Shown here in pieces: positions 1 through 64,000 of a DNA stretch of 64,000 bases (position 1 is its first letter; every line of letters begins with the position of its first letter). A program made the translations under genes and the position numbers. The DNA comes from Chloroflexota bacterium. Lineage in GTDB: Bacteria; Chloroflexota; UBA6077; FW602-bin22. Location of the stretch: assembly GCA_004297775.1 (NCBI GenBank), contig SCUE01000028.1, positions 64,704-128,703 on the forward strand, written 5' to 3'. The notes beneath the pieces were generated by a model. The model was not told the DNA's origin. It made no database searches and saw only the letters and a program-made list of their open reading frames with translations.

Positions 1-525
1 ACCGACCTCGTCTTCGACGGCAAGCGTGGGTGGTACGCCGAGGACGAAGAACCAGCCCCGGTCATCGCCTACGGCGCATGGAAGGCGACGCTCGAACGAG
101 AGGTCCTGACCGCCGCCGGCATCGTCGCTCGCACCTCGCTCGTCTGGGGCATCGACCCGATCTCGGCAACGATCGAGAGTATGATCCTGGCGCCGCTTCG
201 CCGAGGCGAGCCGCCACGCCTGTTCGCCGACGAATGGCGAACCCCGACCGAGGTGCGCGACCTGGCGCACGCGCTCTGGTTGGCGGCCGAACTGAAGGGA
301 CCGCGGATCCTGCACATGGCCGGCCCGGAACGTCTCAGTCGACTCGAGCAGGGACAGGTGATCGCGCGCGCCTTCGGGTTCGACCCCGACTCGATACCAG
401 CGTCCTACCGGGCCGAGGTCGCGCCCGACCGCCCGGCCGATACCTCACTCCTGGCGACGCGAATCACGACGGACGTGCTGCGGTACCGCTTTCGCGGTCC
501 AAGCGAGATCCTCGCAAGATCGTAG
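1..525 (+). CDS. NAD(P)-dependent sugar-nucleotide reductase/epimerase, C-terminal part (RmlD / dTDP-4-dehydrorhamnose reductase-like); 5' end outside window
   Basis: Frame 1 is open from base 1 to TAG 523-525. Translation TDLVFDGKRGWYAEDEEPAPVIAYGAWKATLEREV...FADEWRTPTEVRDLAHALWLAAE...LHMAGPERLSRLEQGQ resembles the substrate-binding half of RmlD-type enzymes. Confidence 0.55.
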   Translation, partial: TDLVFDGKRGWYAEDEEPAPVIAYGAWKATLEREVLTAAGIVARTSLVWGIDPISATIESMILAPLRRGEPPRLFADEWRTPTEVRDLAHALWLAAELKGPRILHMAGPERLSRLEQGQVIARAFGFDPDSIPASYRAEVAPDRPADTSLLATRITTDVLRYRFRGPSEILARS

Positions 526-688
526 TCGAGCGCGTGACGGGTCCCGCCGAATGCACTGGCGCTGATATCCCGCGACACGCGAATGAGCTCCGACGCTTGG
601 CCATTGATTCATGTTGGTATAGTCCCCGTCTTACTAGTTCGACTATCGGCATTTCTGGGAGGAATCGGGCGTTGAGGGGAGGACATCG

Positions 689-1153
689 TTGACCGAGACT
701 ACGGCCCCAGGCCTGTATCTTCTGTGTCGCGTGCGCGGCGCCCTCTGTGCCCTGCCTCTCGAACACGTCGTCGAGACGATGCGCCCACTTCCCGTCGAAC
801 CGCTGGCCGGAACCCCTCCGTTCGTGCGCGGCGTCTCAATCATTCGTGGAGTGCCGCTGCCAGTCGTCGACGCCGCGCTGCTCGTGAACGCGCAACACGA
901 CGATCCAGCGCGATTCGTGACGCTCCGCGTGGGAGGACGTCAGGTGGCGCTCGCGGTGAACGAGGTTGTTGGCGTGCGCGCCATCAAGCCGGAAGGATTT
1001 CACGACCTGCCGCCGCTCCTGCGTGAAGTAGCGGCGGATGTCATCACCTCGATCGGGGCGCTCGACCATGAGCTGCTGCTTACCCTGCAAAGCGCGCGGC
1101 TCGTCCCCGATTCCGTGTGGGCGACCGTGGAGGCCGTGGGCTCCGCGTCGTGA
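689..1153 (+). CDS. cheW: CheW-like chemotaxis coupling protein
   Basis: 154 aa, single CheW-like domain (LLCRVRGALCALPLEHVVETMRPLPVEP...PPFVRGVSIIRGVPLPVVDAALLV). First gene of a co-directional che operon. Confidence 0.85.
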   Translation: MTETTAPGLYLLCRVRGALCALPLEHVVETMRPLPVEPLAGTPPFVRGVSIIRGVPLPVVDAALLVNAQHDDPARFVTLRVGGRQVALAVNEVVGVRAIKPEGFHDLPPLLREVAADVITSIGALDHELLLTLQSARLVPDSVWATVEAVGSAS

Positions 1154-2679
1154 CGGTCGTGATCGGGACCGACGACGTGGCGCGCTTCCGCGCCGCGGTC
1201 GGTCGGCGCCTCGGACTACATTTCGACGACGGCAAGCTCGTATTCCTGGCTGATACATTGCGGCAGCGTCTTGACGCCACCGGTCGCGGATGCGAGGCCT
1301 ACGTCGGGAGCATCGAAGCAGGGCTCGCCACGGACGAGATCGGTATTCTCGCGCGGGACCTGACGGTCTCTGAGACCTACTTCTTCCGCAACATCGAACA
1401 ATTCCGCGCCACCGCGGAAGTGGCTCTGCCGGAGCGAATTGCGGCCCGACAGGGGCAGAAGCGGCTCCGCCTCCTGTCGGCCGGGTGCGCCTCGGGAGAT
1501 GAGGCCTACTCCCTCGGAATCGTCGTCACCGAGTCCGCGATCGACGCGTCGTGGGACGTGTCGATCAGGGCCGTGGACGTGAATCCGTCGATGCTTGAGA
1601 AGGCGGTGCGCGCCCAATACTCGACGTGGGCGCTACGGGAAACATCCGCCGAGGTCCAGAGGCGATGGTTTCGCCCGGAGGGACGGGACGTCCTTCTCGC
1701 GGAGGAAGCCCGAATGCGCGTCCGGTTCGAGGAGCGAAACCTGGCGCAGGATGACCCCGAGCTCTGGCCACCGGAGTCCTACGACATCGTGTTCTGTCGA
1801 AACGTGCTCATGTACCTCTTGCCGGAGACGGCGCAGCGGGTCATCGAGCGCATCACACGGTCCCTCGTGCCAGGTGGCTTTCTATTCCTCGGCCACGCGG
1901 AGACTCTGCGCGGACTCTCACAAAGCTTTCACCTACGCCACACGCACGGGACCTTTTACTACCAGCGCAAGGAGCGCGCGGAATTGCCTGGTTGTACCTA
2001 CGCGCAAGCACCATCAGAATCGACGTCGGAGACTTCGCCGCTGGTCGCTGCCGTGGACGGAGCCGACGGCTGGATCGATGCCATTCGGCGCGCCTCCGAG
2101 CGAATCGAATCTCTGGCACGCACTCCGATCGGAGCCCAGGTACGGCGAGAGGTATCGCCGATCGATCAGCCGCCGCGATGGGATCTGGGGAAGGCTCTGG
2201 AACTTCTGAAGAATGAGCGCTTTGCCGCCGCGCTCGATGTCGTGCAGGCCTTCCCAGCGGAGGCGGCAATCGATCCTGAGGTCCTGCTCCTGCGCGCCGT
2301 GCTCCTGACACACGGCGGCAGCTTCGCCGTCGCCGAGGACACGTGCCGACGCCTCCTGGCGATCGATGAGTTGAACGCGGGAGCTCACTACCTGATGGCA
2401 CTCTGTCGCGAAGCGGAGGGCGACCGCGAGGGCGCCGCCGAGCACGACCAGGCTGCCGCCTACCTCGACCCCGCGTTTGCGATGCCTCGCCTCCATCTCG
2501 GTCTGCTTGCTCGCCGACATGGCGATCGCAAGACGGCCCTCCAAGAGCTCGATCAGGCCCTACTCCTGCTGCAACGCGAGGACGCGCCGCGACTCCTGCT
2601 CTTCGGTGGCGGTTTCGGCCGCGAAACGCTGATCGACCTCTGCCGCGCCGAGATCGTCGCGTGTGGGGGTCAGCCGTGA
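1150..2679 (+). CDS. cheR: CheR-type protein-glutamate O-methyltransferase with C-terminal TPR region (WspC-like)
   Basis: SAM-binding motif RLLSAGCASGDEAYSLGIVV. The C-terminal third is TPR-like (ELLKNERFAAALDVVQ...AHYLMALCREAEGDREGAAEHDQAAAYLDP). GTG 1150 overlaps the cheW TGA (GTGA). The track ORF begins at an upstream GTG at 1117, so the start is uncertain. Confidence 0.85.
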   Translation: MTVVIGTDDVARFRAAVGRRLGLHFDDGKLVFLADTLRQRLDATGRGCEAYVGSIEAGLATDEIGILARDLTVSETYFFRNIEQFRATAEVALPERIAARQGQKRLRLLSAGCASGDEAYSLGIVVTESAIDASWDVSIRAVDVNPSMLEKAVRAQYSTWALRETSAEVQRRWFRPEGRDVLLAEEARMRVRFEERNLAQDDPELWPPESYDIVFCRNVLMYLLPETAQRVIERITRSLVPGGFLFLGHAETLRGLSQSFHLRHTHGTFYYQRKERAELPGCTYAQAPSESTSETSPLVAAVDGADGWIDAIRRASERIESLARTPIGAQVRREVSPIDQPPRWDLGKALELLKNERFAAALDVVQAFPAEAAIDPEVLLLRAVLLTHGGSFAVAEDTCRRLLAIDELNAGAHYLMALCREAEGDREGAAEHDQAAAYLDPAFAMPRLHLGLLARRHGDRKTALQELDQALLLLQREDAPRLLLFGGGFGRETLIDLCRAEIVACGGQP

Positions 2680-3209
2680 TCGGCGACCTGACGTCGGACA
2701 CGGCGACTGAGTTGCGGCGGGCCTTCGATCGGTCGTTCGCCAAGGCGCCGCGCGAGCGGGTTGCGCAATTCGAGGATCTCCTCGCGATTCGCATCGCCGG
2801 CGACCCCTTCGCGCTGCGCCTCAACGAGCTTTCGGGACTCTCGACCGGGCAACCGGTCACACCGGTGCCGACGGCCGCGGCCGGCTTGCTCGGCATCGCG
2901 GGCTTCCGAGGAACGCTCGTGCCAGTCTACGATCTGCGGATTCTCCTGGGATATCCAGCAACAGAAGCGTCTCTGTGGCTTGGTCTGGTCGGCAAGGATC
3001 TCCTGACCGGCCTCGCCTTCGATGGCTTCGACGGGTTTCTCCGCGTGCCCCGCGACGCTGTCGCTCGAAAGGAAACGGTATCGGCCACAGCCCTCGTGCA
3101 CGAGGTAGTCCAGACGCGTGACTCGGTTTGGCCGCTGGTACACCTACCGTCCGTCGTCGAGGAAATCACGAAGCGAGTCCGGCACAGCACCTTGGAAAGG
3201 GAGAGATAA
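2676..3209 (+). CDS. cheW: second CheW-like coupling protein (WspD-like position)
   Basis: CheW-like domain ([21 protein letters not shown]...[20 protein letters not shown]). GTG 2676 overlaps the cheR TGA (GTGA). An alternative GTG lies at 2661. Confidence 0.75.
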
Positions 3210-3213
3210 CCCA

Positions 3214-4686
3214 ATGTCACGTCACTTGACTTTCAGTCAGAAACTGGGCGCCGGCTTCGCGCTGACGGTCGTGCTCGCGATCATCATGGGATTTGTGGCC
3301 ATCGCGTCCCTCCGCGCCGTCGTCGACGCGAAAGACCGTGTCATCACCGTCTACGGTGAAAACCTTACCGATGCTGAAAAACTTGCGCTGGCGAGATCCG
3401 ATGAAGCGGTCGCGTTTCGCGGCTTCCTCATCGATAAGGCGGAACGCCATCTCGGCGACTTGCGTGATGGCCGCGAGGAGGGCCAGGCGGCGATCGACCG
3501 ACTGCGCGCCCGCGTCACGTCCGACGAAGAGCGGAGCATTCTCACGCGCGTGGAGCGTCGCCTGGCCGACCATCGCGTGGCGGTCGATCGCGTGGTCGCG
3601 CTCCGCAAGACAGACCCGACAAATGACGTCGTCGTCCGCGCCTTCAGCGAGAGCTTGGAGACGGGACGGGCGGCACTATTACAGGAGATTGACGCCTTCA
3701 CCGCTCTCGAGCTCAAGCTCCGCGACGAGGTCAAGCAGGCGTCGACGGATGCCGCCGCGTCGGCCATCACGCTCGTCGTCGTCTTCGCGATCGCCATCAC
3801 GCTCCTTTCCGCAATTGTGGCGTTCATCCTCACCCGTACGCTCGGACGCCAGATCGGTACGGCCGTGGGACAGGTCCAGAGCTCCTCGACGGAACTTCAG
3901 GCGGCCGCCAGTCAGCAGGCCACCGGCACCAGGGAACAGTCCACTGCGATGAACGAGATCACGACCACGATCAGCGAGCTCTTGGCAACGTCGCGGCAAA
4001 TTGCCGAGAGCGCGCAACGAGTAGCCCAGATCGCCAATCAGACGGCGACGTCGGCCAGATCCGGGGATGGAACCGTTCAGAAAGCGAACGAGTCGATCGC
4101 GGCGATTCGTCACCAGGTCGACCTGATCGTGAGCCACATGTTGGTTCTCGGGAAGAACTCGCAGCAGATCGGCGCGGTTCTCGATATCGTCTCGGAGCTC
4201 GCCGAGCAAACGAACATACTGGCGATCAACGCCACAATCGAGGCGGCGGGCGCCGGTGACGCTGGCAAACGATTCGCCGTCGTTGCCGACGAAATTCGGA
4301 AGCTTGCCGATCGCGTTGCGGCCTCGACCAAAGACATCCGCGGACTGATCGAGGATGTCCGCGGCGCGGTCAACACGACCGTCATGACCACGGAAACGGG
4401 ATCGAAGGCCGTGGACGCCGGATCGCGCCAGTTCGCCGAGGTTGCATCGTCCTTCAAGCAGATCGCCGAGCTCGTGGTCACGACCACCGAAGCGGCGCGC
4501 GAGATCGAGCTGTCAACCAAGCAGCAGACCACCGCCGTGGAGCAGGTGAACGTGGCGATCGCCAATGTTGCGCAAGCCACCAAGGAAAGCGAGGTCAGTT
4601 CGAGTCAGACGCTCCAGACCGCGTCGCAACTTGCCACTCTGTCAAGGGATCTCCTGCGTCTCGTGCACCCGCGACCGAGCGCGTAG
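3214..4686 (+). CDS. methyl-accepting chemotaxis protein (N-terminal TM, periplasmic helical sensor, second TM/HAMP, MA signalling domain)
   Basis: ATG 3214 is preceded by GGAAAGGGAGAG. TM helix [22 protein letters not shown]. Conserved signalling hairpin [37 protein letters not shown]. Confidence 0.9.
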
Positions 4687-4688
4687 AC

Positions 4689-6740
4689 ATGCCAAGCGAT
4701 CCATATCGGTACTTTCGCATCGAGGCGCGCGAACTCCTGGATCAGCTCGGTAGGGGCGTCATGGACCTCGAGAAGGCGCCCGCGCCAGATGTGGTAGCGA
4801 AGCTTCTCCGCCTTGCCCACACCCTCAAGGGCGCCGCGCGCGTCGTCAAGCAGCGCGAGATCGCCGATCAGTCGCACGCCATCGAAGGCGCGCTCGCGCC
4901 GCACCGCGACTCGTCGGCGCCCGTCCCACCGGAGATCATCGATGCCGTGTTGCGTCACGTCGACGCCATCGGGACGGGCGTCTCGGCGCTGGCTTCGCCT
5001 GATGCTCCCGGCGGCGCTTCGCCGCACAGCGCCACTGAAGAAATCTTTCGCACGGCTTGGGCCGATGTCGCCGACGTGGACGACCTGATCAACGGATTGG
5101 CTGAGGCGCACTCCCAGGTGGCATCGCTCCGTCGAAGCCTTCCAGCCACCGAGCGCGCGCGTCACCTCGTCGATCTCCTGGCAGAGGTCCTGGCGCCGGC
5201 GCGCGCCCTGGCGCCGGTGATGGTCGGCCGCGGCGCCGCCAACGGGAACATTCACGCAATGGTCGAGGAGCTCGGGGAACTCTTTGGCTCGATCGAGCGA
5301 GCCCTTGCCCTCGGCGTCGATCAAGTCGACCGCGAGATGGGGCAGGTGCGCGAGTCTGCCGAGCGGTTGCGGCTCGTCCCGGCCGGAGTGCTTTTCACAA
5401 TGCTTGAGCGCACGGTCAGGGATGCTGCCCAGATGCTGGCCAAGAACGTGGACTTCGAGGGACGCGGTGGGTCAGTGCGCCTCGAAGCGCACGTGCTCGC
5501 CACGATTCGGTCGGCTCTACTTCAGGTCGTCGGCAACGCTGTCGCCCACGGCATTGAGTCCGAAGCTGAGCGCAGGACCGCGGGCAAAGCACCCAGGGGA
5601 CGCATCGTACTCGAGGTCGCGCGCCGCGGCCGCCGCGTGATATTCAGTTGTCGCGACGATGGCAGAGGCGTAGACCTCGAGGCGGTGCGGCGAGTGGCCC
5701 AGCGGCGTGGGTTCCCGCAAGCCGAGGCGCAGAGGCTGGGCGCCGAGGAGCTTCTACGCCTCCTCCTGAAGGGGGGTATCAGCACCTCCGCCGCGCTGAC
5801 AGAGGTCTCGGGTCGAGGGATTGGCCTCGACATCGCGCGCGAAGCAGTCGAGCGACTGGGCGGAGAGGTCAACGTTCGGACCGAAGCCGGAACTGGCACG
5901 ACGATCGACCTCGTCGTGCCCCTTTCGATCGCGTCCTTCGAGGGACTGCTCGTCGAAGCCGAGGGCTTCGTGGCGACGATCCCCCTCGATGCGGTGCGAC
6001 GCACCGTACGCCTCGGACCGAACGACGTGGCGCAGTCCCCGTTGGGTGTGTCGATGGTTCACGAAGGTAGGACGCTCCCCTTTCTGCCACTCGCCCGCGC
6101 GTTGACCGGCCGGGCGTCGCGCTCTCGCGAGACCCGGGCGTGCACCGCCGTGATTGTCGAAGGCAGAGCGGGACTCGCCGCCATCGGGGTTGAACGGCTG
6201 CTCGGGACGGTGAATGTCGTCCTGCGGGCGCTGCCCGGACTCGCGCCAGCCACGGCCATCGTCGCTGGCGCGTCGCTCGATACTGTGGGCAATCCTCAGC
6301 TCGTGCTCGATCCCGATGGGTTGGTCGCTGAGGCACAACGCGCCGGTCGCGCCATGTTCGAGCCGGAGGTGTCGCGAACGCCCGTACTCGTGATCGATGA
6401 CTCGCTGACGACCCGCATGCTTGAGCAAAGCATCCTCGAGTCGGCGGGATACGACGTGGACGCCGCCACCTCGGGTGAGGAGGCTCTCGAGAAAGCTCGC
6501 GCGAAGCGCTACTCGCTGTTCCTCGTCGACATCGAAATGCCCGGAATGGACGGGTTCACCTTCATCGAGCGAACACGGGCGGACTCCTCACTGCGGGACG
6601 TGCCTTCAATTCTGGTGTCGTCGCGAGCCTCGCCCGAGGACCGCCGCCGCGGCGAGCAAGTCGGCGCCGTGGCTTACATCGTCAAGAGCGAGTTCGATCA
6701 GGCCGCTCTGCTCGACCGCATTCGAAGACTGGTGGCCTGA
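4689..6740 (+). CDS. cheA: CheA histidine kinase with fused C-terminal receiver domain (WspE-like hybrid CheA)
   Basis: Hpt site LLRLAHTLKGAARVV. HATPase region (GRGIGLDIAREAVERLGGEV). CheW-like P5 domain. C-terminal REC (PVLVIDDSLTTR...LFLVDIEMPGMDG...YIVKSEFD). Confidence 0.9.
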   Translation: MPSDPYRYFRIEARELLDQLGRGVMDLEKAPAPDVVAKLLRLAHTLKGAARVVKQREIADQSHAIEGALAPHRDSSAPVPPEIIDAVLRHVDAIGTGVSALASPDAPGGASPHSATEEIFRTAWADVADVDDLINGLAEAHSQVASLRRSLPATERARHLVDLLAEVLAPARALAPVMVGRGAANGNIHAMVEELGELFGSIERALALGVDQVDREMGQVRESAERLRLVPAGVLFTMLERTVRDAAQMLAKNVDFEGRGGSVRLEAHVLATIRSALLQVVGNAVAHGIESEAERRTAGKAPRGRIVLEVARRGRRVIFSCRDDGRGVDLEAVRRVAQRRGFPQAEAQRLGAEELLRLLLKGGISTSAALTEVSGRGIGLDIAREAVERLGGEVNVRTEAGTGTTIDLVVPLSIASFEGLLVEAEGFVATIPLDAVRRTVRLGPNDVAQSPLGVSMVHEGRTLPFLPLARALTGRASRSRETRACTAVIVEGRAGLAAIGVERLLGTVNVVLRALPGLAPATAIVAGASLDTVGNPQLVLDPDGLVAEAQRAGRAMFEPEVSRTPVLVIDDSLTTRMLEQSILESAGYDVDAATSGEEALEKARAKRYSLFLVDIEMPGMDGFTFIERTRADSSLRDVPSILVSSRASPEDRRRGEQVGAVAYIVKSEFDQAALLDRIRRLVA

Positions 6741-6743
6741 CCG

Positions 6744-7811
6744 ATGCCAACGATCCGCGTGCTCGTCGTCGAAGACTCCATCACGGTCCGAAAGCGCATG
6801 TGCGAGGTGTTCTCCGCGGACCCGGACATCATCGTCATGGCCGAAGCCCAGGATGGAAAGCGCGCCATCGAACTGTGCCGAGAGCTTCGACCCGACGTCG
6901 TGACGATGGACATGATGCTGCCGGTTATGACCGGTCTCGCGGCCACCGAATACATCATGGCTCACTGTCCGACACCGATTCTCGTCGTGTCTTCGTCCTT
7001 GAATCGCGGCGAGCTTTTCAGGACCTACGAGGCGCTTGCGGCCGGGGCGGTCGATGTGTTGGAGAAACCGGACGCGGACGACAGCGATGGCGAGTGGGAG
7101 GGAAGGCTCGTGTCGGCCGTGAAGATGCTTTCGCGCATCAAGGTCATCACCCACCCGCGTGCCCGGCTCAGAGCGTTCGAACAACCACACGGCTATCACG
7201 CGACAGGCGAAGTGCACCAAATGCCCGCGGGACGCCGCTGCCAGATCATTGCGATCGGGGCATCTACCGGCGGACCGGCCGCGATCGTGGAGATCTTGCG
7301 GGCTCTGCCCGACGAACTCCGCATCCCCATTCTGCTCGTGCTTCATATCAGCGAGCCCTTCGGCGCGGCTTTCGCCGACTGGCTGGATGGTCAGACGAAG
7401 CATCGTGTCTCGTATGCCAGAGACGGAGAGTCTGTCTCGTCCGCCGCCGGCCGGGTCATTATGGCGCCTCCCGACCGGCATTTGGTTGTCGAGGCGGGTC
7501 GCCTGCGGCTGACTCAGGATCCAGAGCGCTACTCCTGCCGGCCGTCTGTTGACGTCTTGTTCGAGTCGGTGGCGCGTGAGTTCGGGGCGACCGCGACCGC
7601 GTGCCTACTGACCGGTATGGGACGGGACGGCGCGTCCGGCCTCCTGGCGCTTCGCACAGCCGACGCAATCACGATCGCACAGGACGAGGCGACATGCATC
7701 GTGTACGGCATGCCGAGGGAGGCAGTTCTGCTCGGCGCGGCCCAGCGCGTATTGCCGCTGGGAGAGATCGGTCCAACGCTGGCGTCACTCGCCGGGGTGT
7801 CCCCTCCGTGA
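6744..7811 (+). CDS. cheB: CheB protein-glutamate methylesterase (REC + esterase)
   Basis: REC (IRVLVVEDSITVR...VVTMDMMLPVMTG). Methylesterase domain (IIAIGASTGGPAAI..., LLTGMGRDGA, IAQDEATCIVYGMPREA). Confidence 0.9.
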   Translation: MPTIRVLVVEDSITVRKRMCEVFSADPDIIVMAEAQDGKRAIELCRELRPDVVTMDMMLPVMTGLAATEYIMAHCPTPILVVSSSLNRGELFRTYEALAAGAVDVLEKPDADDSDGEWEGRLVSAVKMLSRIKVITHPRARLRAFEQPHGYHATGEVHQMPAGRRCQIIAIGASTGGPAAIVEILRALPDELRIPILLVLHISEPFGAAFADWLDGQTKHRVSYARDGESVSSAAGRVIMAPPDRHLVVEAGRLRLTQDPERYSCRPSVDVLFESVAREFGATATACLLTGMGRDGASGLLALRTADAITIAQDEATCIVYGMPREAVLLGAAQRVLPLGEIGPTLASLAGVSPP

Positions 7812-9790
7812 CTGAGACAGTCCTCATCGTCGACGATAGCTTGACGGTCCGCATGGATCTTGTGGAAGCCTTCGAGGAAGCGGGCTTCCAAACCCGACCG
7901 TGCGCGACCGTGGCGGAGGCGAGGCAGGCGCTTGTCGATGGCGAATTCGGGGTTGTGGTCCTCGACGTTTTGCTGCCGGACGGCCACGGCGTAGAGCTTC
8001 TGAGAGAGTTGCGCGCGTCTCCCGCGACATCAGCGGCCGCGATCCTGATGCTGTCGACCGAGGCGGAGGTCAGGGATCGGATTCGCGGGCTTCAGACCGG
8101 CGCGGACGAGTACGTGGGCAAGCCTTACGAGCGCGGATACCTCGTCGCGCGAGCGCGCGAACTCTCCCGCGCTCGGCGAGCGGATGGCGCCGAGGAACGT
8201 CCGACCATCCTGGTGATCGATGACAGCGCGACATTTCGCGAGGAACTCCGTCCGGCGCTCGAGGCGGCCGGGTACCGGGTGGCCACTGCTACCACGGGTG
8301 AGGACGGCCTTCGCATGGCCGCGGACAGGCTTCCGAGCGCCATCATCGTCGACAGTGTCCTACCTGGTGTGGATGGCGCGACCGTCATTCGCCATGTTCG
8401 CCTGGACGCCGCATTGCGCGGCGTTCCCTGCATTCTCCTCACGGCGTCCGAAGAACGGGGAACGGAGCTTCGTGCGCTTGACGCCGGGGCAGATACCTTC
8501 GTCCGTAAGGATGAGGACATGGATGTCATCCTTGCGCGCGTCGCCGCGATCTTGCGCCGGGCGCCGACTGCGATCCCAGGCGATACCACCGCGAGCCTAC
8601 TCGGACCAAAGCGCATTCTGGCCGTCGACGACAGCGTGACCTATCTGCAGGAGCTCGCGTCGACGCTACGGGACGATGGCTACGACGTCGTCTTGGCGCG
8701 TTCGGGCGAGGAGGCCCTCGATCTGCTCGCGGTACAACCGGTGGACTGCATCCTCCTCGATCTGATGATGCCCGGCTTGAGTGGACAGGAAACATGTCGG
8801 CGGATCAAGGCCGCGCCGATCGTCCGCGACGTACCCGTCATCATGCTGACCGCCCTCGAAGATCGGAGCGCCATGATCGATGGGCTCAGCGCGGGCGCCG
8901 ATGACTATGTCCCGAAGTCCGGCGAATTCGAGGTGCTGCGTGCGCGTGTCCGCGCACAGATTCGGCGAAAGCAGTTCGAGGAAGAGAACCGCCGCATCCG
9001 CGAGGAGTTGCTCCGCCGGGACTTCGAGATGGCCGAGGCCCGCGCGGCGCGTGAGCTTGCCGAGACACGGGTCGCCCTGGCGAGCGAGCTCGAGCGCAAG
9101 AACAAGGAACTCGAGGCCTTCAGCTACTCGGTCTCCCACGACCTCCGTGTCCCGCTCGGAAGCATCGACGGTTTCAGCCAGATCCTCCTTGAGGACTACG
9201 CCGACAAGCTTGATGCGGAGGGGCGGGAGTACCTGCGCCACATCCGAGGTTCCGCGCTGCGGATGGCGGAGCTCATCGACGATCTGCTGGAACTTGCGCG
9301 AGTCGGTCGAGCCGAACTGAGCCGTGGCCCGGTGGACCTCTCCACGTCTGCGCGCGCGATCGCGGATGGGTTCTTGCGCGTGGACCCCGAAAGAAAGGTC
9401 GTCTTCGACATCCCGGACAGTCTCATCGTCGATGCCGACGGTCGACTCATGCGCGTACTGCTCGAAAACCTGCTCGGGAATGCGTGGAAGTTCACCTCGA
9501 AGGTACCCGAAGCTCGAATCGAATTCGGTTTGATCGAGTGGGAGGGCTCGAAGACCTTCTTCATCCGCGACAATGGCGCCGGATTCGACATGACGTATGC
9601 GGCGAAGCTCTTCAACCCATTTCAGCGCCTCCACGGCGAGGACGAGTTTCCCGGCACGGGCATCGGACTTGCGACTGTTCAGCGCGTCGTCGATCGCCAT
9701 GGCGGGCGTGTTTGGGCCGAAGGCGCAGTTGGGCGCGGGGCGACGGTGTTCTTCACTGTTCCGTCAAACCGGTCCGCCAGCGGAAGGTGA
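7808..9790 (+). CDS. hybrid sensor histidine kinase with three N-terminal receiver domains (REC-REC-REC-coiled coil-HisKA-HATPase_c)
   Basis: GTG 7808 overlaps the cheB TGA (GTGA). Three REC acceptor contexts: VVVLDVLLPDGHG, AIIVDSVLPGVDG, CILLDLMMPGLSG. H-box FSYSVSHDLRVPL. N/G boxes LLGNAWKF and DNGAGFD...GTGIGLATV. The track ORF start at 7601 lies inside cheB and is unlikely. Confidence 0.85.
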   Translation: MTETVLIVDDSLTVRMDLVEAFEEAGFQTRPCATVAEARQALVDGEFGVVVLDVLLPDGHGVELLRELRASPATSAAAILMLSTEAEVRDRIRGLQTGADEYVGKPYERGYLVARARELSRARRADGAEERPTILVIDDSATFREELRPALEAAGYRVATATTGEDGLRMAADRLPSAIIVDSVLPGVDGATVIRHVRLDAALRGVPCILLTASEERGTELRALDAGADTFVRKDEDMDVILARVAAILRRAPTAIPGDTTASLLGPKRILAVDDSVTYLQELASTLRDDGYDVVLARSGEEALDLLAVQPVDCILLDLMMPGLSGQETCRRIKAAPIVRDVPVIMLTALEDRSAMIDGLSAGADDYVPKSGEFEVLRARVRAQIRRKQFEEENRRIREELLRRDFEMAEARAARELAETRVALASELERKNKELEAFSYSVSHDLRVPLGSIDGFSQILLEDYADKLDAEGREYLRHIRGSALRMAELIDDLLELARVGRAELSRGPVDLSTSARAIADGFLRVDPERKVVFDIPDSLIVDADGRLMRVLLENLLGNAWKFTSKVPEARIEFGLIEWEGSKTFFIRDNGAGFDMTYAAKLFNPFQRLHGEDEFPGTGIGLATVQRVVDRHGGRVWAEGAVGRGATVFFTVPSNRSASGR

Positions 9791-9829
9791 CGCGCGCCGT
9801 GCCGGGTCGGCGATCGCCGGCCAGGGTCC

Positions 9830-11026
9830 TTAACCGACCGTGGCCGGCACCTTGAAGTCGATCGTCGCACCGGCCGGCTGCCGGAACGCCTCGTAGATCT
9901 GCATCATCATGTGCGTATCGCGCAGGCCGGCCTGGTCTGGCTTCGTATTCGTCAGTACCGAGTCACAGAACGCGCGAATCTCGTTCGCGTAGCCGAGCAA
10001 GAACGTGTTCTTGTTGTAGAGGACGCCGAGGCTCATCTCCGGCTCCCAGACGATCGGCGCGGACTCATCGGGCGTGAAGAAGTCGCCGCTGCGCCCGTAG
10101 TAGTGCCCCTGGAACTTCCGGTAGTACGTGAGCTTCACGATGTTGTCGACGATCAGATGCGAACCGTCGCCGACCAGTTCGACGTGTTCCAGCGGAGCGC
10201 CGGACGCCTGGCCGCCCGACGAATGCAGCGATCCGATGCCCCCGTTCTTGAAGGCGAAGTGCGCGAAGAAGCCCCGGCTCTTGGCGTCCCAGACGTAGCT
10301 CATCGACGCGGCGTCGCCCATCAGATACTGGATGACGGCGAACGGATGCCAGACGTGGTCGAGGAACCCGACCGCCAGCGGATCCTGGGCCAGCGCGTAG
10401 CGCGTTTCCGGCGCCGGCATGCGCTGCGGGTAGCGAATCGACAGTTGACGCGCACCGCCGAACTCCGGGCGCTGCGAGATCTCCTTCGCCTTCATGTAGG
10501 TTGGCACGAACATCTTCTTGTAGCCGACCTGTGTGAAGCGCCCGGTCTGTCGCTCGACCGCCTGCATCGCTTCGACCTCTTCGAGGTTCGCCGCCGGCGG
10601 CTTCTCGATCCAGGCGTGCGCCCCGGCGCGCATGATGTCCATCGCGATGCCCGGAAACCGCGGGCGACCGTTCTCGTCGTAGTTCGTGACCACGAAGACG
10701 CAATCGAGTCTCTCTTTCGCCAGCATCTCGCGGTAGTCGTCGTAGGCGCGCTCGGCGCCGAACTCCCGCGCGTACGCCTGGGCACGATCGATCTGAACGT
10801 CCGCGACCGCGATCAAATCGACCGGCGCGAAATGGAACGCCGAGTAGATGTTTCGGTAGGAGTGGCCGCCGCACCCGACAAAGCCGGCGCGGACTCGCCG
10901 GGCCGACTCGGAGCGGTACTCGATCGTGTTCGGCAGTTCGCGCCAGTCCGGCAACCCGAGGTTCGTCCGACGCCGCTCCTCCTGCATCGGCGCGCTCTCC
11001 GGCTTCTTCGCGTCTTTCGGTGCCAT
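9830..11026 (-). CDS. Gfo/Idh/MocA-family oxidoreductase
   Basis: Start taken at MAPKDAKK (CAT 11024-11026), 1 nt after the upstream cupin stop. Rossmann start RAGFVGCGGHSYRNIY and WIEKPPA motif. Confidence 0.75.
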   Translation of the reverse strand: MAPKDAKKPESAPMQEERRRTNLGLPDWRELPNTIEYRSESARRVRAGFVGCGGHSYRNIYSAFHFAPVDLIAVADVQIDRAQAYAREFGAERAYDDYREMLAKERLDCVFVVTNYDENGRPRFPGIAMDIMRAGAHAWIEKPPAANLEEVEAMQAVERQTGRFTQVGYKKMFVPTYMKAKEISQRPEFGGARQLSIRYPQRMPAPETRYALAQDPLAVGFLDHVWHPFAVIQYLMGDAASMSYVWDAKSRGFFAHFAFKNGGIGSLHSSGGQASGAPLEHVELVGDGSHLIVDNIVKLTYYRKFQGHYYGRSGDFFTPDESAPIVWEPEMSLGVLYNKNTFLLGYANEIRAFCDSVLTNTKPDQAGLRDTHMMMQIYEAFRQPAGATIDFKVPATVG

Positions 11027-11027
11027 C

Positions 11028-11399
11028 TCAGTCCTTCCCCGCATCCAGAATCTGGATCTGCCGGTCGCCCGTGTCGTACGCGACAACCATGCGCGCGGCA
11101 ATCGAGCCGCGATTGATCGCGTCGTGCTTCGCCCCGCGCGGAATGTGGATCGCGTCACCAGGCGTCAGGTGATGGTCGACACCGTTCAGGCTGTGATCGA
11201 GTTCCCCTTCGAGCAGGTACAGAATCTCGTCGCAGTTCGGATGCAGCATCAGCGGGTTCTTCGCGCCGGCCGCGATCTCGACGTATCCAAACGTCATATT
11301 CGATCCCGGCACGCTCTGCCCGGTGATGAGCCACTGGATGTTTCCCCACGGCATCGTCGCCGCCGCGCTCGCGTCCCGTCGCTGAACCGGTCCCGCCAT
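11028..11399 (-). CDS. cupin-domain protein
   Basis: 123 aa with cupin motifs (LHPNCDEILYLLEGEL...GDAIHIPRGAKH). Confidence 0.7.
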   Translation of the reverse strand: MAGPVQRRDASAAATMPWGNIQWLITGQSVPGSNMTFGYVEIAAGAKNPLMLHPNCDEILYLLEGELDHSLNGVDHHLTPGDAIHIPRGAKHDAINRGSIAARMVVAYDTGDRQIQILDAGKD

Positions 11400-11418
11400 C
11401 GAACCCCGCCTCCTTCGC

Positions 11419-11826
11419 CTACTCGATCAGAATGAGCGCCTCGCCTGAGACCGCCACCGTTCCGTCCGGCTTCGTCACGCGCGTCGCGAGCGTCACGCGG
11501 CGGCGACGCACGTCCACCGCCGTTACTTCGACGCTCGCCTCAACCTCTTCATCGAGGAAGATCGGCGCACGAAACGCCAGGCTCTGGTTCAGGTAGATCG
11601 ATCCCTCGCCGGGCAATTCGGTGCCGAGAAGGCACGACAGCAGCGACGCCGTCAGCATTCCGTGGACGATCCGCGCACCGAAGCCCGAGTGCGCGGCGAA
11701 CTCCTCGTCCAGATGGACGGGATTCCGGTCGCCGGTCACCTCGGCGAATGCCGCCACGTCGCCAGCCGTAAACGACCGACGCGAGCGCGCACGCTCGCCA
11801 ACACCGGGCAAGCGCCGCGTCGCCAC
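11419..11826 (-). CDS. MaoC-like (R)-specific enoyl-CoA hydratase / hot-dog fold dehydratase
   Basis: FAEVTGDRNPVHLDEEFA...GARIVHGML, the typical MaoC dehydratase signature. Confidence 0.8.
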   Translation of the reverse strand: MATRRLPGVGERARSRRSFTAGDVAAFAEVTGDRNPVHLDEEFAAHSGFGARIVHGMLTASLLSCLLGTELPGEGSIYLNQSLAFRAPIFLDEEVEASVEVTAVDVRRRRVTLATRVTKPDGTVAVSGEALILIE

Positions 11827-11833
11827 GAGTGAA

Positions 11834-13030
11834 CTAGACGCGCGGCGCGGCCGGCACGCGATCGGCCGCGATCGCGCGGACGAGACCGGCCAGTCGCGTC
11901 ATCTCGTCCTCGGTGTTGAAGAACGCGCAGCAGACCCGAATACCGCCGATCCCGTTCGGTCCCCGATTCGCGCGCACGATGAACCCGCGCTCGCGGACCC
12001 GATCGCGGAAGTCGGCGCCCGGCATGGCGTCGATCGCCAGCGCAACCATTCCTGTTCTCAGATCCGAGGCATGCGGCGTGAAATCGATGACTCCCGGTAC
12101 GCCGCGAAGATCGGATTGGAGTTGGTCGGCCAGCGACCGCGAGCGCGATGGAATCTGTGCCAGCGGCGCCGATTCGAGGAACTCGATCCCGGCCGCCATC
12201 GCCGGATAGAGCGGATACGGACGCGCGCCAAACTCGAACTTCCGCGCGGTTGGATCTGGCTCGAACTCGGCCGTCATCTGATTGAATGTCTTCGTCCCGC
12301 CGGCGCCGACCAGAGCCTGCTCGACCTCGGCCAACCGCTCGCGCCGCGTGTACATCGCGCCGGTTCCAAATGGTCCGAGCGCCCACTTGTAGAACCCGGC
12401 CGCGTAGAAATCGACACCCATCTCGCGGAGCGGGAACTCCTCCTGTCCGGCCGCCTGCGTCCCGTCAAGGAGCAGCCGCGCGTCGACCGAATGCGCCAGA
12501 TCGGCCAGGGCGGGAACCGGCACCTTCAACCCGTTCTCGGATGTGACGTGGCTGATCGAAATCAGACGCGTGCGCGCCGAGAGCAGCGCGCGAACGTCCC
12601 CGAGGATCGCCTCGGCTGGGCGATCGTGGTGTAGATCCATATGCCGGACGCGCAGTCCGTGGCGCTTCGCCAGCACGGTCCAGATCGCCCGCGCGGCCGG
12701 ATGATCCTGGACGCACGAAATGATCTCGTCACCCTCGCGCCAGGTGAGGCCGTGCCCAATGATGTTGAATCCCTCGGCGGTCGAGCGCAGCAGCGTCACT
12801 TCGTCCGCATCGACATCCCAATGCCGAGCCACGACCGAGCGGGTCGCCTCCATGCGCGTGAACTCTTCCTCGTGACGGGCCATGAGGTCTGGTGAGCTCG
12901 CGGTGATGAACTGGTAGCGGCTCACAATCGCATCGGTGACCGCGCGGGGACTCGGACCGATTCCGGCCGTGTTGAGATAGACGCACGTGTCGAGCGCCGG
13001 AATCTCCGCGCGTATCCGCTTGATATCCAT
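11834..13030 (-). CDS. class V aminotransferase / cysteine-desulfurase-like PLP enzyme
   Basis: Start at MDIKRIRAEIPALDTCVYLNTAGIGP (13030). SHVTSENG and the FYKWALGPFGTGAMY lysine context. The longer track ORF (to 13129) is probably an N-terminal over-extension. Confidence 0.8.
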   Translation of the reverse strand: MDIKRIRAEIPALDTCVYLNTAGIGPSPRAVTDAIVSRYQFITASSPDLMARHEEEFTRMEATRSVVARHWDVDADEVTLLRSTAEGFNIIGHGLTWREGDEIISCVQDHPAARAIWTVLAKRHGLRVRHMDLHHDRPAEAILGDVRALLSARTRLISISHVTSENGLKVPVPALADLAHSVDARLLLDGTQAAGQEEFPLREMGVDFYAAGFYKWALGPFGTGAMYTRRERLAEVEQALVGAGGTKTFNQMTAEFEPDPTARKFEFGARPYPLYPAMAAGIEFLESAPLAQIPSRSRSLADQLQSDLRGVPGVIDFTPHASDLRTGMVALAIDAMPGADFRDRVRERGFIVRANRGPNGIGGIRVCCAFFNTEDEMTRLAGLVRAIAADRVPAAPRV

Positions 13031-13077
13031 GACGTGCGCTCCTTTGCGAAATGTGACCGAATATGACCGGCGGAAAC

Positions 13078-13638
13078 CTATCCGGGCGGCTCGATGCCGA
13101 AATCGCGAATCGTGTAGAGGGCGCGACACTCGACGCCGAGCGCGCGCAGATTGTCGGCGCCGCCCTCCAGGCGATCGACGATCGTCGCCGCCGCGACGAC
13201 CACCATCCCGGCTTCGCGTGCCGCTTCGACCGCCATCTTGATGGCGCTGCCGGTCGTGAGCGCGTCCTCCAGGATCGCAACCCGCTGCCCCGCTCGCCAG
13301 GGTCCGGCGATGCGGTCGCCAATCCCGTGATCCTTGGTTTCTTTGCGGACGATGAAGGCATCGAGCGGCTTCCCAGCGCGAAAGCTCTCGGCCGCGACGG
13401 CGGTCACGATCGGATCCGCGCCGAGAGTCGGACCGCCGACCGCCGCGACATCGAGATCCTTGATCAACTCGAACATCAGTGGGCCGACCAGCGCCGCGCC
13501 CTCGGCCGACAGTGTCGTCTGCTTGCCGTCGAAGAAGTAACTGCTCGCCTTGCCCGAGCGAAGGACGAAGTTGCCGAACTTCAGGGAACGCTCGCGCAGG
13601 ACGTCGCGCAGTCGCAGCCAGCGCGCGTCAGATTTCAC
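13078..13638 (-). CDS. pyrE: orotate phosphoribosyltransferase
   Basis: FGNFVLRSGKASSYFFD and PRPP loop VAILEDALTTGSA. GTG 13638 is chosen because it avoids overlap with the NUDIX gene; the track ORF extends to 13731. Confidence 0.8.
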   Translation of the reverse strand: MKSDARWLRLRDVLRERSLKFGNFVLRSGKASSYFFDGKQTTLSAEGAALVGPLMFELIKDLDVAAVGGPTLGADPIVTAVAAESFRAGKPLDAFIVRKETKDHGIGDRIAGPWRAGQRVAILEDALTTGSAIKMAVEAAREAGMVVVAAATIVDRLEGGADNLRALGVECRALYTIRDFGIEPPG

Positions 13639-13709
13639 GGTCGCGAATCGTATCACGCGACCGGTACGACGGCTGACGCGGCGCCAAGAAGCCGACGCCG
13701 CGTGGGCGT

Positions 13710-14294
13710 TCACACGTGGAATAGCGCCCACGGTGGCCGCGTGGGATCAGCGCCGCGCATCGATGGCGAGAATCCCTTGCTGCCGGCCTGCGCCCACGTC
13801 ACCGCCCATTTCGTCAGGTTCTGGACGCGCTCGTGCGCCTGCAGTTCATCCGGATCCCAGTACTCCGCGCCGGTGATCTCGTCCTGGTCGCAGGCTGGCT
13901 CGACCGAGGTGTCGGGCTCGAGTCGAAACACGACGTACATGTTCGTGCTCGGTCCGCCGATCGACCCCGGTCCGCCCACTGAATGACGGAAGCCGAGGAC
14001 TTCAACGACTTTCGCCGGTACGCCAGCCTCTTCGAGACACTCGCGCTCGACCGCCTCGGCGATCGCCTCATCGTGCTCGGCGTATCCGCCCGGCAACTGC
14101 CACCAGCCTCGCCCTGGCTCGTGACCACGTCGAATGAGTAGCACGCGACCATTTCGGACGACGACGCCACCGACGCCGATCGAAAAGTCGCCGAAATGAA
14201 CGAAGGTACAGCTCTCGGCCGAGCACGAGAGGCGGTCGCGACCGCCCTCCGGACGTAGAACGAGCTCGCTCGCGCAACGCGGGCAGTACTTCAT
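13710..14294 (-). CDS. NUDIX hydrolase with N-terminal zinc ribbon
   Basis: MKYCPRCASEL...LSCSAESC zinc ribbon. Nudix box GGYAEHDEAIAEAVERECLEEAG. Confidence 0.8.
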   Translation of the reverse strand: MKYCPRCASELVLRPEGGRDRLSCSAESCTFVHFGDFSIGVGGVVVRNGRVLLIRRGHEPGRGWWQLPGGYAEHDEAIAEAVERECLEEAGVPAKVVEVLGFRHSVGGPGSIGGPSTNMYVVFRLEPDTSVEPACDQDEITGAEYWDPDELQAHERVQNLTKWAVTWAQAGSKGFSPSMRGADPTRPPWALFHV

Positions 14295-14386
14295 CAAGAT
14301 CCCCCCGTATCGGCCGCGCACTGTACCAGACGGGCGACGGCGATCCGGCCGGCGGGCCGCGCCCTTCCGCGTGACCTGTCACCTGA

Positions 14387-14689
14387 ATGTCCTATAGGTC
14401 ACACTCGGGCGTTTTGTTAGTCTCAATGTTCGTGACTCCGCCAGACGAAACGCTTGTCGCCGTCATCGCGACCATCGTGTCGGCCGCGATCGTGATGCCA
14501 CTCCTGATTCGCTGGTGGCCAACAACGCTCGGCAAGAAGCGAGCCGGCCGCAAGCGCACCGCGGATGCGCGTCCGGCGCCGGCCACGTCCGGGCCGCGAC
14601 AGCGGCGACCGGCAGCCTCGGATCGGCCGAAGTCGCTGGCGACACCCGCGCGCGGCACTCCGGAGGCATCGCGGCGCCGATCGGCCTGA
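14387..14689 (+). CDS. hypothetical small protein, one predicted TM helix and a basic Pro/Arg-rich tail
   Basis: ORF only. TM-like LVAVIATIVSAAIVMPLLI. No recognisable family. Confidence 0.25.
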   Translation: MSYRSHSGVLLVSMFVTPPDETLVAVIATIVSAAIVMPLLIRWWPTTLGKKRAGRKRTADARPAPATSGPRQRRPAASDRPKSLATPARGTPEASRRRSA

Positions 14690-14792
14690 CTACCCGGCGG
14701 ATCCGAGCGCCGAGCGTATCGGTGATGGCGCATCCACCAGTTCCGGTGGCCGGTGACCGCCCGGATAAACGACGACCGCGCGCACGACTTGG

Positions 14793-15341
14793 CTACGGCC
14801 GATTCAGAGGCGCATAGGCGATCACGTCGAACGCGATCTCCCAGCCGCCGGTCGCGCTCGGACGGGCGATGACGTTGTCGATCACCCATGAGCGCACCGT
14901 GCCGCGCTCGATCCGCGAGAGCATATCGACGACCTGCGAGGGCGAGCCGGTCGCGCGCAGCGACACGCGGTAGGAGCGATAGGTGTTCTGGACGAGCCGT
15001 TCGCCAGCGCCAAGCGCCGGCGTCATGGAATCGATCTTGACGCCGGCGCCCTGCGCCGACTGGACGACGAGGGTCGTCAGTTCGGCGGTCGGCAGGTCGG
15101 CCGGGAACGGATTCTCGCCCGGCAGCGGCACGAGCGCGCTCGGCTGGGCCTGGCGATCCTGCAGGCGCCGCACCGCCCGCTCGACGACGCCAACCTGCCT
15201 TGCAAGATCGTCGCGCGTCTGGCTGAGTGGCAGATAGGTGAAGAAGAGCGCCGCGTCGGTGAGGAGCATGATGGCGGCGACGGTCAACAGCGCGTACTGA
15301 ACGGGCCCGAGCCTGGGCCGGACCGACAGGAATGGCATCAT
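14793..15341 (-). CDS. PilO-like (type IV pilus/T2SS inner-membrane alignment subunit-like) protein
   Basis: N-terminal TM (VQYALLTVAAIMLLTDAALFF), a coiled-coil segment, then a C-terminal alpha/beta region (YRVSLRATGSPSQVVDMLSRIE). Its start overlaps the stop of the upstream PilN-like gene (ATGA at 15338-15341). Confidence 0.55.
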   Translation of the reverse strand: MMPFLSVRPRLGPVQYALLTVAAIMLLTDAALFFTYLPLSQTRDDLARQVGVVERAVRRLQDRQAQPSALVPLPGENPFPADLPTAELTTLVVQSAQGAGVKIDSMTPALGAGERLVQNTYRSYRVSLRATGSPSQVVDMLSRIERGTVRSWVIDNVIARPSATGGWEIAFDVIAYAPLNRP

Positions 15342-18328
15342 GGGCCGCCCGGCCTCGCCTGGGCGATGATCAAGAACGAGACGCGCCCTTGCGCCGCGGC
15401 GGCGGCGGGCGCCGGCGACGCGCCCGGCCGCGGCGGAGTGCCGATCACAACCGGCGTCGGCTGCACCTGCACCGGTCCGGGCGGTCCCGAAGGCGGCGCC
15501 AGAGGTTTCACCGGAACCTGGACCTGCGAGAGTTCAGCCGCCTCGGCGATCGGCATTAGTGAGAGCCGACGGACCCACCATGCCGCGATGTCACCAATCG
15601 TCACGCTCTGATCCGAACTCGCCCCCGCTCGGATATTGGATCCCTGCGCTTTGTAGACGTATATTGTCCTGATCCCGGTAATCGCGCTGAAACCGGTGAA
15701 CTTGACTTTGACTTGAGCAATATCGCCGATAGGACTATTCAATTGCATAGATCGAGAAGCATCATTGGTCAGTGTCTCAGTAGATACCACAACATTACGC
15801 GAGGCAGACACAGCATCATTGCGATCCAGCAGTTCGATTGTGACCGTTCCAGATGAACTTGACACAGCATAAAAGCGAACAGCGACTTCGCGAACCGTAA
15901 TCGGCAATGCGTAGGCAATTCGCCAATACTCGGTTCCGGTGCCGACTGGGGCGAGTACTGCCCAATAGGTCGAACTAATCTGATTATATATGGTTCCGTC
16001 GTTGGCCTTTGTGGCATCCGCGGCATTAGTCGTCGCAGAAACATCCGTGGCTCCGGACGATCCGTCAGCCGGGGTAACGGTCGAAGTAGCCGTAGGCGGC
16101 AACGCTGTCGCTGGCGGTGGCGGCGACGCGGTTGGCGATGACGTTGGGGTACAGGTCCCGCCCGCACAAGGCGTCACGGTGGACGTGTTGGTTGGCGTGG
16201 GCGGGATCGGAGTTGGGATCAGTCCGTAAACGACGAGCTCCCGAATGCCCGGCGGAATCGCATTGTTCTGCGGGTTATCGATATAGACGAGAACTGCAGT
16301 CGCATTAGTTGCGCCTGAACAGGTCATCTGAATGGTCTCAAAATCAATCTGACTCAGTTGCGATGTTCCGCATGGCACTGCATCTCCCGATCGCTCGATC
16401 GCAACTCGGAACCATCCGGACGGCGCTGCCGGCGTCGGTGAACCCGGACCAACTGTTGGCGTCGATGTACCAACTCCATCGCCACCAACTGCCGTGGTGA
16501 TCCGCACGTAGCCGACCGTCTGCGCAGTCTGAAGCTCAGCCCTGAGATAGTGGCCTGTCTGTCCGGCCTGCGGCCGCCAGGCCGTGCTCGTGTTCCCGTC
16601 TGTGGCGCCGCTTGGCGGGCTAATCGATTGGGACGAGGAGGAGGTCGGCGGGCGAACCTGAACTAGGGTGGCGCCAACGGGAACGGTGGCCGTGGCCGTT
16701 GGCACGATCGTCGCGGTCGGCGTTGAAGTCGCGACCGGAAACCCCGGCGGCAACGGCTCGAACAACCTCACTTCGCGCCAGCCAACGTTGACACCGGATC
16801 GAATCGTCCGAATCCGTAGTTGCTGAATCGTCCGCGGCGTCGCGAACTTGGCCGAGATCGTCGTCCAGTCGAGCGTATCGACGTCGGCGAACGTATGCTC
16901 CAACTGGACACTGCCGGTGTCGTACATCGTCCAAATCTCGTGGGTCGACTTCGTCCGCGCGCTCAGTAGCGCGACCATCTCGAGTGATTCGAGCTGCACG
17001 GTCTTCGCACTGCCATCGTCCCGTACCTGGCAGCCTCGCGGGTGACCAATCGGGAACCGGGTGAAGTCGAACGTCACCTGCGTGATCGGCCCCTGCCCGG
17101 CGTCCCATCCCGAGTCGGCGTTCCCATCGACGATGCGATACGCGTCCGGATTGTTGTGCGACGTCGTCACGCACCCGCGCGCGGCAATGTTTGCGCCCGG
17201 CCCGACCGTCGTCGGCGTCGGCTGCGGCGTCAGCGTCTGAGTCGGGGTCGGACAACCAACACAGATTGCCGGACCGGCCAATGGCGTCCCCGGCGCTTGC
17301 TTGCGAAACGTCACGTTCCAATCGCTGACGCCGGCCTTGCCGGACACTCCGGTGTACAAGCCGGTCGCGCGTTCGCTCGACCCGTTGAGCATGAACAGCG
17401 TGAATTTGCCCATGCCAGCGATCATCTCGAAGCGCCCGTCCGACGCCGGGAATCCCTCGTGCGGATGAGTGTCGCCCCACGCTGGCAGACCTTCACTCTC
17501 GATCCGCAGACGCGTGCCTGGAAGAAGATTTCCGGCCGCGTCCTCGACCCGGACGCGAATGGTCGCGGCGGCGCTGGTTCGATCGGGGTAGAACGACTCG
17601 CGTTTTTCCGTGACGATGAAGTCGTACTGCGGTTTCGGCGTTCCGACCGCCGTCGGCGACGCGGTCGCCACCGCCGGTCGCGTTGTGGGCTGGACCGCCG
17701 GTGGTGCCGGTAGCGCTGGCGGCCTCGTTGGCGATGGCGCCAGACCCGGAATCACGGCCGCGATCGGGGGCAAGGTTGGCGGCGGACGGGTCGGTAATGG
17801 CGGAAGGGGCGTATCGGACGGGCGAGGAGTCAGCGTGGGTACGGCGGTCGGCGTCTCGATACCAACCATCGACATATCGAGCGAGGAAAAGAAACTGCTA
17901 TCGCGCAAGCGTTGCAGGTACGCGTTTGCCTCGATCGACGATGATGCCTCACCGGAAATCGAAAGCGCGTAGCCGGCCTGGTTGACCCCGCCGAGCCGCA
18001 CGTGCGGCCCCATCGCATTGACCAGTACGGCGAACAGCCCCGCCCAATCGATCTGGCGCGCACGAAGCTCAGCCCAGTCCTCGAGTGTCCCGGATGGCAA
18101 TCGGCTGCCGAGCACGCCGCCGATCTCATCGACCGGTAGCCCGAGATCGTGCGCCAGCGACTGCGCGACTTTCTGGCGCGCCGAGAGCGCCTGGACCTCG
18201 AGATCGGTGTAGGCGCGCACGTAGAACAGCGCGTAGCCGAGTCCGAGCAACCCGACGACGATCGCCGCCAGTCCGACGGCGAGCCATGGCAGCGGTGGTG
18301 GCAGCAGATCGACCGGCGTGAGATTCAT
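15338..18328 (-). CDS. giant PilN-like membrane protein fused to Pro-rich linkers and several F5/8-type-C (discoidin)-like carbohydrate-binding-type domains
   Basis: MNLTPVDLLPPP (resembles the PilN N-terminal INLLP motif), then TM WLAVGLAAIVVGLLGLGYALF, then a PilN-like region (...ANAYLQRLRDSSFFSSLDMSMVG). Long P/T/A linkers follow. Repeated DGN-type modules (VDGNADSGWDAG; ATDGNTSTAWRP; ANDGTIYNQISSTYW). The track ORF extends to 18424; ATG 18328 is preferred. Confidence 0.6.
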   Translation of the reverse strand: MNLTPVDLLPPPLPWLAVGLAAIVVGLLGLGYALFYVRAYTDLEVQALSARQKVAQSLAHDLGLPVDEIGGVLGSRLPSGTLEDWAELRARQIDWAGLFAVLVNAMGPHVRLGGVNQAGYALSISGEASSSIEANAYLQRLRDSSFFSSLDMSMVGIETPTAVPTLTPRPSDTPLPPLPTRPPPTLPPIAAVIPGLAPSPTRPPALPAPPAVQPTTRPAVATASPTAVGTPKPQYDFIVTEKRESFYPDRTSAAATIRVRVEDAAGNLLPGTRLRIESEGLPAWGDTHPHEGFPASDGRFEMIAGMGKFTLFMLNGSSERATGLYTGVSGKAGVSDWNVTFRKQAPGTPLAGPAICVGCPTPTQTLTPQPTPTTVGPGANIAARGCVTTSHNNPDAYRIVDGNADSGWDAGQGPITQVTFDFTRFPIGHPRGCQVRDDGSAKTVQLESLEMVALLSARTKSTHEIWTMYDTGSVQLEHTFADVDTLDWTTISAKFATPRTIQQLRIRTIRSGVNVGWREVRLFEPLPPGFPVATSTPTATIVPTATATVPVGATLVQVRPPTSSSSQSISPPSGATDGNTSTAWRPQAGQTGHYLRAELQTAQTVGYVRITTAVGGDGVGTSTPTVGPGSPTPAAPSGWFRVAIERSGDAVPCGTSQLSQIDFETIQMTCSGATNATAVLVYIDNPQNNAIPPGIRELVVYGLIPTPIPPTPTNTSTVTPCAGGTCTPTSSPTASPPPPATALPPTATSTVTPADGSSGATDVSATTNAADATKANDGTIYNQISSTYWAVLAPVGTGTEYWRIAYALPITVREVAVRFYAVSSSSGTVTIELLDRNDAVSASRNVVVSTETLTNDASRSMQLNSPIGDIAQVKVKFTGFSAITGIRTIYVYKAQGSNIRAGASSDQSVTIGDIAAWWVRRLSLMPIAEAAELSQVQVPVKPLAPPSGPPGPVQVQPTPVVIGTPPRPGASPAPAAAAAQGRVSFLIIAQARPGGP

Positions 18329-18467
18329 GTTGGGCAGCCGCGTTCTCAGGCGACGCGCGTTCTCTGCCCACCCGAATTCCATCCCGTCGCCTGATCGTAC
18401 CAAACGCCACGGAACGCTCCCCATTACATGTCAATAAGAGGGACTTTCTGGCGAGAATCGCGCGCGC

Positions 18468-19238
18468 GTGGCTGTACAATCGCGATTGGGTATGGACATT
18501 TCCCGGCGCATCGCGCCTATGAAATCCATCTCGATCATGTGGGCACAGGGTGTGACCGACACCGAGGCGCGCACTGCCGTCGCCACGATCCGCGACATCG
18601 TCAAGACGGTCTACGACGCGTGCTTCGCCGAGGGCGTTCTGCTCGGTCCGACCCAGATTCGGCCATTCGGCAATTGGGTGATTCCGACGATCTCGACTGG
18701 CAATCCGTACGGCAGCGCGGCCTGGTATATGGAGACCGCGTTCGACGCCGGGCGAGGACAGATCGTCGCGCCGCGTTTTCTCGAGCTCGTGCGCCGCGAG
18801 CCGTGGCAGGCCGCGAACGCGCATTTCGATCTGGCGATCCTCGATCGCGATCTGGCCGACGAACCGGAGAAGTGGTTCGGACTCGGCCACGAGCCTTTCG
18901 TGCTCGGCTCGGTCCTGCCCGGAACCGCCACGGTCGTATCGGTCTTCCGTCTCCGCGACATCGCCGATCTGCGCGTCCGAATGACTGTCCTTCGACGGCT
19001 GATCGTGCACAACTTCGGGCACGTCCTCGAAGCGCCCGGCGCCGATCGAACCGAGGAGGTCGCCGCGTCATCCGGCGAGCGTCACTGCGTCAACCGGTGC
19101 GCCCTCCGCGACGTCACGACATTCGACAACCTGATCGAGTTCGCTCAGGAAGAGCGCGACGCGAGCGTGTCCTACTGCGCCCGCTGTCGCCGCGACATCA
19201 TGCGCGCGACGCTGATGCAGCGATTCTCGCGCAACTGA
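18468..19238 (+). CDS. conserved hypothetical protein, archaemetzincin (peptidase M54)-like C-terminal zinc motif with HNFGH in place of HExxH
   Basis: C-terminal LIVHNFGHVLEAPG...HCVNRCALRD...YCARCRRD: a His pair plus a CxxxC...CxxC arrangement reminiscent of archaemetzincins. Start codon uncertain. Confidence 0.4.
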   Translation: MAVQSRLGMDISRRIAPMKSISIMWAQGVTDTEARTAVATIRDIVKTVYDACFAEGVLLGPTQIRPFGNWVIPTISTGNPYGSAAWYMETAFDAGRGQIVAPRFLELVRREPWQAANAHFDLAILDRDLADEPEKWFGLGHEPFVLGSVLPGTATVVSVFRLRDIADLRVRMTVLRRLIVHNFGHVLEAPGADRTEEVAASSGERHCVNRCALRDVTTFDNLIEFAQEERDASVSYCARCRRDIMRATLMQRFSRN

Positions 19239-19374
19239 TCCGGCATGAATCCAGCGCGGATGTGGGCGCCTCGCCGGCGTCGCGCGACGCGGGCAGGTAG
19301 ACATCCATCGGCACATCGCCGCCGCCGATGACCGGCGCTCGGAGTTGAGTCATGCGCGTCCATTCGTGTCCCGC

Positions 19375-19779
19375 TTAGGTTTCCGCCAAGGCGACGAACT
19401 CGGCGGGCAGATTGGGAATCCGGACGAAGTGGCGATCGGAGGTCACCAGTGTCAGGTCGTGTTCCATCGCTGACGCGGCGATCCACATGTCGTGCGTGGG
19501 GATCGGTGTGCCGGCTTGACGAAGAACCCGGTGGACGTCCGCGAATCGCTCCGCGGTCGGGTATCCCATTGCCACGATGGTCACGCGTGGGCTGGCGACG
19601 AAATCTCGAAACAACCGACGATTCCGAGTCTCGCGCGTGCCGGCGGCGAATCCGCTGAGCAATTCGCCCACTATCACGGCATTGGGTGCCATGCGATCGG
19701 CGGTCCTGACGAGATCGATCGCGCGTCCGTCTCCTCGCATCAGCGCCGAATAAGCCGACGCATCGAGCAGGATGCTCAC
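19375..19779 (-). CDS. vapC: PIN-domain ribonuclease toxin VapC
   Basis: ILLDASAY...AVIVGELL...THDMWIAASAMEHDLTLVTSDRHF, the PIN acidic residues. Overlaps the upstream antitoxin stop by 4 nt. Confidence 0.85.
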   Translation of the reverse strand: MSILLDASAYSALMRGDGRAIDLVRTADRMAPNAVIVGELLSGFAAGTRETRNRRLFRDFVASPRVTIVAMGYPTAERFADVHRVLRQAGTPIPTHDMWIAASAMEHDLTLVTSDRHFVRIPNLPAEFVALAET

Positions 19780-20048
19780 GCCCAGAGCTCATCCTCGATC
19801 TTCCGCGTCGTTGAAAGCCATCGGTCGAATGCGCCGGCCTCGGACACAGTCCACTGACCGATCAGATGATCGAGATCGTTGTGATCGGCTGGTGCATCCT
19901 CGGATCGAGAGTCGGAGGTGGAAACTGTCGCGTCATGCGGAAGTCCAAGTACGACCTTGTTCACGCTAACCCCTCGTCGGCGCGCTTCCGCGCTGAGAGC
20001 ATGGGACAAGCGCTCGTCAAGACCTCGAACGGTCAACTGCTTCACCAT
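19776..20048 (-). CDS. vapB: VapB-type antitoxin (ribbon-helix-helix/FitA-like)
   Basis: MVKQLTVRGLDERLSHALSAEARRRGVSVNKVV. Start at ATG 20048 inside the longer track ORF. Confidence 0.65.
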   Translation of the reverse strand: MVKQLTVRGLDERLSHALSAEARRRGVSVNKVVLGLPHDATVSTSDSRSEDAPADHNDLDHLIGQWTVSEAGAFDRWLSTTRKIEDELWA

Positions 20049-20164
20049 CTTGTCCGTTCCTTGCTGACGCGACCGCCGCATCTCACATCCACGGTCGATT
20101 CTACGGCGCCGGCGATCGAGGGGTGGGCGAGGCGCCGGCCATCCCAGGCCGTGGGGAAGATCGA

Positions 20165-21370
20165 TCAGTACGCAATCGCGACCTGCGATCCGCCGCTGGC
20201 GGCGCTGGCGAGAATCGCGTCGCAGATGACCGACGCGCGGTAACCGTCCTCGAACGTCGCGCCGTGGGGTGCGATCGGCTTGTCATTCACGATCGCGTCA
20301 AAGAAATGGTGCACCTCGTGAACGAACAGATGCTCCCAGCCGATCACGTGACCGTGCGGCCACCAGACATTCCAGAACGGGTGGTAGCTCTCGGTCACCG
20401 AGATATTCGTGAAGCCGACCAGTTCCTTCGAAGCGTGCTCGTCCGGTAGATAGACCTCCAGCTCGTTCAGCCGTTCGAGATTGAACGCGATCGATCCCTT
20501 CTCGCCGTTGATCTCGATGCGATTGGCGTTCTTGCGGCCGCGCGCGAAGCGCGAGGCTTCGAGCGTTCCCAGGGTGCCGCTCGCGAAATCGACTAGTGCG
20601 ACGAACGCGTCGTCGACGTCGACCTTCTCGCGCTTGCCCGGTGTGTCGGCCGACGGTCGATCGGTGATGAACGTGCGTGTCAGAGCGTTGACCGTCTTCG
20701 GCTCGCCAACGAGGTACCGAGCGAGGTCGATGATGTGCGCGCCGAGGTCGCCGAGCACGCCGGAGCCGGCGCGCGCCTTTTGGAGGCGCCAGACGGCCGG
20801 GAACTCCGGATCGGTGATCCATTCCTGCAGATACGTCGCCCGAAAGTGGCGAATCTTGCCGAGCTTGCCCGCGTCGACGATGTCGCGCGCCAGGCGAATC
20901 GCCGGAACGAAACGGTAGTTGAAAGCACAGGCGTGCTTGACGCCCGCCTTCGTGACCGCGTCGAGCATCCGCTTGGACTCGGCGGCATTCCGGCCGAGTG
21001 GCTTCTCGCAGATGACGTGCTTGCCGGCCTCGGCCGCGGCGATACACGGCTCAGCATGGAGATCGTTCGGCGCGCCGTTGTCGAAGACCTGGATCTCCGG
21101 ATCGGTGACCATGTCCTGCCAGCGTTGGTAGGTCTTGGCGTAGCCGTAGCGGCGCGCGGCCTCGGCGGTCGCGGCCTGATTCCGACCGGCAATCGCGACC
21201 AGTTTCGGACGCGCCGGCGGCGGCCAGAAGATGTACGGCATCTTGATGAAAGCGTTGCTGTGCGCCTTGCCCATGAAGGCGTAGCCGAGCATCCCGACGC
21301 CGAGCGACGGTATCTCGCCCTCGGCCGAGCGCGCCTCACCCATCGTGACGAATCCAATCCTGTCAGCCAT
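20165..21370 (-). CDS. Gfo/Idh/MocA-family oxidoreductase
   Basis: GVGMLGYAFMGKAHSNAF and AGKHVICEKPLGRN motifs; 401 aa. Confidence 0.85.
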   Translation of the reverse strand: MADRIGFVTMGEARSAEGEIPSLGVGMLGYAFMGKAHSNAFIKMPYIFWPPPARPKLVAIAGRNQAATAEAARRYGYAKTYQRWQDMVTDPEIQVFDNGAPNDLHAEPCIAAAEAGKHVICEKPLGRNAAESKRMLDAVTKAGVKHACAFNYRFVPAIRLARDIVDAGKLGKIRHFRATYLQEWITDPEFPAVWRLQKARAGSGVLGDLGAHIIDLARYLVGEPKTVNALTRTFITDRPSADTPGKREKVDVDDAFVALVDFASGTLGTLEASRFARGRKNANRIEINGEKGSIAFNLERLNELEVYLPDEHASKELVGFTNISVTESYHPFWNVWWPHGHVIGWEHLFVHEVHHFFDAIVNDKPIAPHGATFEDGYRASVICDAILASAASGGSQVAIAY

Positions 21371-21465
21371 GTTTCATCTCCTTGTGTTGTCCGCAATCGT
21401 CAGGACTATTGGGGGCCCCTCCGACTGCGCTCCGCGTGAGCGCCGCGGCGGAGCGGATGGAGCTA

Positions 21466-21873
21466 CTACGGAACAATCACCTCGACAATCCCGAAACTTC
21501 GCTCGGCCAGCTGCGTGTCGAAGGTCACGAGCGGCACTTCGTGGCGTAGGGCGACCGCGACGTAGATCGCGTCGGCGCCGCGCAGCCTGAGGTGGGCGGC
21601 CAGATTCGCCGCCATCTCACCTAGCTCCGCATCAACCGGCACGATCTGGATTCCCGGCATTGCAGAGACTCTGGAGGCCGCGTTCACACCTTGATCCGTG
21701 TCGCCGGTTTGCCGTGCCACGGCTCCGGCAATCTCCGCCAGAGCGTGCGCGGGGATCCGCGGAGACCATCCTGGGCGCATTCGCTCGCGGCCGAACCACA
21801 CTCCGGCGCGAGCATTCATCCGATCCGTCGACAAGAAGGCGCTGATCCAAACACTCGCATCAATGACGATCAA
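21466..21873 (-). CDS. vapC: PIN-domain toxin VapC (second copy, unrelated sequence)
   Basis: LIVIDASVWISAFL...DAIYVAVALRHEVPLVTFD. TTG 21871-21873 overlaps the antitoxin TGA (TTGA). The track ORF start at 21927 would overlap the antitoxin gene by 58 nt. Confidence 0.75.
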   Translation of the reverse strand: MIVIDASVWISAFLSTDRMNARAGVWFGRERMRPGWSPRIPAHALAEIAGAVARQTGDTDQGVNAASRVSAMPGIQIVPVDAELGEMAANLAAHLRLRGADAIYVAVALRHEVPLVTFDTQLAERSFGIVEVIVP

Positions 21874-22169
21874 AGCTCGCGACGCACATCGCGCACGGCA
21901 TCGACCGCTGATATACCCTCCGGCCATCGCTCAGTGATTCGTTCGCCCAGGGCCTGCATCCCGGACCACCATTCGTCCATCGCTCGCTTTCGTTCCTCCG
22001 CCGACATTGGCGGCGGAACCAGCCTGGGCGAAACCTCCGGCGTCGCCGGCACCAACCGCGCGACCACCCGGCCGTGGTACGTGACATTGATCGACTCGCC
22101 CTCTTCACGGACGGACCGGACCAAAGCGCTGGCGTCATTCTTCAATTCGCGAATGCCAACCTGTCGCAT
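21870..22169 (-). CDS. Phd/YefM-family antitoxin
   Basis: MRQVGIRELKNDASALVRSVREEGESINVTYHGRVVARLVP, the typical Phd/YefM N-terminus. Confidence 0.75.
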   Translation of the reverse strand: MRQVGIRELKNDASALVRSVREEGESINVTYHGRVVARLVPATPEVSPRLVPPPMSAEERKRAMDEWWSGMQALGERITERWPEGISAVDAVRDVRREL

Positions 22170-22277
22170 CGTTCGCCTCTGTGGCTACAAATCTGGCTAC
22201 ATTCTACGAGACAGAGCCGATAGTCTCCGGACAATCACGATTGTCACAATCGCAATTTTCGGGACCGGACCCGGTCG

Positions 22278-23276
22278 CTACCGCTGGAACGCCGCGTCGA
22301 ACGCGACATTCGACGAAGGGAAATCGAAGGTGCGCGTGAACCGGACCGCCTCGGCCGCGCCGTGCTCGCGATCCATGCCCGAGTCCTCCCACTCGACCGA
22401 GAGCGGGCCCGAGTAGCCGATCCGATTCAGCGCCCGCGCGATCGGCTCGAATTGCACGTCCCCGTGGCCGGGCGACACGAAATCCCAGCCTCGGCGCCGA
22501 TCGCCGAAGTTGAAGTGCGAGGCCAGGACGGAGTTCGTGCCGTCCAGATTCGACTTCGCGTCCTTGACGTGCACGTGGTAGATCCGGTCGGCGAACTGGT
22601 GAACGAAGCGAGCCGGATCGACCGACTGCCAGACCAGGTGGCTCGGGTCGAAGTTGATGCCGAACTCGGGCCGTCGGCCGATCGCCGCCAGCGCGCGTTC
22701 GGTGGTGTGCGCGTCGTAGGCGATCTCGCTCGGGTGCACTTCGAGCGCAAACCTGACGCCGTGCTGGCCGAACTCGTCGAGGATCGGGTTCCAGCGATCG
22801 GCGAACTGCTTGTACCCCGCATCGATCGCGGCCGCGCTCTGCGGCGGGAACGGGAACCAGAGGTGCCAGATCGACGACCCCGTGAATCCGGTGACGGTAT
22901 CGACGCCCAGGTTCCTTGCCGCCTTGGGCGCGGCCAGGCACATCTCGATTGCCCAGGCACGCATGCGAGCGGCATCCCCGCGCCCCTCCGGCGGTCCGTG
23001 GTAGATCGCGTCATGGCGCTCGTCAAGCGGCTCGTCGCAAACGAACTGTCCGGCGAGGTGGATGCTGAACGCCCAGACGTTCAGCCCGTGGCGGGCCAGA
23101 ATCGCCCGCTGACCACGCGCGTAGTCGGCGTCAGCCGCCGCGCGCAGGACGTCGAAATGATCGCCCCAGGACGCGAGTTCGAGGCCATCGTAGCCCCAGG
23201 ATTTCGCCTTCGCGGCGAGAGCATCGAGCGGCAGATCGGCCCATTGACCGGTGAAGAGAGTGACCGGACGTGGCAT
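22278..23276 (-). CDS. sugar phosphate isomerase/epimerase (xylose-isomerase-like TIM barrel)
   Basis: 332 aa with AP-endonuclease-2/TIM-barrel-like pattern (YDGLELASWGDHFD...FALEVHPSEIAYD...YHVHVKD...SVEWED). Confidence 0.8.
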   Translation of the reverse strand: MPRPVTLFTGQWADLPLDALAAKAKSWGYDGLELASWGDHFDVLRAAADADYARGQRAILARHGLNVWAFSIHLAGQFVCDEPLDERHDAIYHGPPEGRGDAARMRAWAIEMCLAAPKAARNLGVDTVTGFTGSSIWHLWFPFPPQSAAAIDAGYKQFADRWNPILDEFGQHGVRFALEVHPSEIAYDAHTTERALAAIGRRPEFGINFDPSHLVWQSVDPARFVHQFADRIYHVHVKDAKSNLDGTNSVLASHFNFGDRRRGWDFVSPGHGDVQFEPIARALNRIGYSGPLSVEWEDSGMDREHGAAEAVRFTRTFDFPSSNVAFDAAFQR

Positions 23277-23359
23277 GATAAACGCTCCTTGATCGCGGTC
23301 GCCGCGCCATTATGCCGCATGGCTCGGATACGATACCGATCGGTCGGGAGGATCCAGCA

Positions 23360-24592
23360 ATGAAAGCAGAGATCATCAGTTGCGGCACCGAGCTTCTGCT
23401 CGGGCACATCGTCGACACCAACGCGGCCTGGCTGGCGCAGCAACTGGCGCCGCTGGGGATCGATGTCTACTACGTCTCCCAGGTCGGCGACAACCAGAGC
23501 CGCGTCGTCGGCCTCCTGAAGACCGCCTGGTCGCGCTCGGACCTCATCATCATGACCGGCGGCATCGGGCCGACTGAGGACGACGCGACGCGCGAGTCGA
23601 TCTCGGAACTGGTTGGCGAGACGATGAGTGTCGATCCGCAACTCGAAGTCGAATTGCGTGGATTCTGGACGCGTCGCGGTCGCCCGATGCCCGAACGCAA
23701 CATCAAACAGGCGACACTCATCCCATCGGCATCGACGCTGCCGAATCCACACGGCACCGCCCCCGGCTGGTTTGTCGAGAAGGACGGTCGGATCATCGTC
23801 GCGATGCCAGGCGTCCCACACGAGATGTACCGTATGTGGAAGGATCAGGCCGAGCCGAAGATCGTCCGCCGTCTCGGCGCCGGCGTCATCCATACGCGCA
23901 TCCACAAGGTGCTCGGCCTCGGCGAGTCGCAGGTCGAGGAGATGATCGACGAACTCATCCACGGCACGAATCCGACCGCCGCCACGTACGCCAAGTCGGA
24001 CGGCATCTATGTGCGCGTCTCGGCCAAGGCCGCGTCGATCGAGGCGGCCGACGGGTTGATGGCGCCGGTCGAGGCGCGGCTGAACGAAATCCTCGGCGAG
24101 CACATCTACGCGCTGGACGACGACACGCTCGTGACCGTTTGCACGCGATTGCTCAAGGAGCGCGGCCACCGACTGGCCGTGTTCGAGTTCAACACCGGCG
24201 GACTCGTCGCCAGCCAGATCACCGACGCGTCCGGGATCGCCGACGTGTTCATCGGCGGCATCGTGCCGTTCTCGGCCGCGATGATGAAGCAGTTCGGCGT
24301 CGACGCGACGACGGTTGACGCGCACGGTCCGGTCTCGATGAAGACCGCGCGAGCGATGGCGACGGCGGCGCGGCACGTCCTGGGCGCGGACGTCGGCCTT
24401 GGTATCAGCGGGACGACCGGCGCCGAGGGCACGACCCGGCAGAATCCCGGCTCGCTCTACCTCGCGGTCGACATCAGCGGCAACGTTCGATCCGAGGAGG
24501 GCGGTATCTTCGGGACCACCGCGGCGCAACTGAAGGCGCGGGCGGCGCTGGCCGCGCTCGATTTCCTGCGCAAGCAGTTGCTGCATTCGTGA
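23360..24592 (+). CDS. cinA: CinA-family competence/damage-inducible protein (MoCF-binding domain + nicotinamide-nucleotide amidase domain)
   Basis: MKAEIISCGTELLLGHIVDTNAAWLA preceded by GGGAGGA. IIMTGGIGPTEDD. Confidence 0.85.
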   Translation: MKAEIISCGTELLLGHIVDTNAAWLAQQLAPLGIDVYYVSQVGDNQSRVVGLLKTAWSRSDLIIMTGGIGPTEDDATRESISELVGETMSVDPQLEVELRGFWTRRGRPMPERNIKQATLIPSASTLPNPHGTAPGWFVEKDGRIIVAMPGVPHEMYRMWKDQAEPKIVRRLGAGVIHTRIHKVLGLGESQVEEMIDELIHGTNPTAATYAKSDGIYVRVSAKAASIEAADGLMAPVEARLNEILGEHIYALDDDTLVTVCTRLLKERGHRLAVFEFNTGGLVASQITDASGIADVFIGGIVPFSAAMMKQFGVDATTVDAHGPVSMKTARAMATAARHVLGADVGLGISGTTGAEGTTRQNPGSLYLAVDISGNVRSEEGGIFGTTAAQLKARAALAALDFLRKQLLHS

Positions 24593-24624
24593 TGGCGAGT
24601 ACGTAACCCAATGGGAGGCGCGCG

Positions 24625-25413
24625 ATGTATCGGCTCGACGGCAAGGTAGCGCTCGTGACGGGAGCGGGACGCGGCATCGGCCGCGCGATTGCGCTGCGTC
24701 TGGCACAGGAAGGCGCCGATGTCGTGATCGCAGACCTCGATGAAGCATCGGCGAAAGCGGTCGCCGTCGAAGCGATGGGCATCGGCCGCCGCGCGCTCGG
24801 GATCGCGGCCGACGTGACCGAAGCGGCGGCGATCGGCGATCTGGTCGCGCGGGCGACGAGCGACGTCGGCGAGATCGACATCCTGGTCAACAACGCCGGG
24901 ATCAACATCATCGCCCCCTTCCTCGAACTGACCGAGAAGCAGTGGGACGCGCTGTTCGACATCAACATCAAGAGCTACTGGCTCTGCGCCAAGGCGGTCG
25001 CGCCGCGGATGATCGCGCGCGGCCAGGGCGGTAAGATCATCAACGCCGCGTCACGGGCCGGGAAGACGCCGTCGCGGCTGTCGCCGACCGGCGCCTACGC
25101 GACGACGAAGCACGCCGTGATCGGCTTCACGCGCGCGCTGGCGTTCGAGCTCGCGCCGCACAGGATCAACGTCAACGCCTACTGCCCGGGCGTCGTCGAT
25201 ACGCCGATGTGGGATCTCATCGATTCCGAGGTTGCTCGCCGTACCGGCGCGCCCCCCGGGTCGACCAAGGCGCGCGCGATCGCCGAGATTCCGCTCGGGC
25301 GCGTCCAGGTTCCGGAGGACGTCGCGAACCTGGTCGCCTTCCTCGCCTCGTCCCAGAGCGATTACATGACCGGCCAGGCGATCAACATCACCGGCGGCAG
25401 CGAGATCCATTGA
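24625..25413 (+). CDS. short-chain dehydrogenase/reductase (SDR)
   Basis: TGAGRGIGRAIA, NNAGI, YATTKHAV catalytic triad context. Confidence 0.9.
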   Translation: MYRLDGKVALVTGAGRGIGRAIALRLAQEGADVVIADLDEASAKAVAVEAMGIGRRALGIAADVTEAAAIGDLVARATSDVGEIDILVNNAGINIIAPFLELTEKQWDALFDINIKSYWLCAKAVAPRMIARGQGGKIINAASRAGKTPSRLSPTGAYATTKHAVIGFTRALAFELAPHRINVNAYCPGVVDTPMWDLIDSEVARRTGAPPGSTKARAIAEIPLGRVQVPEDVANLVAFLASSQSDYMTGQAINITGGSEIH

Positions 25414-25447
25414 GTCTGGCGAGAAGCCGCGTACACGCGGCACTTCG

Positions 25448-25936
25448 TCACTGCGCTGACTGCCGAGACAGGTAGCTCCGCAACCTCGCCGCGTATTGCG
25501 CCCTTTCACTCGGTGTCGTATCGCGTCGTTCGCCGTTGAGAATGTACAGGTCATCACCGTGGTAACGCGGGAATACGTGCAGGTGGTAGTGCCAGACCTC
25601 CTGGTAACCGGCCGGCTCGTTGTGCTGCCGGAATGACGTGCCGTCACATTCGTACGTCGCCCGCATCGCCATCGCGACCAATTTCCCAACGATCTGAACC
25701 GCGCCAAGAATCGAGTCCGGGATGTCGTAGATATTCTCGTAGTGCTCGTTCGGTACGACCAGGACATGACCCGCGTTCCTCGGCCACCAGGCCGACGAGA
25801 TGAACGCAGTGACGTTGCCGTCACGAAAGACGATGTCGGTCTGTTTGGTGTAGTGGTCCCGAACATCCTCGCCCGCGACGACGCGGCAGAATGGGCAGGA
25901 ATGCGTCACCGGTTGGTGGCTGAAATCCACTCGCAT
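25448..25936 (-). CDS. HIT-family nucleotide hydrolase/transferase
   Basis: Histidine triad HYHLHVFPR; CPFC zinc motif near the N-terminus. Confidence 0.85.
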   Translation of the reverse strand: MRVDFSHQPVTHSCPFCRVVAGEDVRDHYTKQTDIVFRDGNVTAFISSAWWPRNAGHVLVVPNEHYENIYDIPDSILGAVQIVGKLVAMAMRATYECDGTSFRQHNEPAGYQEVWHYHLHVFPRYHGDDLYILNGERRDTTPSERAQYAARLRSYLSRQSAQ

Positions 25937-26039
25937 ACCTCGCTTCGAACGCCAGATTGGCCGGATTCATTGCCCTCAGTTCGGTTCCTTGCGGGGGTCA
26001 GCGCCCTCTCGCTCCCACAGGCGCGCTCGACGGCTTCGC

Positions 26040-27329
26040 TCAGATCACCTTCGCCGCGCGCAGCTCGGCGATCCGCTCGGCGGTAAACCCCAGTTCGCTG
26101 AGAACCGTGTCGGTATCGCCACCGAGCGTCGGCGGCGGGCGACGGGCGGACGCGGGAGTCACGGAAAGATCGAACGGCCAGCGGACCATCGGAACGACGC
26201 CGGCGGTCGGATGATCGACTTCGATGACCGCGCCGAGCGCGGCCGCGGCATCCGAGCGAAGCGCCTCGCCGACGGTGTTGATCGGGGCGCAGGGAACGCG
26301 CGCGGCGTCGAGCGCGGCGAGCAACGCCTGGCGCGTCCACCGACCGATGTACTCGCGCAGTCTTGGGACGAGTTCGTCGCGATTCCGAACGCGCCCGGGA
26401 TTTTTCCCGAAGCGCGCGTCCGCCGCCAGATCGTCGGCGCCGAGCGCGCCGAGCAACGCTCGAAATTGCGCGTCGTTGCCGGCCGCGATCGCGATATGCC
26501 CGTCGACGCAGGGAAACGACTCGTACGGCACGATGTTCGGGTGCGCGTTGCCGAAGCGCCGCGGCTCATTGCCCGAAACGAGATACCCGCTCCCCACATT
26601 GATGAGCCAGGCAAGCTGGGCGCCGAAGAGAGAGACATCGATCCGTTGTCCGCGTCCGTCCCGCTCGCGCGCGCGCAGCGCCGCCAGGATCGCGGTCGCC
26701 GCGTACAGACCGGCCGTCACATCGACGATCGCGACGCCCACCTTCATCGGCTCGCCATCCGGTTCACCGGTGATACTCATCAGCCCGCCGATCGCCTGGA
26801 TCGCGAAGTCGTAGCCGGGCCGATCGCGATACGGACCGTTCTGCCCAAACGCGGAGATCGCGCAGTAGATCAGGCGCGGATACCGCTCGCGCAGCGCATC
26901 CCAGCCAAACCCGAGCGCATCGAGCGTCCCGGGTCGGAAGTTCTCGATCAGCACGTCCGCCCGGGCGAGTAATCGATCGAGAATCTCCCGCCCGACCTCG
27001 CTCTTTATGTCGAGCGTGACTCCCCGCTTGTTGCGGTTGACGGCCAGGAAATAGGCCGATTCGTCGCCCGCGAAGGGCGGCCCCCAGCGGCGGGTCTCGT
27101 CGCCGACCTCGGGCAACTCGACCTTGACGACATCGGCGCCAAGATCGCCGAGCGTCATGGTGCAGTACGGCCCGGCCAGGACGCGCGAAAGATCGACGAC
27201 GCGGAGGCCGTCGAGCGCGCCGATCACGGGCGACGCGGAAAGTGGCGGATGTCGAAACGCACTCGAAACACGCCAGCGGCGCCCGTTACGCGCGTCGTTG
27301 GACCCGAGGCATGTGAATCGCCCGATCAT
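26040..27329 (-). CDS. family III CoA-transferase (CaiB/BaiF-like)
   Basis: GLRVVDLSRVLAGPYCTMTLGDLGADVVKVE. Start uncertain: the track start at 27329 overlaps the lpd 3' end, and an in-frame downstream start near 27269 is possible. Confidence 0.8.
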   Translation of the reverse strand: MIGRFTCLGSNDARNGRRWRVSSAFRHPPLSASPVIGALDGLRVVDLSRVLAGPYCTMTLGDLGADVVKVELPEVGDETRRWGPPFAGDESAYFLAVNRNKRGVTLDIKSEVGREILDRLLARADVLIENFRPGTLDALGFGWDALRERYPRLIYCAISAFGQNGPYRDRPGYDFAIQAIGGLMSITGEPDGEPMKVGVAIVDVTAGLYAATAILAALRARERDGRGQRIDVSLFGAQLAWLINVGSGYLVSGNEPRRFGNAHPNIVPYESFPCVDGHIAIAAGNDAQFRALLGALGADDLAADARFGKNPGRVRNRDELVPRLREYIGRWTRQALLAALDAARVPCAPINTVGEALRSDAAAALGAVIEVDHPTAGVVPMVRWPFDLSVTPASARRPPPTLGGDTDTVLSELGFTAERIAELRAAKVI

Positions 27330-28758
27330 CGACCGCCAGCGCGGCCTCGGCGATCGCCTCGGACAGCGTCGGATGCGGATGGATCGCGGCGACGAGGTCC
27401 TCGATCGATGACTCCAGCTTCATCGCGACGACGGCTTCCTCGATCAGGTCACCGGCGCGACTGTGGATGACGTGGACACCGAGGATACGCCCGTACTTTT
27501 CGTCCGCGACGACTTTGACAAACCCCTCGGTGTCGCGTCCGGCAATCGCACGCCCAATCGCCTGGAACGGGAATGTCCCAACCTTGACCGCGCGGCCCTT
27601 CGCACGCGCCTTCGCCTCGGTCAAACCAACTGACGCGGCCTGCGGGATCGTGTAGGTGCAGCTTGGCACCGATCCGTAGTCCATTTCTCGATCGCCGCCC
27701 AGAGCGTTGTCGACCGCGACCTCGGCCTCGGACATCGCGACGTGGGCCAGCATGATCTTTCCCGTCACGTCGCCGACCGCCCAGAGACCGGGTACGTTCG
27801 TGCGCATCTGGGCGTCGACTGCGATCGCGCGGCGATCCATCGTCACGCCGATGCGATCGAGCCCGAGACCCTCGGTGTTCGGCACGCGACCAACCGCGAT
27901 CAGGACGACCTCGGCGTCGATCGCGAGTGACTGACCGTTCACTTCAATACCGACGCGCAGCGCCTCGCCCGCTCGTTCCATGCCGGTGACCTTCGCGCCG
28001 ACCTTGACATCGATGCCCTGGCGCGCGAACGACTTCCCGAGCGCGGCGCCGATGTCGGCGTCCTCCAGCGGAAGGAGCGACGGTAGCATTTCAATCACGG
28101 TCACACGTGACCCAAAGTGGTGGTAGATCGAAGCGAATTCGCATCCGAGCGCGCCGCCGCCAATGACAGCGATGCTTGAGGGTACCGCGTCGAGCGAGAG
28201 CGCCTCGGCCGAGCCGATGACCCCGGCCAGATCGCTGCCTGGGATGGGTGGCCGGGCTTCGCTCGAGCCGGTCGCCAGGATGATGTTCTTGGCCGCGACC
28301 TCGACGCTGCCCTCCGCGCTCGCGACGCGCAAGCGATCGCGCGCCATCAACGTCGCGCTTCCACGAATCAACTCAATGCCGTTCGACTTCACGAGCGCCT
28401 CGACCCCACCGCGCAACTGGCGGATCGTGCGCTCCTTGTGGTTCATGACCGCCGCCCAGTCGAATCCGATCTCGCCGGTGACGCGAATACCGAGCGCGGC
28501 CGAGCTTCGTAGCTCGTGAAGGCGCTCGGCGCTCGCGAGAAGCGCCTTCGACGGGATGCACCCGACGTTCAGGCAGGTACCGCCGAGGTGCTCCCTTTCG
28601 ATGAGGATGACCGAGGCGCCGCCCTGGGCCGCCCGGATCGCCGCAACATACCCTCCCGGTCCGCCACCGACCACCGCGATATCGCACTGTCGCGCCACGT
28701 TGACCCCCACGCGTTCGCTCGCGTCACGCCCCCTGGCCGACGCGGCCCCACCGAGCAT
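27286..28758 (-). CDS. lpdA: dihydrolipoyl dehydrogenase (E3)
   Basis: DIAVVGGGPGGYVAA, redox disulfide GGTCLNVGCIPSK, C-terminal HPHPTLSE. ATG 28758 is chosen because it lies just downstream of the E2 stop; the exact start is uncertain. Confidence 0.9.
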   Translation of the reverse strand: MLGGAASARGRDASERVGVNVARQCDIAVVGGGPGGYVAAIRAAQGGASVILIEREHLGGTCLNVGCIPSKALLASAERLHELRSSAALGIRVTGEIGFDWAAVMNHKERTIRQLRGGVEALVKSNGIELIRGSATLMARDRLRVASAEGSVEVAAKNIILATGSSEARPPIPGSDLAGVIGSAEALSLDAVPSSIAVIGGGALGCEFASIYHHFGSRVTVIEMLPSLLPLEDADIGAALGKSFARQGIDVKVGAKVTGMERAGEALRVGIEVNGQSLAIDAEVVLIAVGRVPNTEGLGLDRIGVTMDRRAIAVDAQMRTNVPGLWAVGDVTGKIMLAHVAMSEAEVAVDNALGGDREMDYGSVPSCTYTIPQAASVGLTEAKARAKGRAVKVGTFPFQAIGRAIAGRDTEGFVKVVADEKYGRILGVHVIHSRAGDLIEEAVVAMKLESSIEDLVAAIHPHPTLSEAIAEAALAVDDRAIHMPRVQRRA

Positions 28759-28771
28759 CCGTGCTCGGCGC

Positions 28772-30049
28772 TCAGACAAACAGCAGGTACGGCTTCTCCA
28801 GGATTTCCTGAACCCGACGCAGAAAGAGCGCCGCCGGGTGGCCATCGACGATTCGGTGATCGAACGTGAGGCTCAACCACATCGTCGGCCGAACGACGAC
28901 CTGGTCGCCGCGCGCAACCGGTCGCGGGGCGATCTTGCCGACCCCGAGAATCGCGCACTCCGGCGGATTGATGATCGGCGTAAACGTATCGACGCCGGTG
29001 GTGCCGAGATTCGTCAGCGTGAACGTGCCGCCAGTTATTTCGGAGACGGCGAGTTTGTTCGCCCGGGCGCGCTCGGACAGCGACTTTGACTCACTTCCGA
29101 TCTCGAGGATCGTCTTGGTGTGCGCATCCCGCACGACCGGCACGATGAGTCCCTCGTCCAGCGCGACCGCGATCCCGAGGTGAACCGCGCCGTGCTGGAC
29201 GATCCGATCGCCGACCAGACTGGCGTTGAGGCGCGGGTGTTCGGTCAGGGCCTTCGCGACCGCGCGCGCGATGATGTCCGTGAAAGTGACGCGCACGCCC
29301 TCGCGCGCTTCCCATTCGCCGATCAACTGCTGACGAAGCGTCGTCGCCTCGCCCATATCGACTTCGACGGTGACCGTGACCGTCGCGTTGGCGATTTGGG
29401 ATTGATGCATTCGCTCGGCGATGACGCGGCGGATGCTCGACATTGGAATCGCGCGGTCGCCGCTGGTGAGGGCAGCCGGCGCGGCCGCCGTCGGAGTCGA
29501 GCGCGATCGCGCCGCGACTTGCGTTGTGGCGGGCACGACCGTCGGACGTGCCGCGGCGATATGAACGTCTTTCTCGATGACCCGGCCGCCGGGTCCGGAG
29601 CCGTGAAGGGTCGAGACATCGACGTTCAGCTCGCGGGCCAGACGGCGCGCGGCGGGGGACGCGAAAACGCGTCCGCTGTCGCGGTCGGCATCCGGCTCGG
29701 TCGAGGCAGGTCCGGCCGCCTGAGACGCGGCCACGTTCACCGGCGTCGCCGCGGCGACACTCGCGCCGCTCGTGGGCGCCACCCGTGGCGCACCAGTCAC
29801 GGCAACGATCTCGCCCGCGGCGCCGATGTGCGCGATGACGACGCCGATAGCGATCACCATTCCTTCCGGTACGACGATCGTCAGGACGCCGTCGTCGGGC
29901 GATGGAACCTCGGTGGCGACCTTCTCGGTCTCGACTTCGAAGAGCGGTTCACCGCGCTTGACGGTGTCGCCGGATTTGCGCAGCCAGCGAGCAATGGCCG
30001 CCTCATTCATCCCCGGGCTGAGACGCGGGAGAGTCACCTGGGTGGCCAT
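28772..30049 (-). CDS. dihydrolipoamide acyltransferase (E2) of a 2-oxoacid dehydrogenase complex
   Basis: Lipoyl domain EVETEKV. E3-binding domain ASPAARRLARELNVDVSTLHGSGPGGRV. Catalytic DHRIVDG. ATG at 30049. Confidence 0.9.
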   Translation of the reverse strand: MATQVTLPRLSPGMNEAAIARWLRKSGDTVKRGEPLFEVETEKVATEVPSPDDGVLTIVVPEGMVIAIGVVIAHIGAAGEIVAVTGAPRVAPTSGASVAAATPVNVAASQAAGPASTEPDADRDSGRVFASPAARRLARELNVDVSTLHGSGPGGRVIEKDVHIAAARPTVVPATTQVAARSRSTPTAAAPAALTSGDRAIPMSSIRRVIAERMHQSQIANATVTVTVEVDMGEATTLRQQLIGEWEAREGVRVTFTDIIARAVAKALTEHPRLNASLVGDRIVQHGAVHLGIAVALDEGLIVPVVRDAHTKTILEIGSESKSLSERARANKLAVSEITGGTFTLTNLGTTGVDTFTPIINPPECAILGVGKIAPRPVARGDQVVVRPTMWLSLTFDHRIVDGHPAALFLRRVQEILEKPYLLFV

Positions 30050-30082
30050 TGGCAGCCGGCCGATTGTAGCATCAGCGTTCCG

Positions 30083-30517
30083 ATGCCCCGACCGAGATAC
30101 CACGCGCTGGCCTCGCTTGCCCTGGGCACCGCGCTCGCGATCGGCGGTCGGTCAAAACGGCGACTCGTCGCGCCAATCGTGAGCGGATTCCTGATCGACG
30201 GCGATCACCTCTTCGACTTCGCCCTCGGCCGACTCGGATTCCACGGTCGCATGGTCCTGCCGCTTCACGGCTGGGAGTACGTCGCGGTGTTCCTGGCGCT
30301 CGATCGGCGCCTCAAGACCTCGGGCGCCTTGACGGCCGGATATGTCTGTCACCTGGCGATGGACCAGATCTGGAACGAGAAGCGAAGCGCGTTCAGTTAC
30401 TTCCTGGCGTTCCGAGCGTGGCGTGGCTTCCGGGCCGACCAACTCGGTCCGCTCGACCCCGAGAAGCGACACCGATGGCGACACTCCTCGCCCGTCGGTC
30501 TCCTCCGCTGGCTGTAG
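30083..30517 (+). CDS. small integral membrane protein, possibly DUF457/YdjM-like metal-dependent hydrolase
   Basis: Only the 3' third of track ORF 29120..30517 looks genuine: MPRPRYHALASLALGTALAIGG...FLIDGDHLFDF...HGWEY. Several hydrophobic helices with conserved His/Asp. Confidence 0.4.
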   Translation: MPRPRYHALASLALGTALAIGGRSKRRLVAPIVSGFLIDGDHLFDFALGRLGFHGRMVLPLHGWEYVAVFLALDRRLKTSGALTAGYVCHLAMDQIWNEKRSAFSYFLAFRAWRGFRADQLGPLDPEKRHRWRHSSPVGLLRWL

Positions 30518-30532
30518 TCTTCACGTGAAAGG

Positions 30533-31186
30533 ATGGCCAACGTGCCAGATACGAGCGTCGAGCGGATCTTTCGCTCGGGCATCATCGCGATCATGCGCCG
30601 AACCGAGGCGTCGCTGGCCATCGAAACGGTCGAAGCGCTCGTACGCGGCGGCATCGACATCGTCGAGGTCACTCTGAACTCGCCGGGAGCCGACGACATG
30701 CTGCGCGCGTTGAGCGCCCATTTCGGCGACCGCGTGTTGATTGGCGCGGGAACTGTGATGTCGGCGGAATCCGCCAAAGCGGCCATCGCGGCCGGGGCGC
30801 GGTTCATCGTCTCGCCGCACACGGACCGCGGCGTCATCGAAGCATCGCGCCGGGCTGGGTTGCCGGTGTTTCCAGGCGGCTTCACCCCGACCGAGATCGT
30901 CCACGCATGGAAACTCGGCGCGACGGCCGTGAAGGTATTTCCGATCGGATCGGTTGGCGCGCGCTATCTGCGCGACGTCCTCGCGCCGCTGACGGAGATA
31001 CCGCTCGTGCCGACCGGCGGCATCACGCTCGATAACGCGGCCGAGATGATTCGTTTCGGCGCGCGAGCGCTCGGGCTGGGGTCGGACCTCGTGTCGGCGA
31101 AGACGGTGACTGACCGACAGTTCGACACGATCGCGGAACGAGCCCGGCGCTTCGTCGAGGAAGTCGCGAAAGGCCGATCCGAGTGA
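30533..31186 (+). CDS. eda: KDPG / 4-hydroxy-2-oxoglutarate aldolase
   Basis: IIAIMRR...GGIDIVEVTLNSPGA...IGAGTV...FIVSP...GATAVKVFP (Schiff-base lysine context). Confidence 0.85.
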   Translation: MANVPDTSVERIFRSGIIAIMRRTEASLAIETVEALVRGGIDIVEVTLNSPGADDMLRALSAHFGDRVLIGAGTVMSAESAKAAIAAGARFIVSPHTDRGVIEASRRAGLPVFPGGFTPTEIVHAWKLGATAVKVFPIGSVGARYLRDVLAPLTEIPLVPTGGITLDNAAEMIRFGARALGLGSDLVSAKTVTDRQFDTIAERARRFVEEVAKGRSE

Positions 31187-32685
31187 CATTCGCCGCCTTC
31201 CTCGGCATCGACCTGGGCACGACCGGCGTCCGGGCGCTCGTCGTCGATCTCGACGGTCGGACACTCGGGGAGGCGGCGCAGGAGTACCCATTGCACACGC
31301 CGCGCTCCGGTTGGGCGGAGCAGGACCCGCGCGAGGTGTCCGATGGCGCGATCGCCTGTGCGAGGCGCGCATTGCGTAAAGTGGGGCTTCGCCGGCGCGA
31401 CCGAGTCGCGATCGGGTTCTCGGGGACGTTTCACAATGTCGCTCCGTTCGGGCTCGACGACGAGCCTCGCGGTCGAGCGCTGATCTGGGCCGACACGCGA
31501 GCGACCCACGAGGCGGCCTGGATCAAGGAGCACGCCGACGCTTCGTCGCTGTACCGACGGACCGGCTGCCCAGTTCACCCGATGTACCTTCCAGCCAAGC
31601 TCCGCTGGCTGCGCGCGAACGGATTGGCCGCGCCCCGCTATCGGTCGATCAAGGAGTACGTCGCGTTCCGGTTCACCGGCGAATGGGTCTGCGATCTCTC
31701 GGTCGCGTCGGGAACGGGTTTGCTGGCAATGGAACGACGGGCCTGGGATGACGGCGCACTCGGACTGGCCGAAATCGATGCGGCGGTGCTCTCACCGATC
31801 GTGGACACCAGCGCTGCCATCGGCACTCTCACCGCCGCGGCAGCGACTGCGCTGGGCGTTTCGGCCGACAGCGTCGTCGTCGCTGGCGCGGGCGACGGCG
31901 TGCTGTCGAGTCTCGGCGCGGGGACGATCGGCCTCGGCCAGGCGACCGTCACGATCGGCACGAGCGGCGCGGTCCGGCTCGTGACCGATGCGCCGCGAAC
32001 CGACCGCGAGGGTCGCACCTGGTGCTACTACCTGGCCGAAGGGAAATGGGTCGTCGGCGCGGCGATCAACAACGGCGGAATCGCGTTGCGATGGGCGCTG
32101 GAGAAACTCTGCCGCTTCCCATCTCACGCCTACGACGGCTTCATCGAGGGCGCGAGTGAAGCTCCGATCGGCGCGACTGCCCTGTTCTTCCTGCCATTCC
32201 TGACCGGCGAACGCGCGCCGTATTGGAACGCCGAGGCGCGCGGGGTGCTCTTCGGACTTTCGATCGACCACGACCATCGACACATCGCCCGCGCCGTGAT
32301 GGAGGGCATCGGCTATCGGATGCGGTCGATCGCGTTGGCCGTCGATAGCGTGGCCGGCCCGATCGCCGAGGCGCGCGCGACCGGCGGCTACACGCGAAGC
32401 CCGTTCTGGATGCAGTTAGCGGCGAACGTACTCAACCTGCCGCTGCGGGTTCCCTCGATCCAGGAGGCATCGGCGCTCGGCGCGGCCGAACTGGCGATGA
32501 TCGGCGTCGGTGCGCTGCCAGATCTGGCCGCGACCGAGCGGTTCGTGACCGCTTCCAAGCCGGTAGCACCCGAACCGGCCGTCGCGGCGCGTTACGCCGA
32601 GTTGTTTGACGAGTACATGCGCTTGTACTGGTCGGCGACACCACACTTCAGTTCGCTCACTGCGATTCGGGAATCGACCGGCTGA
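31183..32685 (+). CDS. FGGY-family carbohydrate kinase (gluconate/xylulose kinase-like)
   Basis: FLGIDLGTTGVRALVVD and GGYTRSPFWMQLAANVLNLP. Start overlaps the eda stop (GTGA). Confidence 0.85.
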   Translation: MTFAAFLGIDLGTTGVRALVVDLDGRTLGEAAQEYPLHTPRSGWAEQDPREVSDGAIACARRALRKVGLRRRDRVAIGFSGTFHNVAPFGLDDEPRGRALIWADTRATHEAAWIKEHADASSLYRRTGCPVHPMYLPAKLRWLRANGLAAPRYRSIKEYVAFRFTGEWVCDLSVASGTGLLAMERRAWDDGALGLAEIDAAVLSPIVDTSAAIGTLTAAAATALGVSADSVVVAGAGDGVLSSLGAGTIGLGQATVTIGTSGAVRLVTDAPRTDREGRTWCYYLAEGKWVVGAAINNGGIALRWALEKLCRFPSHAYDGFIEGASEAPIGATALFFLPFLTGERAPYWNAEARGVLFGLSIDHDHRHIARAVMEGIGYRMRSIALAVDSVAGPIAEARATGGYTRSPFWMQLAANVLNLPLRVPSIQEASALGAAELAMIGVGALPDLAATERFVTASKPVAPEPAVAARYAELFDEYMRLYWSATPHFSSLTAIRESTG

Positions 32686-32691
32686 CCGTCC

Positions 32692-32871
32692 CTACCCGTC
32701 AGGTTCGCGGCCGCGCAGGCGGAGAACGCTCTGCAGCGCACGGATCAACTTCCACGCGAGCAGGACGCCCACACTGATATAGGTGAGGAACAGGGCCGCC
32801 CAGACGGCGACCGCGTCGATCGCGGCATCGAGCCGTTTCTTGCGAAACGGGTCTGACGGATTTCGGCTCAA
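32692..32871 (-). CDS. possible 59-aa single-TM micro-protein coupled to ruvB
   Basis: Not in the track (below its 60-aa cutoff). TTG 32869-32871 overlaps the ruvB TGA (TTGA). Translation ...[24 protein letters not shown]... ORF evidence only. Confidence 0.2.
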
Positions 32872-33911
32872 AAGAGCGACTGCTGAGCCACTCGGTCGGT
32901 GTCTCCCGGGCCGCGGTAGGCGCGACCGAGATGCTCGAAGGCGCGACGGGTGGCGACCCGACCGCGCGGCGTCCGATCGAGAAAGCCCAGTTGAAGCAGG
33001 AACGGCTCGTAGACGTCTTCGAGTGTGTCCGGATCCTCGCTGATTGCGGCGGCCAGGGTCGTCAGGCCAACCGGTCCGCCCTCGTACTTGTCGATGATCG
33101 CGGCCAGGACGCGGCGATCGATATCGTCCAATCCAAGTCCGTCGATTTCGAGCAGCGCCAGGGCGGCGCGCGCGACGTCGAGCGTGACGATGCCAGCCGC
33201 GCGAACCTCGGCGAAATCGCGGACGCGCTTGAGAAGACGATTGGCGATGCGGGGCGTGCCGCGCGATCGATACGCGATCTCGGTCGACGCTTCCGACTCG
33301 ATCTCGATGTCGAGAATGCGTGCCGACCGCGTGACGATCTCCTCGAGCGCCTCGGGCGTCTGGAAATCGAGTCGCAGCGTCGTGCCGAAACGATCGCGCA
33401 GGGGCGACGAGAGCAGCGCGTACCGGGTCGTTGCGCCGATCAGCGTGAAGTGAGGGACCTGCAGACGCATCATCTTCGCCGCCATCCCCTTGCCGAGGAT
33501 GAAGTCCCAGGCGAAGTCCTCCATCGTCGGATACAGCGCCTCCTCGACCAGGCGGCTCAGCCGGTGGATCTCGTCGATGAAGAGAATGTCGCCCGGCTGC
33601 ATGGCCATGAGCGTCGAGGCGAGATCGCCCGGAATGGCGATGGCTGGACCCGACGTCACCTTGATCTGGACACCCATTTCATTCGCGATGACGTTCGCGA
33701 GCGTCGTCTTGCCCAGGCCCGGAGGTCCGTGCAGCAAGATGTGGTCGAGAGCCTCGCCACGGGCGCGGGCGGCCTCGATCGCGATCGCGAGATTGGCCTT
33801 GACCTTCTCCTGCCCGATGTACTCTCCGATCGACCGCGGACGCAGGCTCAACTCGATCTGCGCCTCGTCGGGTTGGCGAGCTGGCGCGACGACCCTTTCG
33901 GGAACGCTCAT
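32868..33911 (-). CDS. ruvB: Holliday junction branch-migration ATPase RuvB
   Basis: 347 aa from [24 protein letters not shown], Walker [22 protein letters not shown]. The track ORF (to 34478) is an upstream over-extension. Confidence 0.95.
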
Positions 33912-33943
33912 GCCGACCAGTCCGAACAGGCGTTCATTGCAGG

Positions 33944-35377
33944 CTAGATTATGTAAGCTGGACTCGACTTCCGGCTGGCTGAGATTTCCGCGGCGCGCTT
34001 TTCGTACCCGGATCGCCCCATCAACGCGTAAGCGGCGATCTTGCCCGCCTCGACGCCGGGTTGGTCGAATGCGTTGATGTGGAGTAGTTCGCCGGTCATC
34101 GCCGTCTGGGTCTCGAGGATGAACATCAATTGGCCGACCGTGAACGCGTTGACGGCTGGCAGATGGAACGTGACGCTCGGACGACCCGTGTCGGACAGCG
34201 CGACCGCGGTGCCCTGCCGCTCGACGTCCATCAGTTCGTTGAGCGTGTGTCCGCCCAGGTAATTGACTCCGGGCGATGGCGGGTAGCCCGGCGGGATGAC
34301 GACGTCGTGGTGGAAGCGATCGACCGCGATGAAGTTCACAATCTTGTCGAAGCGTCCCTCGGCGTACAACTGGACCTGGGAGTGTTGGTCGGTGACGCCG
34401 AGCGCCTTGATCGGCGTCGGGCCGACGTTGACGATGCGGCCATCCAGATCGACGCGCTTGCCGAGGCTCTCGGCCCACAGTTGGCAGTACCAGTCGGCAA
34501 CGTCCTTCAATGCCTGGCTGTACGGCATCATCACCGAGAGGGTGCGTCCCGCTTCGTAGCCGAGATAGTGAATCGCCGCGTTGGCGTAGGCCGGATTGCG
34601 CCGAAGATCGGGTTCGGAGGTCATTTCATCGCCAAACGCCGCGCCGGCGAGGAGTTCCTGGATGTCGATGCCAGTAATCGCGGCCGAAATCAGTCCAACC
34701 GGCGAAAGGACGGAGAACCGGCCGCCGACGGTGCCGGGGATGACGAACGTTCGGTACTCTTCGACCTCGATGATCTTGCGGAGCTCGCCTGATTTCGCAT
34801 CGGTCGTCGTGACGATGTGATCGCGGTGCGAATCGCCGAGCGCCTTGACGAGCATGTCGCGGACGATCAGGTACTGTGCCATCGTCTCCGCAGTGGTACC
34901 CGACTTGGTGATGACGTTGAAGAGAGTTCGCCGCGGATCGACGACCCGTAAGAATCCCGAGAACTGGTCCGGATCGACGTTGTCGAGCACGAAGAGGCGC
35001 GGTCGTCCGCCGCGTTGCTCGGGCGAGAGCAGGTTGTAGTAGGGCGGATTCAGTGCAGTGCTAAGAGCGATGTTGCCCAGGGCCGAGCCGCCGATGCCGA
35101 GGACGACGAAGTTGTCGAAGCGTCCCTTGATTGAATCGACGTACGCCTCGATCTCGGACGCGACGTTGAGCGAACTCGGCAGCTTCATCCAATCGAGTTC
35201 ACCAGCCTGACGCCTGCGCGCAATCTCGCTATGCCCGCGCGCGACGCGCTCCGAGAGTGAGGCCAGCGCGGCTTCGGTGATTCCGTGCGCATCGCCGATC
35301 GACGATGCCATCGCATTATTGAAATCGAACCGGATTCGCATCGTCTGGCGCAGAGCCGCGTGGTCACGTCGCGACAT
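33944..35377 (-). CDS. pgi: glucose-6-phosphate isomerase
   Basis: ATG 35377 preceded by [37 protein letters not shown] signatures. Confidence 0.85.
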
Positions 35378-35395
35378 CGATCCTCCCCGAGTGGC

Positions 35396-36568
35396 GTGTG
35401 CTGGCGATTCTACAATCGCCCGGTGCGCTTCCACGCGCGAAATGGGCGCGCGCGCCGCGCCGAATTCGCGACCGCCCACGGCGTCATCCAGACACCCGTC
35501 TTCATGCCGGTCGGGACTCGCGCGACCGTGAAAACGCTATCACCGGCCGATCTGCGCGCGATCGGTGCCGAGATCATTCTGGCAAACACCTACCATCTGT
35601 TCATTCGGCCCGGACACGGCTTGATCGAGCGGCTGGGCGGACTGCACTCGTTCATGGCCTGGGATCGATCGATTCTGACCGACAGCGGCGGGTTCCAGGT
35701 CGTCAGCCTGACCGATCTTCGCAAGGTCGACGACGAGGGAGTGACATTTCGATCGCACATCGACGGCTCGCAATTGCGGTTCACACCCGAGAGCGTTGTG
35801 ACAACCCAGGAGGCGCTGGGTGCGGATATCGCGATGGCGTTCGACCATCCGCCAGCGTGGGGTTCATCGGATTCCGAGGCCGCTCAGGCAACATTGCGGA
35901 GCCTGTCGTGGGCCGAACGCTGTCGAAAGGCGCACGGGCGTGCCAACCAGATGCTGTTCGGCATCTGCCAGGGTGGCTTCGCGGCCGAGGCGCGGGCGGA
36001 GAGCGCGCGGGCAATCGCGGGTTTGGATTTCGTCGGCAACGCGATCGGCGGTCTGAGCGTCGGTGAGCCGAAAGAACTGCTCTGGCCGTTGCTGGCGGCG
36101 AGTCTCGGGAGCCTTCCCGAGGACCGTCCCCGCTACGTGATGGGAATGGGCGCGCCGGAGGACTTGCTGGCCGCGATCGCGATGGGCGCGGACATGTTCG
36201 ACTGCGTGCTGCCGACGCGCCTGGGCCGCAACGGCGCGTTCTTCACGCGTGGGGGTCGGCAGAACATCGGCAACGCGCGTTTTCGCGAAGTGCCCGGACC
36301 GCTCGACGCCGAGTGCGACTGCGAGGCCTGCCGCGTCCACTCGACGACCTACATCCACCACCTGTTTCGGGTCGACGAGATCCTCGGCCTGCGGCTGCTG
36401 AGCCTGCACAACACGCGGTTTCTCATCCGGTTGATGGAGCAATCGCGGACGGCGATCGAATCGGGCGACTTCGGCGAGTTCGCGCTCGAATTCCTGGGCC
36501 GGTATGGGCCGACGAACGCGTCGTGTCTCCAGGCCCGCGTCGCTATAGTTGACGCGATGCGCCCGTAG
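35396..36568 (+). CDS. tgt: queuine tRNA-ribosyltransferase
   Basis: HGVIQTPVFMPVGTRATVK, LTDSGGFQV, zinc site CDCEACRVHS...H. GTG start at 35396 or 35423. The last 10 nt overlap the tRNA-Arg gene. Confidence 0.9.
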   Translation: MCWRFYNRPVRFHARNGRARRAEFATAHGVIQTPVFMPVGTRATVKTLSPADLRAIGAEIILANTYHLFIRPGHGLIERLGGLHSFMAWDRSILTDSGGFQVVSLTDLRKVDDEGVTFRSHIDGSQLRFTPESVVTTQEALGADIAMAFDHPPAWGSSDSEAAQATLRSLSWAERCRKAHGRANQMLFGICQGGFAAEARAESARAIAGLDFVGNAIGGLSVGEPKELLWPLLAASLGSLPEDRPRYVMGMGAPEDLLAAIAMGADMFDCVLPTRLGRNGAFFTRGGRQNIGNARFREVPGPLDAECDCEACRVHSTTYIHHLFRVDEILGLRLLSLHNTRFLIRLMEQSRTAIESGDFGEFALEFLGRYGPTNASCLQARVAIVDAMRP

Positions 36569-36633
36569 CTCAGAGGATAGAGTACCGGCCTCCGAAGCCG
36601 GGTGCGCAGGTTCGAGTCCTGCCGGGCGTACCA
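36559..36633 (+). tRNA. tRNA-Arg (anticodon CCG), CCA encoded
   Basis: Cloverleaf folded by hand: acceptor GCGCCCG/CGGGCGT, anticodon stem CCGGC/GCCGG with loop CTCCGAA, T-arm GCAGG-TTCGAGT-CCTGC. Confidence 0.9.
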
Positions 36634-37117
36634 GAAATCTGTCATCACCGCGTAGCAGTGGCCACGCGGCCGTTATGTCCCGAATGCTGGCGAAGAACGC
36701 GGCCGGCGAGATCCCGAAGAATCGCGAAAGCCCCTCGATGTGCTTCCGTTGAAGCTCTCGCTTGCCCGAGAGAACCTCGGAGACGAGTGAGGGCGTGCCG
36801 AAAATCGGCACGAGCGCGCGCTGAGGAAGCCCCCGCTCTTGGCAGAGAACGCGCACGAGTTCAACGCCCGACAGCGGCGGTATGAACGCGTTTGCTTCCT
36901 CCCACGCGTATACGAGACCGGTTAGGACATCGAGGAAGTCGTCCTCCGCGACGCTGCGCCGCGGCATGGCGAGAAGTCGATCGATTCGATCTTGAACAGC
37001 CACCAGCTGCGCTTCGTCGTGAATCGGCCTCGGAGGCAACTCCGCAATCAGCGAGCGATACTCGCTGTCCTCAGAATCAGGGATCGTGCTTCCAATCATT
37101 CGCGTGGTACTCCGCAT
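36634..37117 (-). CDS. higA: HigA-type antitoxin (XRE helix-turn-helix); no in-frame stop before the tRNA gene
   Basis: ...SGVELVRVLCQERGLPQRALVPIFGTPSLVSEVLSGKRELQRKHIEGLSRFFGISPAAFF is a typical HigA/XRE C-terminal HTH. The frame stays open through the antisense of tRNA-Arg and tgt down to 35864, so the 3' end given here is nominal. Confidence 0.6.
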
Positions 37118-37370
37118 GCGTTATGACTCGCCGAACGTAGACTCGGCGCTTCTCGAACTCGACACGGGCCACCAGGCGGTAGGTATTCCCGCCGATATTG
37201 AAAACGGTGAGCAGTCCAACCGAATCCGCGGACGGGAACGTCTGCCGAAGCTCACCCCAGTCGCTCCAATCCGCCGTGTCAACGATCTGGTACCAGGCCC
37301 GTAATCGTCTCTCCGCGTCGGGATGTCGAAACCAGAACTCACGCAATCGCGCGCGACTGATCACCCACAC
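37077..37370 (-). CDS. higB: HigB-family mRNA interferase toxin
   Basis: VWVISRARLREFWFRHPDAERRLRAWYQIVDTADW...FNIGGNTYRLVARVEFEKRRVYVRRVITHAEY matches the HigB toxin pattern. GTG start at 37370; toxin-first order as in higBA. Confidence 0.8.
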   Translation of the reverse strand: MWVISRARLREFWFRHPDAERRLRAWYQIVDTADWSDWGELRQTFPSADSVGLLTVFNIGGNTYRLVARVEFEKRRVYVRRVITHAEYHANDWKHDP

Positions 37371-37425
37371 CCCAGTGCGCTGGTATTCGCATAATGCGAA
37401 CTGGTCATCAACATGGCGGGTCGCA

Positions 37426-38268
37426 CTATGAAAGCTCGGACAGGCTCTCGAGGTACGCGTCGAAATCAACCCGGCGATCCAGTGCCGAGAGCCATGGGTC
37501 CAGGACCGGGAGAAATGATCCACTCGCGGTGTCGAGAACGCCGAGGCACCCCGGTTGAAGTGTGGTCACATCGGGAAACCAGCGCGGCGAGCAGACAATG
37601 CAGTCGACACCCAGATACATGGTTCGGCCGAACGCTCGCGGCCCGTGGAGGGTGTGAGCGTGTCCCGCCACAAGCCATCGCGGCTCGAGCTGTTCGACGA
37701 GCCGTGAGATCGTGGGCGAACCGTGAATCTCGCCGCGAAAGCCCGTGCTCGTCCCATAGGGACCTTGGTGAGTCACGAGGAGGTCAACCGTTCCCGGTCC
37801 CAGCGTCGCGATGCGATCGAGCGCCGCCAGATCAAGCCCAGCCGGGCCGGTTTCCTCTTCGACACCGCCCAGAAAGCCGACGTTGAGATCGGCGACAGTT
37901 CGAGTTGTGCCATCGCGAACGTATTCGAAGATCCCAAACGGGTCCGCCGGTCCATCGGACGCCAACGATTCGAGCCACGCGGGATCGTCGTGATTGCCTC
38001 GGACGAACGAAATCGGCACCGGCAGCAAGGTAGAGGCGCGACGCAGATTCTCGGCTCGGCGGCCGGATGCGCCAAGCAATCGGCCAAGATCCGCTTCGGC
38101 TGGATCGAGTCGCACGTGCGGATCGTTCGGATCAGGCTCCGGCTTCCCGAGATCGCCGACCTGCACGATCAGGTCGAACCTACGCCCATTGCGCCGCTGC
38201 CACTCGAGGGCAACGAGGAGCCCGAGAAATGCCCGGCCGTGCAGATCTCCGAGTACGCCGACAAGCAT
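37426..38268 (-). CDS. metallophosphoesterase (calcineurin-like)
   Basis: MLVGVLGDLHG, VQVGDLG, VRGNHDD, LLVTHQGP, AGHAHT metal-ligand motifs. Confidence 0.8.
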   Translation of the reverse strand: MLVGVLGDLHGRAFLGLLVALEWQRRNGRRFDLIVQVGDLGKPEPDPNDPHVRLDPAEADLGRLLGASGRRAENLRRASTLLPVPISFVRGNHDDPAWLESLASDGPADPFGIFEYVRDGTTRTVADLNVGFLGGVEEETGPAGLDLAALDRIATLGPGTVDLLVTHQGPYGTSTGFRGEIHGSPTISRLVEQLEPRWLVAGHAHTLHGPRAFGRTMYLGVDCIVCSPRWFPDVTTLQPGCLGVLDTASGSFLPVLDPWLSALDRRVDFDAYLESLSELS

Positions 38269-38400
38269 GTCGATCCTCGCAACGAATGTTCGAAGTAGTC
38301 TACGCGCGGAAACGGCGTAAACTGGCGATCGTGCGCTCCCGTTGGACGGGCCGCTCGACCGAGTGAGGAACGTAACCCTCACCGCACTCCCGCGCTTCAG

Positions 38401-38832
38401 TTAGTCCGTCACATGCCAGTTCGCCGGCAGATCATCGATCGGCGCCCATTCTGGGTGTGGCATCCAGTTCTCCCATCCGTCGCAGTATGGGGACATCCGT
38501 CGTTCGATCCGGTCGATCGCGCGATCGGCCTCGGACAGGATGGCCGCTGCTTCGCTCTCCGTGATGCTCCCGACTTTCCGCATCCAGCCGAACTCGTCCT
38601 GGTCCTTGAATCTCCACGAACTCAGGTCCGGCTTCACTACGAGATCCAGCGCGTGGTCCCACGTGTCAAACCCGGCGGGTGATCTCCGCCATGGAGCCTC
38701 AAGATTCACGTACCAGAAGAGGAACACACCATCGGCTTCACGCCAGAACAGACCCGTGGAATGGGCATCGCCCGGCCGATGGAGGAACAGCGCTCGATTC
38801 GTATGCCATACGTGTTGATTTCGCGGGAAAAC
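38401..38832 (-). pseudogene. DUF402-family (FomD-like nucleoside di/triphosphatase) gene fragment lacking its N-terminus, abutting the IS end
   Basis: FLFWYVNLEAPW...WDHALDLVVKPDLSSWRFKDQDEF matches the DUF402 core. The frame stays open upstream (…NQHVWHTNRALFLHRPGDAHSTGLFWREADGV) until a TAA that lies inside the IS inverted repeat. Confidence 0.55.
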
Positions 38833-38858
38833 TGGCTCTCCCGCATGTTATGGGAAGT
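38833..38858. repeat. IS terminal inverted repeat (left)
   Basis: TGGCTCTCCCGCATGTTATGGGAAGT, the exact reverse complement of 40516-40541. Confidence 0.9.
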
Positions 38859-38894
38859 CATAGCGTCCGCCGGTGATGCGGCCGACGAGCCGGA

Positions 38895-40469
38895 TCAGGC
38901 GGCGAGGACGCGAGCGCGGAGAAGCGCGATCGCCGCTCGGCCATACCCCTGGCGCTTGATGAGCTTCACTTTGTGGATGTAGCCCTCGACGGGACCATTG
39001 GACCACGGCAGTGTCAGCGCCGCGTCAACGGCGGCTCGATCGGCCGCGATCCCGTTGTCGAGCGCGACGAACGAAGGTAGACCGCTCTGCCGTGCGCATG
39101 CGATCCACGGGTCGAGGTCTGCCACATCGCGGCGACGCAAGACGGCCCGGAAGGTCGTGAGCAAGTCGTACCCGATCGCCAGATCGCGATGGGTATCGAG
39201 AATGACGGCAAGCGCAATCGTCTCATCGGAGCCGAGTAACTCGGGTGGGCGCAGACAGAGCCAGCGCGCTGACAAGCGGCGCATCGTACCGCACGCGCGG
39301 GGCGGTGCCCGTGGTGGTCGCCACGGTCGGAGCGCTTGGCGGAGCAATGACGCACTGCCGCCGTACTCCTGGGCGAGAATCTCGCGATAGAGTTGACTCA
39401 TGTTGTGGCATCCGGCTTGCCACCGATCGCGCAGGTACGCCGCGAAGGGATGGAGCGTCGGTGATGCCAACGGCGGCGGGCGAGGGGCCACGATCTGATT
39501 GCGCGGCGGCAATGGGGAGGCAAGGAGACCGCGCACCGTGCGTCGCTCGATGCCAACCACGGCCGCGATGCGCCGGATGCTCAGACCGTCGGCTCGAAGC
39601 GCGTGGGTTCGCTCCCATCTCTCGATGCGTGCCGCGCGTCGATCGGCGTCTCGCTGTGCGGTGGCGCTCCGTGGACGCGCCGCCGGCGTCACTCCCGCGC
39701 GCGACGCGCATGCCCGCGTCACGTCGAGAAGGCGGCGTCGACCACGGATCAGCTCGTCGAACGCGGCGCTGGCGTTCCGGGCGAGATGAAAACGATCCGC
39801 GACCTGGACGGCGTTCGGCGCGCCGAGCCGGGCTCCCTCGGCATAGGCCGTCGAACGATCACGAACGATGACCTCGACTCCGGGATGATCGCGCAGCCCG
39901 GTCGCAAGCACGTCCGCGTCACGTCCGGCCAGAAGGTCAACTGGGCGATGTGTCTCCCGGTCCATGAGCAAGGTCGCATAGCGGTTCCCGCGCCGAAGAG
40001 CCAGATCATCGACACCGAGAACACGCGGTGTCTCGTCGGACAGGGCCACTGATCGTTGCCGGCGCAGAAGGGTGTCGGCACTGATCTGAATGCCGACGGT
40101 GATCGCAAAGCGCGCGCCGGCTTCAGCGCCGATCAGTCGGACGACGGCGAGCAGGAACGCGGTGACGTCCTCCGTCCGCTGCCCGCGTGGACGCAGACCA
40201 GACCCGAGATCCTCGGCGAACGTCGCGCGCGGGCAGCTCGCTTCGCCGCAGCGAAAACGGCGCACTTGGATCGCCAGCGAGACCGACCGGCCACGCCACG
40301 GCAGGTCGGCCGGACGTCGCACGTATCGATCGTGAACGCGCTGGCTCGGTATCCCGCAGGTTGGACATCGCACTGTTCTCGATACACTGACGGCGTCCAG
40401 CCGAATACCATCACCCTCGACCACGATCCGCTGGATGACCAGCCGCGATCCGATACCCGCGATATCCAT
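38895..40469 (-). CDS. ISL3-family transposase
   Basis: N-terminal zf-ISL3 (VRCPTCGIPSQRVHDRYVRRPADLPWRGRSV...RRFRCGEASCPRATFAE). C-terminal SNGPVEGYIHKVKLIKRQGYGRAAIALLRARVL. Confidence 0.9.
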   Translation of the reverse strand: MDIAGIGSRLVIQRIVVEGDGIRLDAVSVSRTVRCPTCGIPSQRVHDRYVRRPADLPWRGRSVSLAIQVRRFRCGEASCPRATFAEDLGSGLRPRGQRTEDVTAFLLAVVRLIGAEAGARFAITVGIQISADTLLRRQRSVALSDETPRVLGVDDLALRRGNRYATLLMDRETHRPVDLLAGRDADVLATGLRDHPGVEVIVRDRSTAYAEGARLGAPNAVQVADRFHLARNASAAFDELIRGRRRLLDVTRACASRAGVTPAARPRSATAQRDADRRAARIERWERTHALRADGLSIRRIAAVVGIERRTVRGLLASPLPPRNQIVAPRPPPLASPTLHPFAAYLRDRWQAGCHNMSQLYREILAQEYGGSASLLRQALRPWRPPRAPPRACGTMRRLSARWLCLRPPELLGSDETIALAVILDTHRDLAIGYDLLTTFRAVLRRRDVADLDPWIACARQSGLPSFVALDNGIAADRAAVDAALTLPWSNGPVEGYIHKVKLIKRQGYGRAAIALLRARVLAA

Positions 40470-40515
40470 CGGACACCCCCATCACGTGTCCGACCGTACG
40501 CCGACTGCCGGCTTA

Positions 40516-40541
40516 ACTTCCCATAACATGCGGGAGAGCCA
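40516..40541. repeat. IS terminal inverted repeat (right)
   Basis: ACTTCCCATAACATGCGGGAGAGCCA, the reverse complement of 38833-38858. Confidence 0.9.
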
Positions 40542-40575
40542 ACTTTCAGACGAAATCGACAACCATGGCGTGACG

Positions 40576-40875
40576 ATGGCCTGTGGCGTCTGCGGACGGC
40601 CGTTCGTGCTGGCGGGGCGGCGCCGCTTCTCCTCGGATGCCTGCCGCCAAACGGCCTGGCGCCGACGCCATCCACCGGCGCTGGCGCCGATGCCGACCCG
40701 ATCGTCGCGACCGACGACGGTCTACGTGTGCCCATCCTGCGACGCACGCTACCTGGGCGAGCAGCGCTGCCCCGATTGCCAGCTCTTCTGTCGCCGCGTC
40801 GGCCCCGGCGGACTCTGCCCCCGCTGCGACGAGCCGTCGCCGTCGCCGATCTCCATCGCCGACGACAGGAGGTGA
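40576..40875 (+). CDS. small Cys-rich (multi zinc-ribbon) protein
   Basis: MACGVCGRPF...SSDACRQTAWRRRH...YVCPSCDARYLGEQRCPDCQLFCRRVGPGGLCPRCDE. Repeated CxxC pairs. ATG 40576 lies inside a longer track ORF. Confidence 0.45.
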   Translation: MACGVCGRPFVLAGRRRFSSDACRQTAWRRRHPPALAPMPTRSSRPTTVYVCPSCDARYLGEQRCPDCQLFCRRVGPGGLCPRCDEPSPSPISIADDRR

Positions 40876-40911
40876 CCCCACCGCAAACCCGCTATGCTCC
40901 ACCCGCGCGAT

Positions 40912-40955
40912 GGTCAACTATTCCGTGATCGCCCCGGTCAACTTTTGCGTGATCG
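40912..40955. repeat. tandem 20-bp direct repeat (18/20 identical, 24-bp period)
   Basis: GGTCAACTATTCCGTGATCG (40912-40931) and GGTCAACTTTTGCGTGATCG (40936-40955). Confidence 0.8.
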
Positions 40956-41180
40956 AACACAGATCCGGCCCATCAGGTTCCCGAGCCCTTCTATCATGAG
41001 ATTTAGACCGCTCGTCCATAAGGCCTGTACGTCGGGACGAGCCCGCAGGTGCAAAGAGGTCGTCTGTGCCTCGCCGGAGGGTATCGAGCGCTGCTGCGGA
41101 CCGGACGGATTCTCCTGCCTCCTGCCACGCGCAAGCGCGAGGCCGATCAGCAAACCGACGCCTATCCAGAGCACTCGCAT
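40938..41180 (-). CDS. possible 80-aa membrane-anchored protein downstream of the JAB-E1 gene
   Basis: MRVLWIGVGLLIGLALARGRRQ... gives one N-terminal TM helix. Third-position GC drops in the 3' half, so coding status is doubtful. Confidence 0.2.
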   Translation of the reverse strand: MRVLWIGVGLLIGLALARGRRQENPSGPQQRSIPSGEAQTTSLHLRARPDVQALWTSGLNLMIEGLGNLMGRICVRSRKS

Positions 41181-41325
41181 CCGCCCGATATGAAACCGAA
41201 TCGTTCCTGCGGTTGCAAGCCTTATGTCTAGAGAGGCGTGGCGGGTTCTCCCGCCGCCCGACCTCGGCCGCCATTTCTGCGGCGAACATGGCCCGCGCCT
41301 AATCGGACGCCAGCCGAGCCCAAAA

Positions 41326-42681
41326 CTACAGAAAACAGAGCGCCGCGGTGTCGCCCAGGCCGAGCACTTGGCGGCAGCGGCACGTTTCCTTCGGCTCGGT
41401 CGGCTTCGTCTCCGCGGCGTCGCCGAAGAAGCCGTCGAACCAGTAGCCGGAAGGGGCGTCCTCACCGTCCTCGGCGAGGAGTGTCAGGAGCGCGCACGTC
41501 GTCATGCCGCTGCCTAGAACGGTGAGGGCTATGGCGCTGGGCGCGGGCTCGCGGACGCCGTCCACCGTGTAACCCTCGCGCCGGCGCCGCTCGAACTCGG
41601 CGGCAGGGAGGTTCTCGTCGCGGATCACGTCGCTGTTGACCACCCCGCGGCACCAGAAGCATGGCGTGGTCGGCGTCAAGACGCGCACCTCCGTGACCAG
41701 GCCGTTCAGCAGGTTCCCGGCGCGGGATCCCGCGCGGACGCCCGCGTCGACCACCGGCAGGAAATAGGCGCTCATCAGGTCGTTAAGCGATGCGCGGCTC
41801 CCGTGCGTGTCGGTCCCGTTCAGCACCACGTCCGCGTCGAGGAGCTTGCGGGCAACGGCCTCGCATCGGACGTCCGCGGCCACGCGCTCGATTCGCGGAC
41901 CGAGCTCCATCTGATCGAGGTGGTCGGCGACGACGTCAACCTTGCGCGGCGCCGGCGAAACCTCGAGGTGGCGGGCGGTCGAACCGAAAACGCGCCGCGC
42001 GTTCGAGGGCGTGTCCAGCACATCGGGATCGACGAGCTTGTTCCCTGCCACACCCATGCGTTGCACCTGTTCTGCGTTGGTCGAGCCCAGGCCGCCTGAG
42101 CCGACGACTGCGACGTGCAGGTGGCGAAGCCGGTCGTGAACAACCCCCAGCGCGTCGCGCTGCCGAGCGTCGAGAGGTGAGTCGGTGACCTGGGGCAGTG
42201 GGCTCAGGAAGCGGAGGGTCCGCCCGATGCTCTGGACGCGATCGACGTGGCGGTACCCGCCGGCCGTCCAGACCGCCGCAGACCAACCCGAGGGGTGGAC
42301 TACCGCGACCGCGAACGGGCCGTCGATGATCGGTGAGACCGTGCGACCGAGCGCGGCGAACGCTACCTCGTCGACAGGGCTAAGGCCGGGCGGGTGAAGC
42401 GCGTTCGGGTGGGAGTGGACGAAGAGCAGCCCCGCCTTGGCGGTCACCGCCCGGCTGACGGCCTCGGAGACCCACCGCGCCGACGGCCGGAGAGTGTCGG
42501 GACCTTGCGCCTCCCAAGCGTCCGGTGGCGTGGCGAGCACCGCGGGCACGATCAGCCGCGTCCCTCGCTCGCCGCGGCCCTCGCGCAGGACGCAGAACGC
42601 CCCTTCCTCGTTCGGCGCGCTGCGCGCGAGTTGGCTCTCAAGGGCGCGCGCGACACGGTCCAGCAGGACGAGCCGGATCAT
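41326..42681 (-). CDS. fusion protein: N-terminal JAB/MPN (JAMM) metalloisopeptidase + C-terminal ThiF/E1-like adenylyltransferase
   Basis: JAMM-type motif EEGAFCV...FVHSHPNALHPPGLSPVDE (E...HxH...SxxD). E1 nucleotide loop HVAVVGSGGLGS and KLVDPDVLDTPSNARR. Cys pairs TPCFWCRG and ETCRCR. ATG overlaps the upstream stop (ATGA, 42678-42681). Confidence 0.85.
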   Translation of the reverse strand: MIRLVLLDRVARALESQLARSAPNEEGAFCVLREGRGERGTRLIVPAVLATPPDAWEAQGPDTLRPSARWVSEAVSRAVTAKAGLLFVHSHPNALHPPGLSPVDEVAFAALGRTVSPIIDGPFAVAVVHPSGWSAAVWTAGGYRHVDRVQSIGRTLRFLSPLPQVTDSPLDARQRDALGVVHDRLRHLHVAVVGSGGLGSTNAEQVQRMGVAGNKLVDPDVLDTPSNARRVFGSTARHLEVSPAPRKVDVVADHLDQMELGPRIERVAADVRCEAVARKLLDADVVLNGTDTHGSRASLNDLMSAYFLPVVDAGVRAGSRAGNLLNGLVTEVRVLTPTTPCFWCRGVVNSDVIRDENLPAAEFERRRREGYTVDGVREPAPSAIALTVLGSGMTTCALLTLLAEDGEDAPSGYWFDGFFGDAAETKPTEPKETCRCRQVLGLGDTAALCFL

Positions 42682-43067
42682 CGGACGTCCGCCAGCCGCG
42701 CCTCGAAGAACGCGAAGTGGTCGAGGAGCGGGTTACCGTCGACGCGCCATACGCCATTGCGGTGCCAGCTAAACCGACGCCAGGCCCGGCCCAGGTATTG
42801 CTCGATCGAATCCGCGTTCTGCGGGACCGAGCCATCCGGCTGGACGACTTCCCGCTCGACCCAGAACATGTCCATCGACGACAGCGGATACTGCTTGTCG
42901 CCGATGAACAGCACGTCGCTCGCAGCGACCGCGAAGCGCCCCTGCGGGAGAGAGACCTTCGACAGGAGGACGAACAGCCGGTCGCCCTCCTCAAGAACCT
43001 CGGCATCGGCGCTTAACGCGGCCGCGAGTTCGGCGGCGTGGAGCCGGAGCACGTCAATGGCGGCCAC
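42678..43067 (-). CDS. E2/UBC-like protein (prokaryotic E2 family-E-like) containing no cysteine
   Basis: 129 aa. GDKQYPLSSMDMFWV and WRRFSWHRNGVWRVDGNPLLDHFAFFEARL resemble the flap and active-site region of prokaryotic E2-like proteins that accompany multiubiquitin/E1/JAB genes. Lies between the Ubl and JAB-E1 genes with a 3-nt gap and a 4-nt overlap. Confidence 0.6.
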   Translation of the reverse strand: MAAIDVLRLHAAELAAALSADAEVLEEGDRLFVLLSKVSLPQGRFAVAASDVLFIGDKQYPLSSMDMFWVEREVVQPDGSVPQNADSIEQYLGRAWRRFSWHRNGVWRVDGNPLLDHFAFFEARLADVR

Positions 43068-43070
43068 CGG

Positions 43071-43331
43071 TTAGGCCCCGAACGTGCGGTCGCCGGGAAT
43101 CACGCGGTAGTGGTCGCCATTCTTCAGCTGGAGCGCCAGGTCCCACATGATCAGCTGGCCGCCCGTGGGGTCGCCCTCACCTTGGAGCTTCAGGAGGTCC
43201 CACTTCTTGCCCTCGAAGCCGGCGCGCTCGAGGAGGTCAGCCCCGGTGAGTTCGATGACGTCGAGATTGAGCCTGCGCCTATTGACGAAGACGTGAACAG
43301 CCGTGCCTGTTCGCCCAGTTGCCGTGCTCAT
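43071..43331 (-). CDS. single-domain ubiquitin-like beta-grasp protein (Multiubiquitin-family-like)
   Basis: 86 aa from ATG 43331, preceded by AAGGGAGAT. AVHVFVNRRRLNLDVIELTGADLLERAGFEGKKWDLLKLQ...LALQLKNGDHYRVIPGDRTFGA. The longer track ORF (to 43502) adds an Arg/Ser/Ala-rich, non-coding-looking extension. Confidence 0.65.
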   Translation of the reverse strand: MSTATGRTGTAVHVFVNRRRLNLDVIELTGADLLERAGFEGKKWDLLKLQGEGDPTGGQLIMWDLALQLKNGDHYRVIPGDRTFGA

Positions 43332-43505
43332 CGCTCCGATCTCCCTTGTTGCGAAACTCGGGAGTGCAGACCGTGCTGACGAGCAGCTCGGCTCGCTACT
43401 CCCTACCACGAGGAAAACCGGCGATCGGGCGGGCGCTTCCAAGCCAGGCCTGCTTCGTCGGCTATGGCGGCCCAAGTCCGCGGCTCGCGCGGCCGCGGTC
43501 ATCGC

Positions 43506-44513
43506 CTAGCGACGGCAGGTACCGCAGAGGCCGTCCTTCCACGTCCGCAAGGGCACGAGGAGGTTGCACTTGGAACAGCGCGCCTGCGCTCGTCTGCGCA
43601 GCTCGCAGTCGCACTTGCCGCAGTACCGGCATGGGGACTGCCCGCAGTCGGAGCAGGGAAAGGACGTCGACTCGCCCTCCCGGCCGCACGTGCGGCAGCG
43701 GACGAACGTCGAGAAGCTGACCCGCCGTCGCTCCGTGGGTACGGTCACGTGCAGATTCTCGATGCCCCACAGGTCGGCCTCGGCGAGGATCGCGAAGCCG
43801 TAGCGAGCGTCGGCGCACGCGTCCAACCAGTACTCATGCTGCTCGCCGTCCCCGAACGGCCACCACGAACGCGTCCTGAGCCGGCCGTTCGGCCGGAGCC
43901 GAAGCAACGCGTGACCAGGCGGGATAGGGTCAGCGCGCCAGGGCGCGGGGCGAGTGTCGGCCCGGCGCGCCGCGAAGGTCACCTGCCTTTGCCTGAGATG
44001 TACGACGGCAGCAAAGCCCAGGCAGCCGAGCTGCTCGGCGATAGCGATGGCGCAGACCTCCCGTGAGGCCACCGACCGGTTGAAGAGGTCGAGGATGTGG
44101 GCTGCCGAGGGCCGTTCTCCCCGCATCACCGCCGCCATCTTCGACGCGGGGAGGAGCAGCGCGGCTGCGACTCGGTCGCACACTTCCTCCACCGCGCGCT
44201 CTGGATCACGGCGATCCGCTGCCCAGTTCCAAACCCGGTCGTCCTCCTCGGCGAGGAAGTGTCCGAGTTCACGCAGGAGGGTGAAGTTCTCCCGATTGGA
44301 GCCGGGGGTAGCGGCAAACAGTATTCGTTTGTCGCGTAGGAATGACATCCCGTCGCACGCACCGCCGTGGCCGCGCGTGGGCGGTGCGGATACCTCTTGG
44401 AGCGTCAAGCCGAAGCGGCTCCTGAGCGCGCCGCGGGGATCGTCCGCGAGCAGAGCCCGCTGTTGAGGCTCGAGCGGCGCGATCAGTTGTTCCGCGAGCG
44501 CGCTGGCGGTCAA
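43506..44513 (-). CDS. ImmA/IrrE (DUF955, M78)-like protein with RELGH in place of HExxH, plus C-terminal 12-Cys multi-zinc-ribbon tail
   Basis: NFTLLRELGHFLAEED aligns by eye with the F-T-L-x-H-E-x-G-H peptidase motif. Tail CRTC..CSDC..CRYC..CDC..CSKC..CGTC. TTG start overlaps the upstream TGA (TTGA). Confidence 0.65.
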   Translation of the reverse strand: MTASALAEQLIAPLEPQQRALLADDPRGALRSRFGLTLQEVSAPPTRGHGGACDGMSFLRDKRILFAATPGSNRENFTLLRELGHFLAEEDDRVWNWAADRRDPERAVEEVCDRVAAALLLPASKMAAVMRGERPSAAHILDLFNRSVASREVCAIAIAEQLGCLGFAAVVHLRQRQVTFAARRADTRPAPWRADPIPPGHALLRLRPNGRLRTRSWWPFGDGEQHEYWLDACADARYGFAILAEADLWGIENLHVTVPTERRRVSFSTFVRCRTCGREGESTSFPCSDCGQSPCRYCGKCDCELRRRAQARCSKCNLLVPLRTWKDGLCGTCRR

Positions 44514-45850
44514 GGCGACCAGGACTCCATGTGCTCAAGCACCCATCCCTCCCACTCATCGTCTGTCATCTCGCCCCTGCTGCGCAGCGGTGCGGCCATC
44601 ATGGCGGCTGCCAGGCTATTTTGCAGTTGGCGCATCTGGTTTCCGGTCGACCGAGCGCGTTCTTCGATTCGCGCCATGATGCGCGGCCGGCGCAAGAGCG
44701 CCATGAAGCGTTCCTGCCGCCCGATCTGGGTGCCGCTGCGGATGTCCTCCACGCCCACGGCTAGGGTCCTGGCGATCGCCTCAGCGACACTGCGCTCGAG
44801 CTGGGCGGCGGAGTCCCGCTCGAGATCAAACACTTGCTTCGCGTTAAAGGGGTAGCCAGTCTTAGTCAAGAGCGCCGCGACTTCACCGACCTGCAGGTGC
44901 CGTCGTTGGCGCGCACGCCGAAGGGCCGTTCCACTAACCAGCACGAAACGCTCGCCGTCGGATGAACCTGCCTCGATGGCAGCCGCTTCGTCGCCGGGAG
45001 GCGCCGTGTCGGCGAACTCCCTCCGAGCCGACCTCGCCTCCGGCGCAGCTTCGGCCTGCCTACCTTGAGTCGCCGGCCCGCCTAATGCTAGGCGCAGCAG
45101 CGGCTGACGCAGGTACCCGCACGCATCGCTGTCACGCTCCTGAAACTCCAAACGCGGATCGTCTCGTCCCACCATCGCAGGCCCGACCCGACCTACCAAC
45201 CCCGTCAGGTCGACTTGAGCACCCACGTGCGCTTCGTACGCCAGCGTCAACGCCGGCTTCAGGGACTCGGCGAGCGCGCCGACCTTGCGGTTGAGCTGGG
45301 TGCTCAGCATCGGGACCTCGTTCCAAACCTCGACCATAAAGGGGAATGGAAGGGAGCTCTCAAACTCTCCCACCAACAGGTCTAGGTCCGAGCAGTAGTC
45401 GGTCTCCGTCGAGACGGGGGCGACATTGATCGCTCGGCCGAACGACCCATAGGACTTCCCTTCGGCCACGAGCACGACCACCAGGCGTGGCACAAGATCC
45501 GGATCGTCGACCTGGCCCCCGGACCGCTCAGAGACGCGGGTGGACCACACGTCGGCGAAGCAGGCAACTGACGGTTGGGGCGAAGACAGGGCCTCCCGAA
45601 AGCGGGCCGCCCGAATTCCGGACACTCGCCGGATATCGTCCGGCACTTCCGGCCGCTGCGTTCCTAAGTACGGCGCCGGCTGATGAGTTCCTTCGCTCAT
45701 ACGTCGCAACGCATCTGCACAGACCGGGCAGGTGGCTATGTGATTCTCGGCTGCGGCGGAACCCAGAGAGTCGATCCGTCCCTCGAGGTATTCGAGCAGA
45801 TCGAGAGTGGGTGGGCAGGTCGGATAGGTGCCCTCGCGTTCCGTCATCAT
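44510..45850 (-). CDS. fusion of an N-terminal zf-HC2 anti-sigma-factor motif, an uncharacterised central region and a C-terminal XRE-type HTH
   Basis: CPPTLDLLEYLEGRIDSLGSAAAENHIATCPVCADAL (H-x3-C-x2-C). C-terminal LRRARQRRHLQVGEVAALLTKTGYPFNAKQVFDLERD. No obvious TM helix. Confidence 0.65.
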   Translation of the reverse strand: MMTEREGTYPTCPPTLDLLEYLEGRIDSLGSAAAENHIATCPVCADALRRMSEGTHQPAPYLGTQRPEVPDDIRRVSGIRAARFREALSSPQPSVACFADVWSTRVSERSGGQVDDPDLVPRLVVVLVAEGKSYGSFGRAINVAPVSTETDYCSDLDLLVGEFESSLPFPFMVEVWNEVPMLSTQLNRKVGALAESLKPALTLAYEAHVGAQVDLTGLVGRVGPAMVGRDDPRLEFQERDSDACGYLRQPLLRLALGGPATQGRQAEAAPEARSARREFADTAPPGDEAAAIEAGSSDGERFVLVSGTALRRARQRRHLQVGEVAALLTKTGYPFNAKQVFDLERDSAAQLERSVAEAIARTLAVGVEDIRSGTQIGRQERFMALLRRPRIMARIEERARSTGNQMRQLQNSLAAAMMAAPLRSRGEMTDDEWEGWVLEHMESWSP

Positions 45851-45925
45851 CGTCCTCCGTATATGGCTAGACCGTCAAACACGTGCTCAATCTCAGGTTT
45901 CCAAGCGGGCAGGGGCCCTACCGCT

Positions 45926-46915
45926 TCACCCATCGCTGAGCAAGTCCAGCACACGCGCGAAGGTGTCCTCAGCGTCGTCCGGGCCCTCGGACTCAGAGGC
46001 GATGAGCTGCAAAGCCCGACGCACCTCGTTTTCAACGGTACTCTTGGAGCAGTCCAGCCGCTCCGCCACGGTCGTGTACGTGGCGCCGGGTCGGGCGTAC
46101 TCCAAGAGGGCCCGCTGCTGCCGGGGCGTCAGGTTTCGCACGATTGCGCTCGCACTTTCGTTTGTCACGACGCCCGCCTCCGGGGTCCGACCACCCGGCA
46201 GGGTCTCGGCGACGGTCGGTGCGTACCCATCCTGTTCTGGCCCGGTCGGCTCATCAAGTCCAACCATCGTTGCGTCGAACAGGTCGAAGCGCCACCGGAA
46301 CACGACGGCCATTTGCCCGAGGCTAAGCAGGCCGCCGACCTCGCGGAATAGGGCGTCAATGAACTCCGACAGCTCGCGATCGAGGACCACGGGCGACAGC
46401 TTCCGGGCATCGTCGCGGTACCTGATCGCGGTGAACCCGGCCGGCCGCAGCCCAGCCGCCACCAGCTCGGTCTCCGGGCCTTGAAACGGCCGGGGATCCT
46501 TCCACTCCGTCAGGCCCCAGAGCCGCGTGGCCTTGCTGCCGGCCGCGAACACCCTGAAGTGTGCCTCGGACTCGAGGCGGGTGTTCGCGCGGTTGAACAG
46601 ATTGTCCAGAGCCGTCCGCTTCTTTCGGCCGACCAGAAAGTCGGTGAACGACAACTCGAGGCCGCGCCGCAAGCCGCGCCGGCTGGTGTTCGCGACCAGC
46701 AGTTGTTCAAGTTGGCCATACCGGAGAAGCTTGTCGGTCGTCCAATCGTGCGCTAGCGCCGAAAGCGCGTCGGCATCCCAACGTCCCGTTGGCGAGTAAC
46801 TCGGAGGGTAGCGCCGCCCCATCACGACCGCCCTCACAGTACTCACGATCTCACCGTAGAGCCTTGAGCCGACGCCGGCGTGGGCGTACTCGGCGACGAG
46901 CTCGTCAAGCAACAC
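45926..46915 (-). CDS. protein with C-terminal sigma-70 region-4 / LuxR-type HTH and an unassigned 240-aa N-terminal region
   Basis: LTPRQQRALLEYARPGATYTTVAERLDCSKSTVENEVRRALQLI. GTG start shares one base with the upstream TAG (TAGTG). Confidence 0.6.
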   Translation of the reverse strand: MLLDELVAEYAHAGVGSRLYGEIVSTVRAVVMGRRYPPSYSPTGRWDADALSALAHDWTTDKLLRYGQLEQLLVANTSRRGLRRGLELSFTDFLVGRKKRTALDNLFNRANTRLESEAHFRVFAAGSKATRLWGLTEWKDPRPFQGPETELVAAGLRPAGFTAIRYRDDARKLSPVVLDRELSEFIDALFREVGGLLSLGQMAVVFRWRFDLFDATMVGLDEPTGPEQDGYAPTVAETLPGGRTPEAGVVTNESASAIVRNLTPRQQRALLEYARPGATYTTVAERLDCSKSTVENEVRRALQLIASESEGPDDAEDTFARVLDLLSDG

Positions 46916-47403
46916 TACCGGCCCTGCATCGAGCGTCGCGCACGCGCCACGACCTCTTGGTGAGCGCGGAGCAGATCGCTACGCCAAGACTCTGGTAGAC
47001 AGCCAACGTACCTGTATCCCTGCTGCACGAACCGGCTGGCGAAGAGGCGACGGCGGTTACCGAGGAGCACACTGCCGTCCCGATCCAGCTCCGGCAGGAC
47101 ACCGGCTGGAATGAAGAACTCGTTTGCCGGGTCCTCGCCGATCCGGCTTGAGGTGCGCGGAGCGGCCAGGACGCTGCCTCGGGCCGGATCGTAATTCTCG
47201 AGCAGCACCCACGGGTGAGCCGCGTCATGGCCGAATGCCGCCTCTGTATCAGGAACCCAGAACACGGCGCCCGGCACGAAGTGGGGGATAACGAAGCGAT
47301 TGACGTGCTCTGCCGGCGTGAGGGATGCGAACGCCTCAGCGAAACTCTTAAAGCCGCGACGAGGTTCACGGCCCGACTCCTTTCGAGGGTCGGATTCACC
47401 CAA
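46915..47403 (-). CDS. PemK/MazF-like (SH3-fold toxin-like) protein
   Basis: PGAVFWVPD...HPWVLLENYD...VLAAPRTSS...FIPAGVLPELDRDGSVLLGNRRRL follows the spacing of MazF/PemK motifs (G-x-V-W-V, RP-x-V-V-L, P-x-T-S, S-V-x-L). Start codon uncertain (TTG at 47403). Confidence 0.45.
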   Translation of the reverse strand: MGESDPRKESGREPRRGFKSFAEAFASLTPAEHVNRFVIPHFVPGAVFWVPDTEAAFGHDAAHPWVLLENYDPARGSVLAAPRTSSRIGEDPANEFFIPAGVLPELDRDGSVLLGNRRRLFASRFVQQGYRYVGCLPESWRSDLLRAHQEVVARARRSMQGR

Positions 47404-47530
47404 GCAGATCCTCTCACACGCGCCTCAGGCCGGAGTCCAGGTCGCCGGGCCGACTCTCGTCGGATCTCGACGGGTCAGCCGTAACAGCAAAACCGAGGAT
47501 CGCGGGCGATTTCCAACCCGCGGGGCGATT

Positions 47531-47797
47531 CTAGCGGTTGTTCACTCGCCGCCTCCCAGACGCCTTCGTGGTGCTCGGATCGGCGACCACGATGCCTGGA
47601 GCGCCCCCCGCCGCAGTCCGGACGGGACGCGCTGCTTGGGCTCCTGGCGGGTGAGTCGATCGAGCGGATCGATCAGGCGCCCCGCCCGCGGCGTACTGCG
47701 CCTCGTCGGCAGTCCGGATGTCGCCGAGCTCATGGACCGTGTAGCCGCGCGCGGGCTCCGATTCACCTTCGCCAAGGACGGCGGTCACGCGAAACAT
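47531..47797 (-). CDS. possible small hypothetical protein upstream of the locus
   Basis: MFRVTAVLGEGESEPARGYTVHELGDIRTADEAQYAAG... Only the first ~40 codons have high third-position GC. No family recognised. Confidence 0.2.
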   Translation of the reverse strand: MFRVTAVLGEGESEPARGYTVHELGDIRTADEAQYAAGGAPDRSARSTHPPGAQAARPVRTAAGGAPGIVVADPSTTKASGRRRVNNR

Positions 47798-47988
47798 GGT
47801 GAAGGGACTACTTTCTCGTGACAAGCGGCAAGCCGACAGTCGTCCCGAGTTCTTCGTGGTACTGAGCCCTTAGGCAACCAACGGCTGCTCTGCTGGGCCA
47901 CGCCCTCCTTCGTGGGTCCGTTCCTGTCTGCAGACCGAACGGGAGGCAGGCTCTCGAACCTGGGTGTCGTCCCAGGCCCACGCACGCG

Positions 47989-48008
47989 TTGTCCCAACAT
48001 TGTCCCAA
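47989..48008. repeat. direct repeat TTGTCCCAA x2 with 11-bp period
   Basis: TTGTCCCAA at 47989-47997 and 48000-48008, about 60 nt from the 3' end of tRNA-Arg(GCG). Confidence 0.7.
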
Positions 48009-48068
48009 GACGCCTGGAATCCCGCCTCCGGACCGAGTCCGTGGCGGGATTCTGAGTTCAAAATCGGG

Positions 48069-48142
48069 TACGCCCGGCAGGACTCGAACCTGCGGCCTTT
48101 GGGTCCGCAACCCAACGCTCTAATCCACTGAGCTACGGGCGC
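48069..48142 (-). tRNA. tRNA-Arg (anticodon GCG), CCA not encoded
   Basis: Reverse complement GCGCCCGTAGCTCAGTGGATTAGAGCGTTGGGTTGCGGACCCAAAGGCCGCAGGTTCGAGTCCTGCCGGGCGTA. Anticodon loop TTGCGGA. Same acceptor stem and T-arm as the tRNA at 36559. Confidence 0.9.
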
Positions 48143-48271
48143 ATGGCGTCGCTCGTCGAGCAACTGCGCCTAGCGATTATATGACCTCGTCAGCGTGTCA
48201 GCAAAAGGCGCCGCGCCGAACTGGAAACTCGCTGGCGGCGCCGCGATCCGCGTGCGTGGTAGCCTCGACTG

Positions 48272-49060
48272 ATGTCGGCGATCACAGGAAATTCGCGCGA
48301 CGTTGACGCGTCCAACGCGTGGAACGGGGCATCGGCGGCCTGGCCGGTTGTGTCGCGCCACTGCGCCCATCAGGTCGTCGCCGCGATCACCATCGCCGTT
48401 CTGGCACTCACGCTCTCGTGCGAGGCGCCTCCGCCGCCGATCGAGCCAGCCGCGCCGATCGCCACCATTCGCGCGGCCGTTGAGCCGCCCAGGGCCGTCC
48501 TTGCACCCGGACCGCCAACTCCAACGAGCCAATCGACCGCGGATGCGCCGCGCGCGACTGTCGCGACCGCTCCGGCCACTCCCACGATGCAGCCAGCCGC
48601 CGAGCAACGCTCGGCCACGCTAACGCCCGTTCGCGGCGCCAGCGTTCCACCCGGCGCCGCCGCCCCGAGCCCCATCGCGACGCTGGTGATGCCAGCCGGC
48701 ATCGTCCAACTCCGTGCCGCCAACGGAACCACCCGCGACGTGCGCGTCGAGATCGCGTCCGACGACGCGACGCGGGCGCGCGGCCTGATGTTCCGCGAAT
48801 CGATGCCCGAGGACGCGGGCATGCTGTTCGTCTTCGCGGCCGACATCGACGCCGGATTCTGGATGCAGAACACGCTCATCCCGCTCTCAATCGCGTTCAT
48901 CGACGCCAACGGCGTCATCGTTGGGCTCGACGACATGCAGCCGCGAACGACCGACATCCATCGACCCAACCGGCCGTACCGCTTCGCCCTGGAAGTCAAC
49001 CAGGGCTACTTCGCGCGCCACGGCATTCGGGTCGGCGACCGGGCCACGATCCCGAGTTAG
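48272..49060 (+). CDS. DUF192-family protein with N-terminal membrane/lipoprotein anchor and Pro/Ala-rich linker
   Basis: VVAAITIAVLALTLSC anchor. C-terminal core RARGLMFRESMPEDAGMLFVF...FWMQNTLIPLSIAFID...ALEVNQGYF. Confidence 0.75.
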   Translation: MSAITGNSRDVDASNAWNGASAAWPVVSRHCAHQVVAAITIAVLALTLSCEAPPPPIEPAAPIATIRAAVEPPRAVLAPGPPTPTSQSTADAPRATVATAPATPTMQPAAEQRSATLTPVRGASVPPGAAAPSPIATLVMPAGIVQLRAANGTTRDVRVEIASDDATRARGLMFRESMPEDAGMLFVFAADIDAGFWMQNTLIPLSIAFIDANGVIVGLDDMQPRTTDIHRPNRPYRFALEVNQGYFARHGIRVGDRATIPS

Positions 49061-49152
49061 CGCCGCTCTTTCGGCGCCGTTCGGGACTCACATGAATGAG
49101 ATCGCCTGGCGCAACCACGCGCTTGGGGTCAGCCTATTACCTCGAAGGAACC

Positions 49153-49244
49153 TGGCGGGGGGAACGGGATTCGAACCCGTGACGGAGGCAACCCCCCGTA
49201 ACCGCTTAGCAGGCGGCCGCACTAGACCACTATGCGATCCCCCC
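49153..49244 (-). tRNA. tRNA-Ser (anticodon GCT), long variable arm, CCA encoded
   Basis: Reverse complement GGGGGGATCGCATAGTGGTCTAGTGCGGCCGCCTGCTAAGCGGTTACGGGGGGTTGCCTCCGTCACGGGTTCGAATCCCGTTCCCCCCGCCA. Anticodon loop CTGCTAA. Confidence 0.9.
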
Positions 49245-49381
49245 AAGGGACCGACAGCCAGTATAGCCCGTAGCGCCGCGCCTGGACGCGTTTGAATCGG
49301 CGATCAGCGACGATCGTCCCTGAAACCAGGGCCAATCCGCGAACTGGCGCCGCGCCGCCGAGGACTCGTTGGCGGCCGCGT

Positions 49382-50056
49382 CTACCGCGAGCCGAAGTGC
49401 AACTCGGCGATTCGTCGCGTCCCGGCGATCGGCCGACGCCGATCGACCGTCACGACCGTCGCGCTCACCATCGGGATCTCGCCGATCGGCCGCTCGCGAA
49501 ACCATTCCAGCGCCTGCGCGAGCGATCGCGCCTGACCCGGCGCAACGATCCGCGCGATCGGAAACGTCGGCACCGATGGCGTCGCCTCCTCGCCGAGACC
49601 GAGCTCTTCACGCAGCGCGTGACTCAACTCGAGCAAGCGATGCGAAGGCGCCACCTCGGCGAACACGACGTCGCGCCAGACGTTCAGTTGCCCCACGTGG
49701 ACCGAGAACGGCGCGTGCCGCCGTAGCGCGCCCCTCAGGCGCTCGGCAAGTGCGCGGAGACCGGCCGGCCCAACTTCATCATCGCGCGGCTCGCGTGACG
49801 CGACCGGCATCAGATCCAGCACCGGCACGTGTAGACCGTGATCGGGAATCGGGTGAACGAACCTCAGCCCGGCCAGTGCCGAGCGAATCCGGTCCAGCCG
49901 GCGAAAGAGCGAGGCGTCGTTCACGCGCACGATCAGGGCGGCATGACGATGTCGCCCCTGGGTCGGCCGAATCGTCGGATCGACCGATTCGGTCTCGAGA
50001 AAGCGGCGCCAGATTTCGGCGTATGGCGGGTGCCCGGCCGCGGCGGATGTCACCAT
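49382..50056 (-). CDS. hypothetical protein, weak 2H-phosphoesterase (LigT-like) resemblance
   Basis: 224 aa from ATG 50056. GLHVPVLDL and a second degenerate motif TFPIARIV. The functional call is weak. Confidence 0.35.
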   Translation of the reverse strand: MVTSAAAGHPPYAEIWRRFLETESVDPTIRPTQGRHRHAALIVRVNDASLFRRLDRIRSALAGLRFVHPIPDHGLHVPVLDLMPVASREPRDDEVGPAGLRALAERLRGALRRHAPFSVHVGQLNVWRDVVFAEVAPSHRLLELSHALREELGLGEEATPSVPTFPIARIVAPGQARSLAQALEWFRERPIGEIPMVSATVVTVDRRRPIAGTRRIAELHFGSR

Positions 50057-50994
50057 CGGATAATAGGCGCGTGATCGCTCCTCTGAAAGATTGGCTCGCC
50101 TGTCCCCGGTGCGGCGGCGGCTTCGAGGATGCCTCCACCGCCGCCATTTGCGCCGCCTGCGATGTCGCATTCCCGCGCGTGGGCGACATCCTCGATCTGG
50201 TCGATCCCACCGTCCGCGTCTCGTCGGAGGGGCCGGGCGATACCGCCGTCATGGCGTGGCGGCGTCGGCGCGGCGACGAACTGCGCGGACCAGACGCGCC
50301 CGAGAACGCGGCTTTGATCGAATCGCTCGCGGCGGTCATCGGGCGTGGCGCGCGCGTCCTCGATCTCGGCTGCGGTCCGGGTAGTCTGCTCGGATGGCTG
50401 GCCGACCGCCAACCCAAAGCCCGCTACCTGGGCATCGATCTCTCGATGCCAGCGTTGGAGGAAGCGACGCGCGCCCACCAGGGGGCGAACATCGCGTTCG
50501 TCCGCGCCAGCTCACGACGCCGGCTGCCGATTGGCGATGCGACGTGCGACGTGATCATCCGGCGCCTGGCGCCGGCCCTCCTGGAGGAGGTCATCCGCGT
50601 CCTGGCGCCGGGCGGCGTCTACGCGCGCTTCACTTTTGGCGCGAACCATTGGCGCGAGATCTACGATCGGGCGCCGGCGCTGCCGCGCGCACGCGAGGAG
50701 ACGCTCGCGATCGAGGCGGACCGACTGCGGGAGCTTGGCATACTCGTCGACGCGCCGATCGTCGTAACCGGCAGCGAGACGATCACGCGTCCGGTCGCGA
50801 TGCTGGGCATCCGCTCGAATCCGGCCGCGTTCCACATTCACCGCGTCAATCTGAAGGACATCGCCGATCTTTGGCGCGATGAATCCGGTGAACGGCGCCT
50901 ACGTGCGCCGATCACGACCGAGTATCAGATTCTGATCGCGCGCAAAGCGCCAGCCACGATTCAGCCGGAGGGAAACGGCTCCGGCGCAGCCTGA
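50047..50994 (+). CDS. class I SAM-dependent methyltransferase with N-terminal Trm112-like zinc ribbon
   Basis: LACPRCGGGFED...ICAACDVAFP, then VLDLGCGPGSLLGWLA SAM motif I. The 5' 680 nt of track ORF 49369..50994 is an antisense shadow. GTG 50071 is an alternative start. Confidence 0.75.
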   Translation: MSPSDNRRVIAPLKDWLACPRCGGGFEDASTAAICAACDVAFPRVGDILDLVDPTVRVSSEGPGDTAVMAWRRRRGDELRGPDAPENAALIESLAAVIGRGARVLDLGCGPGSLLGWLADRQPKARYLGIDLSMPALEEATRAHQGANIAFVRASSRRRLPIGDATCDVIIRRLAPALLEEVIRVLAPGGVYARFTFGANHWREIYDRAPALPRAREETLAIEADRLRELGILVDAPIVVTGSETITRPVAMLGIRSNPAAFHIHRVNLKDIADLWRDESGERRLRAPITTEYQILIARKAPATIQPEGNGSGAA

Positions 50995-51848
50995 TCGGCG
51001 CGACGAATCTGGTAGTTGAATTTCGACTGGAACGCCGCGAACCAGTCGAACGAGCGGAATGACACGTGGCGAAACTCGACCGGCCCTTTGCGCACCGACA
51101 CGGTGTCGCCGGGCTCGATCGTGCGCTGCTGATCGCTCTCACCGTCGATGATGAGATTGGCCGGGTGGCGACCGTCGAGTCGAATCCCGATCTCGACATC
51201 CTCCGGCACCACGAGCGACACGCGAATCGGCGAGTGGCAACTGATCGGCACGATCGCCAGGCCGCCAACACCCGAAAGCAGAACCGGACCGCCGGCGGCC
51301 ATACAGTAGGCCGTCGAGCCGGCCGGCGTCGAGATCACCATGCCATCGCCGGGATAGTCGTTGACGTACTGCCGATCGATGAAGAGCGACGGCTGAATGA
51401 ATCGCAGCCCACCGTGCACGACCACGTCGTTGACAGCCCAGCCGAGGTCCTCGTCGCGACCGCTCTCGCGCCGGTGCAGGCGTGTCACGAGCGTGGGCCC
51501 GACGCGCACGTGGAAATCCCCGGCAATGACGCGGGCCAGCGACTGCTCCCACTCCTCCGCCTCGGCCGCGGTCAGAAAGCCGAAATGGCCGAAATTGATG
51601 CCAAGAACCGGCACGTCGGGATATCGGCGGGCCGCGCGCATCATCAGGCCATCGCCGCCGAGCGACAGGACCAGACCGATGTCTGCTTCAAACGCGCCAT
51701 CGGTAACGACCGCGATGCCCCGAGCCGCGAGCCACTTCGTCAGAATCGGACCCAGGCGTTCGGCATCGGCACTATGCCGGTTCGCCAGGAGGACGACGCG
51801 CTTCGTACCGTTCCGCAGCCCGCTGGCCAATTCGGACACCGAGGACAT
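50961..51848 (-). CDS. nadK: NAD kinase
   Basis: GGDGLMMRAAR, NFGHFGFL, STPAGSTAYCMAAGGP. Start at MSSVSEL (51848). Confidence 0.9.
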   Translation of the reverse strand: MSSVSELASGLRNGTKRVVLLANRHSADAERLGPILTKWLAARGIAVVTDGAFEADIGLVLSLGGDGLMMRAARRYPDVPVLGINFGHFGFLTAAEAEEWEQSLARVIAGDFHVRVGPTLVTRLHRRESGRDEDLGWAVNDVVVHGGLRFIQPSLFIDRQYVNDYPGDGMVISTPAGSTAYCMAAGGPVLLSGVGGLAIVPISCHSPIRVSLVVPEDVEIGIRLDGRHPANLIIDGESDQQRTIEPGDTVSVRKGPVEFRHVSFRSFDWFAAFQSKFNYQIRRADQAAPEPFPSG

Positions 51849-52189
51849 CGCGGCGCCTGTCTCGGTCACTCCTGCTCCCTCGCGGCGCACTGAGTCTAAC
51901 TCAGGACAACTGGCAGCCACGCATAGAATTGAATCGTGGATCTCGCGAAACTCGCCGCCTGGCGCTCCGCGCTCGAACGTGAGGCGGCGCGCATGGTCGC
52001 ATCCGGCGTCCTCGACACCGACGCCGACGCGCCGCGGCGCCTTCGCTGGCTGGAGTTTCAGATGGACCTGATCGACGAGCGCATTCAGGAGACCGTCGGC
52101 TCCTCCGAATAGCGCTCACGCCGACTTAAGGGACCGTTGCGCCTCTCTTACCTGTCGATGACAGCTCGCCGCGTACCTTCCCGTTCGCA

Positions 52190-52447
52190 ATGGCACTACG
52201 TGGACTCATCGGCTCCGTCATCGAAATCGTGCACCTCCGGCAGGCCGGCGTGCCGCGCGCGTCGGTCGAAGATCACCTCGTCAACGACGCTCGTCTCTCG
52301 CGCTCAGAAGCCCGCCGGCTCGTCAGCCACGTCGAGGCGCACCTGCGGACCGTCCATCGTCGGATGGGCCTTCCGCTCGCTCTCTCGGCCGAGGCGCTGG
52401 CGCTCCACTGCATCGAGATCGCGCCGAAGCAGCCGGCCAAGAATTGA
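52190..52447 (+). CDS. hypothetical 85-aa protein
   Basis: ORF only; no motif recognised. Confidence 0.3.
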   Translation: MALRGLIGSVIEIVHLRQAGVPRASVEDHLVNDARLSRSEARRLVSHVEAHLRTVHRRMGLPLALSAEALALHCIEIAPKQPAKN

Positions 52448-52451
52448 ACGA

Positions 52452-53474
52452 CTACCTGGCGAAGGCAGCGTTGGCGAATCGTCGACGCAAGCCGACGATG
52501 CCAGTCTCGCGGTGGCGCGTCGGATGGACGCGATTGGTCAGCAGGACCGCGAATGCGTCCCGTTCGAGATCGATCCAGAGTCCGGTGCCGGTAAACCCCG
52601 TGTGCCCGATCGAGCGATCCGAACACAGATCGCCGCCGCTCCAGCCAGGCGACGCGAGCGCCCACCCGAATCCGCGGCGCTCTCCCGAAGCGCCCTGCCG
52701 CGGTCGACGCGAAACAAACTGCAATGCATTGTGAGTGAGTAGTCGTTCGTTAAGAATCGCGTGGCAGAATCCCGCGACGCCAGCGATCGTGCCGAACAGA
52801 CCGGCGTGACCGGACACGCCATCCATCACCGACGCGTTCTCATCGTGCGCTTCGCCGCGAAGCAGTCGGCTGCGCCACGGGCACTTCTCGGTCGGCGCGC
52901 ATGGCTCGCCAACATGACCGAAACGCAGGTCGGCCGCGAAGGCTTCGTCGGCAATCTCACGCGCAAAGAGCGCGTCCAGACGCTCGCCGTTCACGCGTTC
53001 GAGAAGGTGTCCCAGCGTGATGAAACCAAGGTCGCTATAGACGACCGTGCCCGGCGCGTGTTCGAGCGGTGACTGAAGCACCTGCGCGATCAGTGCCTCG
53101 CGCGTCAACCCCTGCGTGTAGAACGGTCGCCAGGCTGGCAGGCCGGTCGCGTGGTGCGCGCAGTCGCTCACGGTCGCATCGCCCAGCCTCGGCGCCGCCT
53201 GCAACCACGACGCCTCAGGTAGGTACGCCGACAGCGACGCCGATGGATCGATCGTCCCGCGCATGATGTCGCGCAACAGGAGAGTCGTCGTCGCGATGAC
53301 CTTTGTCAGCGACGCGAGGTCGTACCAGGTGTCGGGAGTGACCGGCGCGTCGTCCGGCGCGACAGCGCCCAGGCACGCGATCGACACATCGCGCGCGTCA
53401 CCGATTGCGATCGCCGCGCCGGGAATGTCACCGCGATCGACGGCGGCCTGAACGAGCGCGCAAGCGTCCGACAT
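52452..53474 (-). CDS. serine hydrolase of the beta-lactamase/esterase (class C-like) family
   Basis: S-x-x-K nucleophile motif DLASLTKVIATT and C-terminal HTGFTG. ATG at 53474. Confidence 0.8.
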   Translation of the reverse strand: MSDACALVQAAVDRGDIPGAAIAIGDARDVSIACLGAVAPDDAPVTPDTWYDLASLTKVIATTTLLLRDIMRGTIDPSASLSAYLPEASWLQAAPRLGDATVSDCAHHATGLPAWRPFYTQGLTREALIAQVLQSPLEHAPGTVVYSDLGFITLGHLLERVNGERLDALFAREIADEAFAADLRFGHVGEPCAPTEKCPWRSRLLRGEAHDENASVMDGVSGHAGLFGTIAGVAGFCHAILNERLLTHNALQFVSRRPRQGASGERRGFGWALASPGWSGGDLCSDRSIGHTGFTGTGLWIDLERDAFAVLLTNRVHPTRHRETGIVGLRRRFANAAFAR

Positions 53475-53884
53475 CGACACGGCGCGAGTGTATCCGCCGC
53501 GTCGCGGTCCGTGGCGCGGCGCCGCGGACCGCGAACGAGGATGACGGAAGGCGCCATCACCACACCGAAGCATCGCTGTAATGAATATGAAACCGCGACC
53601 GATGTGCGACCGACGTACTTTCCAGCTATGCAGAACGCGATCGCATTCAACGGCACGGAGACGGCGCTCGTCACATTTCTGACCCGGTTGGTCGCGGAGT
53701 TCGAGTCGCCGGATGTCGTGGTTCCGGACACCGACCCGCTCGTCGAGTCGCTGGCCTGCCCGCGGCGACGCCCGATTCGCCGTCGCACGACCACGGCTTG
53801 ACTTTCGCCCTCTCAACAATACCGTAGACTGATTCAGCGCGACGCGGTGTGATCGCCGCGCGCGGTGGACGAGGAGACGGCGCG

Positions 53885-54979
53885 ATGGCTGGTCCGGTCG
53901 GAATTGGCATCATCGGTACGGGCACGATCGCGCAGGCGCACTTGCAGGGTCTGGCCACGTCGACGGCCGGTCGAGCGGTCGCGGTCTTCGACGTCTTGAG
54001 CGAACGCGCTCATCAAACCGCGCGTGAATTCGACATTCCGTACGTGGCCTCGTCGATCGAGGATCTCCTGGCTCGATCCGACGTCGACGCCGTCATCGTT
54101 GCGACGCCACCGTTTGCCCACGGCGAGGCAACGATCAAAGCGCTGCAGGCCGGCAAACACGTCCTCTGCGAAAAGCCGTTCGCACTGGATCCGAATGAGG
54201 CGGACCGCATGGTCCGCGCGGCTGAACGCGCCGGCAAATTCCTCGCCTGCGCGTCGGGTCGCTTGCGCTACACCCAGCCGCAGTTGCGCGCGCGCCGGAT
54301 GATGGAGTCGGGCGAACTCGGGGACGTCTACCACGTTCGCTCGACCGGCATGCGGTTTCGCGGCCGGCCGGGCCACCATATGCTACCGCGGTCGGCCTGG
54401 TTCCTCGATTCGCGCCGCGCCGGCGGTGGCATCATCATGGATGGCTCGGTCTACACGATCGACTCGGTCCTCTGGCTGATGGGCAACCCGAAGGTTCTCT
54501 CGGTGATGGCCTCAATGCGCCAATTCGTCGAGGAGCCGCCAACCGGGGGCGTGACGCAGGACGTCGAGGACCACGCCGTGATCATGCTCCAGTGCGAAGG
54601 CGGCAAGTCCGCGATCGTCGAGTCGGCCTGGGTCTCGAACATGGACGAGGTCGACGGCCTCTGGGTATTCGGCACCAAGGCGGGCCTGCGCTTCAATCCA
54701 CTGCGGAAGATCACGCCCCAGCGGGTCGACCCCGTCGAGATGCAGGGCGCGATGGGTGTCATGGGGACCGACATCTTCCGTCCGGTGTCGGAGAAGGTGT
54801 ATCCGTTCGAGCGACCCGCGTCATTCGCACCGATGGGCGACATTGCCGATCGATTCGCTCAGGCGATCCGCGACGGGAAACAGCCGATGACGCCTGGCCG
54901 CGATGCGCTCGAAGTAACGCGGGTGATCGACGCGGCGTACCGCTCGGCGCGCGAGCAGAAGGTCGTCGCGCTGGCGTAA
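53885..54979 (+). CDS. Gfo/Idh/MocA-family oxidoreductase
   Basis: VGIGIIGTGTIAQAH and GKHVLCEKPFA. Confidence 0.85.
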   Translation: MAGPVGIGIIGTGTIAQAHLQGLATSTAGRAVAVFDVLSERAHQTAREFDIPYVASSIEDLLARSDVDAVIVATPPFAHGEATIKALQAGKHVLCEKPFALDPNEADRMVRAAERAGKFLACASGRLRYTQPQLRARRMMESGELGDVYHVRSTGMRFRGRPGHHMLPRSAWFLDSRRAGGGIIMDGSVYTIDSVLWLMGNPKVLSVMASMRQFVEEPPTGGVTQDVEDHAVIMLQCEGGKSAIVESAWVSNMDEVDGLWVFGTKAGLRFNPLRKITPQRVDPVEMQGAMGVMGTDIFRPVSEKVYPFERPASFAPMGDIADRFAQAIRDGKQPMTPGRDALEVTRVIDAAYRSAREQKVVALA

Positions 54980-55013
54980 TCACAATTGCATGGCATTGAT
55001 GGAGAGTTCGGAG

Positions 55014-55772
55014 ATGGCGAAGCCGGGCGTTGCGCTTCAGCTTTACACGGTCCGCGAGGACTGCGCGCGTGATTACGTCGGGACGCTGACGGCGGTCGCC
55101 GAGATGGGATATCCCGCCGTTCAGGCGGCGATGGGATACGGCGGTCTGAGTGCGTCGGCCTTGAATGCGCTGCTCGGTGACCTCGGGTTGTCGATGGCCG
55201 GCAGCCACGTCGTCCTCGAACGTCTCGAGGCCAATCTCCAGGACGAGATCGACTTCAACCTCGGGATCGGCAATCGCGACATCATCTGCCCCTGGTTGAA
55301 GCCGGAGTCGCGCACCGAGGCCACCTATCGCGGCCTACCCGACATCCTCAATCGTATCGGCCAGAAATGCCACGAGCACGGCCTGCGGTTCTCGTACCAC
55401 AACCACGATTTCGAGTTCGAGCGCCTCGATAGCCAGTACGCGATGGATTACCTGCTCGCGCGCACCGATCCAAAGTTCGTCGCGCTCGAGCCCGATGTCT
55501 ACTGGCTCCGCGTCGCTGGCGTCGATCCGGCCGCGTACATTCGGCAGTATTCGGGGCGCTGCCCGATCATCCACTTGAAGGACATGACCCGCGGCGCGAA
55601 TCCGACCTACGCCGAGGTTGGCGAGGGCGTGATCGACTTCGGTCCGATCTTCGCCGCTGCCGAAGCCGGTGGCGCCGAGTGGTACGTCGTCGAGCAGGAC
55701 ACCTGCCAGCGACCGGCGATGGAGAGCGTCAAGATCAGCGTCGAAAATCTGCGTGGGATGGGCAAGCTCTGA
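55014..55772 (+). CDS. sugar phosphate isomerase/epimerase (xylose-isomerase-like TIM barrel)
   Basis: VALQLYTVRED...GYPAVQ...FSYHNHDFEF...IHLKD...WYVVEQD. An alternative upstream start lies at 54990. Confidence 0.8.
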   Translation: MAKPGVALQLYTVREDCARDYVGTLTAVAEMGYPAVQAAMGYGGLSASALNALLGDLGLSMAGSHVVLERLEANLQDEIDFNLGIGNRDIICPWLKPESRTEATYRGLPDILNRIGQKCHEHGLRFSYHNHDFEFERLDSQYAMDYLLARTDPKFVALEPDVYWLRVAGVDPAAYIRQYSGRCPIIHLKDMTRGANPTYAEVGEGVIDFGPIFAAAEAGGAEWYVVEQDTCQRPAMESVKISVENLRGMGKL

Positions 55773-55844
55773 TCCGGCGCCAGGCCGTTCTTGGAGCGAA
55801 GCGGCCCGGCGCCGAGATCGCGATCGGGACCGCCTGGATCATTC

Positions 55845-56942
55845 TCAGACGGCGGCCGTGACGTTTCCTGTCTGCGTCTCGACGTAGGTTCGCACGAAGT
55901 CGATCAGGAGCTCCGTATCCTTGCGTCCCTCGACCACAGGCGTTCGCGGTTGGTGCCCCTCAACGATGCAGTCGTGGAAGTGGATCAGCTCCTCCTTGAA
56001 CGCCTCTTCGTAGGACGCCAGGATGTTCCGTTCGTCGTACGCACCGTCGCGATTCTCGGAGACCCGCACCATCGTCGGCGTGCTCTTCAGGAACGGACTC
56101 GGGAAAGTGATCTCGACAATGCGGTCGTCGGCGTACGCGGTCAACTTCTCGTCGAAGCGCCGGATCCCCACGACGCCCGTGTAGAAAAGACATCGCGCAT
56201 CGCCCGGATAGCGGATCGTCGCTGTGATGTAGCGGCCGTCGTTCCAGATCTCGACTGAAAGTACCTTTTCCGGGCTACCGAAAGCGCCGCGCAGGATCGC
56301 GATATCGTGAGTTGCGAGGCCCAGCAGCAGCCTGTAGGCACGCTTGATGTGGTCGGGCATATCCCCAATCGCGCGCTGGATCGCCACATCGAGCTTACGC
56401 TGACCGGCAGCGACTGCATCGGCAGGTGCGTCGTCGAAGCGGCGGACACGCTGGTGGGCCAGGAACTGCGCGTTCGGTCCAATCACATCATGCAGCTCGA
56501 TCAGCTTGACCCGATCCCGTACCGGCTCGATCTCACGCAGGCCCGCCAGATAGCCCGGGTCGTAGCGCTTCATATAGCCGACCATGCCAACGACGCCGCT
56601 GGAGCGAACCGCGTCGATCAGTTCGTCAGCCTCGTCGAGGTTGACGACCATCGGCTTCTCGACCAGGACATTCTTTCCGGCCCGAGCCGCCGCGATTGCG
56701 GGCTCCGCGTGATGCTGGGTGAGCACGAGTACGGTATCGAGATCTGCCTTTTCGAGCATCTCTCGATAGTCGGTGAAGGTCCTGCAGACGCCGTAGTCGC
56801 TCGCAACGGTTCTCACCAGCGTCGGAGAGATGTCACACAGTGCGGCGATTTCGAAGCGCTCCTCCAATTCCTTGAGATACGGCAGGTGCATGATCTGGGC
56901 AATACCGCCGCACCCGATGAGTCCAACTCTCACCCGACGCAT
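55845..56942 (-). CDS. Gfo/Idh/MocA-family oxidoreductase
   Basis: VRVGLIGCGGIAQIMHLPYL and GKNVLVEKPM. Confidence 0.85.
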   Translation of the reverse strand: MRRVRVGLIGCGGIAQIMHLPYLKELEERFEIAALCDISPTLVRTVASDYGVCRTFTDYREMLEKADLDTVLVLTQHHAEPAIAAARAGKNVLVEKPMVVNLDEADELIDAVRSSGVVGMVGYMKRYDPGYLAGLREIEPVRDRVKLIELHDVIGPNAQFLAHQRVRRFDDAPADAVAAGQRKLDVAIQRAIGDMPDHIKRAYRLLLGLATHDIAILRGAFGSPEKVLSVEIWNDGRYITATIRYPGDARCLFYTGVVGIRRFDEKLTAYADDRIVEITFPSPFLKSTPTMVRVSENRDGAYDERNILASYEEAFKEELIHFHDCIVEGHQPRTPVVEGRKDTELLIDFVRTYVETQTGNVTAAV

Positions 56943-57958
56943 TACGCGCCCTCCCAGTCGAGAATGACGCCGCGGAACTGGGTTCGATCGGCCAAGAGTT
57001 GTTCAAAGACCGCGGGGCCCTCGCGCCAAGAGAACCGGTGGGTAATCAAGTCGGCCACGCCAATTGATCGTGCCTCGAGCAGGTCGAGGAAAAGCGCCGC
57101 ATTGCGCTCATTTGTCCACGGATTGCCAGGACTCTCGTGCTGCGGCGTGTTGCTAGCATGCGCGCCGATCACGCGCAGGCCGTAGGTGTGCACGTCGTCG
57201 TGGAAGTCGATCGTCGAGGGGCCACGCGCGGATCCGAGCAGAATCAGCCTGCCGCCGCGACGGATCAACGGCGGCAGTGTGGGGGTCACGGTTGGATTTC
57301 CGGTCACCTCGAACGCGACGTCGGCTTTACGGCCGCGGGTGATGTCGCGGATCCGCTCGGGCAGATTCTCCCTGCCCGGGTTGACCGTGTGGGTGGCGCC
57401 GAAACGGACTGCATTCTCGAGACGGCGGTCGGAGAGGTCGACTGCAATTAGCGGGAACGCGCCGGACAGGCGCGCGAACTGCATGGCCATCTCGCCAACG
57501 ATGCCCATGCCGACGATAACGACCGCCTCACCAAGCGCGATCTCGGCCATGCGGACGCCGTTCATCGCGATATTCGAGATACTGGCGAAAGCCGCCTCCT
57601 CGATGGGGACAGCTTCCGGCAGCGGAACCAGTCGGCCAATCGGCTGAACGGCCAGACTCGTATGGGATGCGCGGTTGAAGACCTGTTGACCAACCGCAAA
57701 CCCCTCGACGCCCGGGCCGACGACAAGCACCTCGCCGACCGAGCTGTAGCCCGGTCGAAACGGATACTTCACGTAGCGGCCCCACGACGACGGACGATCG
57801 CGTGGAAAATCGCCCGAGTAGGCAGTGAGATCGGTCCCCGTGCTGATCAACGTTACGAGAGAGCGGATCAGCACCTCGCCGGGCCCCGGATCGGGCACGT
57901 CGTGCTCTTCGAGGACCGCGCGACGTGGCTCCAGGAAGACAAGGACACGCGCATTCAC
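56942..57958 (-). CDS. zinc-type medium-chain alcohol/sugar dehydrogenase
   Basis: GYSSVGEV and nucleotide loop VVIVGMGIVGEMA; 338 aa. Confidence 0.85.
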   Translation of the reverse strand: MNARVLVFLEPRRAVLEEHDVPDPGPGEVLIRSLVTLISTGTDLTAYSGDFPRDRPSSWGRYVKYPFRPGYSSVGEVLVVGPGVEGFAVGQQVFNRASHTSLAVQPIGRLVPLPEAVPIEEAAFASISNIAMNGVRMAEIALGEAVVIVGMGIVGEMAMQFARLSGAFPLIAVDLSDRRLENAVRFGATHTVNPGRENLPERIRDITRGRKADVAFEVTGNPTVTPTLPPLIRRGGRLILLGSARGPSTIDFHDDVHTYGLRVIGAHASNTPQHESPGNPWTNERNAALFLDLLEARSIGVADLITHRFSWREGPAVFEQLLADRTQFRGVILDWEGA

Positions 57959-57964
57959 GACGCT

Positions 57965-58855
57965 CTACCCCTTGATGCCCGACAGCACGATGCCGCGGAC
58001 GAACTGGCGCTGAAAAACGAAGAAGATCACCACGATTGGAAACGTGGCCGCGAAGGAGGCCGCCATAAGTAGATGCTCGCGGGCGGGACCGCCGGCGGTG
58101 GCGACCTGTTGATAGAAGCGCAGACCCAGCGAGACGGTGAACTGCTCGGTGGTGCTGAGGTAAATCAGTGGGTGGAAGAAGTCGTTCCACCGTCCGAGGA
58201 ACGAGAAGATGGCGAGCGTCGCCAAGGCAGGTTTCGACAGTGGTGCGACGATGCTCCAGAGGATTCGCAACGTCCCGGCGCCATCGATCTCGGCCGCTTC
58301 ATCCATGTCCTTCGGCAATGTCAGGAAGAACTGGCGCAGCAGGAAGATCGAGAAGGCGCCGCCACCGAAATACGATGGGAGGATCAACGGGTACCACGTG
58401 TCGAGCCAGCCGACCACCTTAAACATGAGGAAGGTCGGGATGATGGTGACCTCCTCGGGCAGGATCAGCGTGCTGATCACGAGCATAAAGAGGGCGTCGC
58501 GGCCAGGGAATCGGAAACGGGCGAAGCCATAGGCAACGAACGTCGCGGATACGGTCTGGCCGAGCATCGCGGAGAGCGTGATCAGGATGGTGTTGCGGAA
58601 GAAAAGCGTGAACGGCGCCTGCGTCCAGGCGTCGTAGTAGTTCTGGAAGCGCCACTGCTCCGGAAAGAAGCGCGGCGGGAAGATGAAAATCTCGTGCGGC
58701 GCCTTGAACGACGTCATGAATGCGAAGAGGAATGGCCCCATGAAAAGGACCGTCAGCACGAAAAGTACGACGTAGACGACAAGATTGGTCCAGCGGCGCG
58801 AGGCCGCGCTGCGCACCCAAACCGAACCTCTATCCGCCGCGGCGACTCGACTCAT
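57965..58855 (-). CDS. carbohydrate ABC transporter permease
   Basis: 296 aa from MSRVAAAD. EAA loop DMDEAAEIDGAGTLRILWSIVAPL. ATG overlaps the upstream TGA (ATGA). The rest of track ORF (to 59479) is a shadow. Confidence 0.9.
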   Translation of the reverse strand: MSRVAAADRGSVWVRSAASRRWTNLVVYVVLFVLTVLFMGPFLFAFMTSFKAPHEIFIFPPRFFPEQWRFQNYYDAWTQAPFTLFFRNTILITLSAMLGQTVSATFVAYGFARFRFPGRDALFMLVISTLILPEEVTIIPTFLMFKVVGWLDTWYPLILPSYFGGGAFSIFLLRQFFLTLPKDMDEAAEIDGAGTLRILWSIVAPLSKPALATLAIFSFLGRWNDFFHPLIYLSTTEQFTVSLGLRFYQQVATAGGPAREHLLMAASFAATFPIVVIFFVFQRQFVRGIVLSGIKG

Positions 58856-59778
58856 TCGTCTTGCCCCGCGTAATAGACCCAACGTCGTGACAGATCGAAC
58901 TGGATCAAGGTCAACACCAGGACGATGATCGTGAAGACCCAGGCCAGCGCCGATGCGTAGCCCATCTCGAGAAAACGGAACGCATTGTTGAACAGGTGCA
59001 GCAGGTAGAAGAGCGTTGAGTTGGCTGGCCCGCCATCCGTCGCAACGAAGGCGATCGTGAAGACGCGAAGGCCGCCGATCAGACCAAGCACGAGGTTGAG
59101 GAAGATGGTCGGTGTGAGCATCGGGATGGTGATGTGCTGAAAGCGATGCCAGACGTTTGCACCGTCGATCGCGGCGCTCTCGTGCAACTCGTGGGGTACG
59201 GACTGGAGGCCGGCCAGGAAAATGATCATCGCCCCGCCACCCACCGCACTCCACAGGTGGATCAGGATCATCGCCGGCTTTGACCAGTCGGGGTTGCCGA
59301 ACCACTTCGGCCCCTGGATGCCGACCAGAGACAGTGTGTAGTTCAGCAGCCCAAAGTCGGGGTTGAGAATCCAGATCCAGAGCAACGTCGTGGCGACGAC
59401 CGGCGTGATCGACGGCAAGAAGAACATCGTCCGGAACAGCGCCCTCGCCTTGATAGATTGGTTGAGCAGAATCGCGCATCCCAGCGAACCGAACAGCGAG
59501 AGCGGCACCGCGATCCCGGCGTAGTAGAGGGTGTTGCCGAGCGACTTCCAGAACAGCGGGTCACCGCTCGCAATCCGACTGTAGTTATCGAGACCGACGA
59601 ACCGCGGCGGCGTAAGGATTTGGTATTGGGTCAAGCTAAAGTAAGCCGAAGCGAGGGCCGGCCCGAGTACGAAGATCAAGAACCCGAGAAGGAACGGAGA
59701 GATGTAGACGTAGCCCGCCAGGGCTTTGCGTTGGCTCAGGCTCAACCCTCGCCGGACGGTCGGGATCGCGGCGGCCAC
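58852..59778 (-). CDS. carbohydrate ABC transporter permease
   Basis: ELHESAAIDGANVWHRFQHITIPML EAA motif; six hydrophobic segments. Confidence 0.9.
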   Translation of the reverse strand: MAAAIPTVRRGLSLSQRKALAGYVYISPFLLGFLIFVLGPALASAYFSLTQYQILTPPRFVGLDNYSRIASGDPLFWKSLGNTLYYAGIAVPLSLFGSLGCAILLNQSIKARALFRTMFFLPSITPVVATTLLWIWILNPDFGLLNYTLSLVGIQGPKWFGNPDWSKPAMILIHLWSAVGGGAMIIFLAGLQSVPHELHESAAIDGANVWHRFQHITIPMLTPTIFLNLVLGLIGGLRVFTIAFVATDGGPANSTLFYLLHLFNNAFRFLEMGYASALAWVFTIIVLVLTLIQFDLSRRWVYYAGQDE

Positions 59779-59780
59779 GA

Positions 59781-61166
59781 CTAGTCGGCCGGCTTGTCCA
59801 AGATTGCCTGCAGTTGCGGCTGCAGCGCCTTGATCACCTTGGAAGCGTCGCCCTCCTTGCCGAACGTCACTTCGTCGAGCCCCTTCCTGAACGCGTCCGA
59901 GTACTCGGTGTCGCGATTATTCGCTGGCACGAGAAGGCCCGGGGTCGTCGCCAACGCCTTCGTGAAGATGACGTGATGTTCCTTCTCGGAGAGCTCCGCA
60001 GACTCCCATACGTCCGGCCGACCGCCCGGCACCGACCCGCGCTTGGCGATGTCGATCCCGGCCTCCTTCGACGCCATGTGGACGCAGTATAAGAAGGCCG
60101 CGTCGGGGTCCTTGGCGCCCTTCGTGACGCTGTTGCAGTCGATCTCAAACATGCCACGCTTGCCGTTCGGCTGAATCGGCATCGGCGCCACGCTCCACGG
60201 GATGTCCTTGGCGAACTGGTAAAGGCCTGAAGCCCCCCAGTAGCCAGACTGGAACATTGCCAGCTTCTTCGAAGCGAACATCTGCGGGCTACCGCCCTCG
60301 ATCTGGTCCGGCGTCGGCGACACCTTATGCTTGTTGACGAGATCGGCGACTCCCTCCTGGACCGCCTTGATCGCCTCGGGCGTGTCCAGCGTCGACTTCT
60401 TGCCGTCCGGCGTGAGGTAGTCGGCACCGTAGGCGCGTATCGGGATGATGATCGACCACATGTCGGGGCTCAACTGGTAGCCAAACTGATCCGTGCGGGT
60501 GCCACTGCGCTTGGTCAGCTTCTGCGCCGCGTCGGTTAGGTCTTGCCAGGTCCATTTGTCGGTCGGGTATTTGACCCCCGCCTCATCGAAAAGCGGCTTG
60601 TTGTAATAGAGGCCGATGCGGCTCGGGTGCACGATCCAGGGGATGCCCCAGAGCTTCCCTTCGCGCGTAAGGCCTTCGACGGCAGCCGGGTAGAAGACCT
60701 TGAGATCGGTATTGTTGGACTTGACGAGCGGACCGTGATCCATCAGCAGATTCTTGTGGGCGAATTGCCCGAAGAGCCCGATCGATGGCATCCAGATTGC
60801 ATCGGCCAGTGTGCCGCCGGCAGCCTGGACCTGGATCTTCTGCCCCCACTCAGCGCTCGGCACGTGCTGCGGCACGTACTTGATGTGCGGGTACTTCTCC
60901 ATGAACGTCTTGGCGAACGCATCGAAGTGGTCCGCCTGGACGCCGATGCGCGCGGTGTAGGTGAATTGGGTCTCCTTGCTGGCGGGCTTCGGCGCGGCCG
61001 CGGGTGGGGCCGTCGCAGGCTTCGGCGCCTCGGCCGGCTTGGCCGGCGCTGGCGTCGGCGGTGGCGCGGCGCCGCCGCAGGCGGCCAGGAAGGCGGCCGC
61101 GACGCTCAGGCCAAGCCCGGTCACGAAAGAACGACGGGAAATGGAACGACTCGCAAGCTGGCTCAT
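59781..61166 (-). CDS. extracellular solute-binding protein of a sugar ABC importer (Tat/lipoprotein signal)
   Basis: SISRRSFVTGLGLSVAAAFLAACGG signal/lipobox followed by a Pro/Ala linker and an SBP family-1-like body. Confidence 0.9.
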   Translation of the reverse strand: MSQLASRSISRRSFVTGLGLSVAAAFLAACGGAAPPPTPAPAKPAEAPKPATAPPAAAPKPASKETQFTYTARIGVQADHFDAFAKTFMEKYPHIKYVPQHVPSAEWGQKIQVQAAGGTLADAIWMPSIGLFGQFAHKNLLMDHGPLVKSNNTDLKVFYPAAVEGLTREGKLWGIPWIVHPSRIGLYYNKPLFDEAGVKYPTDKWTWQDLTDAAQKLTKRSGTRTDQFGYQLSPDMWSIIIPIRAYGADYLTPDGKKSTLDTPEAIKAVQEGVADLVNKHKVSPTPDQIEGGSPQMFASKKLAMFQSGYWGASGLYQFAKDIPWSVAPMPIQPNGKRGMFEIDCNSVTKGAKDPDAAFLYCVHMASKEAGIDIAKRGSVPGGRPDVWESAELSEKEHHVIFTKALATTPGLLVPANNRDTEYSDAFRKGLDEVTFGKEGDASKVIKALQPQLQAILDKPAD

Positions 61167-61510
61167 CTCTAGTCTTCTCCTACGGAGTCCTGCTAGTCAG
61201 GCCGTCTGCTCCGCCACACCAGATAACGGCTGGGCGACGGCCGATCGCAGCAAAGTAACGATGGGCGCGAGGTCCGTGTGTGACTTCTCGGGTGATTTCG
61301 GCCCGGTGAGATGTCAATCCACCGGAAAGCGGCTCGGCCACGTCTTCTATGCGCCCAACATCGCGCACGAACAACCTGATGGTCTCGACCATCGCTCGAT
61401 AGTACCACCTGATCCGGTGATTGATAAACAGGCGTAACGTCGGGCAACAGTTCAGAGATCGGGGACCGGGATTTGGTCGAGTGTCAACGGAGTAGGTCGG
61501 CACCCTGGGG

Positions 61511-61594
61511 CGGAGGGAGTGGGATTCGAACCCACGGGGCTCATCACCCGGCCGTTTTCAAGACGGCTGCTTTCGACCGCTCAGCCATCCCTCC
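61511..61594 (-). tRNA. tRNA-Ser (anticodon TGA), long variable arm, CCA not encoded
   Basis: Reverse complement GGAGGGATGGCTGAGCGGTCGAAAGCAGCCGTCTTGAAAACGGCCGGGTGATGAGCCCCGTGGGTTCGAATCCCACTCCCTCCG. Anticodon loop CTTGAAA. Confidence 0.9.
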
Positions 61595-61676
61595 ACTTTC
61601 CATCGTAGCAGTCGAGGTCCACTCTCGCGCAATGCTTCGGGCCCGGCTCGCGACGGCTGTTTCGCGCAAGGCTCCG

Positions 61677-62606
61677 CTATCCCCTCGCCACCGGCGTCGT
61701 ATCGCGCGGCGCGCGATTGCTCTCGCACGCAACGCCATCGTCGTCGGGATCCAGCCGGCTCGGGTCGGTCGGGTAGCGGCGAAGGAAAAGCTGCGCCGAC
61801 GCTTGTGACGGGAAGTCGCCGCAGTTGAACAGGTCGTCAGTCGCTTCGCTCCGCGGTCGTGCCGTGCCGGATGGCGTCACGATTCGACCCGTCGGCGTGC
61901 GCGTTGGAACCACCGTACCGGCTCGTCCTGCGCGGGTCGCCGCGGCTGACATTGAGGGCGACAGTGTCCTCTGAGCGGTCGATGGACCGGTTGACGTCGG
62001 TCTTGCCAGAGACGCCTGCATCGTCAAAGTGATCGCCGACAGAGGCACGGATGTCTTCGTCGCCGTTGGTCCGGTCGGAGTTATGGCCACGCCGATCGCA
62101 GTTCCCGGAACCGAATCCCCGGTCGCGGCGTCTGGCCTGGCTGGCGGCGGACTGAGAACAGTCGCTCCCGTCACCGCCGTCACTGTCCGCGCCACACCGT
62201 CAACCCCGCGCTCAGGTCCGACGATCGACTGAGAACCGGCATCGGGACCGGCGATCGATCCTCCGCCGATGCCCAGGACCACAACCGCCTCACGCCCGGG
62301 TCCATTGCCGGCCGCCGAATCCGACCCGCGCGCTCCGTCGAACGCGCCAAGCGGCGTCCCGGCCGGCGCCACGCGACCAGGCGCCGGAATGCGTTGGACG
62401 GCTGGCACGGTCGGCGTCGGTGGGATCAGGTCGCCACACGCAAGGCACGCGATCCCGACAACGGCGGCGCCAATGCACTGGACAACGTCAGCAACGCGCC
62501 GCCGAATAGCGCCGTGGGCGATCCCCGCTCGGCCATTCACGGCTACCACGCACCCACCACGGACGCGTTCAGGAGTCCGGCTCGGCGCGCGGCGCGCAGG
62601 CGACAC
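61677..62606 (-). CDS. secreted/membrane-anchored Pro/Thr/Ala-rich protein with C-terminal Excalibur calcium-binding domain
   Basis: C-terminus NCGDFPSQASAQLFLRRYPTDPSRLDPDDDGVACE is the Excalibur signature. N-terminal hydrophobic anchor AAVVGIACLACG. Start uncertain. Confidence 0.6.
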   Translation of the reverse strand: MSPARRAPSRTPERVRGGCVVAVNGRAGIAHGAIRRRVADVVQCIGAAVVGIACLACGDLIPPTPTVPAVQRIPAPGRVAPAGTPLGAFDGARGSDSAAGNGPGREAVVVLGIGGGSIAGPDAGSQSIVGPERGVDGVARTVTAVTGATVLSPPPARPDAATGDSVPGTAIGVAITPTGPTATKTSVPLSAITLTMQASLARPTSTGPSTAQRTLSPSMSAAATRAGRAGTVVPTRTPTGRIVTPSGTARPRSEATDDLFNCGDFPSQASAQLFLRRYPTDPSRLDPDDDGVACESNRAPRDTTPVARG

Positions 62607-62697
62607 TGGTGTACGGTATCACCCGGCCGCCGCCAATCTCGACCCGTGCGCAATCAACCGCGGGGCGGCGTCCACGACCGAGACGCTGCCCGTTCGA

Positions 62698-63975
62698 TCA
62701 CGCTGGCGCGGTGACTTCGTCCATGCCGACGTACGGCCGAAGAACCTCCGGGACTTCGATCGACCCGTCGGACCGCTGATAGTTCTCGATGATCGCGATC
62801 ATCGTGCGCGGAATCCCGAGGCCAGACCCGTTCAGCTCGTATGGGAACTCCGTTCGCGCGCCCGGCTCGCGCCGATACCGCAGCGCGGCCCTTCGCGACT
62901 GGAAATCCTTCACGGTCGAGCAACTCGACACTTCGAGCCACTCGTTCACACCCGGTGACCAGACCTCGAGATCGAACGTCTTGGCCGAATGGAATCCGGT
63001 GTCGGCGGCGCAGAGCAGCTTGACTCGGTACGGCAGATCGAGCTTGCGCAGGCAGTCCCCCGCGTGCGCCACCATTTCGGCCAGCGCGGCCTCGTCGGCG
63101 CCCGGTTCGATGATCTTGAACATCTCGATCTTGTCGAACTGGAAGCCCCTCTTGATGCCGCGCGTATCTCGTCCCGAGGCCGCCTGTTCGCGACGAAAGC
63201 AGGCCGTGTACGACACCATGCTGATCGGCAGGCGCCCTGGCTCGATGATTTCGTCGGCATAGACGTTCGCCAGCGCCACCTCCGCGGTCGGAATGAGCCA
63301 CAGGTCCGACTCGTCATCGTGGTAGAGGTTCCCGGCGAACCTCGGTAGTTGACCCGAGCCGACCAAGACCTCGCGCTTCACGAGGTAGGGGACGTTTATC
63401 TCGACGTACCCGTGCTCGCGGACGTGCAGATCGATCAACCAGTTGATGAGGCCGCGCTGCAACCGCGCGAACGCGCCGCGCAACAGGTAGAAGCGGCTAC
63501 CCGAAAGCTTGACGCCGCGGTCGAAGTCGATCCCATCCAGCGCCGGTCCAAGATCCCAGTGGGCGCGCGCCGGAAACGGCAAATCACGCGGCTCGCCCCA
63601 GGAATCGACGACGATGTTGTCGTCCTCCGACTCGCCGTCCGGAACCGAGGAATCCAGCAGATTCGGTACTTCGAGCAACCGAGACCGAATCCGCCCATCG
63701 ACATCCGCAATTGACGCCTCGTCGACCGTGATCCGATCGCCGACCGCGCGCATCTCGTCGCGGACGCGCTGGATCGCGGCAGGATCGCCCTTCAGCCGCC
63801 CGATCTCGCGCGAGACGTCATTTCGGCGCGCGCGAAGCGTCTCTACCTCGGCCAGCAACTGTCGGCGGGTGACATCGAGTTCGATGATCTCGGCGATCGG
63901 CACGTCTTCGTGGCGCCGGCGCATGGCGTCGCGCACAAGGTCCGCGTTCTCGCGAATGAACTGAATACTCAGCAT
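62698..63975 (-). CDS. serS: seryl-tRNA synthetase
   Basis: 425 aa. N-terminal coiled-coil arm (MLSIQFIRENADLVRDA...) and class II core (FRREQAASGRDTRGIKRGFQFDKIEMF; GSGLGIPRTMIAIIENYQ). Confidence 0.95.
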   Translation of the reverse strand: MLSIQFIRENADLVRDAMRRRHEDVPIAEIIELDVTRRQLLAEVETLRARRNDVSREIGRLKGDPAAIQRVRDEMRAVGDRITVDEASIADVDGRIRSRLLEVPNLLDSSVPDGESEDDNIVVDSWGEPRDLPFPARAHWDLGPALDGIDFDRGVKLSGSRFYLLRGAFARLQRGLINWLIDLHVREHGYVEINVPYLVKREVLVGSGQLPRFAGNLYHDDESDLWLIPTAEVALANVYADEIIEPGRLPISMVSYTACFRREQAASGRDTRGIKRGFQFDKIEMFKIIEPGADEAALAEMVAHAGDCLRKLDLPYRVKLLCAADTGFHSAKTFDLEVWSPGVNEWLEVSSCSTVKDFQSRRAALRYRREPGARTEFPYELNGSGLGIPRTMIAIIENYQRSDGSIEVPEVLRPYVGMDEVTAPA

Positions 63976-64000
63976 CTCAATGGGCCGTCGTGCAGCAGCG

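What the first reader, a model, noticed from the sequence alone, without database searches (positions are those of the whole stretch)
41326..47403. Seven-gene co-directional locus coupling a Ubl / E2-like / JAB-E1 module to a sigma-like, anti-sigma/XRE, ImmA-like and PemK-like front end: candidate undescribed regulated ubiquitin-like conjugation (defence) system
Seen in sequence:
- Seven minus-strand genes with almost no intergenic space. In transcription order: PemK-like (46915-47403), sigma70-r4-like (45926-46915), zf-HC2/XRE fusion (44510-45850), ImmA-like plus 12-Cys tail (43506-44513), 86-aa beta-grasp Ubl (43071-43331), E2-like (42678-43067), JAB-E1 fusion (41326-42681).
- Junctions: TAGTG (46915), a 75-nt gap, TTGA (44510-44513), a 174-nt gap, a 3-nt gap, ATGA (42678-42681).
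- The locus sits in an accessory segment between two tRNA-Arg genes, next to an ISL3 element and higBA.

Established knowledge:
- Operons of multiubiquitin-type Ubl, prokaryotic E2, E1 and JAB were predicted by comparative genomics.
- Related modules (Bil, Bub, and Cap2/Cap3 of type II CBASS) act in anti-phage defence.

Inference:
- There is no CD-NTase, so this is not CBASS.
- JAB and E1 are fused and the E2-like protein lacks Cys, so it does not look like canonical BilABCD.
- The upstream four genes look like a sensor/regulator layer: sigma/anti-sigma, an XRE plus ImmA-like derepression pair, and a toxin-fold protein. None of the named systems I know includes such a layer.
- The whole may be a phage- or stress-triggered Ubl-conjugation system.
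Basis: partly seen in the sequence, partly recalled or inferred. Interest (0 to 1): 0.9.

Follow-up and report, generated by a model that had tools for sequence, protein, structure and literature searches.

The report
Sigma-switch-controlled bacterial ubiquitin-like conjugation locus
Seven real, co-directional genes join a known kind of bacterial ubiquitin-like tagging machine (a Bub-type Ubl/E2/JAB-E1 trio) to a recurring, apparently undescribed control cassette (sigma-like factor, MazF-like anti-sigma protein, sensor peptidase) that shares one promoter-like motif with the trio.

Summary
In detail: all seven minus-strand ORFs, their junctions, the Cys-free E2 and the 12-Cys tail are as described.

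**The back end is a known kind.** Ubl/E2/JAB-E1 is class "6e", now Type I Bub. The JAB-E1's best solved relative is Citrobacter BubCD, and all Bub catalytic residues are present. It is a variant: Ubl and E2 are separate genes and BubE/DUF6527 is absent. This also holds in about 20 related loci.

**The front end is not a chance neighbour.**
- g1 (MazF/PemK-like), g2 (sigma-like) and g3 (HxxxCxxC anti-sigma motif plus a MazF-like domain) form a cassette.
- The cassette recurs with interchangeable proteases: M78/CapP-like, Lon_C-RNase HII, or CHAT.
- It sits upstream of Bub I-like, Bub II, Bil and Lamassu-like modules.
- One metagenomic locus (L044) repeats the window's g2-to-E1 architecture.
- The motif TTGGAAA-N8/9-GATC-N4-GTTT occurs in the window only before g1, g3 and the Ubl gene, and at the same places in related loci.

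**Best reading (inferred).** This is a protease / anti-sigma / sigma switch, with the logic of CalpL-CalpT-CalpS and a CapP-like sensor, that drives a Bub-type operon.

**Caveats.** This copy's peptidase has RELGH in place of HEXXH. Nothing has been tested experimentally. Bub operons have no proven defence role.

The parts
47488..47516 (-). Promoter-like motif P1 (TTGGAAATCGCCCGCGATCCTCGGTTTTG), 84 nt upstream of the g1 start.
   Evidence: The exact pattern TGGAAN{9,10}GATCNNNNGTTT hits the 64-kb window only twice, with 0.00 expected. The same motif lies upstream of g1 homologues in L022, L023, L025, L031-L036, L040, L041, L043 and L045.
46915..47403 (-). g1: 162-aa MazF/PemK-fold protein (fold region about residues 40-150), translationally coupled to g2.
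   Evidence: 35-42% identical to the protein that precedes sigma-like genes in 8 or more loci (E 1e-24 to 1e-31). A profile of the family hits only MazF/PemK toxins in the PDB (8 of 8 hits, best E 0.016). Homologues give weak PemK_toxin hits. This copy has no Pfam hit.
45926..46915 (-). g2: 329-aa sigma-factor-like protein. Region-4 HTH at residues 258-303; the N-terminal ~190 aa have no sequence match to known sigma regions.
   Evidence: Sigma70_r4_2 6.6e-7. Profile search of the PDB hits only sigma4/LuxR-type HTHs, with SigF, SigB and FliA first. The AF2 model has pLDDT 84, and Foldseek's top hits are full-length SigB/SigH/SigD, but weakly (E 6e-3 to 4e-2, TM 0.17-0.27). The family has 304 clusters at E<=1e-10 among 1.84 billion representatives.
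45875..45904 (-). Promoter-like motif P2 (TTGGAAACCTGAGATTGAGCACGTGTTTGA) in the g2-g3 gap, 24 nt upstream of the g3 ATG.
   Evidence: Found by PWM scan, but this site was among the 14 used to build the matrix. Independent support: equivalent sites, not used in the matrix, at the g2/g3 junction of the other M78-type cassettes L040 (3151-3180) and L045 (1824-1853). It has GAGC in place of GATC.
44510..45850 (-). g3: 446-aa composite anti-sigma-like protein. C12...H37-x3-C41-x2-C44 zinc anti-sigma motif (45719-45817); MazF/PemK-like domain at about residues 94-207 (45230-45571); XRE-like HTH at about residues 307-370 (44741-44932); conserved acidic tail.
   Evidence: Residues 1-~270 are 33-41% identical to the protein that follows sigma-like genes in 15 or more loci (E to 1e-53). 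HxxxCxxC is kept in 13 of 20 members. zf-HC2 0.027 here and 0.0017 in L025. PemK_toxin 7e-4 and 0.0095 in the L005 and L014 copies. hhalign against the g1 family gives E 1.4e-4 at 52% probability. HTH_31 0.017 across the whole domain. Single-sequence AF2 failed (pLDDT 38).
43506..44513 (-). g4: 335-aa CapP/IrrE-like M78 peptidase (residues 56-142) with a 12-Cys zinc-ribbon-like tail (residues 273-333, 43515-43697). The first zinc ligand is Arg in this copy (RELGH, codon CGT at 44271-44273).
   Evidence: PADLOC capP 2.2e-14. Peptidase_M78 1.6e-6. Best solved relatives are IrrE orthologues (2.5e-5), aligning RELGH to HEISH. A full-length orthologue in L044 (49% identity, E 6e-111) has the same Cys tail and an intact HELGH.
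43413..43442 (-). Promoter-like motif P3 (TTGGAAGCGCCCGCCCGATCGCCGGTTTTC) in the 174-nt g4-Ubl gap, 81 nt upstream of the Ubl ATG.
   Evidence: This is the second of the two exact-pattern hits in the window. The same motif lies upstream of the Ubl gene in L022, L025, L031, L032, L034 and L044.
43071..43331 (-). Ubl (BubA-like): 86 aa, a single Multi_ubiq-type beta-grasp domain ending ...RTFG-A.
   Evidence: 45-66% identical to the first gene of the trio in 21 genomes. 18 of 21 orthologues hit Multi_ubiq (best 1.2e-7). Gly85 is invariant, followed by 0-8 variable residues. A GGAG site precedes the ATG.
42678..43067 (-). E2-like (BubB-like): 129 aa, no Cys, with D66, S100 and H102.
   Evidence: Prok-E2_E 2.9e-19. 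The only PDB matches are Citrobacter BubB chains, and they are weak (E 0.18). They align S100-x-H102 and D66 with the published catalytic S333, H335 and D299. RRFSWH and MDMFW are near-invariant in the clade.
41326..42681 (-). JAB-E1 fusion (BubCD-like): 451 aa. JAMM domain at about residues 1-165; ThiF-type adenylation domain at residues 183-435.
   Evidence: The best solved relative is Citrobacter BubCD (E 4e-18 over residues 3-391). ThiF 2.6e-21. E25, H89, H91, D104, R229/R230 and Y371 (Citrobacter Y370) are invariant in 22 homologues.

Best explanation
The locus is a Bub-type (class 6e) ubiquitin-like conjugation module placed under a dedicated protease / anti-sigma / sigma switch.

**Shown by sequence**
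- The last three genes encode a Multi_ubiq Ubl that ends in a conserved Gly plus one residue, a Cys-less E2 with the Bub Ser-His-Asp residues, and a JAMM-E1 fusion with the Bub crossover-loop Tyr.
- The first three genes are a conserved cassette: a MazF-like protein, a sigma-like protein, and a protein combining a zinc anti-sigma motif with a MazF-like domain.
- The cassette always sits beside a protease, and the C-terminal domain of g3 changes with the protease type.
- One asymmetric motif with -35/-10-like spacing precedes g1, g3 and the Ubl gene.

**Inferred mechanism**
1. In the resting state g3 sequesters g2.
2. The CapP/IrrE-like peptidase g4 is activated, by analogy by single-stranded DNA from DNA damage or infection.
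3. g4 recognises the CapH-like HTH tail of g3 and cleaves it. The remnant is degraded, as happens for CalpT.
4. Free g2 directs RNA polymerase to the three TTGGAAA...GTTT promoters. This raises its own operon and switches on Ubl-E2-JAB/E1.
5. The JAB domain trims the residue after Gly85.
6. The E1 adenylates the Ubl and passes it through Tyr371 and E2 Ser100 oxyesters onto targets that are still unknown.

The role of g1 is open. It may be a partner or decoy for the MazF-like domain of g3.

In this genome the switch may be disabled, because g4 has Arg at the first zinc ligand.
For: **Trio**
- BubCD is the best PDB match for the JAB-E1 fusion (4e-18).
- Prok-E2_E 2.9e-19.
- The catalytic residues are conserved.
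- The conserved RTFG with variable short tails looks like a Ubl precursor.
- The trio is conserved in all 21 genomic loci found.
- Published Bub biochemistry is in PMC11601596.

**Cassette**
- g1, g2 and g3 homologues are adjacent in more than 15 distinct loci.
- L044 repeats g2-g3-M78(Cys tail)-Ubl-E2-E1.
- M78-type cassettes (window, L040, L042, L044) carry an HTH-like g3 tail. Lon-type cassettes carry a different tail.
- The HxxxCxxC motif is present in 13 of 20 g3-family members.

**Motif**
- Two exact hits in 64 kb against 0.00 expected, both on the coding strand upstream of g1 and of the Ubl gene.
- In the first 45 fetched loci it occurs only in cassette loci, at the same relative places, and never in the 21 CapH/CapP-type loci.
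- It is conserved between GC-rich and AT-rich genomes.
- It is also present in Lon-type cassettes, whose g3 lacks the HTH, so it tracks g2 and not the HTH.
- No sigma-70 consensus promoter is found in 40400-48200.

**Precedent**
- CalpL cleaves the MazF-like anti-sigma CalpT to free the ECF-like sigma CalpS. TPR-CHAT/Csx30/CASP-sigma works in a similar way (10.1101/2024.05.08.593097).
Against: - No experiment supports any step.
- g2 matches known sigma factors by sequence only in region 4. No region 2 is detected, and the fold match is weak (TM 0.17-0.27).
- The anti-sigma, MazF-like and HTH calls for g3 each rest on sub-threshold scores. The g3 structure prediction failed.
- g3 homologues in L022, L023, L043 and L044 lack the zinc motif.
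- g4 of this copy has RELGH instead of HEXXH, so the proposed cleavage may not occur here.
- g1 is missing from L044, so it is not essential to the architecture.
- The cassette also occurs without any Ubl genes (L023, L127, L040, L126).
- BubE, present in all catalogued Bub operons, is absent.
- Bub operons have not been shown to protect against phage.
- The motif was recognised by eye, and the matrix was trained on 14 sites that include the three window sites. Its statistics are therefore partly post hoc.
Confidence: 0.6

Rival explanations
1. This is an ordinary CapH+CapP-regulated Bub operon. g3's HTH acts as a DNA-binding repressor that g4 cleaves. g2 and g1 are accessory or unrelated neighbours, and the shared motif is the repressor's operator.
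For: - g4 matches capP at 2.2e-14.
- HTH+M78 pairs flank the same trio in 11 or more of 21 related loci.
- 31% of catalogued Bub operons have CapH+CapP.
- Lau et al. 2022 noted 24 CBASS systems where capH/capP sit beside a sigma-70-family factor, with no role assigned to it.
Against: - The motif is asymmetric, not palindromic.
- It is equally conserved in Lon-type cassettes, whose g3 has no HTH.
- It is absent from all 21 classical HTH/M78-flanked loci.
- The HTH is at the C-terminus of a 446-aa protein whose first ~270 residues are conserved together with g2, not with M78.
- g1, g2 and g3 stay together while the protease changes.
Confidence: 0.15
2. The g1-g2-g3(+protease) cassette is a self-contained toxin-antitoxin-like or abortive-infection unit. 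g1 and/or g3 would be MazF-type RNases and g2 their transcriptional autoregulator. It merely co-localises with Ubl operons in defence islands without controlling them.
For: - g1 and the central domain of g3 are MazF/PemK-like.
- Cassettes exist without Ubl genes (L023/L024, L127).
- The loci lie among restriction-modification, DUF499/DUF1156, pPIWI and toxin-antitoxin genes.
- higBA is nearby in the window.
Against: - The same motif precedes both the cassette and the Ubl gene in the window and in 6 or more other loci, which argues for co-regulation.
- The cassette is joined to Ubl systems in three different arrangements and with three Ubl system types (Bub I-like, Bub II, Bil). This is more than island co-occurrence would predict.
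- The residue aligned with the conserved Arg of MazF6 is His in the g1 family (alignment). That this Arg matters for RNase activity is from memory and was not tested here.
Confidence: 0.12
3. The locus is a decaying, non-functional mosaic: a recombinant of an L025-type front end and an L001-type trio. It has lost BubE, has an inactivated peptidase, and carries a nearby ISL3 insertion.
For: - H81R in g4.
- No BubE.
- ISL3 lies about 750 nt downstream of the E1 gene.
- The front end is closest to L040/L022-type cassettes (50-55% identity for g2). The trio is closest to L001-type loci (52-61%) and only 26-29% identical to the trio that accompanies those cassettes.
Against: - All seven ORFs are intact, with tight or overlapping junctions and ribosome-binding sites.
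- All other catalytic residues are kept.
- All three motifs are intact.
- Absence of BubE is a property of the whole clade of more than 20 loci, not a local loss.
Confidence: 0.13

Closest known systems
Type I Bub operon (class 6e / 6E.1): BubAB, BubCD, BubE (Iyer et al. 2006, PMC1779556; Ye et al., PMC11601596)
   Same: - JAMM-E1 fusion, with Citrobacter BubCD as the best solved relative.
- JAMM residues E/HxH/D and the crossover-loop Tyr (Y371 here, Y370 in Citrobacter).
- A Cys-less Prok-E2_E E2 with Ser-x-His plus Asp.
- A Multi_ubiq Ubl with a conserved Gly at the processing or conjugation site.
- Location in a tRNA-flanked accessory segment.
- An M78 peptidase regulator next to it.
   Different: - Ubl and E2 are separate genes, as in 20 of 21 relatives. 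Only L021 has the fusion.
- The Ubl has one beta-grasp domain.
- No BubE/DUF6527 serine protease is present, in the window or near relatives.
- The published catalogue was seeded on DUF6527, so this clade would have been missed.
- The regulator here is a sigma-like/anti-sigma cassette, not a simple CapH repressor.
CalpL-CalpT-CalpS of type III CRISPR (SAVED-Lon protease, MazF-like anti-sigma, ECF-like sigma), and TPR-CHAT/Csx30/CASP-sigma
   Same: [quoted passage not shown]
- Sister cassettes use a Lon_C protease (L022, L025, L041, L127) or a CHAT protease (L043).
- The TPR-CSD partner matches PADLOC models of CRISPR-ancillary TPR and CSD proteins.
   Different: - No SAVED/CARF domain was found in g1-g4 by Pfam or PADLOC, and no CRISPR link was seen.
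- The protease in the window is an M78/CapP-like metallopeptidase.
- The anti-sigma protein carries an N-terminal HxxxCxxC motif and, in M78-type cassettes, a C-terminal HTH in place of DUF2080.
- The sigma-like protein is ~330 aa with no recognisable region 2.
- There is an extra MazF-like protein (g1).
- No sequence-level homology to CalpT or CalpS could be shown.
- The output operon is identifiable here (Ubl conjugation), which is not the case for CalpS.
CapH+CapP / DdrO+IrrE / ImmR+ImmA peptidase-repressor pairs
   Same: - g4 matches the capP model (2.2e-14) and IrrE structures.
- The substrate candidate carries an XRE-like HTH followed by a C-terminal tail, the layout that CapP recognises in CapH.
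- Such pairs are associated with Bub, Bil and CBASS operons.
   Different: - The HTH is the C-terminal module of a large anti-sigma-like protein and is only weakly detectable.
- The genes are co-directional with the regulated operon, not divergent from it.
- g4 has an extra 12-Cys tail and no cysteine-switch Cys between the HEXXH position and the third zinc ligand.
- HEXXH is RELGH in this copy.
- The proposed output is release of a sigma factor, not loss of a repressor.
DdvS/DdvA ECF sigma / transmembrane anti-sigma pair controlling a CBASS-CRISPR island in Myxococcus (PMC11506125)
   Same: A dedicated sigma/anti-sigma pair encoded beside defence genes and controlling their transcription.
   Different: DdvA is described as a transmembrane anti-sigma factor and DdvS as a canonical ECF sigma (title and abstract only; the paper was not read). 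Nothing in the g3 analyses suggested a membrane segment, but this was not specifically tested. No homology between the pairs was tested.

Membership tests
Type I Bub (6e/6E.1) | JAB/JAMM peptidase fused to an E1 adenylation domain (BubCD), with JAMM residues E, HxH, D. | tested here: met
   Best PDB hit is Citrobacter BubCD at 4e-18 over residues 3-391. E25, H89, H91 and D104 are invariant in 22 homologues. ThiF 2.6e-21.
Type I Bub (6e/6E.1) | E1 crossover loop with an invariant Tyr in place of the catalytic Cys. | tested here: met
   Y371 is invariant and aligns with BubCD Y370 in 'ReGYtvdGVrEpAPS'. The conserved C341/C344 and C434/C436 look like the structural zinc site of ThiF-type enzymes; this is an inference.
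Type I Bub (6e/6E.1) | E2 (BubB) without Cys, with invariant Ser + His + Asp. | tested here: met
   0 Cys. S100, H102 and D66 align with BubB S333, H335 and D299. Prok-E2_E 2.9e-19.
Type I Bub (6e/6E.1) | Multi_ubiq-type Ubl with a conserved Gly that is exposed by JAB cleavage. | tested here: met
   18 of 21 orthologues hit Multi_ubiq. Gly85 is invariant, followed by 0-8 residues; the window copy ends RTFG-A. Cleavage itself was not tested.
Type I Bub (6e/6E.1) | Ubl fused to E2 as one BubAB pre-protein. | tested here: not met
   A stop codon and a 3-nt gap separate the two genes. They are also separate in 20 of 21 related loci and fused only in L021.
Type I Bub (6e/6E.1) | BubE / DUF6527 serine protease encoded in the operon. 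| tested here: not met
   None of the seven proteins hits it. It is not among the top 25 of 63 Pfam families found in 116 neighbours of the trio across 26 loci, so at most one neighbour could carry it. The model does detect BubE in L042 and L128.
CapH+CapP regulator pair | CapP: M78 zinc peptidase with HEXXH plus a downstream Glu ligand. | tested here: not met
   Family membership is clear (capP 2.2e-14; IrrE 2.5e-5). The motif in this copy is RELGH (Arg81), though the Glu, the second His and the downstream EE are kept. The L044 orthologue has HELGH.
CapH+CapP regulator pair | CapH: a small XRE-HTH repressor with a C-terminal dimerisation helix, usually divergent from the regulated operon. | tested here: not met
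   The only HTH is a weak HTH_31 match (0.017) at residues 307-370 of the 446-aa g3. The genes are co-directional. Classical small HTH + M78 pairs do flank the trio in 11 or more related loci.
CapH+CapP regulator pair | Activation of the peptidase by single-stranded DNA. | not testable with these tools
   This needs biochemistry. The CapP HTH/GAF region is only partly covered by the HMM match (profile positions 42-202 of 242).
Protease / anti-sigma / sigma switches (CalpLTS-like) | A sigma factor with regions 2 and 4 that binds RNA polymerase. | tested here: inconclusive
   Region 4 is clear. No region-2 match by sequence. Foldseek's top hits are whole sigma factors, but at TM 0.17-0.27. A conserved motif with -35/-10-like spacing supports the role indirectly.
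Protease / anti-sigma / sigma switches (CalpLTS-like) | An anti-sigma protein with a MazF-like domain, encoded next to the sigma gene. | tested here: inconclusive
   PemK_toxin 7e-4 and 0.0095 in two homologues. hhalign to the g1 family gives E 1.4e-4 at 52% probability. The g1 family hits only MazF/PemK in the PDB. There is no direct hit to CalpT, and the structure prediction failed.
Protease / anti-sigma / sigma switches (CalpLTS-like) | A SAVED-Lon protease activated by cA4 from a type III CRISPR system. | tested here: not met
   The window's protease is M78. No SAVED, CARF or Lon domain is found in g1-g4. Sister cassettes have Lon_C fused to RNase HII, not to SAVED.
Zinc-binding anti-sigma factors (ZAS, zf-HC2) | An N-terminal H-x3-C-x2-C motif with an upstream Cys or His ligand, encoded directly after the sigma gene. 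| tested here: met
   C12...H37-x3-C41-x2-C44 in g3. The motif is kept in 13 of 20 family members. zf-HC2 0.027 here and 0.0017 in L025. The gene follows g2 after a 75-nt gap. Zinc binding was not tested.
BilABCD | [quoted passage not shown] | tested here: not met
   JAB is fused to a single ThiF domain and the E2 has no Cys. A genuine Bil operon follows a sister cassette in L041.
Type II CBASS (Cap2/Cap3) | A CD-NTase plus an E1-E2 fusion (Cap2) and a separate JAB (Cap3). | tested here: not met
   No CD-NTase among the seven proteins. Similarity to Cap2 models is limited to the E1 nucleotide-binding region. The rest of the window was not scanned for CD-NTases.

The most novel reading that the evidence does not exclude
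The g1-g2-g3 cassette plus its adjacent protease is a previously undescribed, portable and CRISPR-independent relative of the CalpLTS-type switch.
- Its parts are a dedicated sigma-like factor, a zinc-motif/MazF-like anti-sigma protein, and an interchangeable sensor protease: CapP-like M78, Lon_C-RNase HII with TPR-CSD, or CHAT.
- It uses its own promoter (TTGGAAA-N17-GTTT) to switch on whichever effector operon lies downstream: Bub I-like, Bub II, Bil or Lamassu-like.
- It would be the first such sigma switch whose regulon can be read directly from the sequence.
Probability: 0.5. Interest if true: 0.75.

Novelty: new variant of a known kind. Interest (0 to 1): 0.62.

Why it matters
**What is open.** The biological role and the trigger of Bub-type bacterial ubiquitin-like conjugation are still unknown, and the published operons gave no phage protection. 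For CalpS-type sigma factors released by immune proteases, the controlled genes were not identified in the sources read here.

**What this locus offers.**
- A compact, testable circuit that links a candidate DNA-damage- or infection-sensing peptidase, a sigma/anti-sigma pair, a defined promoter motif and a Ubl-conjugation output.
- A way to induce a Bub-like system on demand by expressing the sigma-like protein, which would make its targets findable.
- A BubE-less, unfused clade of Bub-like trios that sits outside the DUF6527-seeded catalogue.
- Evidence that immune regulators are built by swapping sensor proteases and matching substrate tails onto a constant sigma/anti-sigma core.

**If the sigma reading is wrong.** The locus is still a further member of the known Bub + CapP-like arrangement, and then of modest interest.

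Tried and rejected
- **g3+g4 word-index search.** A concatenated query returned only g3 itself.
- **Genome-contig scan with the g2 alignment.** It failed twice: no conserved stretch, then no confirmed hit.
- **g3 structure prediction.** Single-sequence AlphaFold gave pLDDT 38, which is unusable. Homologues from fetched loci could not be supplied to the predictor.
- **g3-family profile against the PDB.** Nothing found, so homology to CalpT is unproven.
- **Ubl profile against the PDB.** Nothing found.
- **g2 against PLSDB plasmids.** No match.
- **ISL3 interruption test.** I removed the element in silico to see whether it interrupts a BubE-like gene. The result was uninformative: the high G+C content gives long ORFs in every frame, and nothing resembling BubE appeared.
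- **Literature searches.** Three broad searches returned only eukaryotic ubiquitin papers.
- **tgt scan for the host.** Best hits were only 52-60% identical (Chloroflexota first), so the host is not identified.
- **Rejected: CBASS.** No CD-NTase among the seven proteins.
- **Rejected: Bil.** JAB is fused and the E2 has no Cys.
- **Rejected: Pup or sulfur-carrier ThiS/MoaD systems.** An E2 and a JAB domain are present, BubCD is the best hit, and the NCBIfam ThiF/MoeB matches fall far below their cut-offs.
- **Rejected: 'the E2 is inactive'.** That was the 2006 reading. Published biochemistry shows the Ser-His-Asp E2 is active.

Full report

Yes. The ORF list shows all seven minus-strand ORFs at exactly the stated coordinates. 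The junctions follow from them:
- g1/g2 share one base at 46915.
- A 75-nt gap separates g2 and g3.
- g3/g4 overlap by 4 nt.
- A 174-nt gap separates g4 and the Ubl gene.
- A 3-nt gap separates Ubl and E2.
- E2 and JAB-E1 overlap by 4 nt.

The short 86-aa Ubl start has a GGAG site 9 nt upstream, and g1's TTG has a GAGAGG site. The E2-like protein has no Cys. g4 has 12 Cys in residues 273-333.

The surroundings are as described. Two tRNA-Arg genes face each other with their 3' ends inward, bracketing 11.4 kb. An ISL3 element spans 38805-40569. HigB, a metallophosphoesterase and a DUF402 fragment are also present.

**2. The last three genes**

Direct family evidence:
- Pfam gives Prok-E2_E (2.9e-19) for the E2 and ThiF (2.6e-21) for the E1 domain.
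- The best solved relative of the 451-aa protein is Citrobacter BubCD (4e-18 over residues 3-391).
- The only solved match of the E2 is Citrobacter BubB, and it is weak (E 0.18).

The Bub paper (PMC11601596) defines Type I Bub, formerly '6E.1'. It consists of a Ubl-E2 fusion, a JAB-E1 fusion and the DUF6527 protease BubE. The E1 works through a crossover-loop Tyr (Y370). The Cys-less E2 works through Ser333/His335/Asp299. The JAB domain cuts after a conserved Gly.

All of these residues are present here:
- E25, H89, H91, D104, R229/230 and Y371 are invariant in 22 homologues of the JAB-E1.
- D66, S100 and H102 lie in the near-invariant motifs MDMFW and RRFSWH of the E2.
- Gly85 of the Ubl is invariant, in ...RTFG followed by 0-8 variable residues.
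- 18 of 21 Ubl orthologues hit Multi_ubiq.

Iyer et al. 2006 had already listed this gene set as class 6e. Those are the hallmarks of Bub.

Two defining features are not met.
- Ubl and E2 are separate genes. This holds here and in 20 of 21 related genomic loci; only L021 has the fusion.
- BubE is absent. It is missing from the window. It is not among the top 25 of 63 Pfam families found in 116 neighbours of the trio, so at most one neighbour could carry it. The same Pfam model finds BubE readily in L042 and L128.

Because the published catalogue was seeded on DUF6527, this unfused, BubE-less clade lies outside it. The clade occurs in Solirubrobacterales, Chloroflexota, Acidobacteriota, Planctomycetota and Gemmatimonadota.

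**3. What flanks the trio elsewhere**

In at least 11 of the 21 genomic loci the trio is flanked by a small XRE-HTH protein and an M78 peptidase, mostly divergently. This is the CapH+CapP arrangement already reported for 31% of Bub operons. Only L005, L010 and L014 carry relatives of g2 and g3, and there they are divergent from the trio. On that evidence alone the front end could have been a rare accident. I therefore searched outward from g2.

**4. The front end is a conserved cassette**

The g2 family is small but real. It has 304 clusters at E<=1e-10 among 1.84 billion representative proteins, nearly all ~320-340 aa and matched end to end.

Neighbourhoods of 15 family members show a constant core:
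- A g1 homologue. g1 is 35-42% identical to the copies aligned (E 1e-24 to 1e-31); the L043 copy is more distant (27%).
- The sigma-like g2.
- A g3 homologue. Residues 1-~270 are 33-41% identical, with E down to 1e-53.

Next to this core lies a protease of one of three kinds:

| Protease type | Loci |
|---|---|
| M78 | window, L040, L042, L044, L045, L128 |
| ~790-aa Lon_C-RNase HII fusion followed by a TPR-cold-shock-domain protein | L005, L014, L022, L023, L025, L031-35, L041, L127 |
| CHAT, upstream of the core | L043 |

L126 has no protease next to the core.

The C-terminal domain of g3 co-varies with the protease. M78-type cassettes have an XRE-like HTH plus an acidic tail (window HTH_31 0.017 over the full domain; L040, L042 and L044 by alignment). 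Lon-type cassettes have an unrelated ~130-aa domain.

Downstream of the cassette lie different modules:
- A Bub I-like trio: window, L044, L022, L025, L031, L032 and L034. The trio is divergent from the cassette in L005, L010 and L014.
- Type II Bub with BubE: L042 and L128.
- A Bil operon (BilA_UBL_2, BilB-like, Prok-JAB): L041.
- A Lamassu-like LmuB/metallophosphoesterase set: L040 and L045 (LmuB 4.7e-34).
- A GajB-like helicase plus an HNH nuclease: L126.
- Nothing recognisable: L023 and L127.

L044 repeats the window's architecture from g2 to the E1. Its M78 protein is 49% identical to g4 over the full length, including the Cys-rich tail (E 6e-111).

The trio usually occurs without these four genes, but the four-gene layer repeatedly occurs with Ubl systems.

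**5. What the cassette proteins are**

*g2.* It has a clear sigma region-4 HTH. The AF2 model (pLDDT 84) has whole SigB/SigH/SigD chains as its top Foldseek hits, but with poor superposition. No region 2 is seen by sequence.

*g3.* It starts with C12...H37-x3-C41-x2-C44, the zinc anti-sigma signature. The motif is kept in 13 of 20 family members, and the gene sits in the canonical position after the sigma gene. Its central domain and the whole of g1 are MazF/PemK-like. The evidence is:
- Weak PemK_toxin hits in several homologues.
- hhalign between the two families at E 1.4e-4, with 52% probability.
- The g1-family profile hits only MazF/PemK toxins in the PDB: 8 of 8 hits, best 0.016.

Each of these scores is marginal. 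Together they are consistent.

*g4.* It belongs to the CapP/IrrE family.

**6. A shared promoter-like motif**

I aligned the regions upstream of g1 homologues and of the Ubl genes. This revealed TTGGAAA-N8/9-GATC-N4-GTTT.

- The exact pattern TGGAAN{9,10}GATCNNNNGTTT occurs twice in the 64-kb window on both strands, against 0.00 expected.
- The two hits are at 47490-47515, 84 nt before g1, and 43415-43441, 81 nt before the Ubl ATG. Both are on the coding strand.
- A position-weight scan adds 45875-45904, 24 nt before g3.
- Among the 45 loci held at that point, exact hits occur only in cassette loci. They are always on the coding strand and always before the g1 homologue or before the Ubl gene.
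- The weight-matrix scan agrees, apart from sites before g3 (L040, L045) and two near-threshold hits inside genes (L033, L041). It finds none in the 21 loci L001-L021.

The motif is asymmetric, with a 17-nt spacing between TTGGAA and GTTT. It is conserved between a 66% G+C and a much more AT-rich genome. It is present where g3 lacks an HTH. These three features fit a promoter read by g2 better than an operator for a dimeric repressor. No sigma-70 consensus promoter is found in the region.

The motif was found by eye. The weight matrix was trained on 14 sites, including the three in the window. The independent support comes from the exact-pattern test and the non-training hits: L022 before Ubl, L040 and L045 before g3, and L030-L038.

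**7. Most likely mechanism**

The logic matches the CalpL-CalpT-CalpS effector of type III CRISPR systems. There a SAVED-Lon protease cleaves the MazF-like anti-sigma CalpT, its remnant is degraded, and the ECF-like sigma CalpS is freed. TPR-CHAT/Csx30/CASP-sigma is similar.

Here the sensor protease is CapP-like. [quoted passage not shown]

I therefore propose the following sequence:
1. g3 holds g2.
2. Activated g4 cleaves g3 through its CapH-like tail.
3. g2 then drives P1, P2 and P3, giving feedback on its own operon and induction of Ubl-E2-JAB/E1.
4. These proteins carry out Bub-type conjugation through Tyr and Ser oxyesters.

The gene content, homologies, motif positions and residue conservation are shown. 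Every functional step is inferred. g1's role is unknown, and it is absent from L044.

**8. Caveats specific to this copy**

g4 has Arg81 (CGT) where its orthologue and IrrE/CapP have the first His of HEXXH. A single base change would explain this, and the peptidase may be inactive.

The front end is closest to L040/L022-type cassettes. The trio is closest to L001-type loci and is only 26-29% identical to the trios that accompany those cassettes. The window locus therefore looks like a recombinant. All ORFs, ribosome-binding sites and motifs are nonetheless intact.

**9. Novelty**

The trio is a new variant of a known kind: an unfused, BubE-less Bub I. The CapP-like peptidase next to Bub is known.

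The sigma-like/anti-sigma/MazF-like cassette and its promoter motif were not found in PADLOC 2023. They were also not found in the literature held here:
- Lau et al. 2022 merely noted a sigma-70-family gene beside capH/capP in 24 CBASS systems.
- No paper mentions CalpT or CalpS together with CapP, Bub or Bil.

I could not run current DefenseFinder, and the literature search covers only open texts.

**10. Verdict**

The most defensible statement is that this is a Bub-type Ubl conjugation operon under a CalpLTS-like sigma switch with a CapP-like sensor.

| Measure | Value |
|---|---|
| Interest | 0.62 |
| Novelty | new variant of a known kind |
| Confidence in the overall mechanism | 0.6 |
| Confidence that the trio is Bub-type | about 0.9 |
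| Confidence that the cassette controls the trio | about 0.65 |

Noticed in passing
window 44271-44273 (g4 codon 81): The first zinc-binding His of the M78 HEXXH motif is Arg (CGT; RELGH). The full-length orthologue in L044 has HELGH. A single base change would account for it, so this copy's peptidase may be inactive.
   Followed up: partly
L025 14435-16476; L044 4676-6784; also L022, L031, L032, L034: A second, divergent clade of Ubl/E2/JAB-E1 trios. Its Ubl ends ...PDDVSEA or ...PDDNS with no C-terminal Gly, and its E2 has S-R-R instead of S-W-H. The JAMM residues and the crossover-loop Tyr are kept. How such a Ubl would be activated is unclear.
   Followed up: partly
L040 1670-12061 and L045 343-9843: The same g1-g2-g3-M78 cassette sits upstream of a Lamassu-like set: two unknown proteins, a metallophosphoesterase and an LmuB-like SMC ATPase. 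L040 abuts a tgt gene, as the window's accessory segment does (tgt at 35285-36568).
   Followed up: partly
L005 8960-9400 and L014 5340-5620: In the two acidobacterial loci the cassette and trio are divergent. The shared intergenic region holds two inverted copies of GAAC(C/A)GCGATTC. This is a different candidate promoter or operator for that distant branch of the sigma-like family.
   Followed up: no
L003, L012, L019 (about 11450-13040); L006, L011, L015 (about 7700-9260): Other regulator-like neighbours of the same trio. One set has a 156-aa protein plus a Ser/Thr protein kinase downstream. The other has a 260-aa protein plus a STAS-like/MarR-type protein upstream, possibly related to CapK/CapS.
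   Followed up: no
L043 2079-8342: A 1111-aa CHAT protease lies directly upstream of g1-g2-g3 homologues. This recalls the TPR-CHAT/Csx30/CASP-sigma arrangement of type III-E CRISPR systems. The contig ends before any effector.
   Followed up: no
window 36559-36633 (+) and 48066-48143 (-): tRNA-Arg(ccg) and tRNA-Arg(gcg) are near-perfect inverted copies outside the anticodon region (31 nt at 97% and 28 nt at 93%). Their 3' ends point inward across the 11.4-kb accessory segment. No direct-repeat attachment site was found.
   Followed up: partly
window 38401-40875: An ISL3 element (38805-40569) has 69-nt imperfect inverted repeats. It sits between a 5'-truncated DUF402 gene fragment (38401-38727) and a 146-aa Cys-rich zinc-ribbon ORF (40435-40875, + strand) that overlaps the element's right end. 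What the insertion interrupted could not be resolved.
   Followed up: partly
L025 10271-13975 and equivalents in L022, L023, L041, L127, L005, L014: A conserved pair: a ~790-aa Lon_C + RNase HII fusion and a ~437-aa TPR + cold-shock-domain protein. The TPR-CSD protein matches PADLOC TPR/CSD_V models (7.4e-22 and 9.6e-14). The Lon part weakly matches SAVED-Lon, CRISPR-Lon and BrxL models. In L023 and L127 this five-gene set stands alone and may be a system in its own right.
   Followed up: partly
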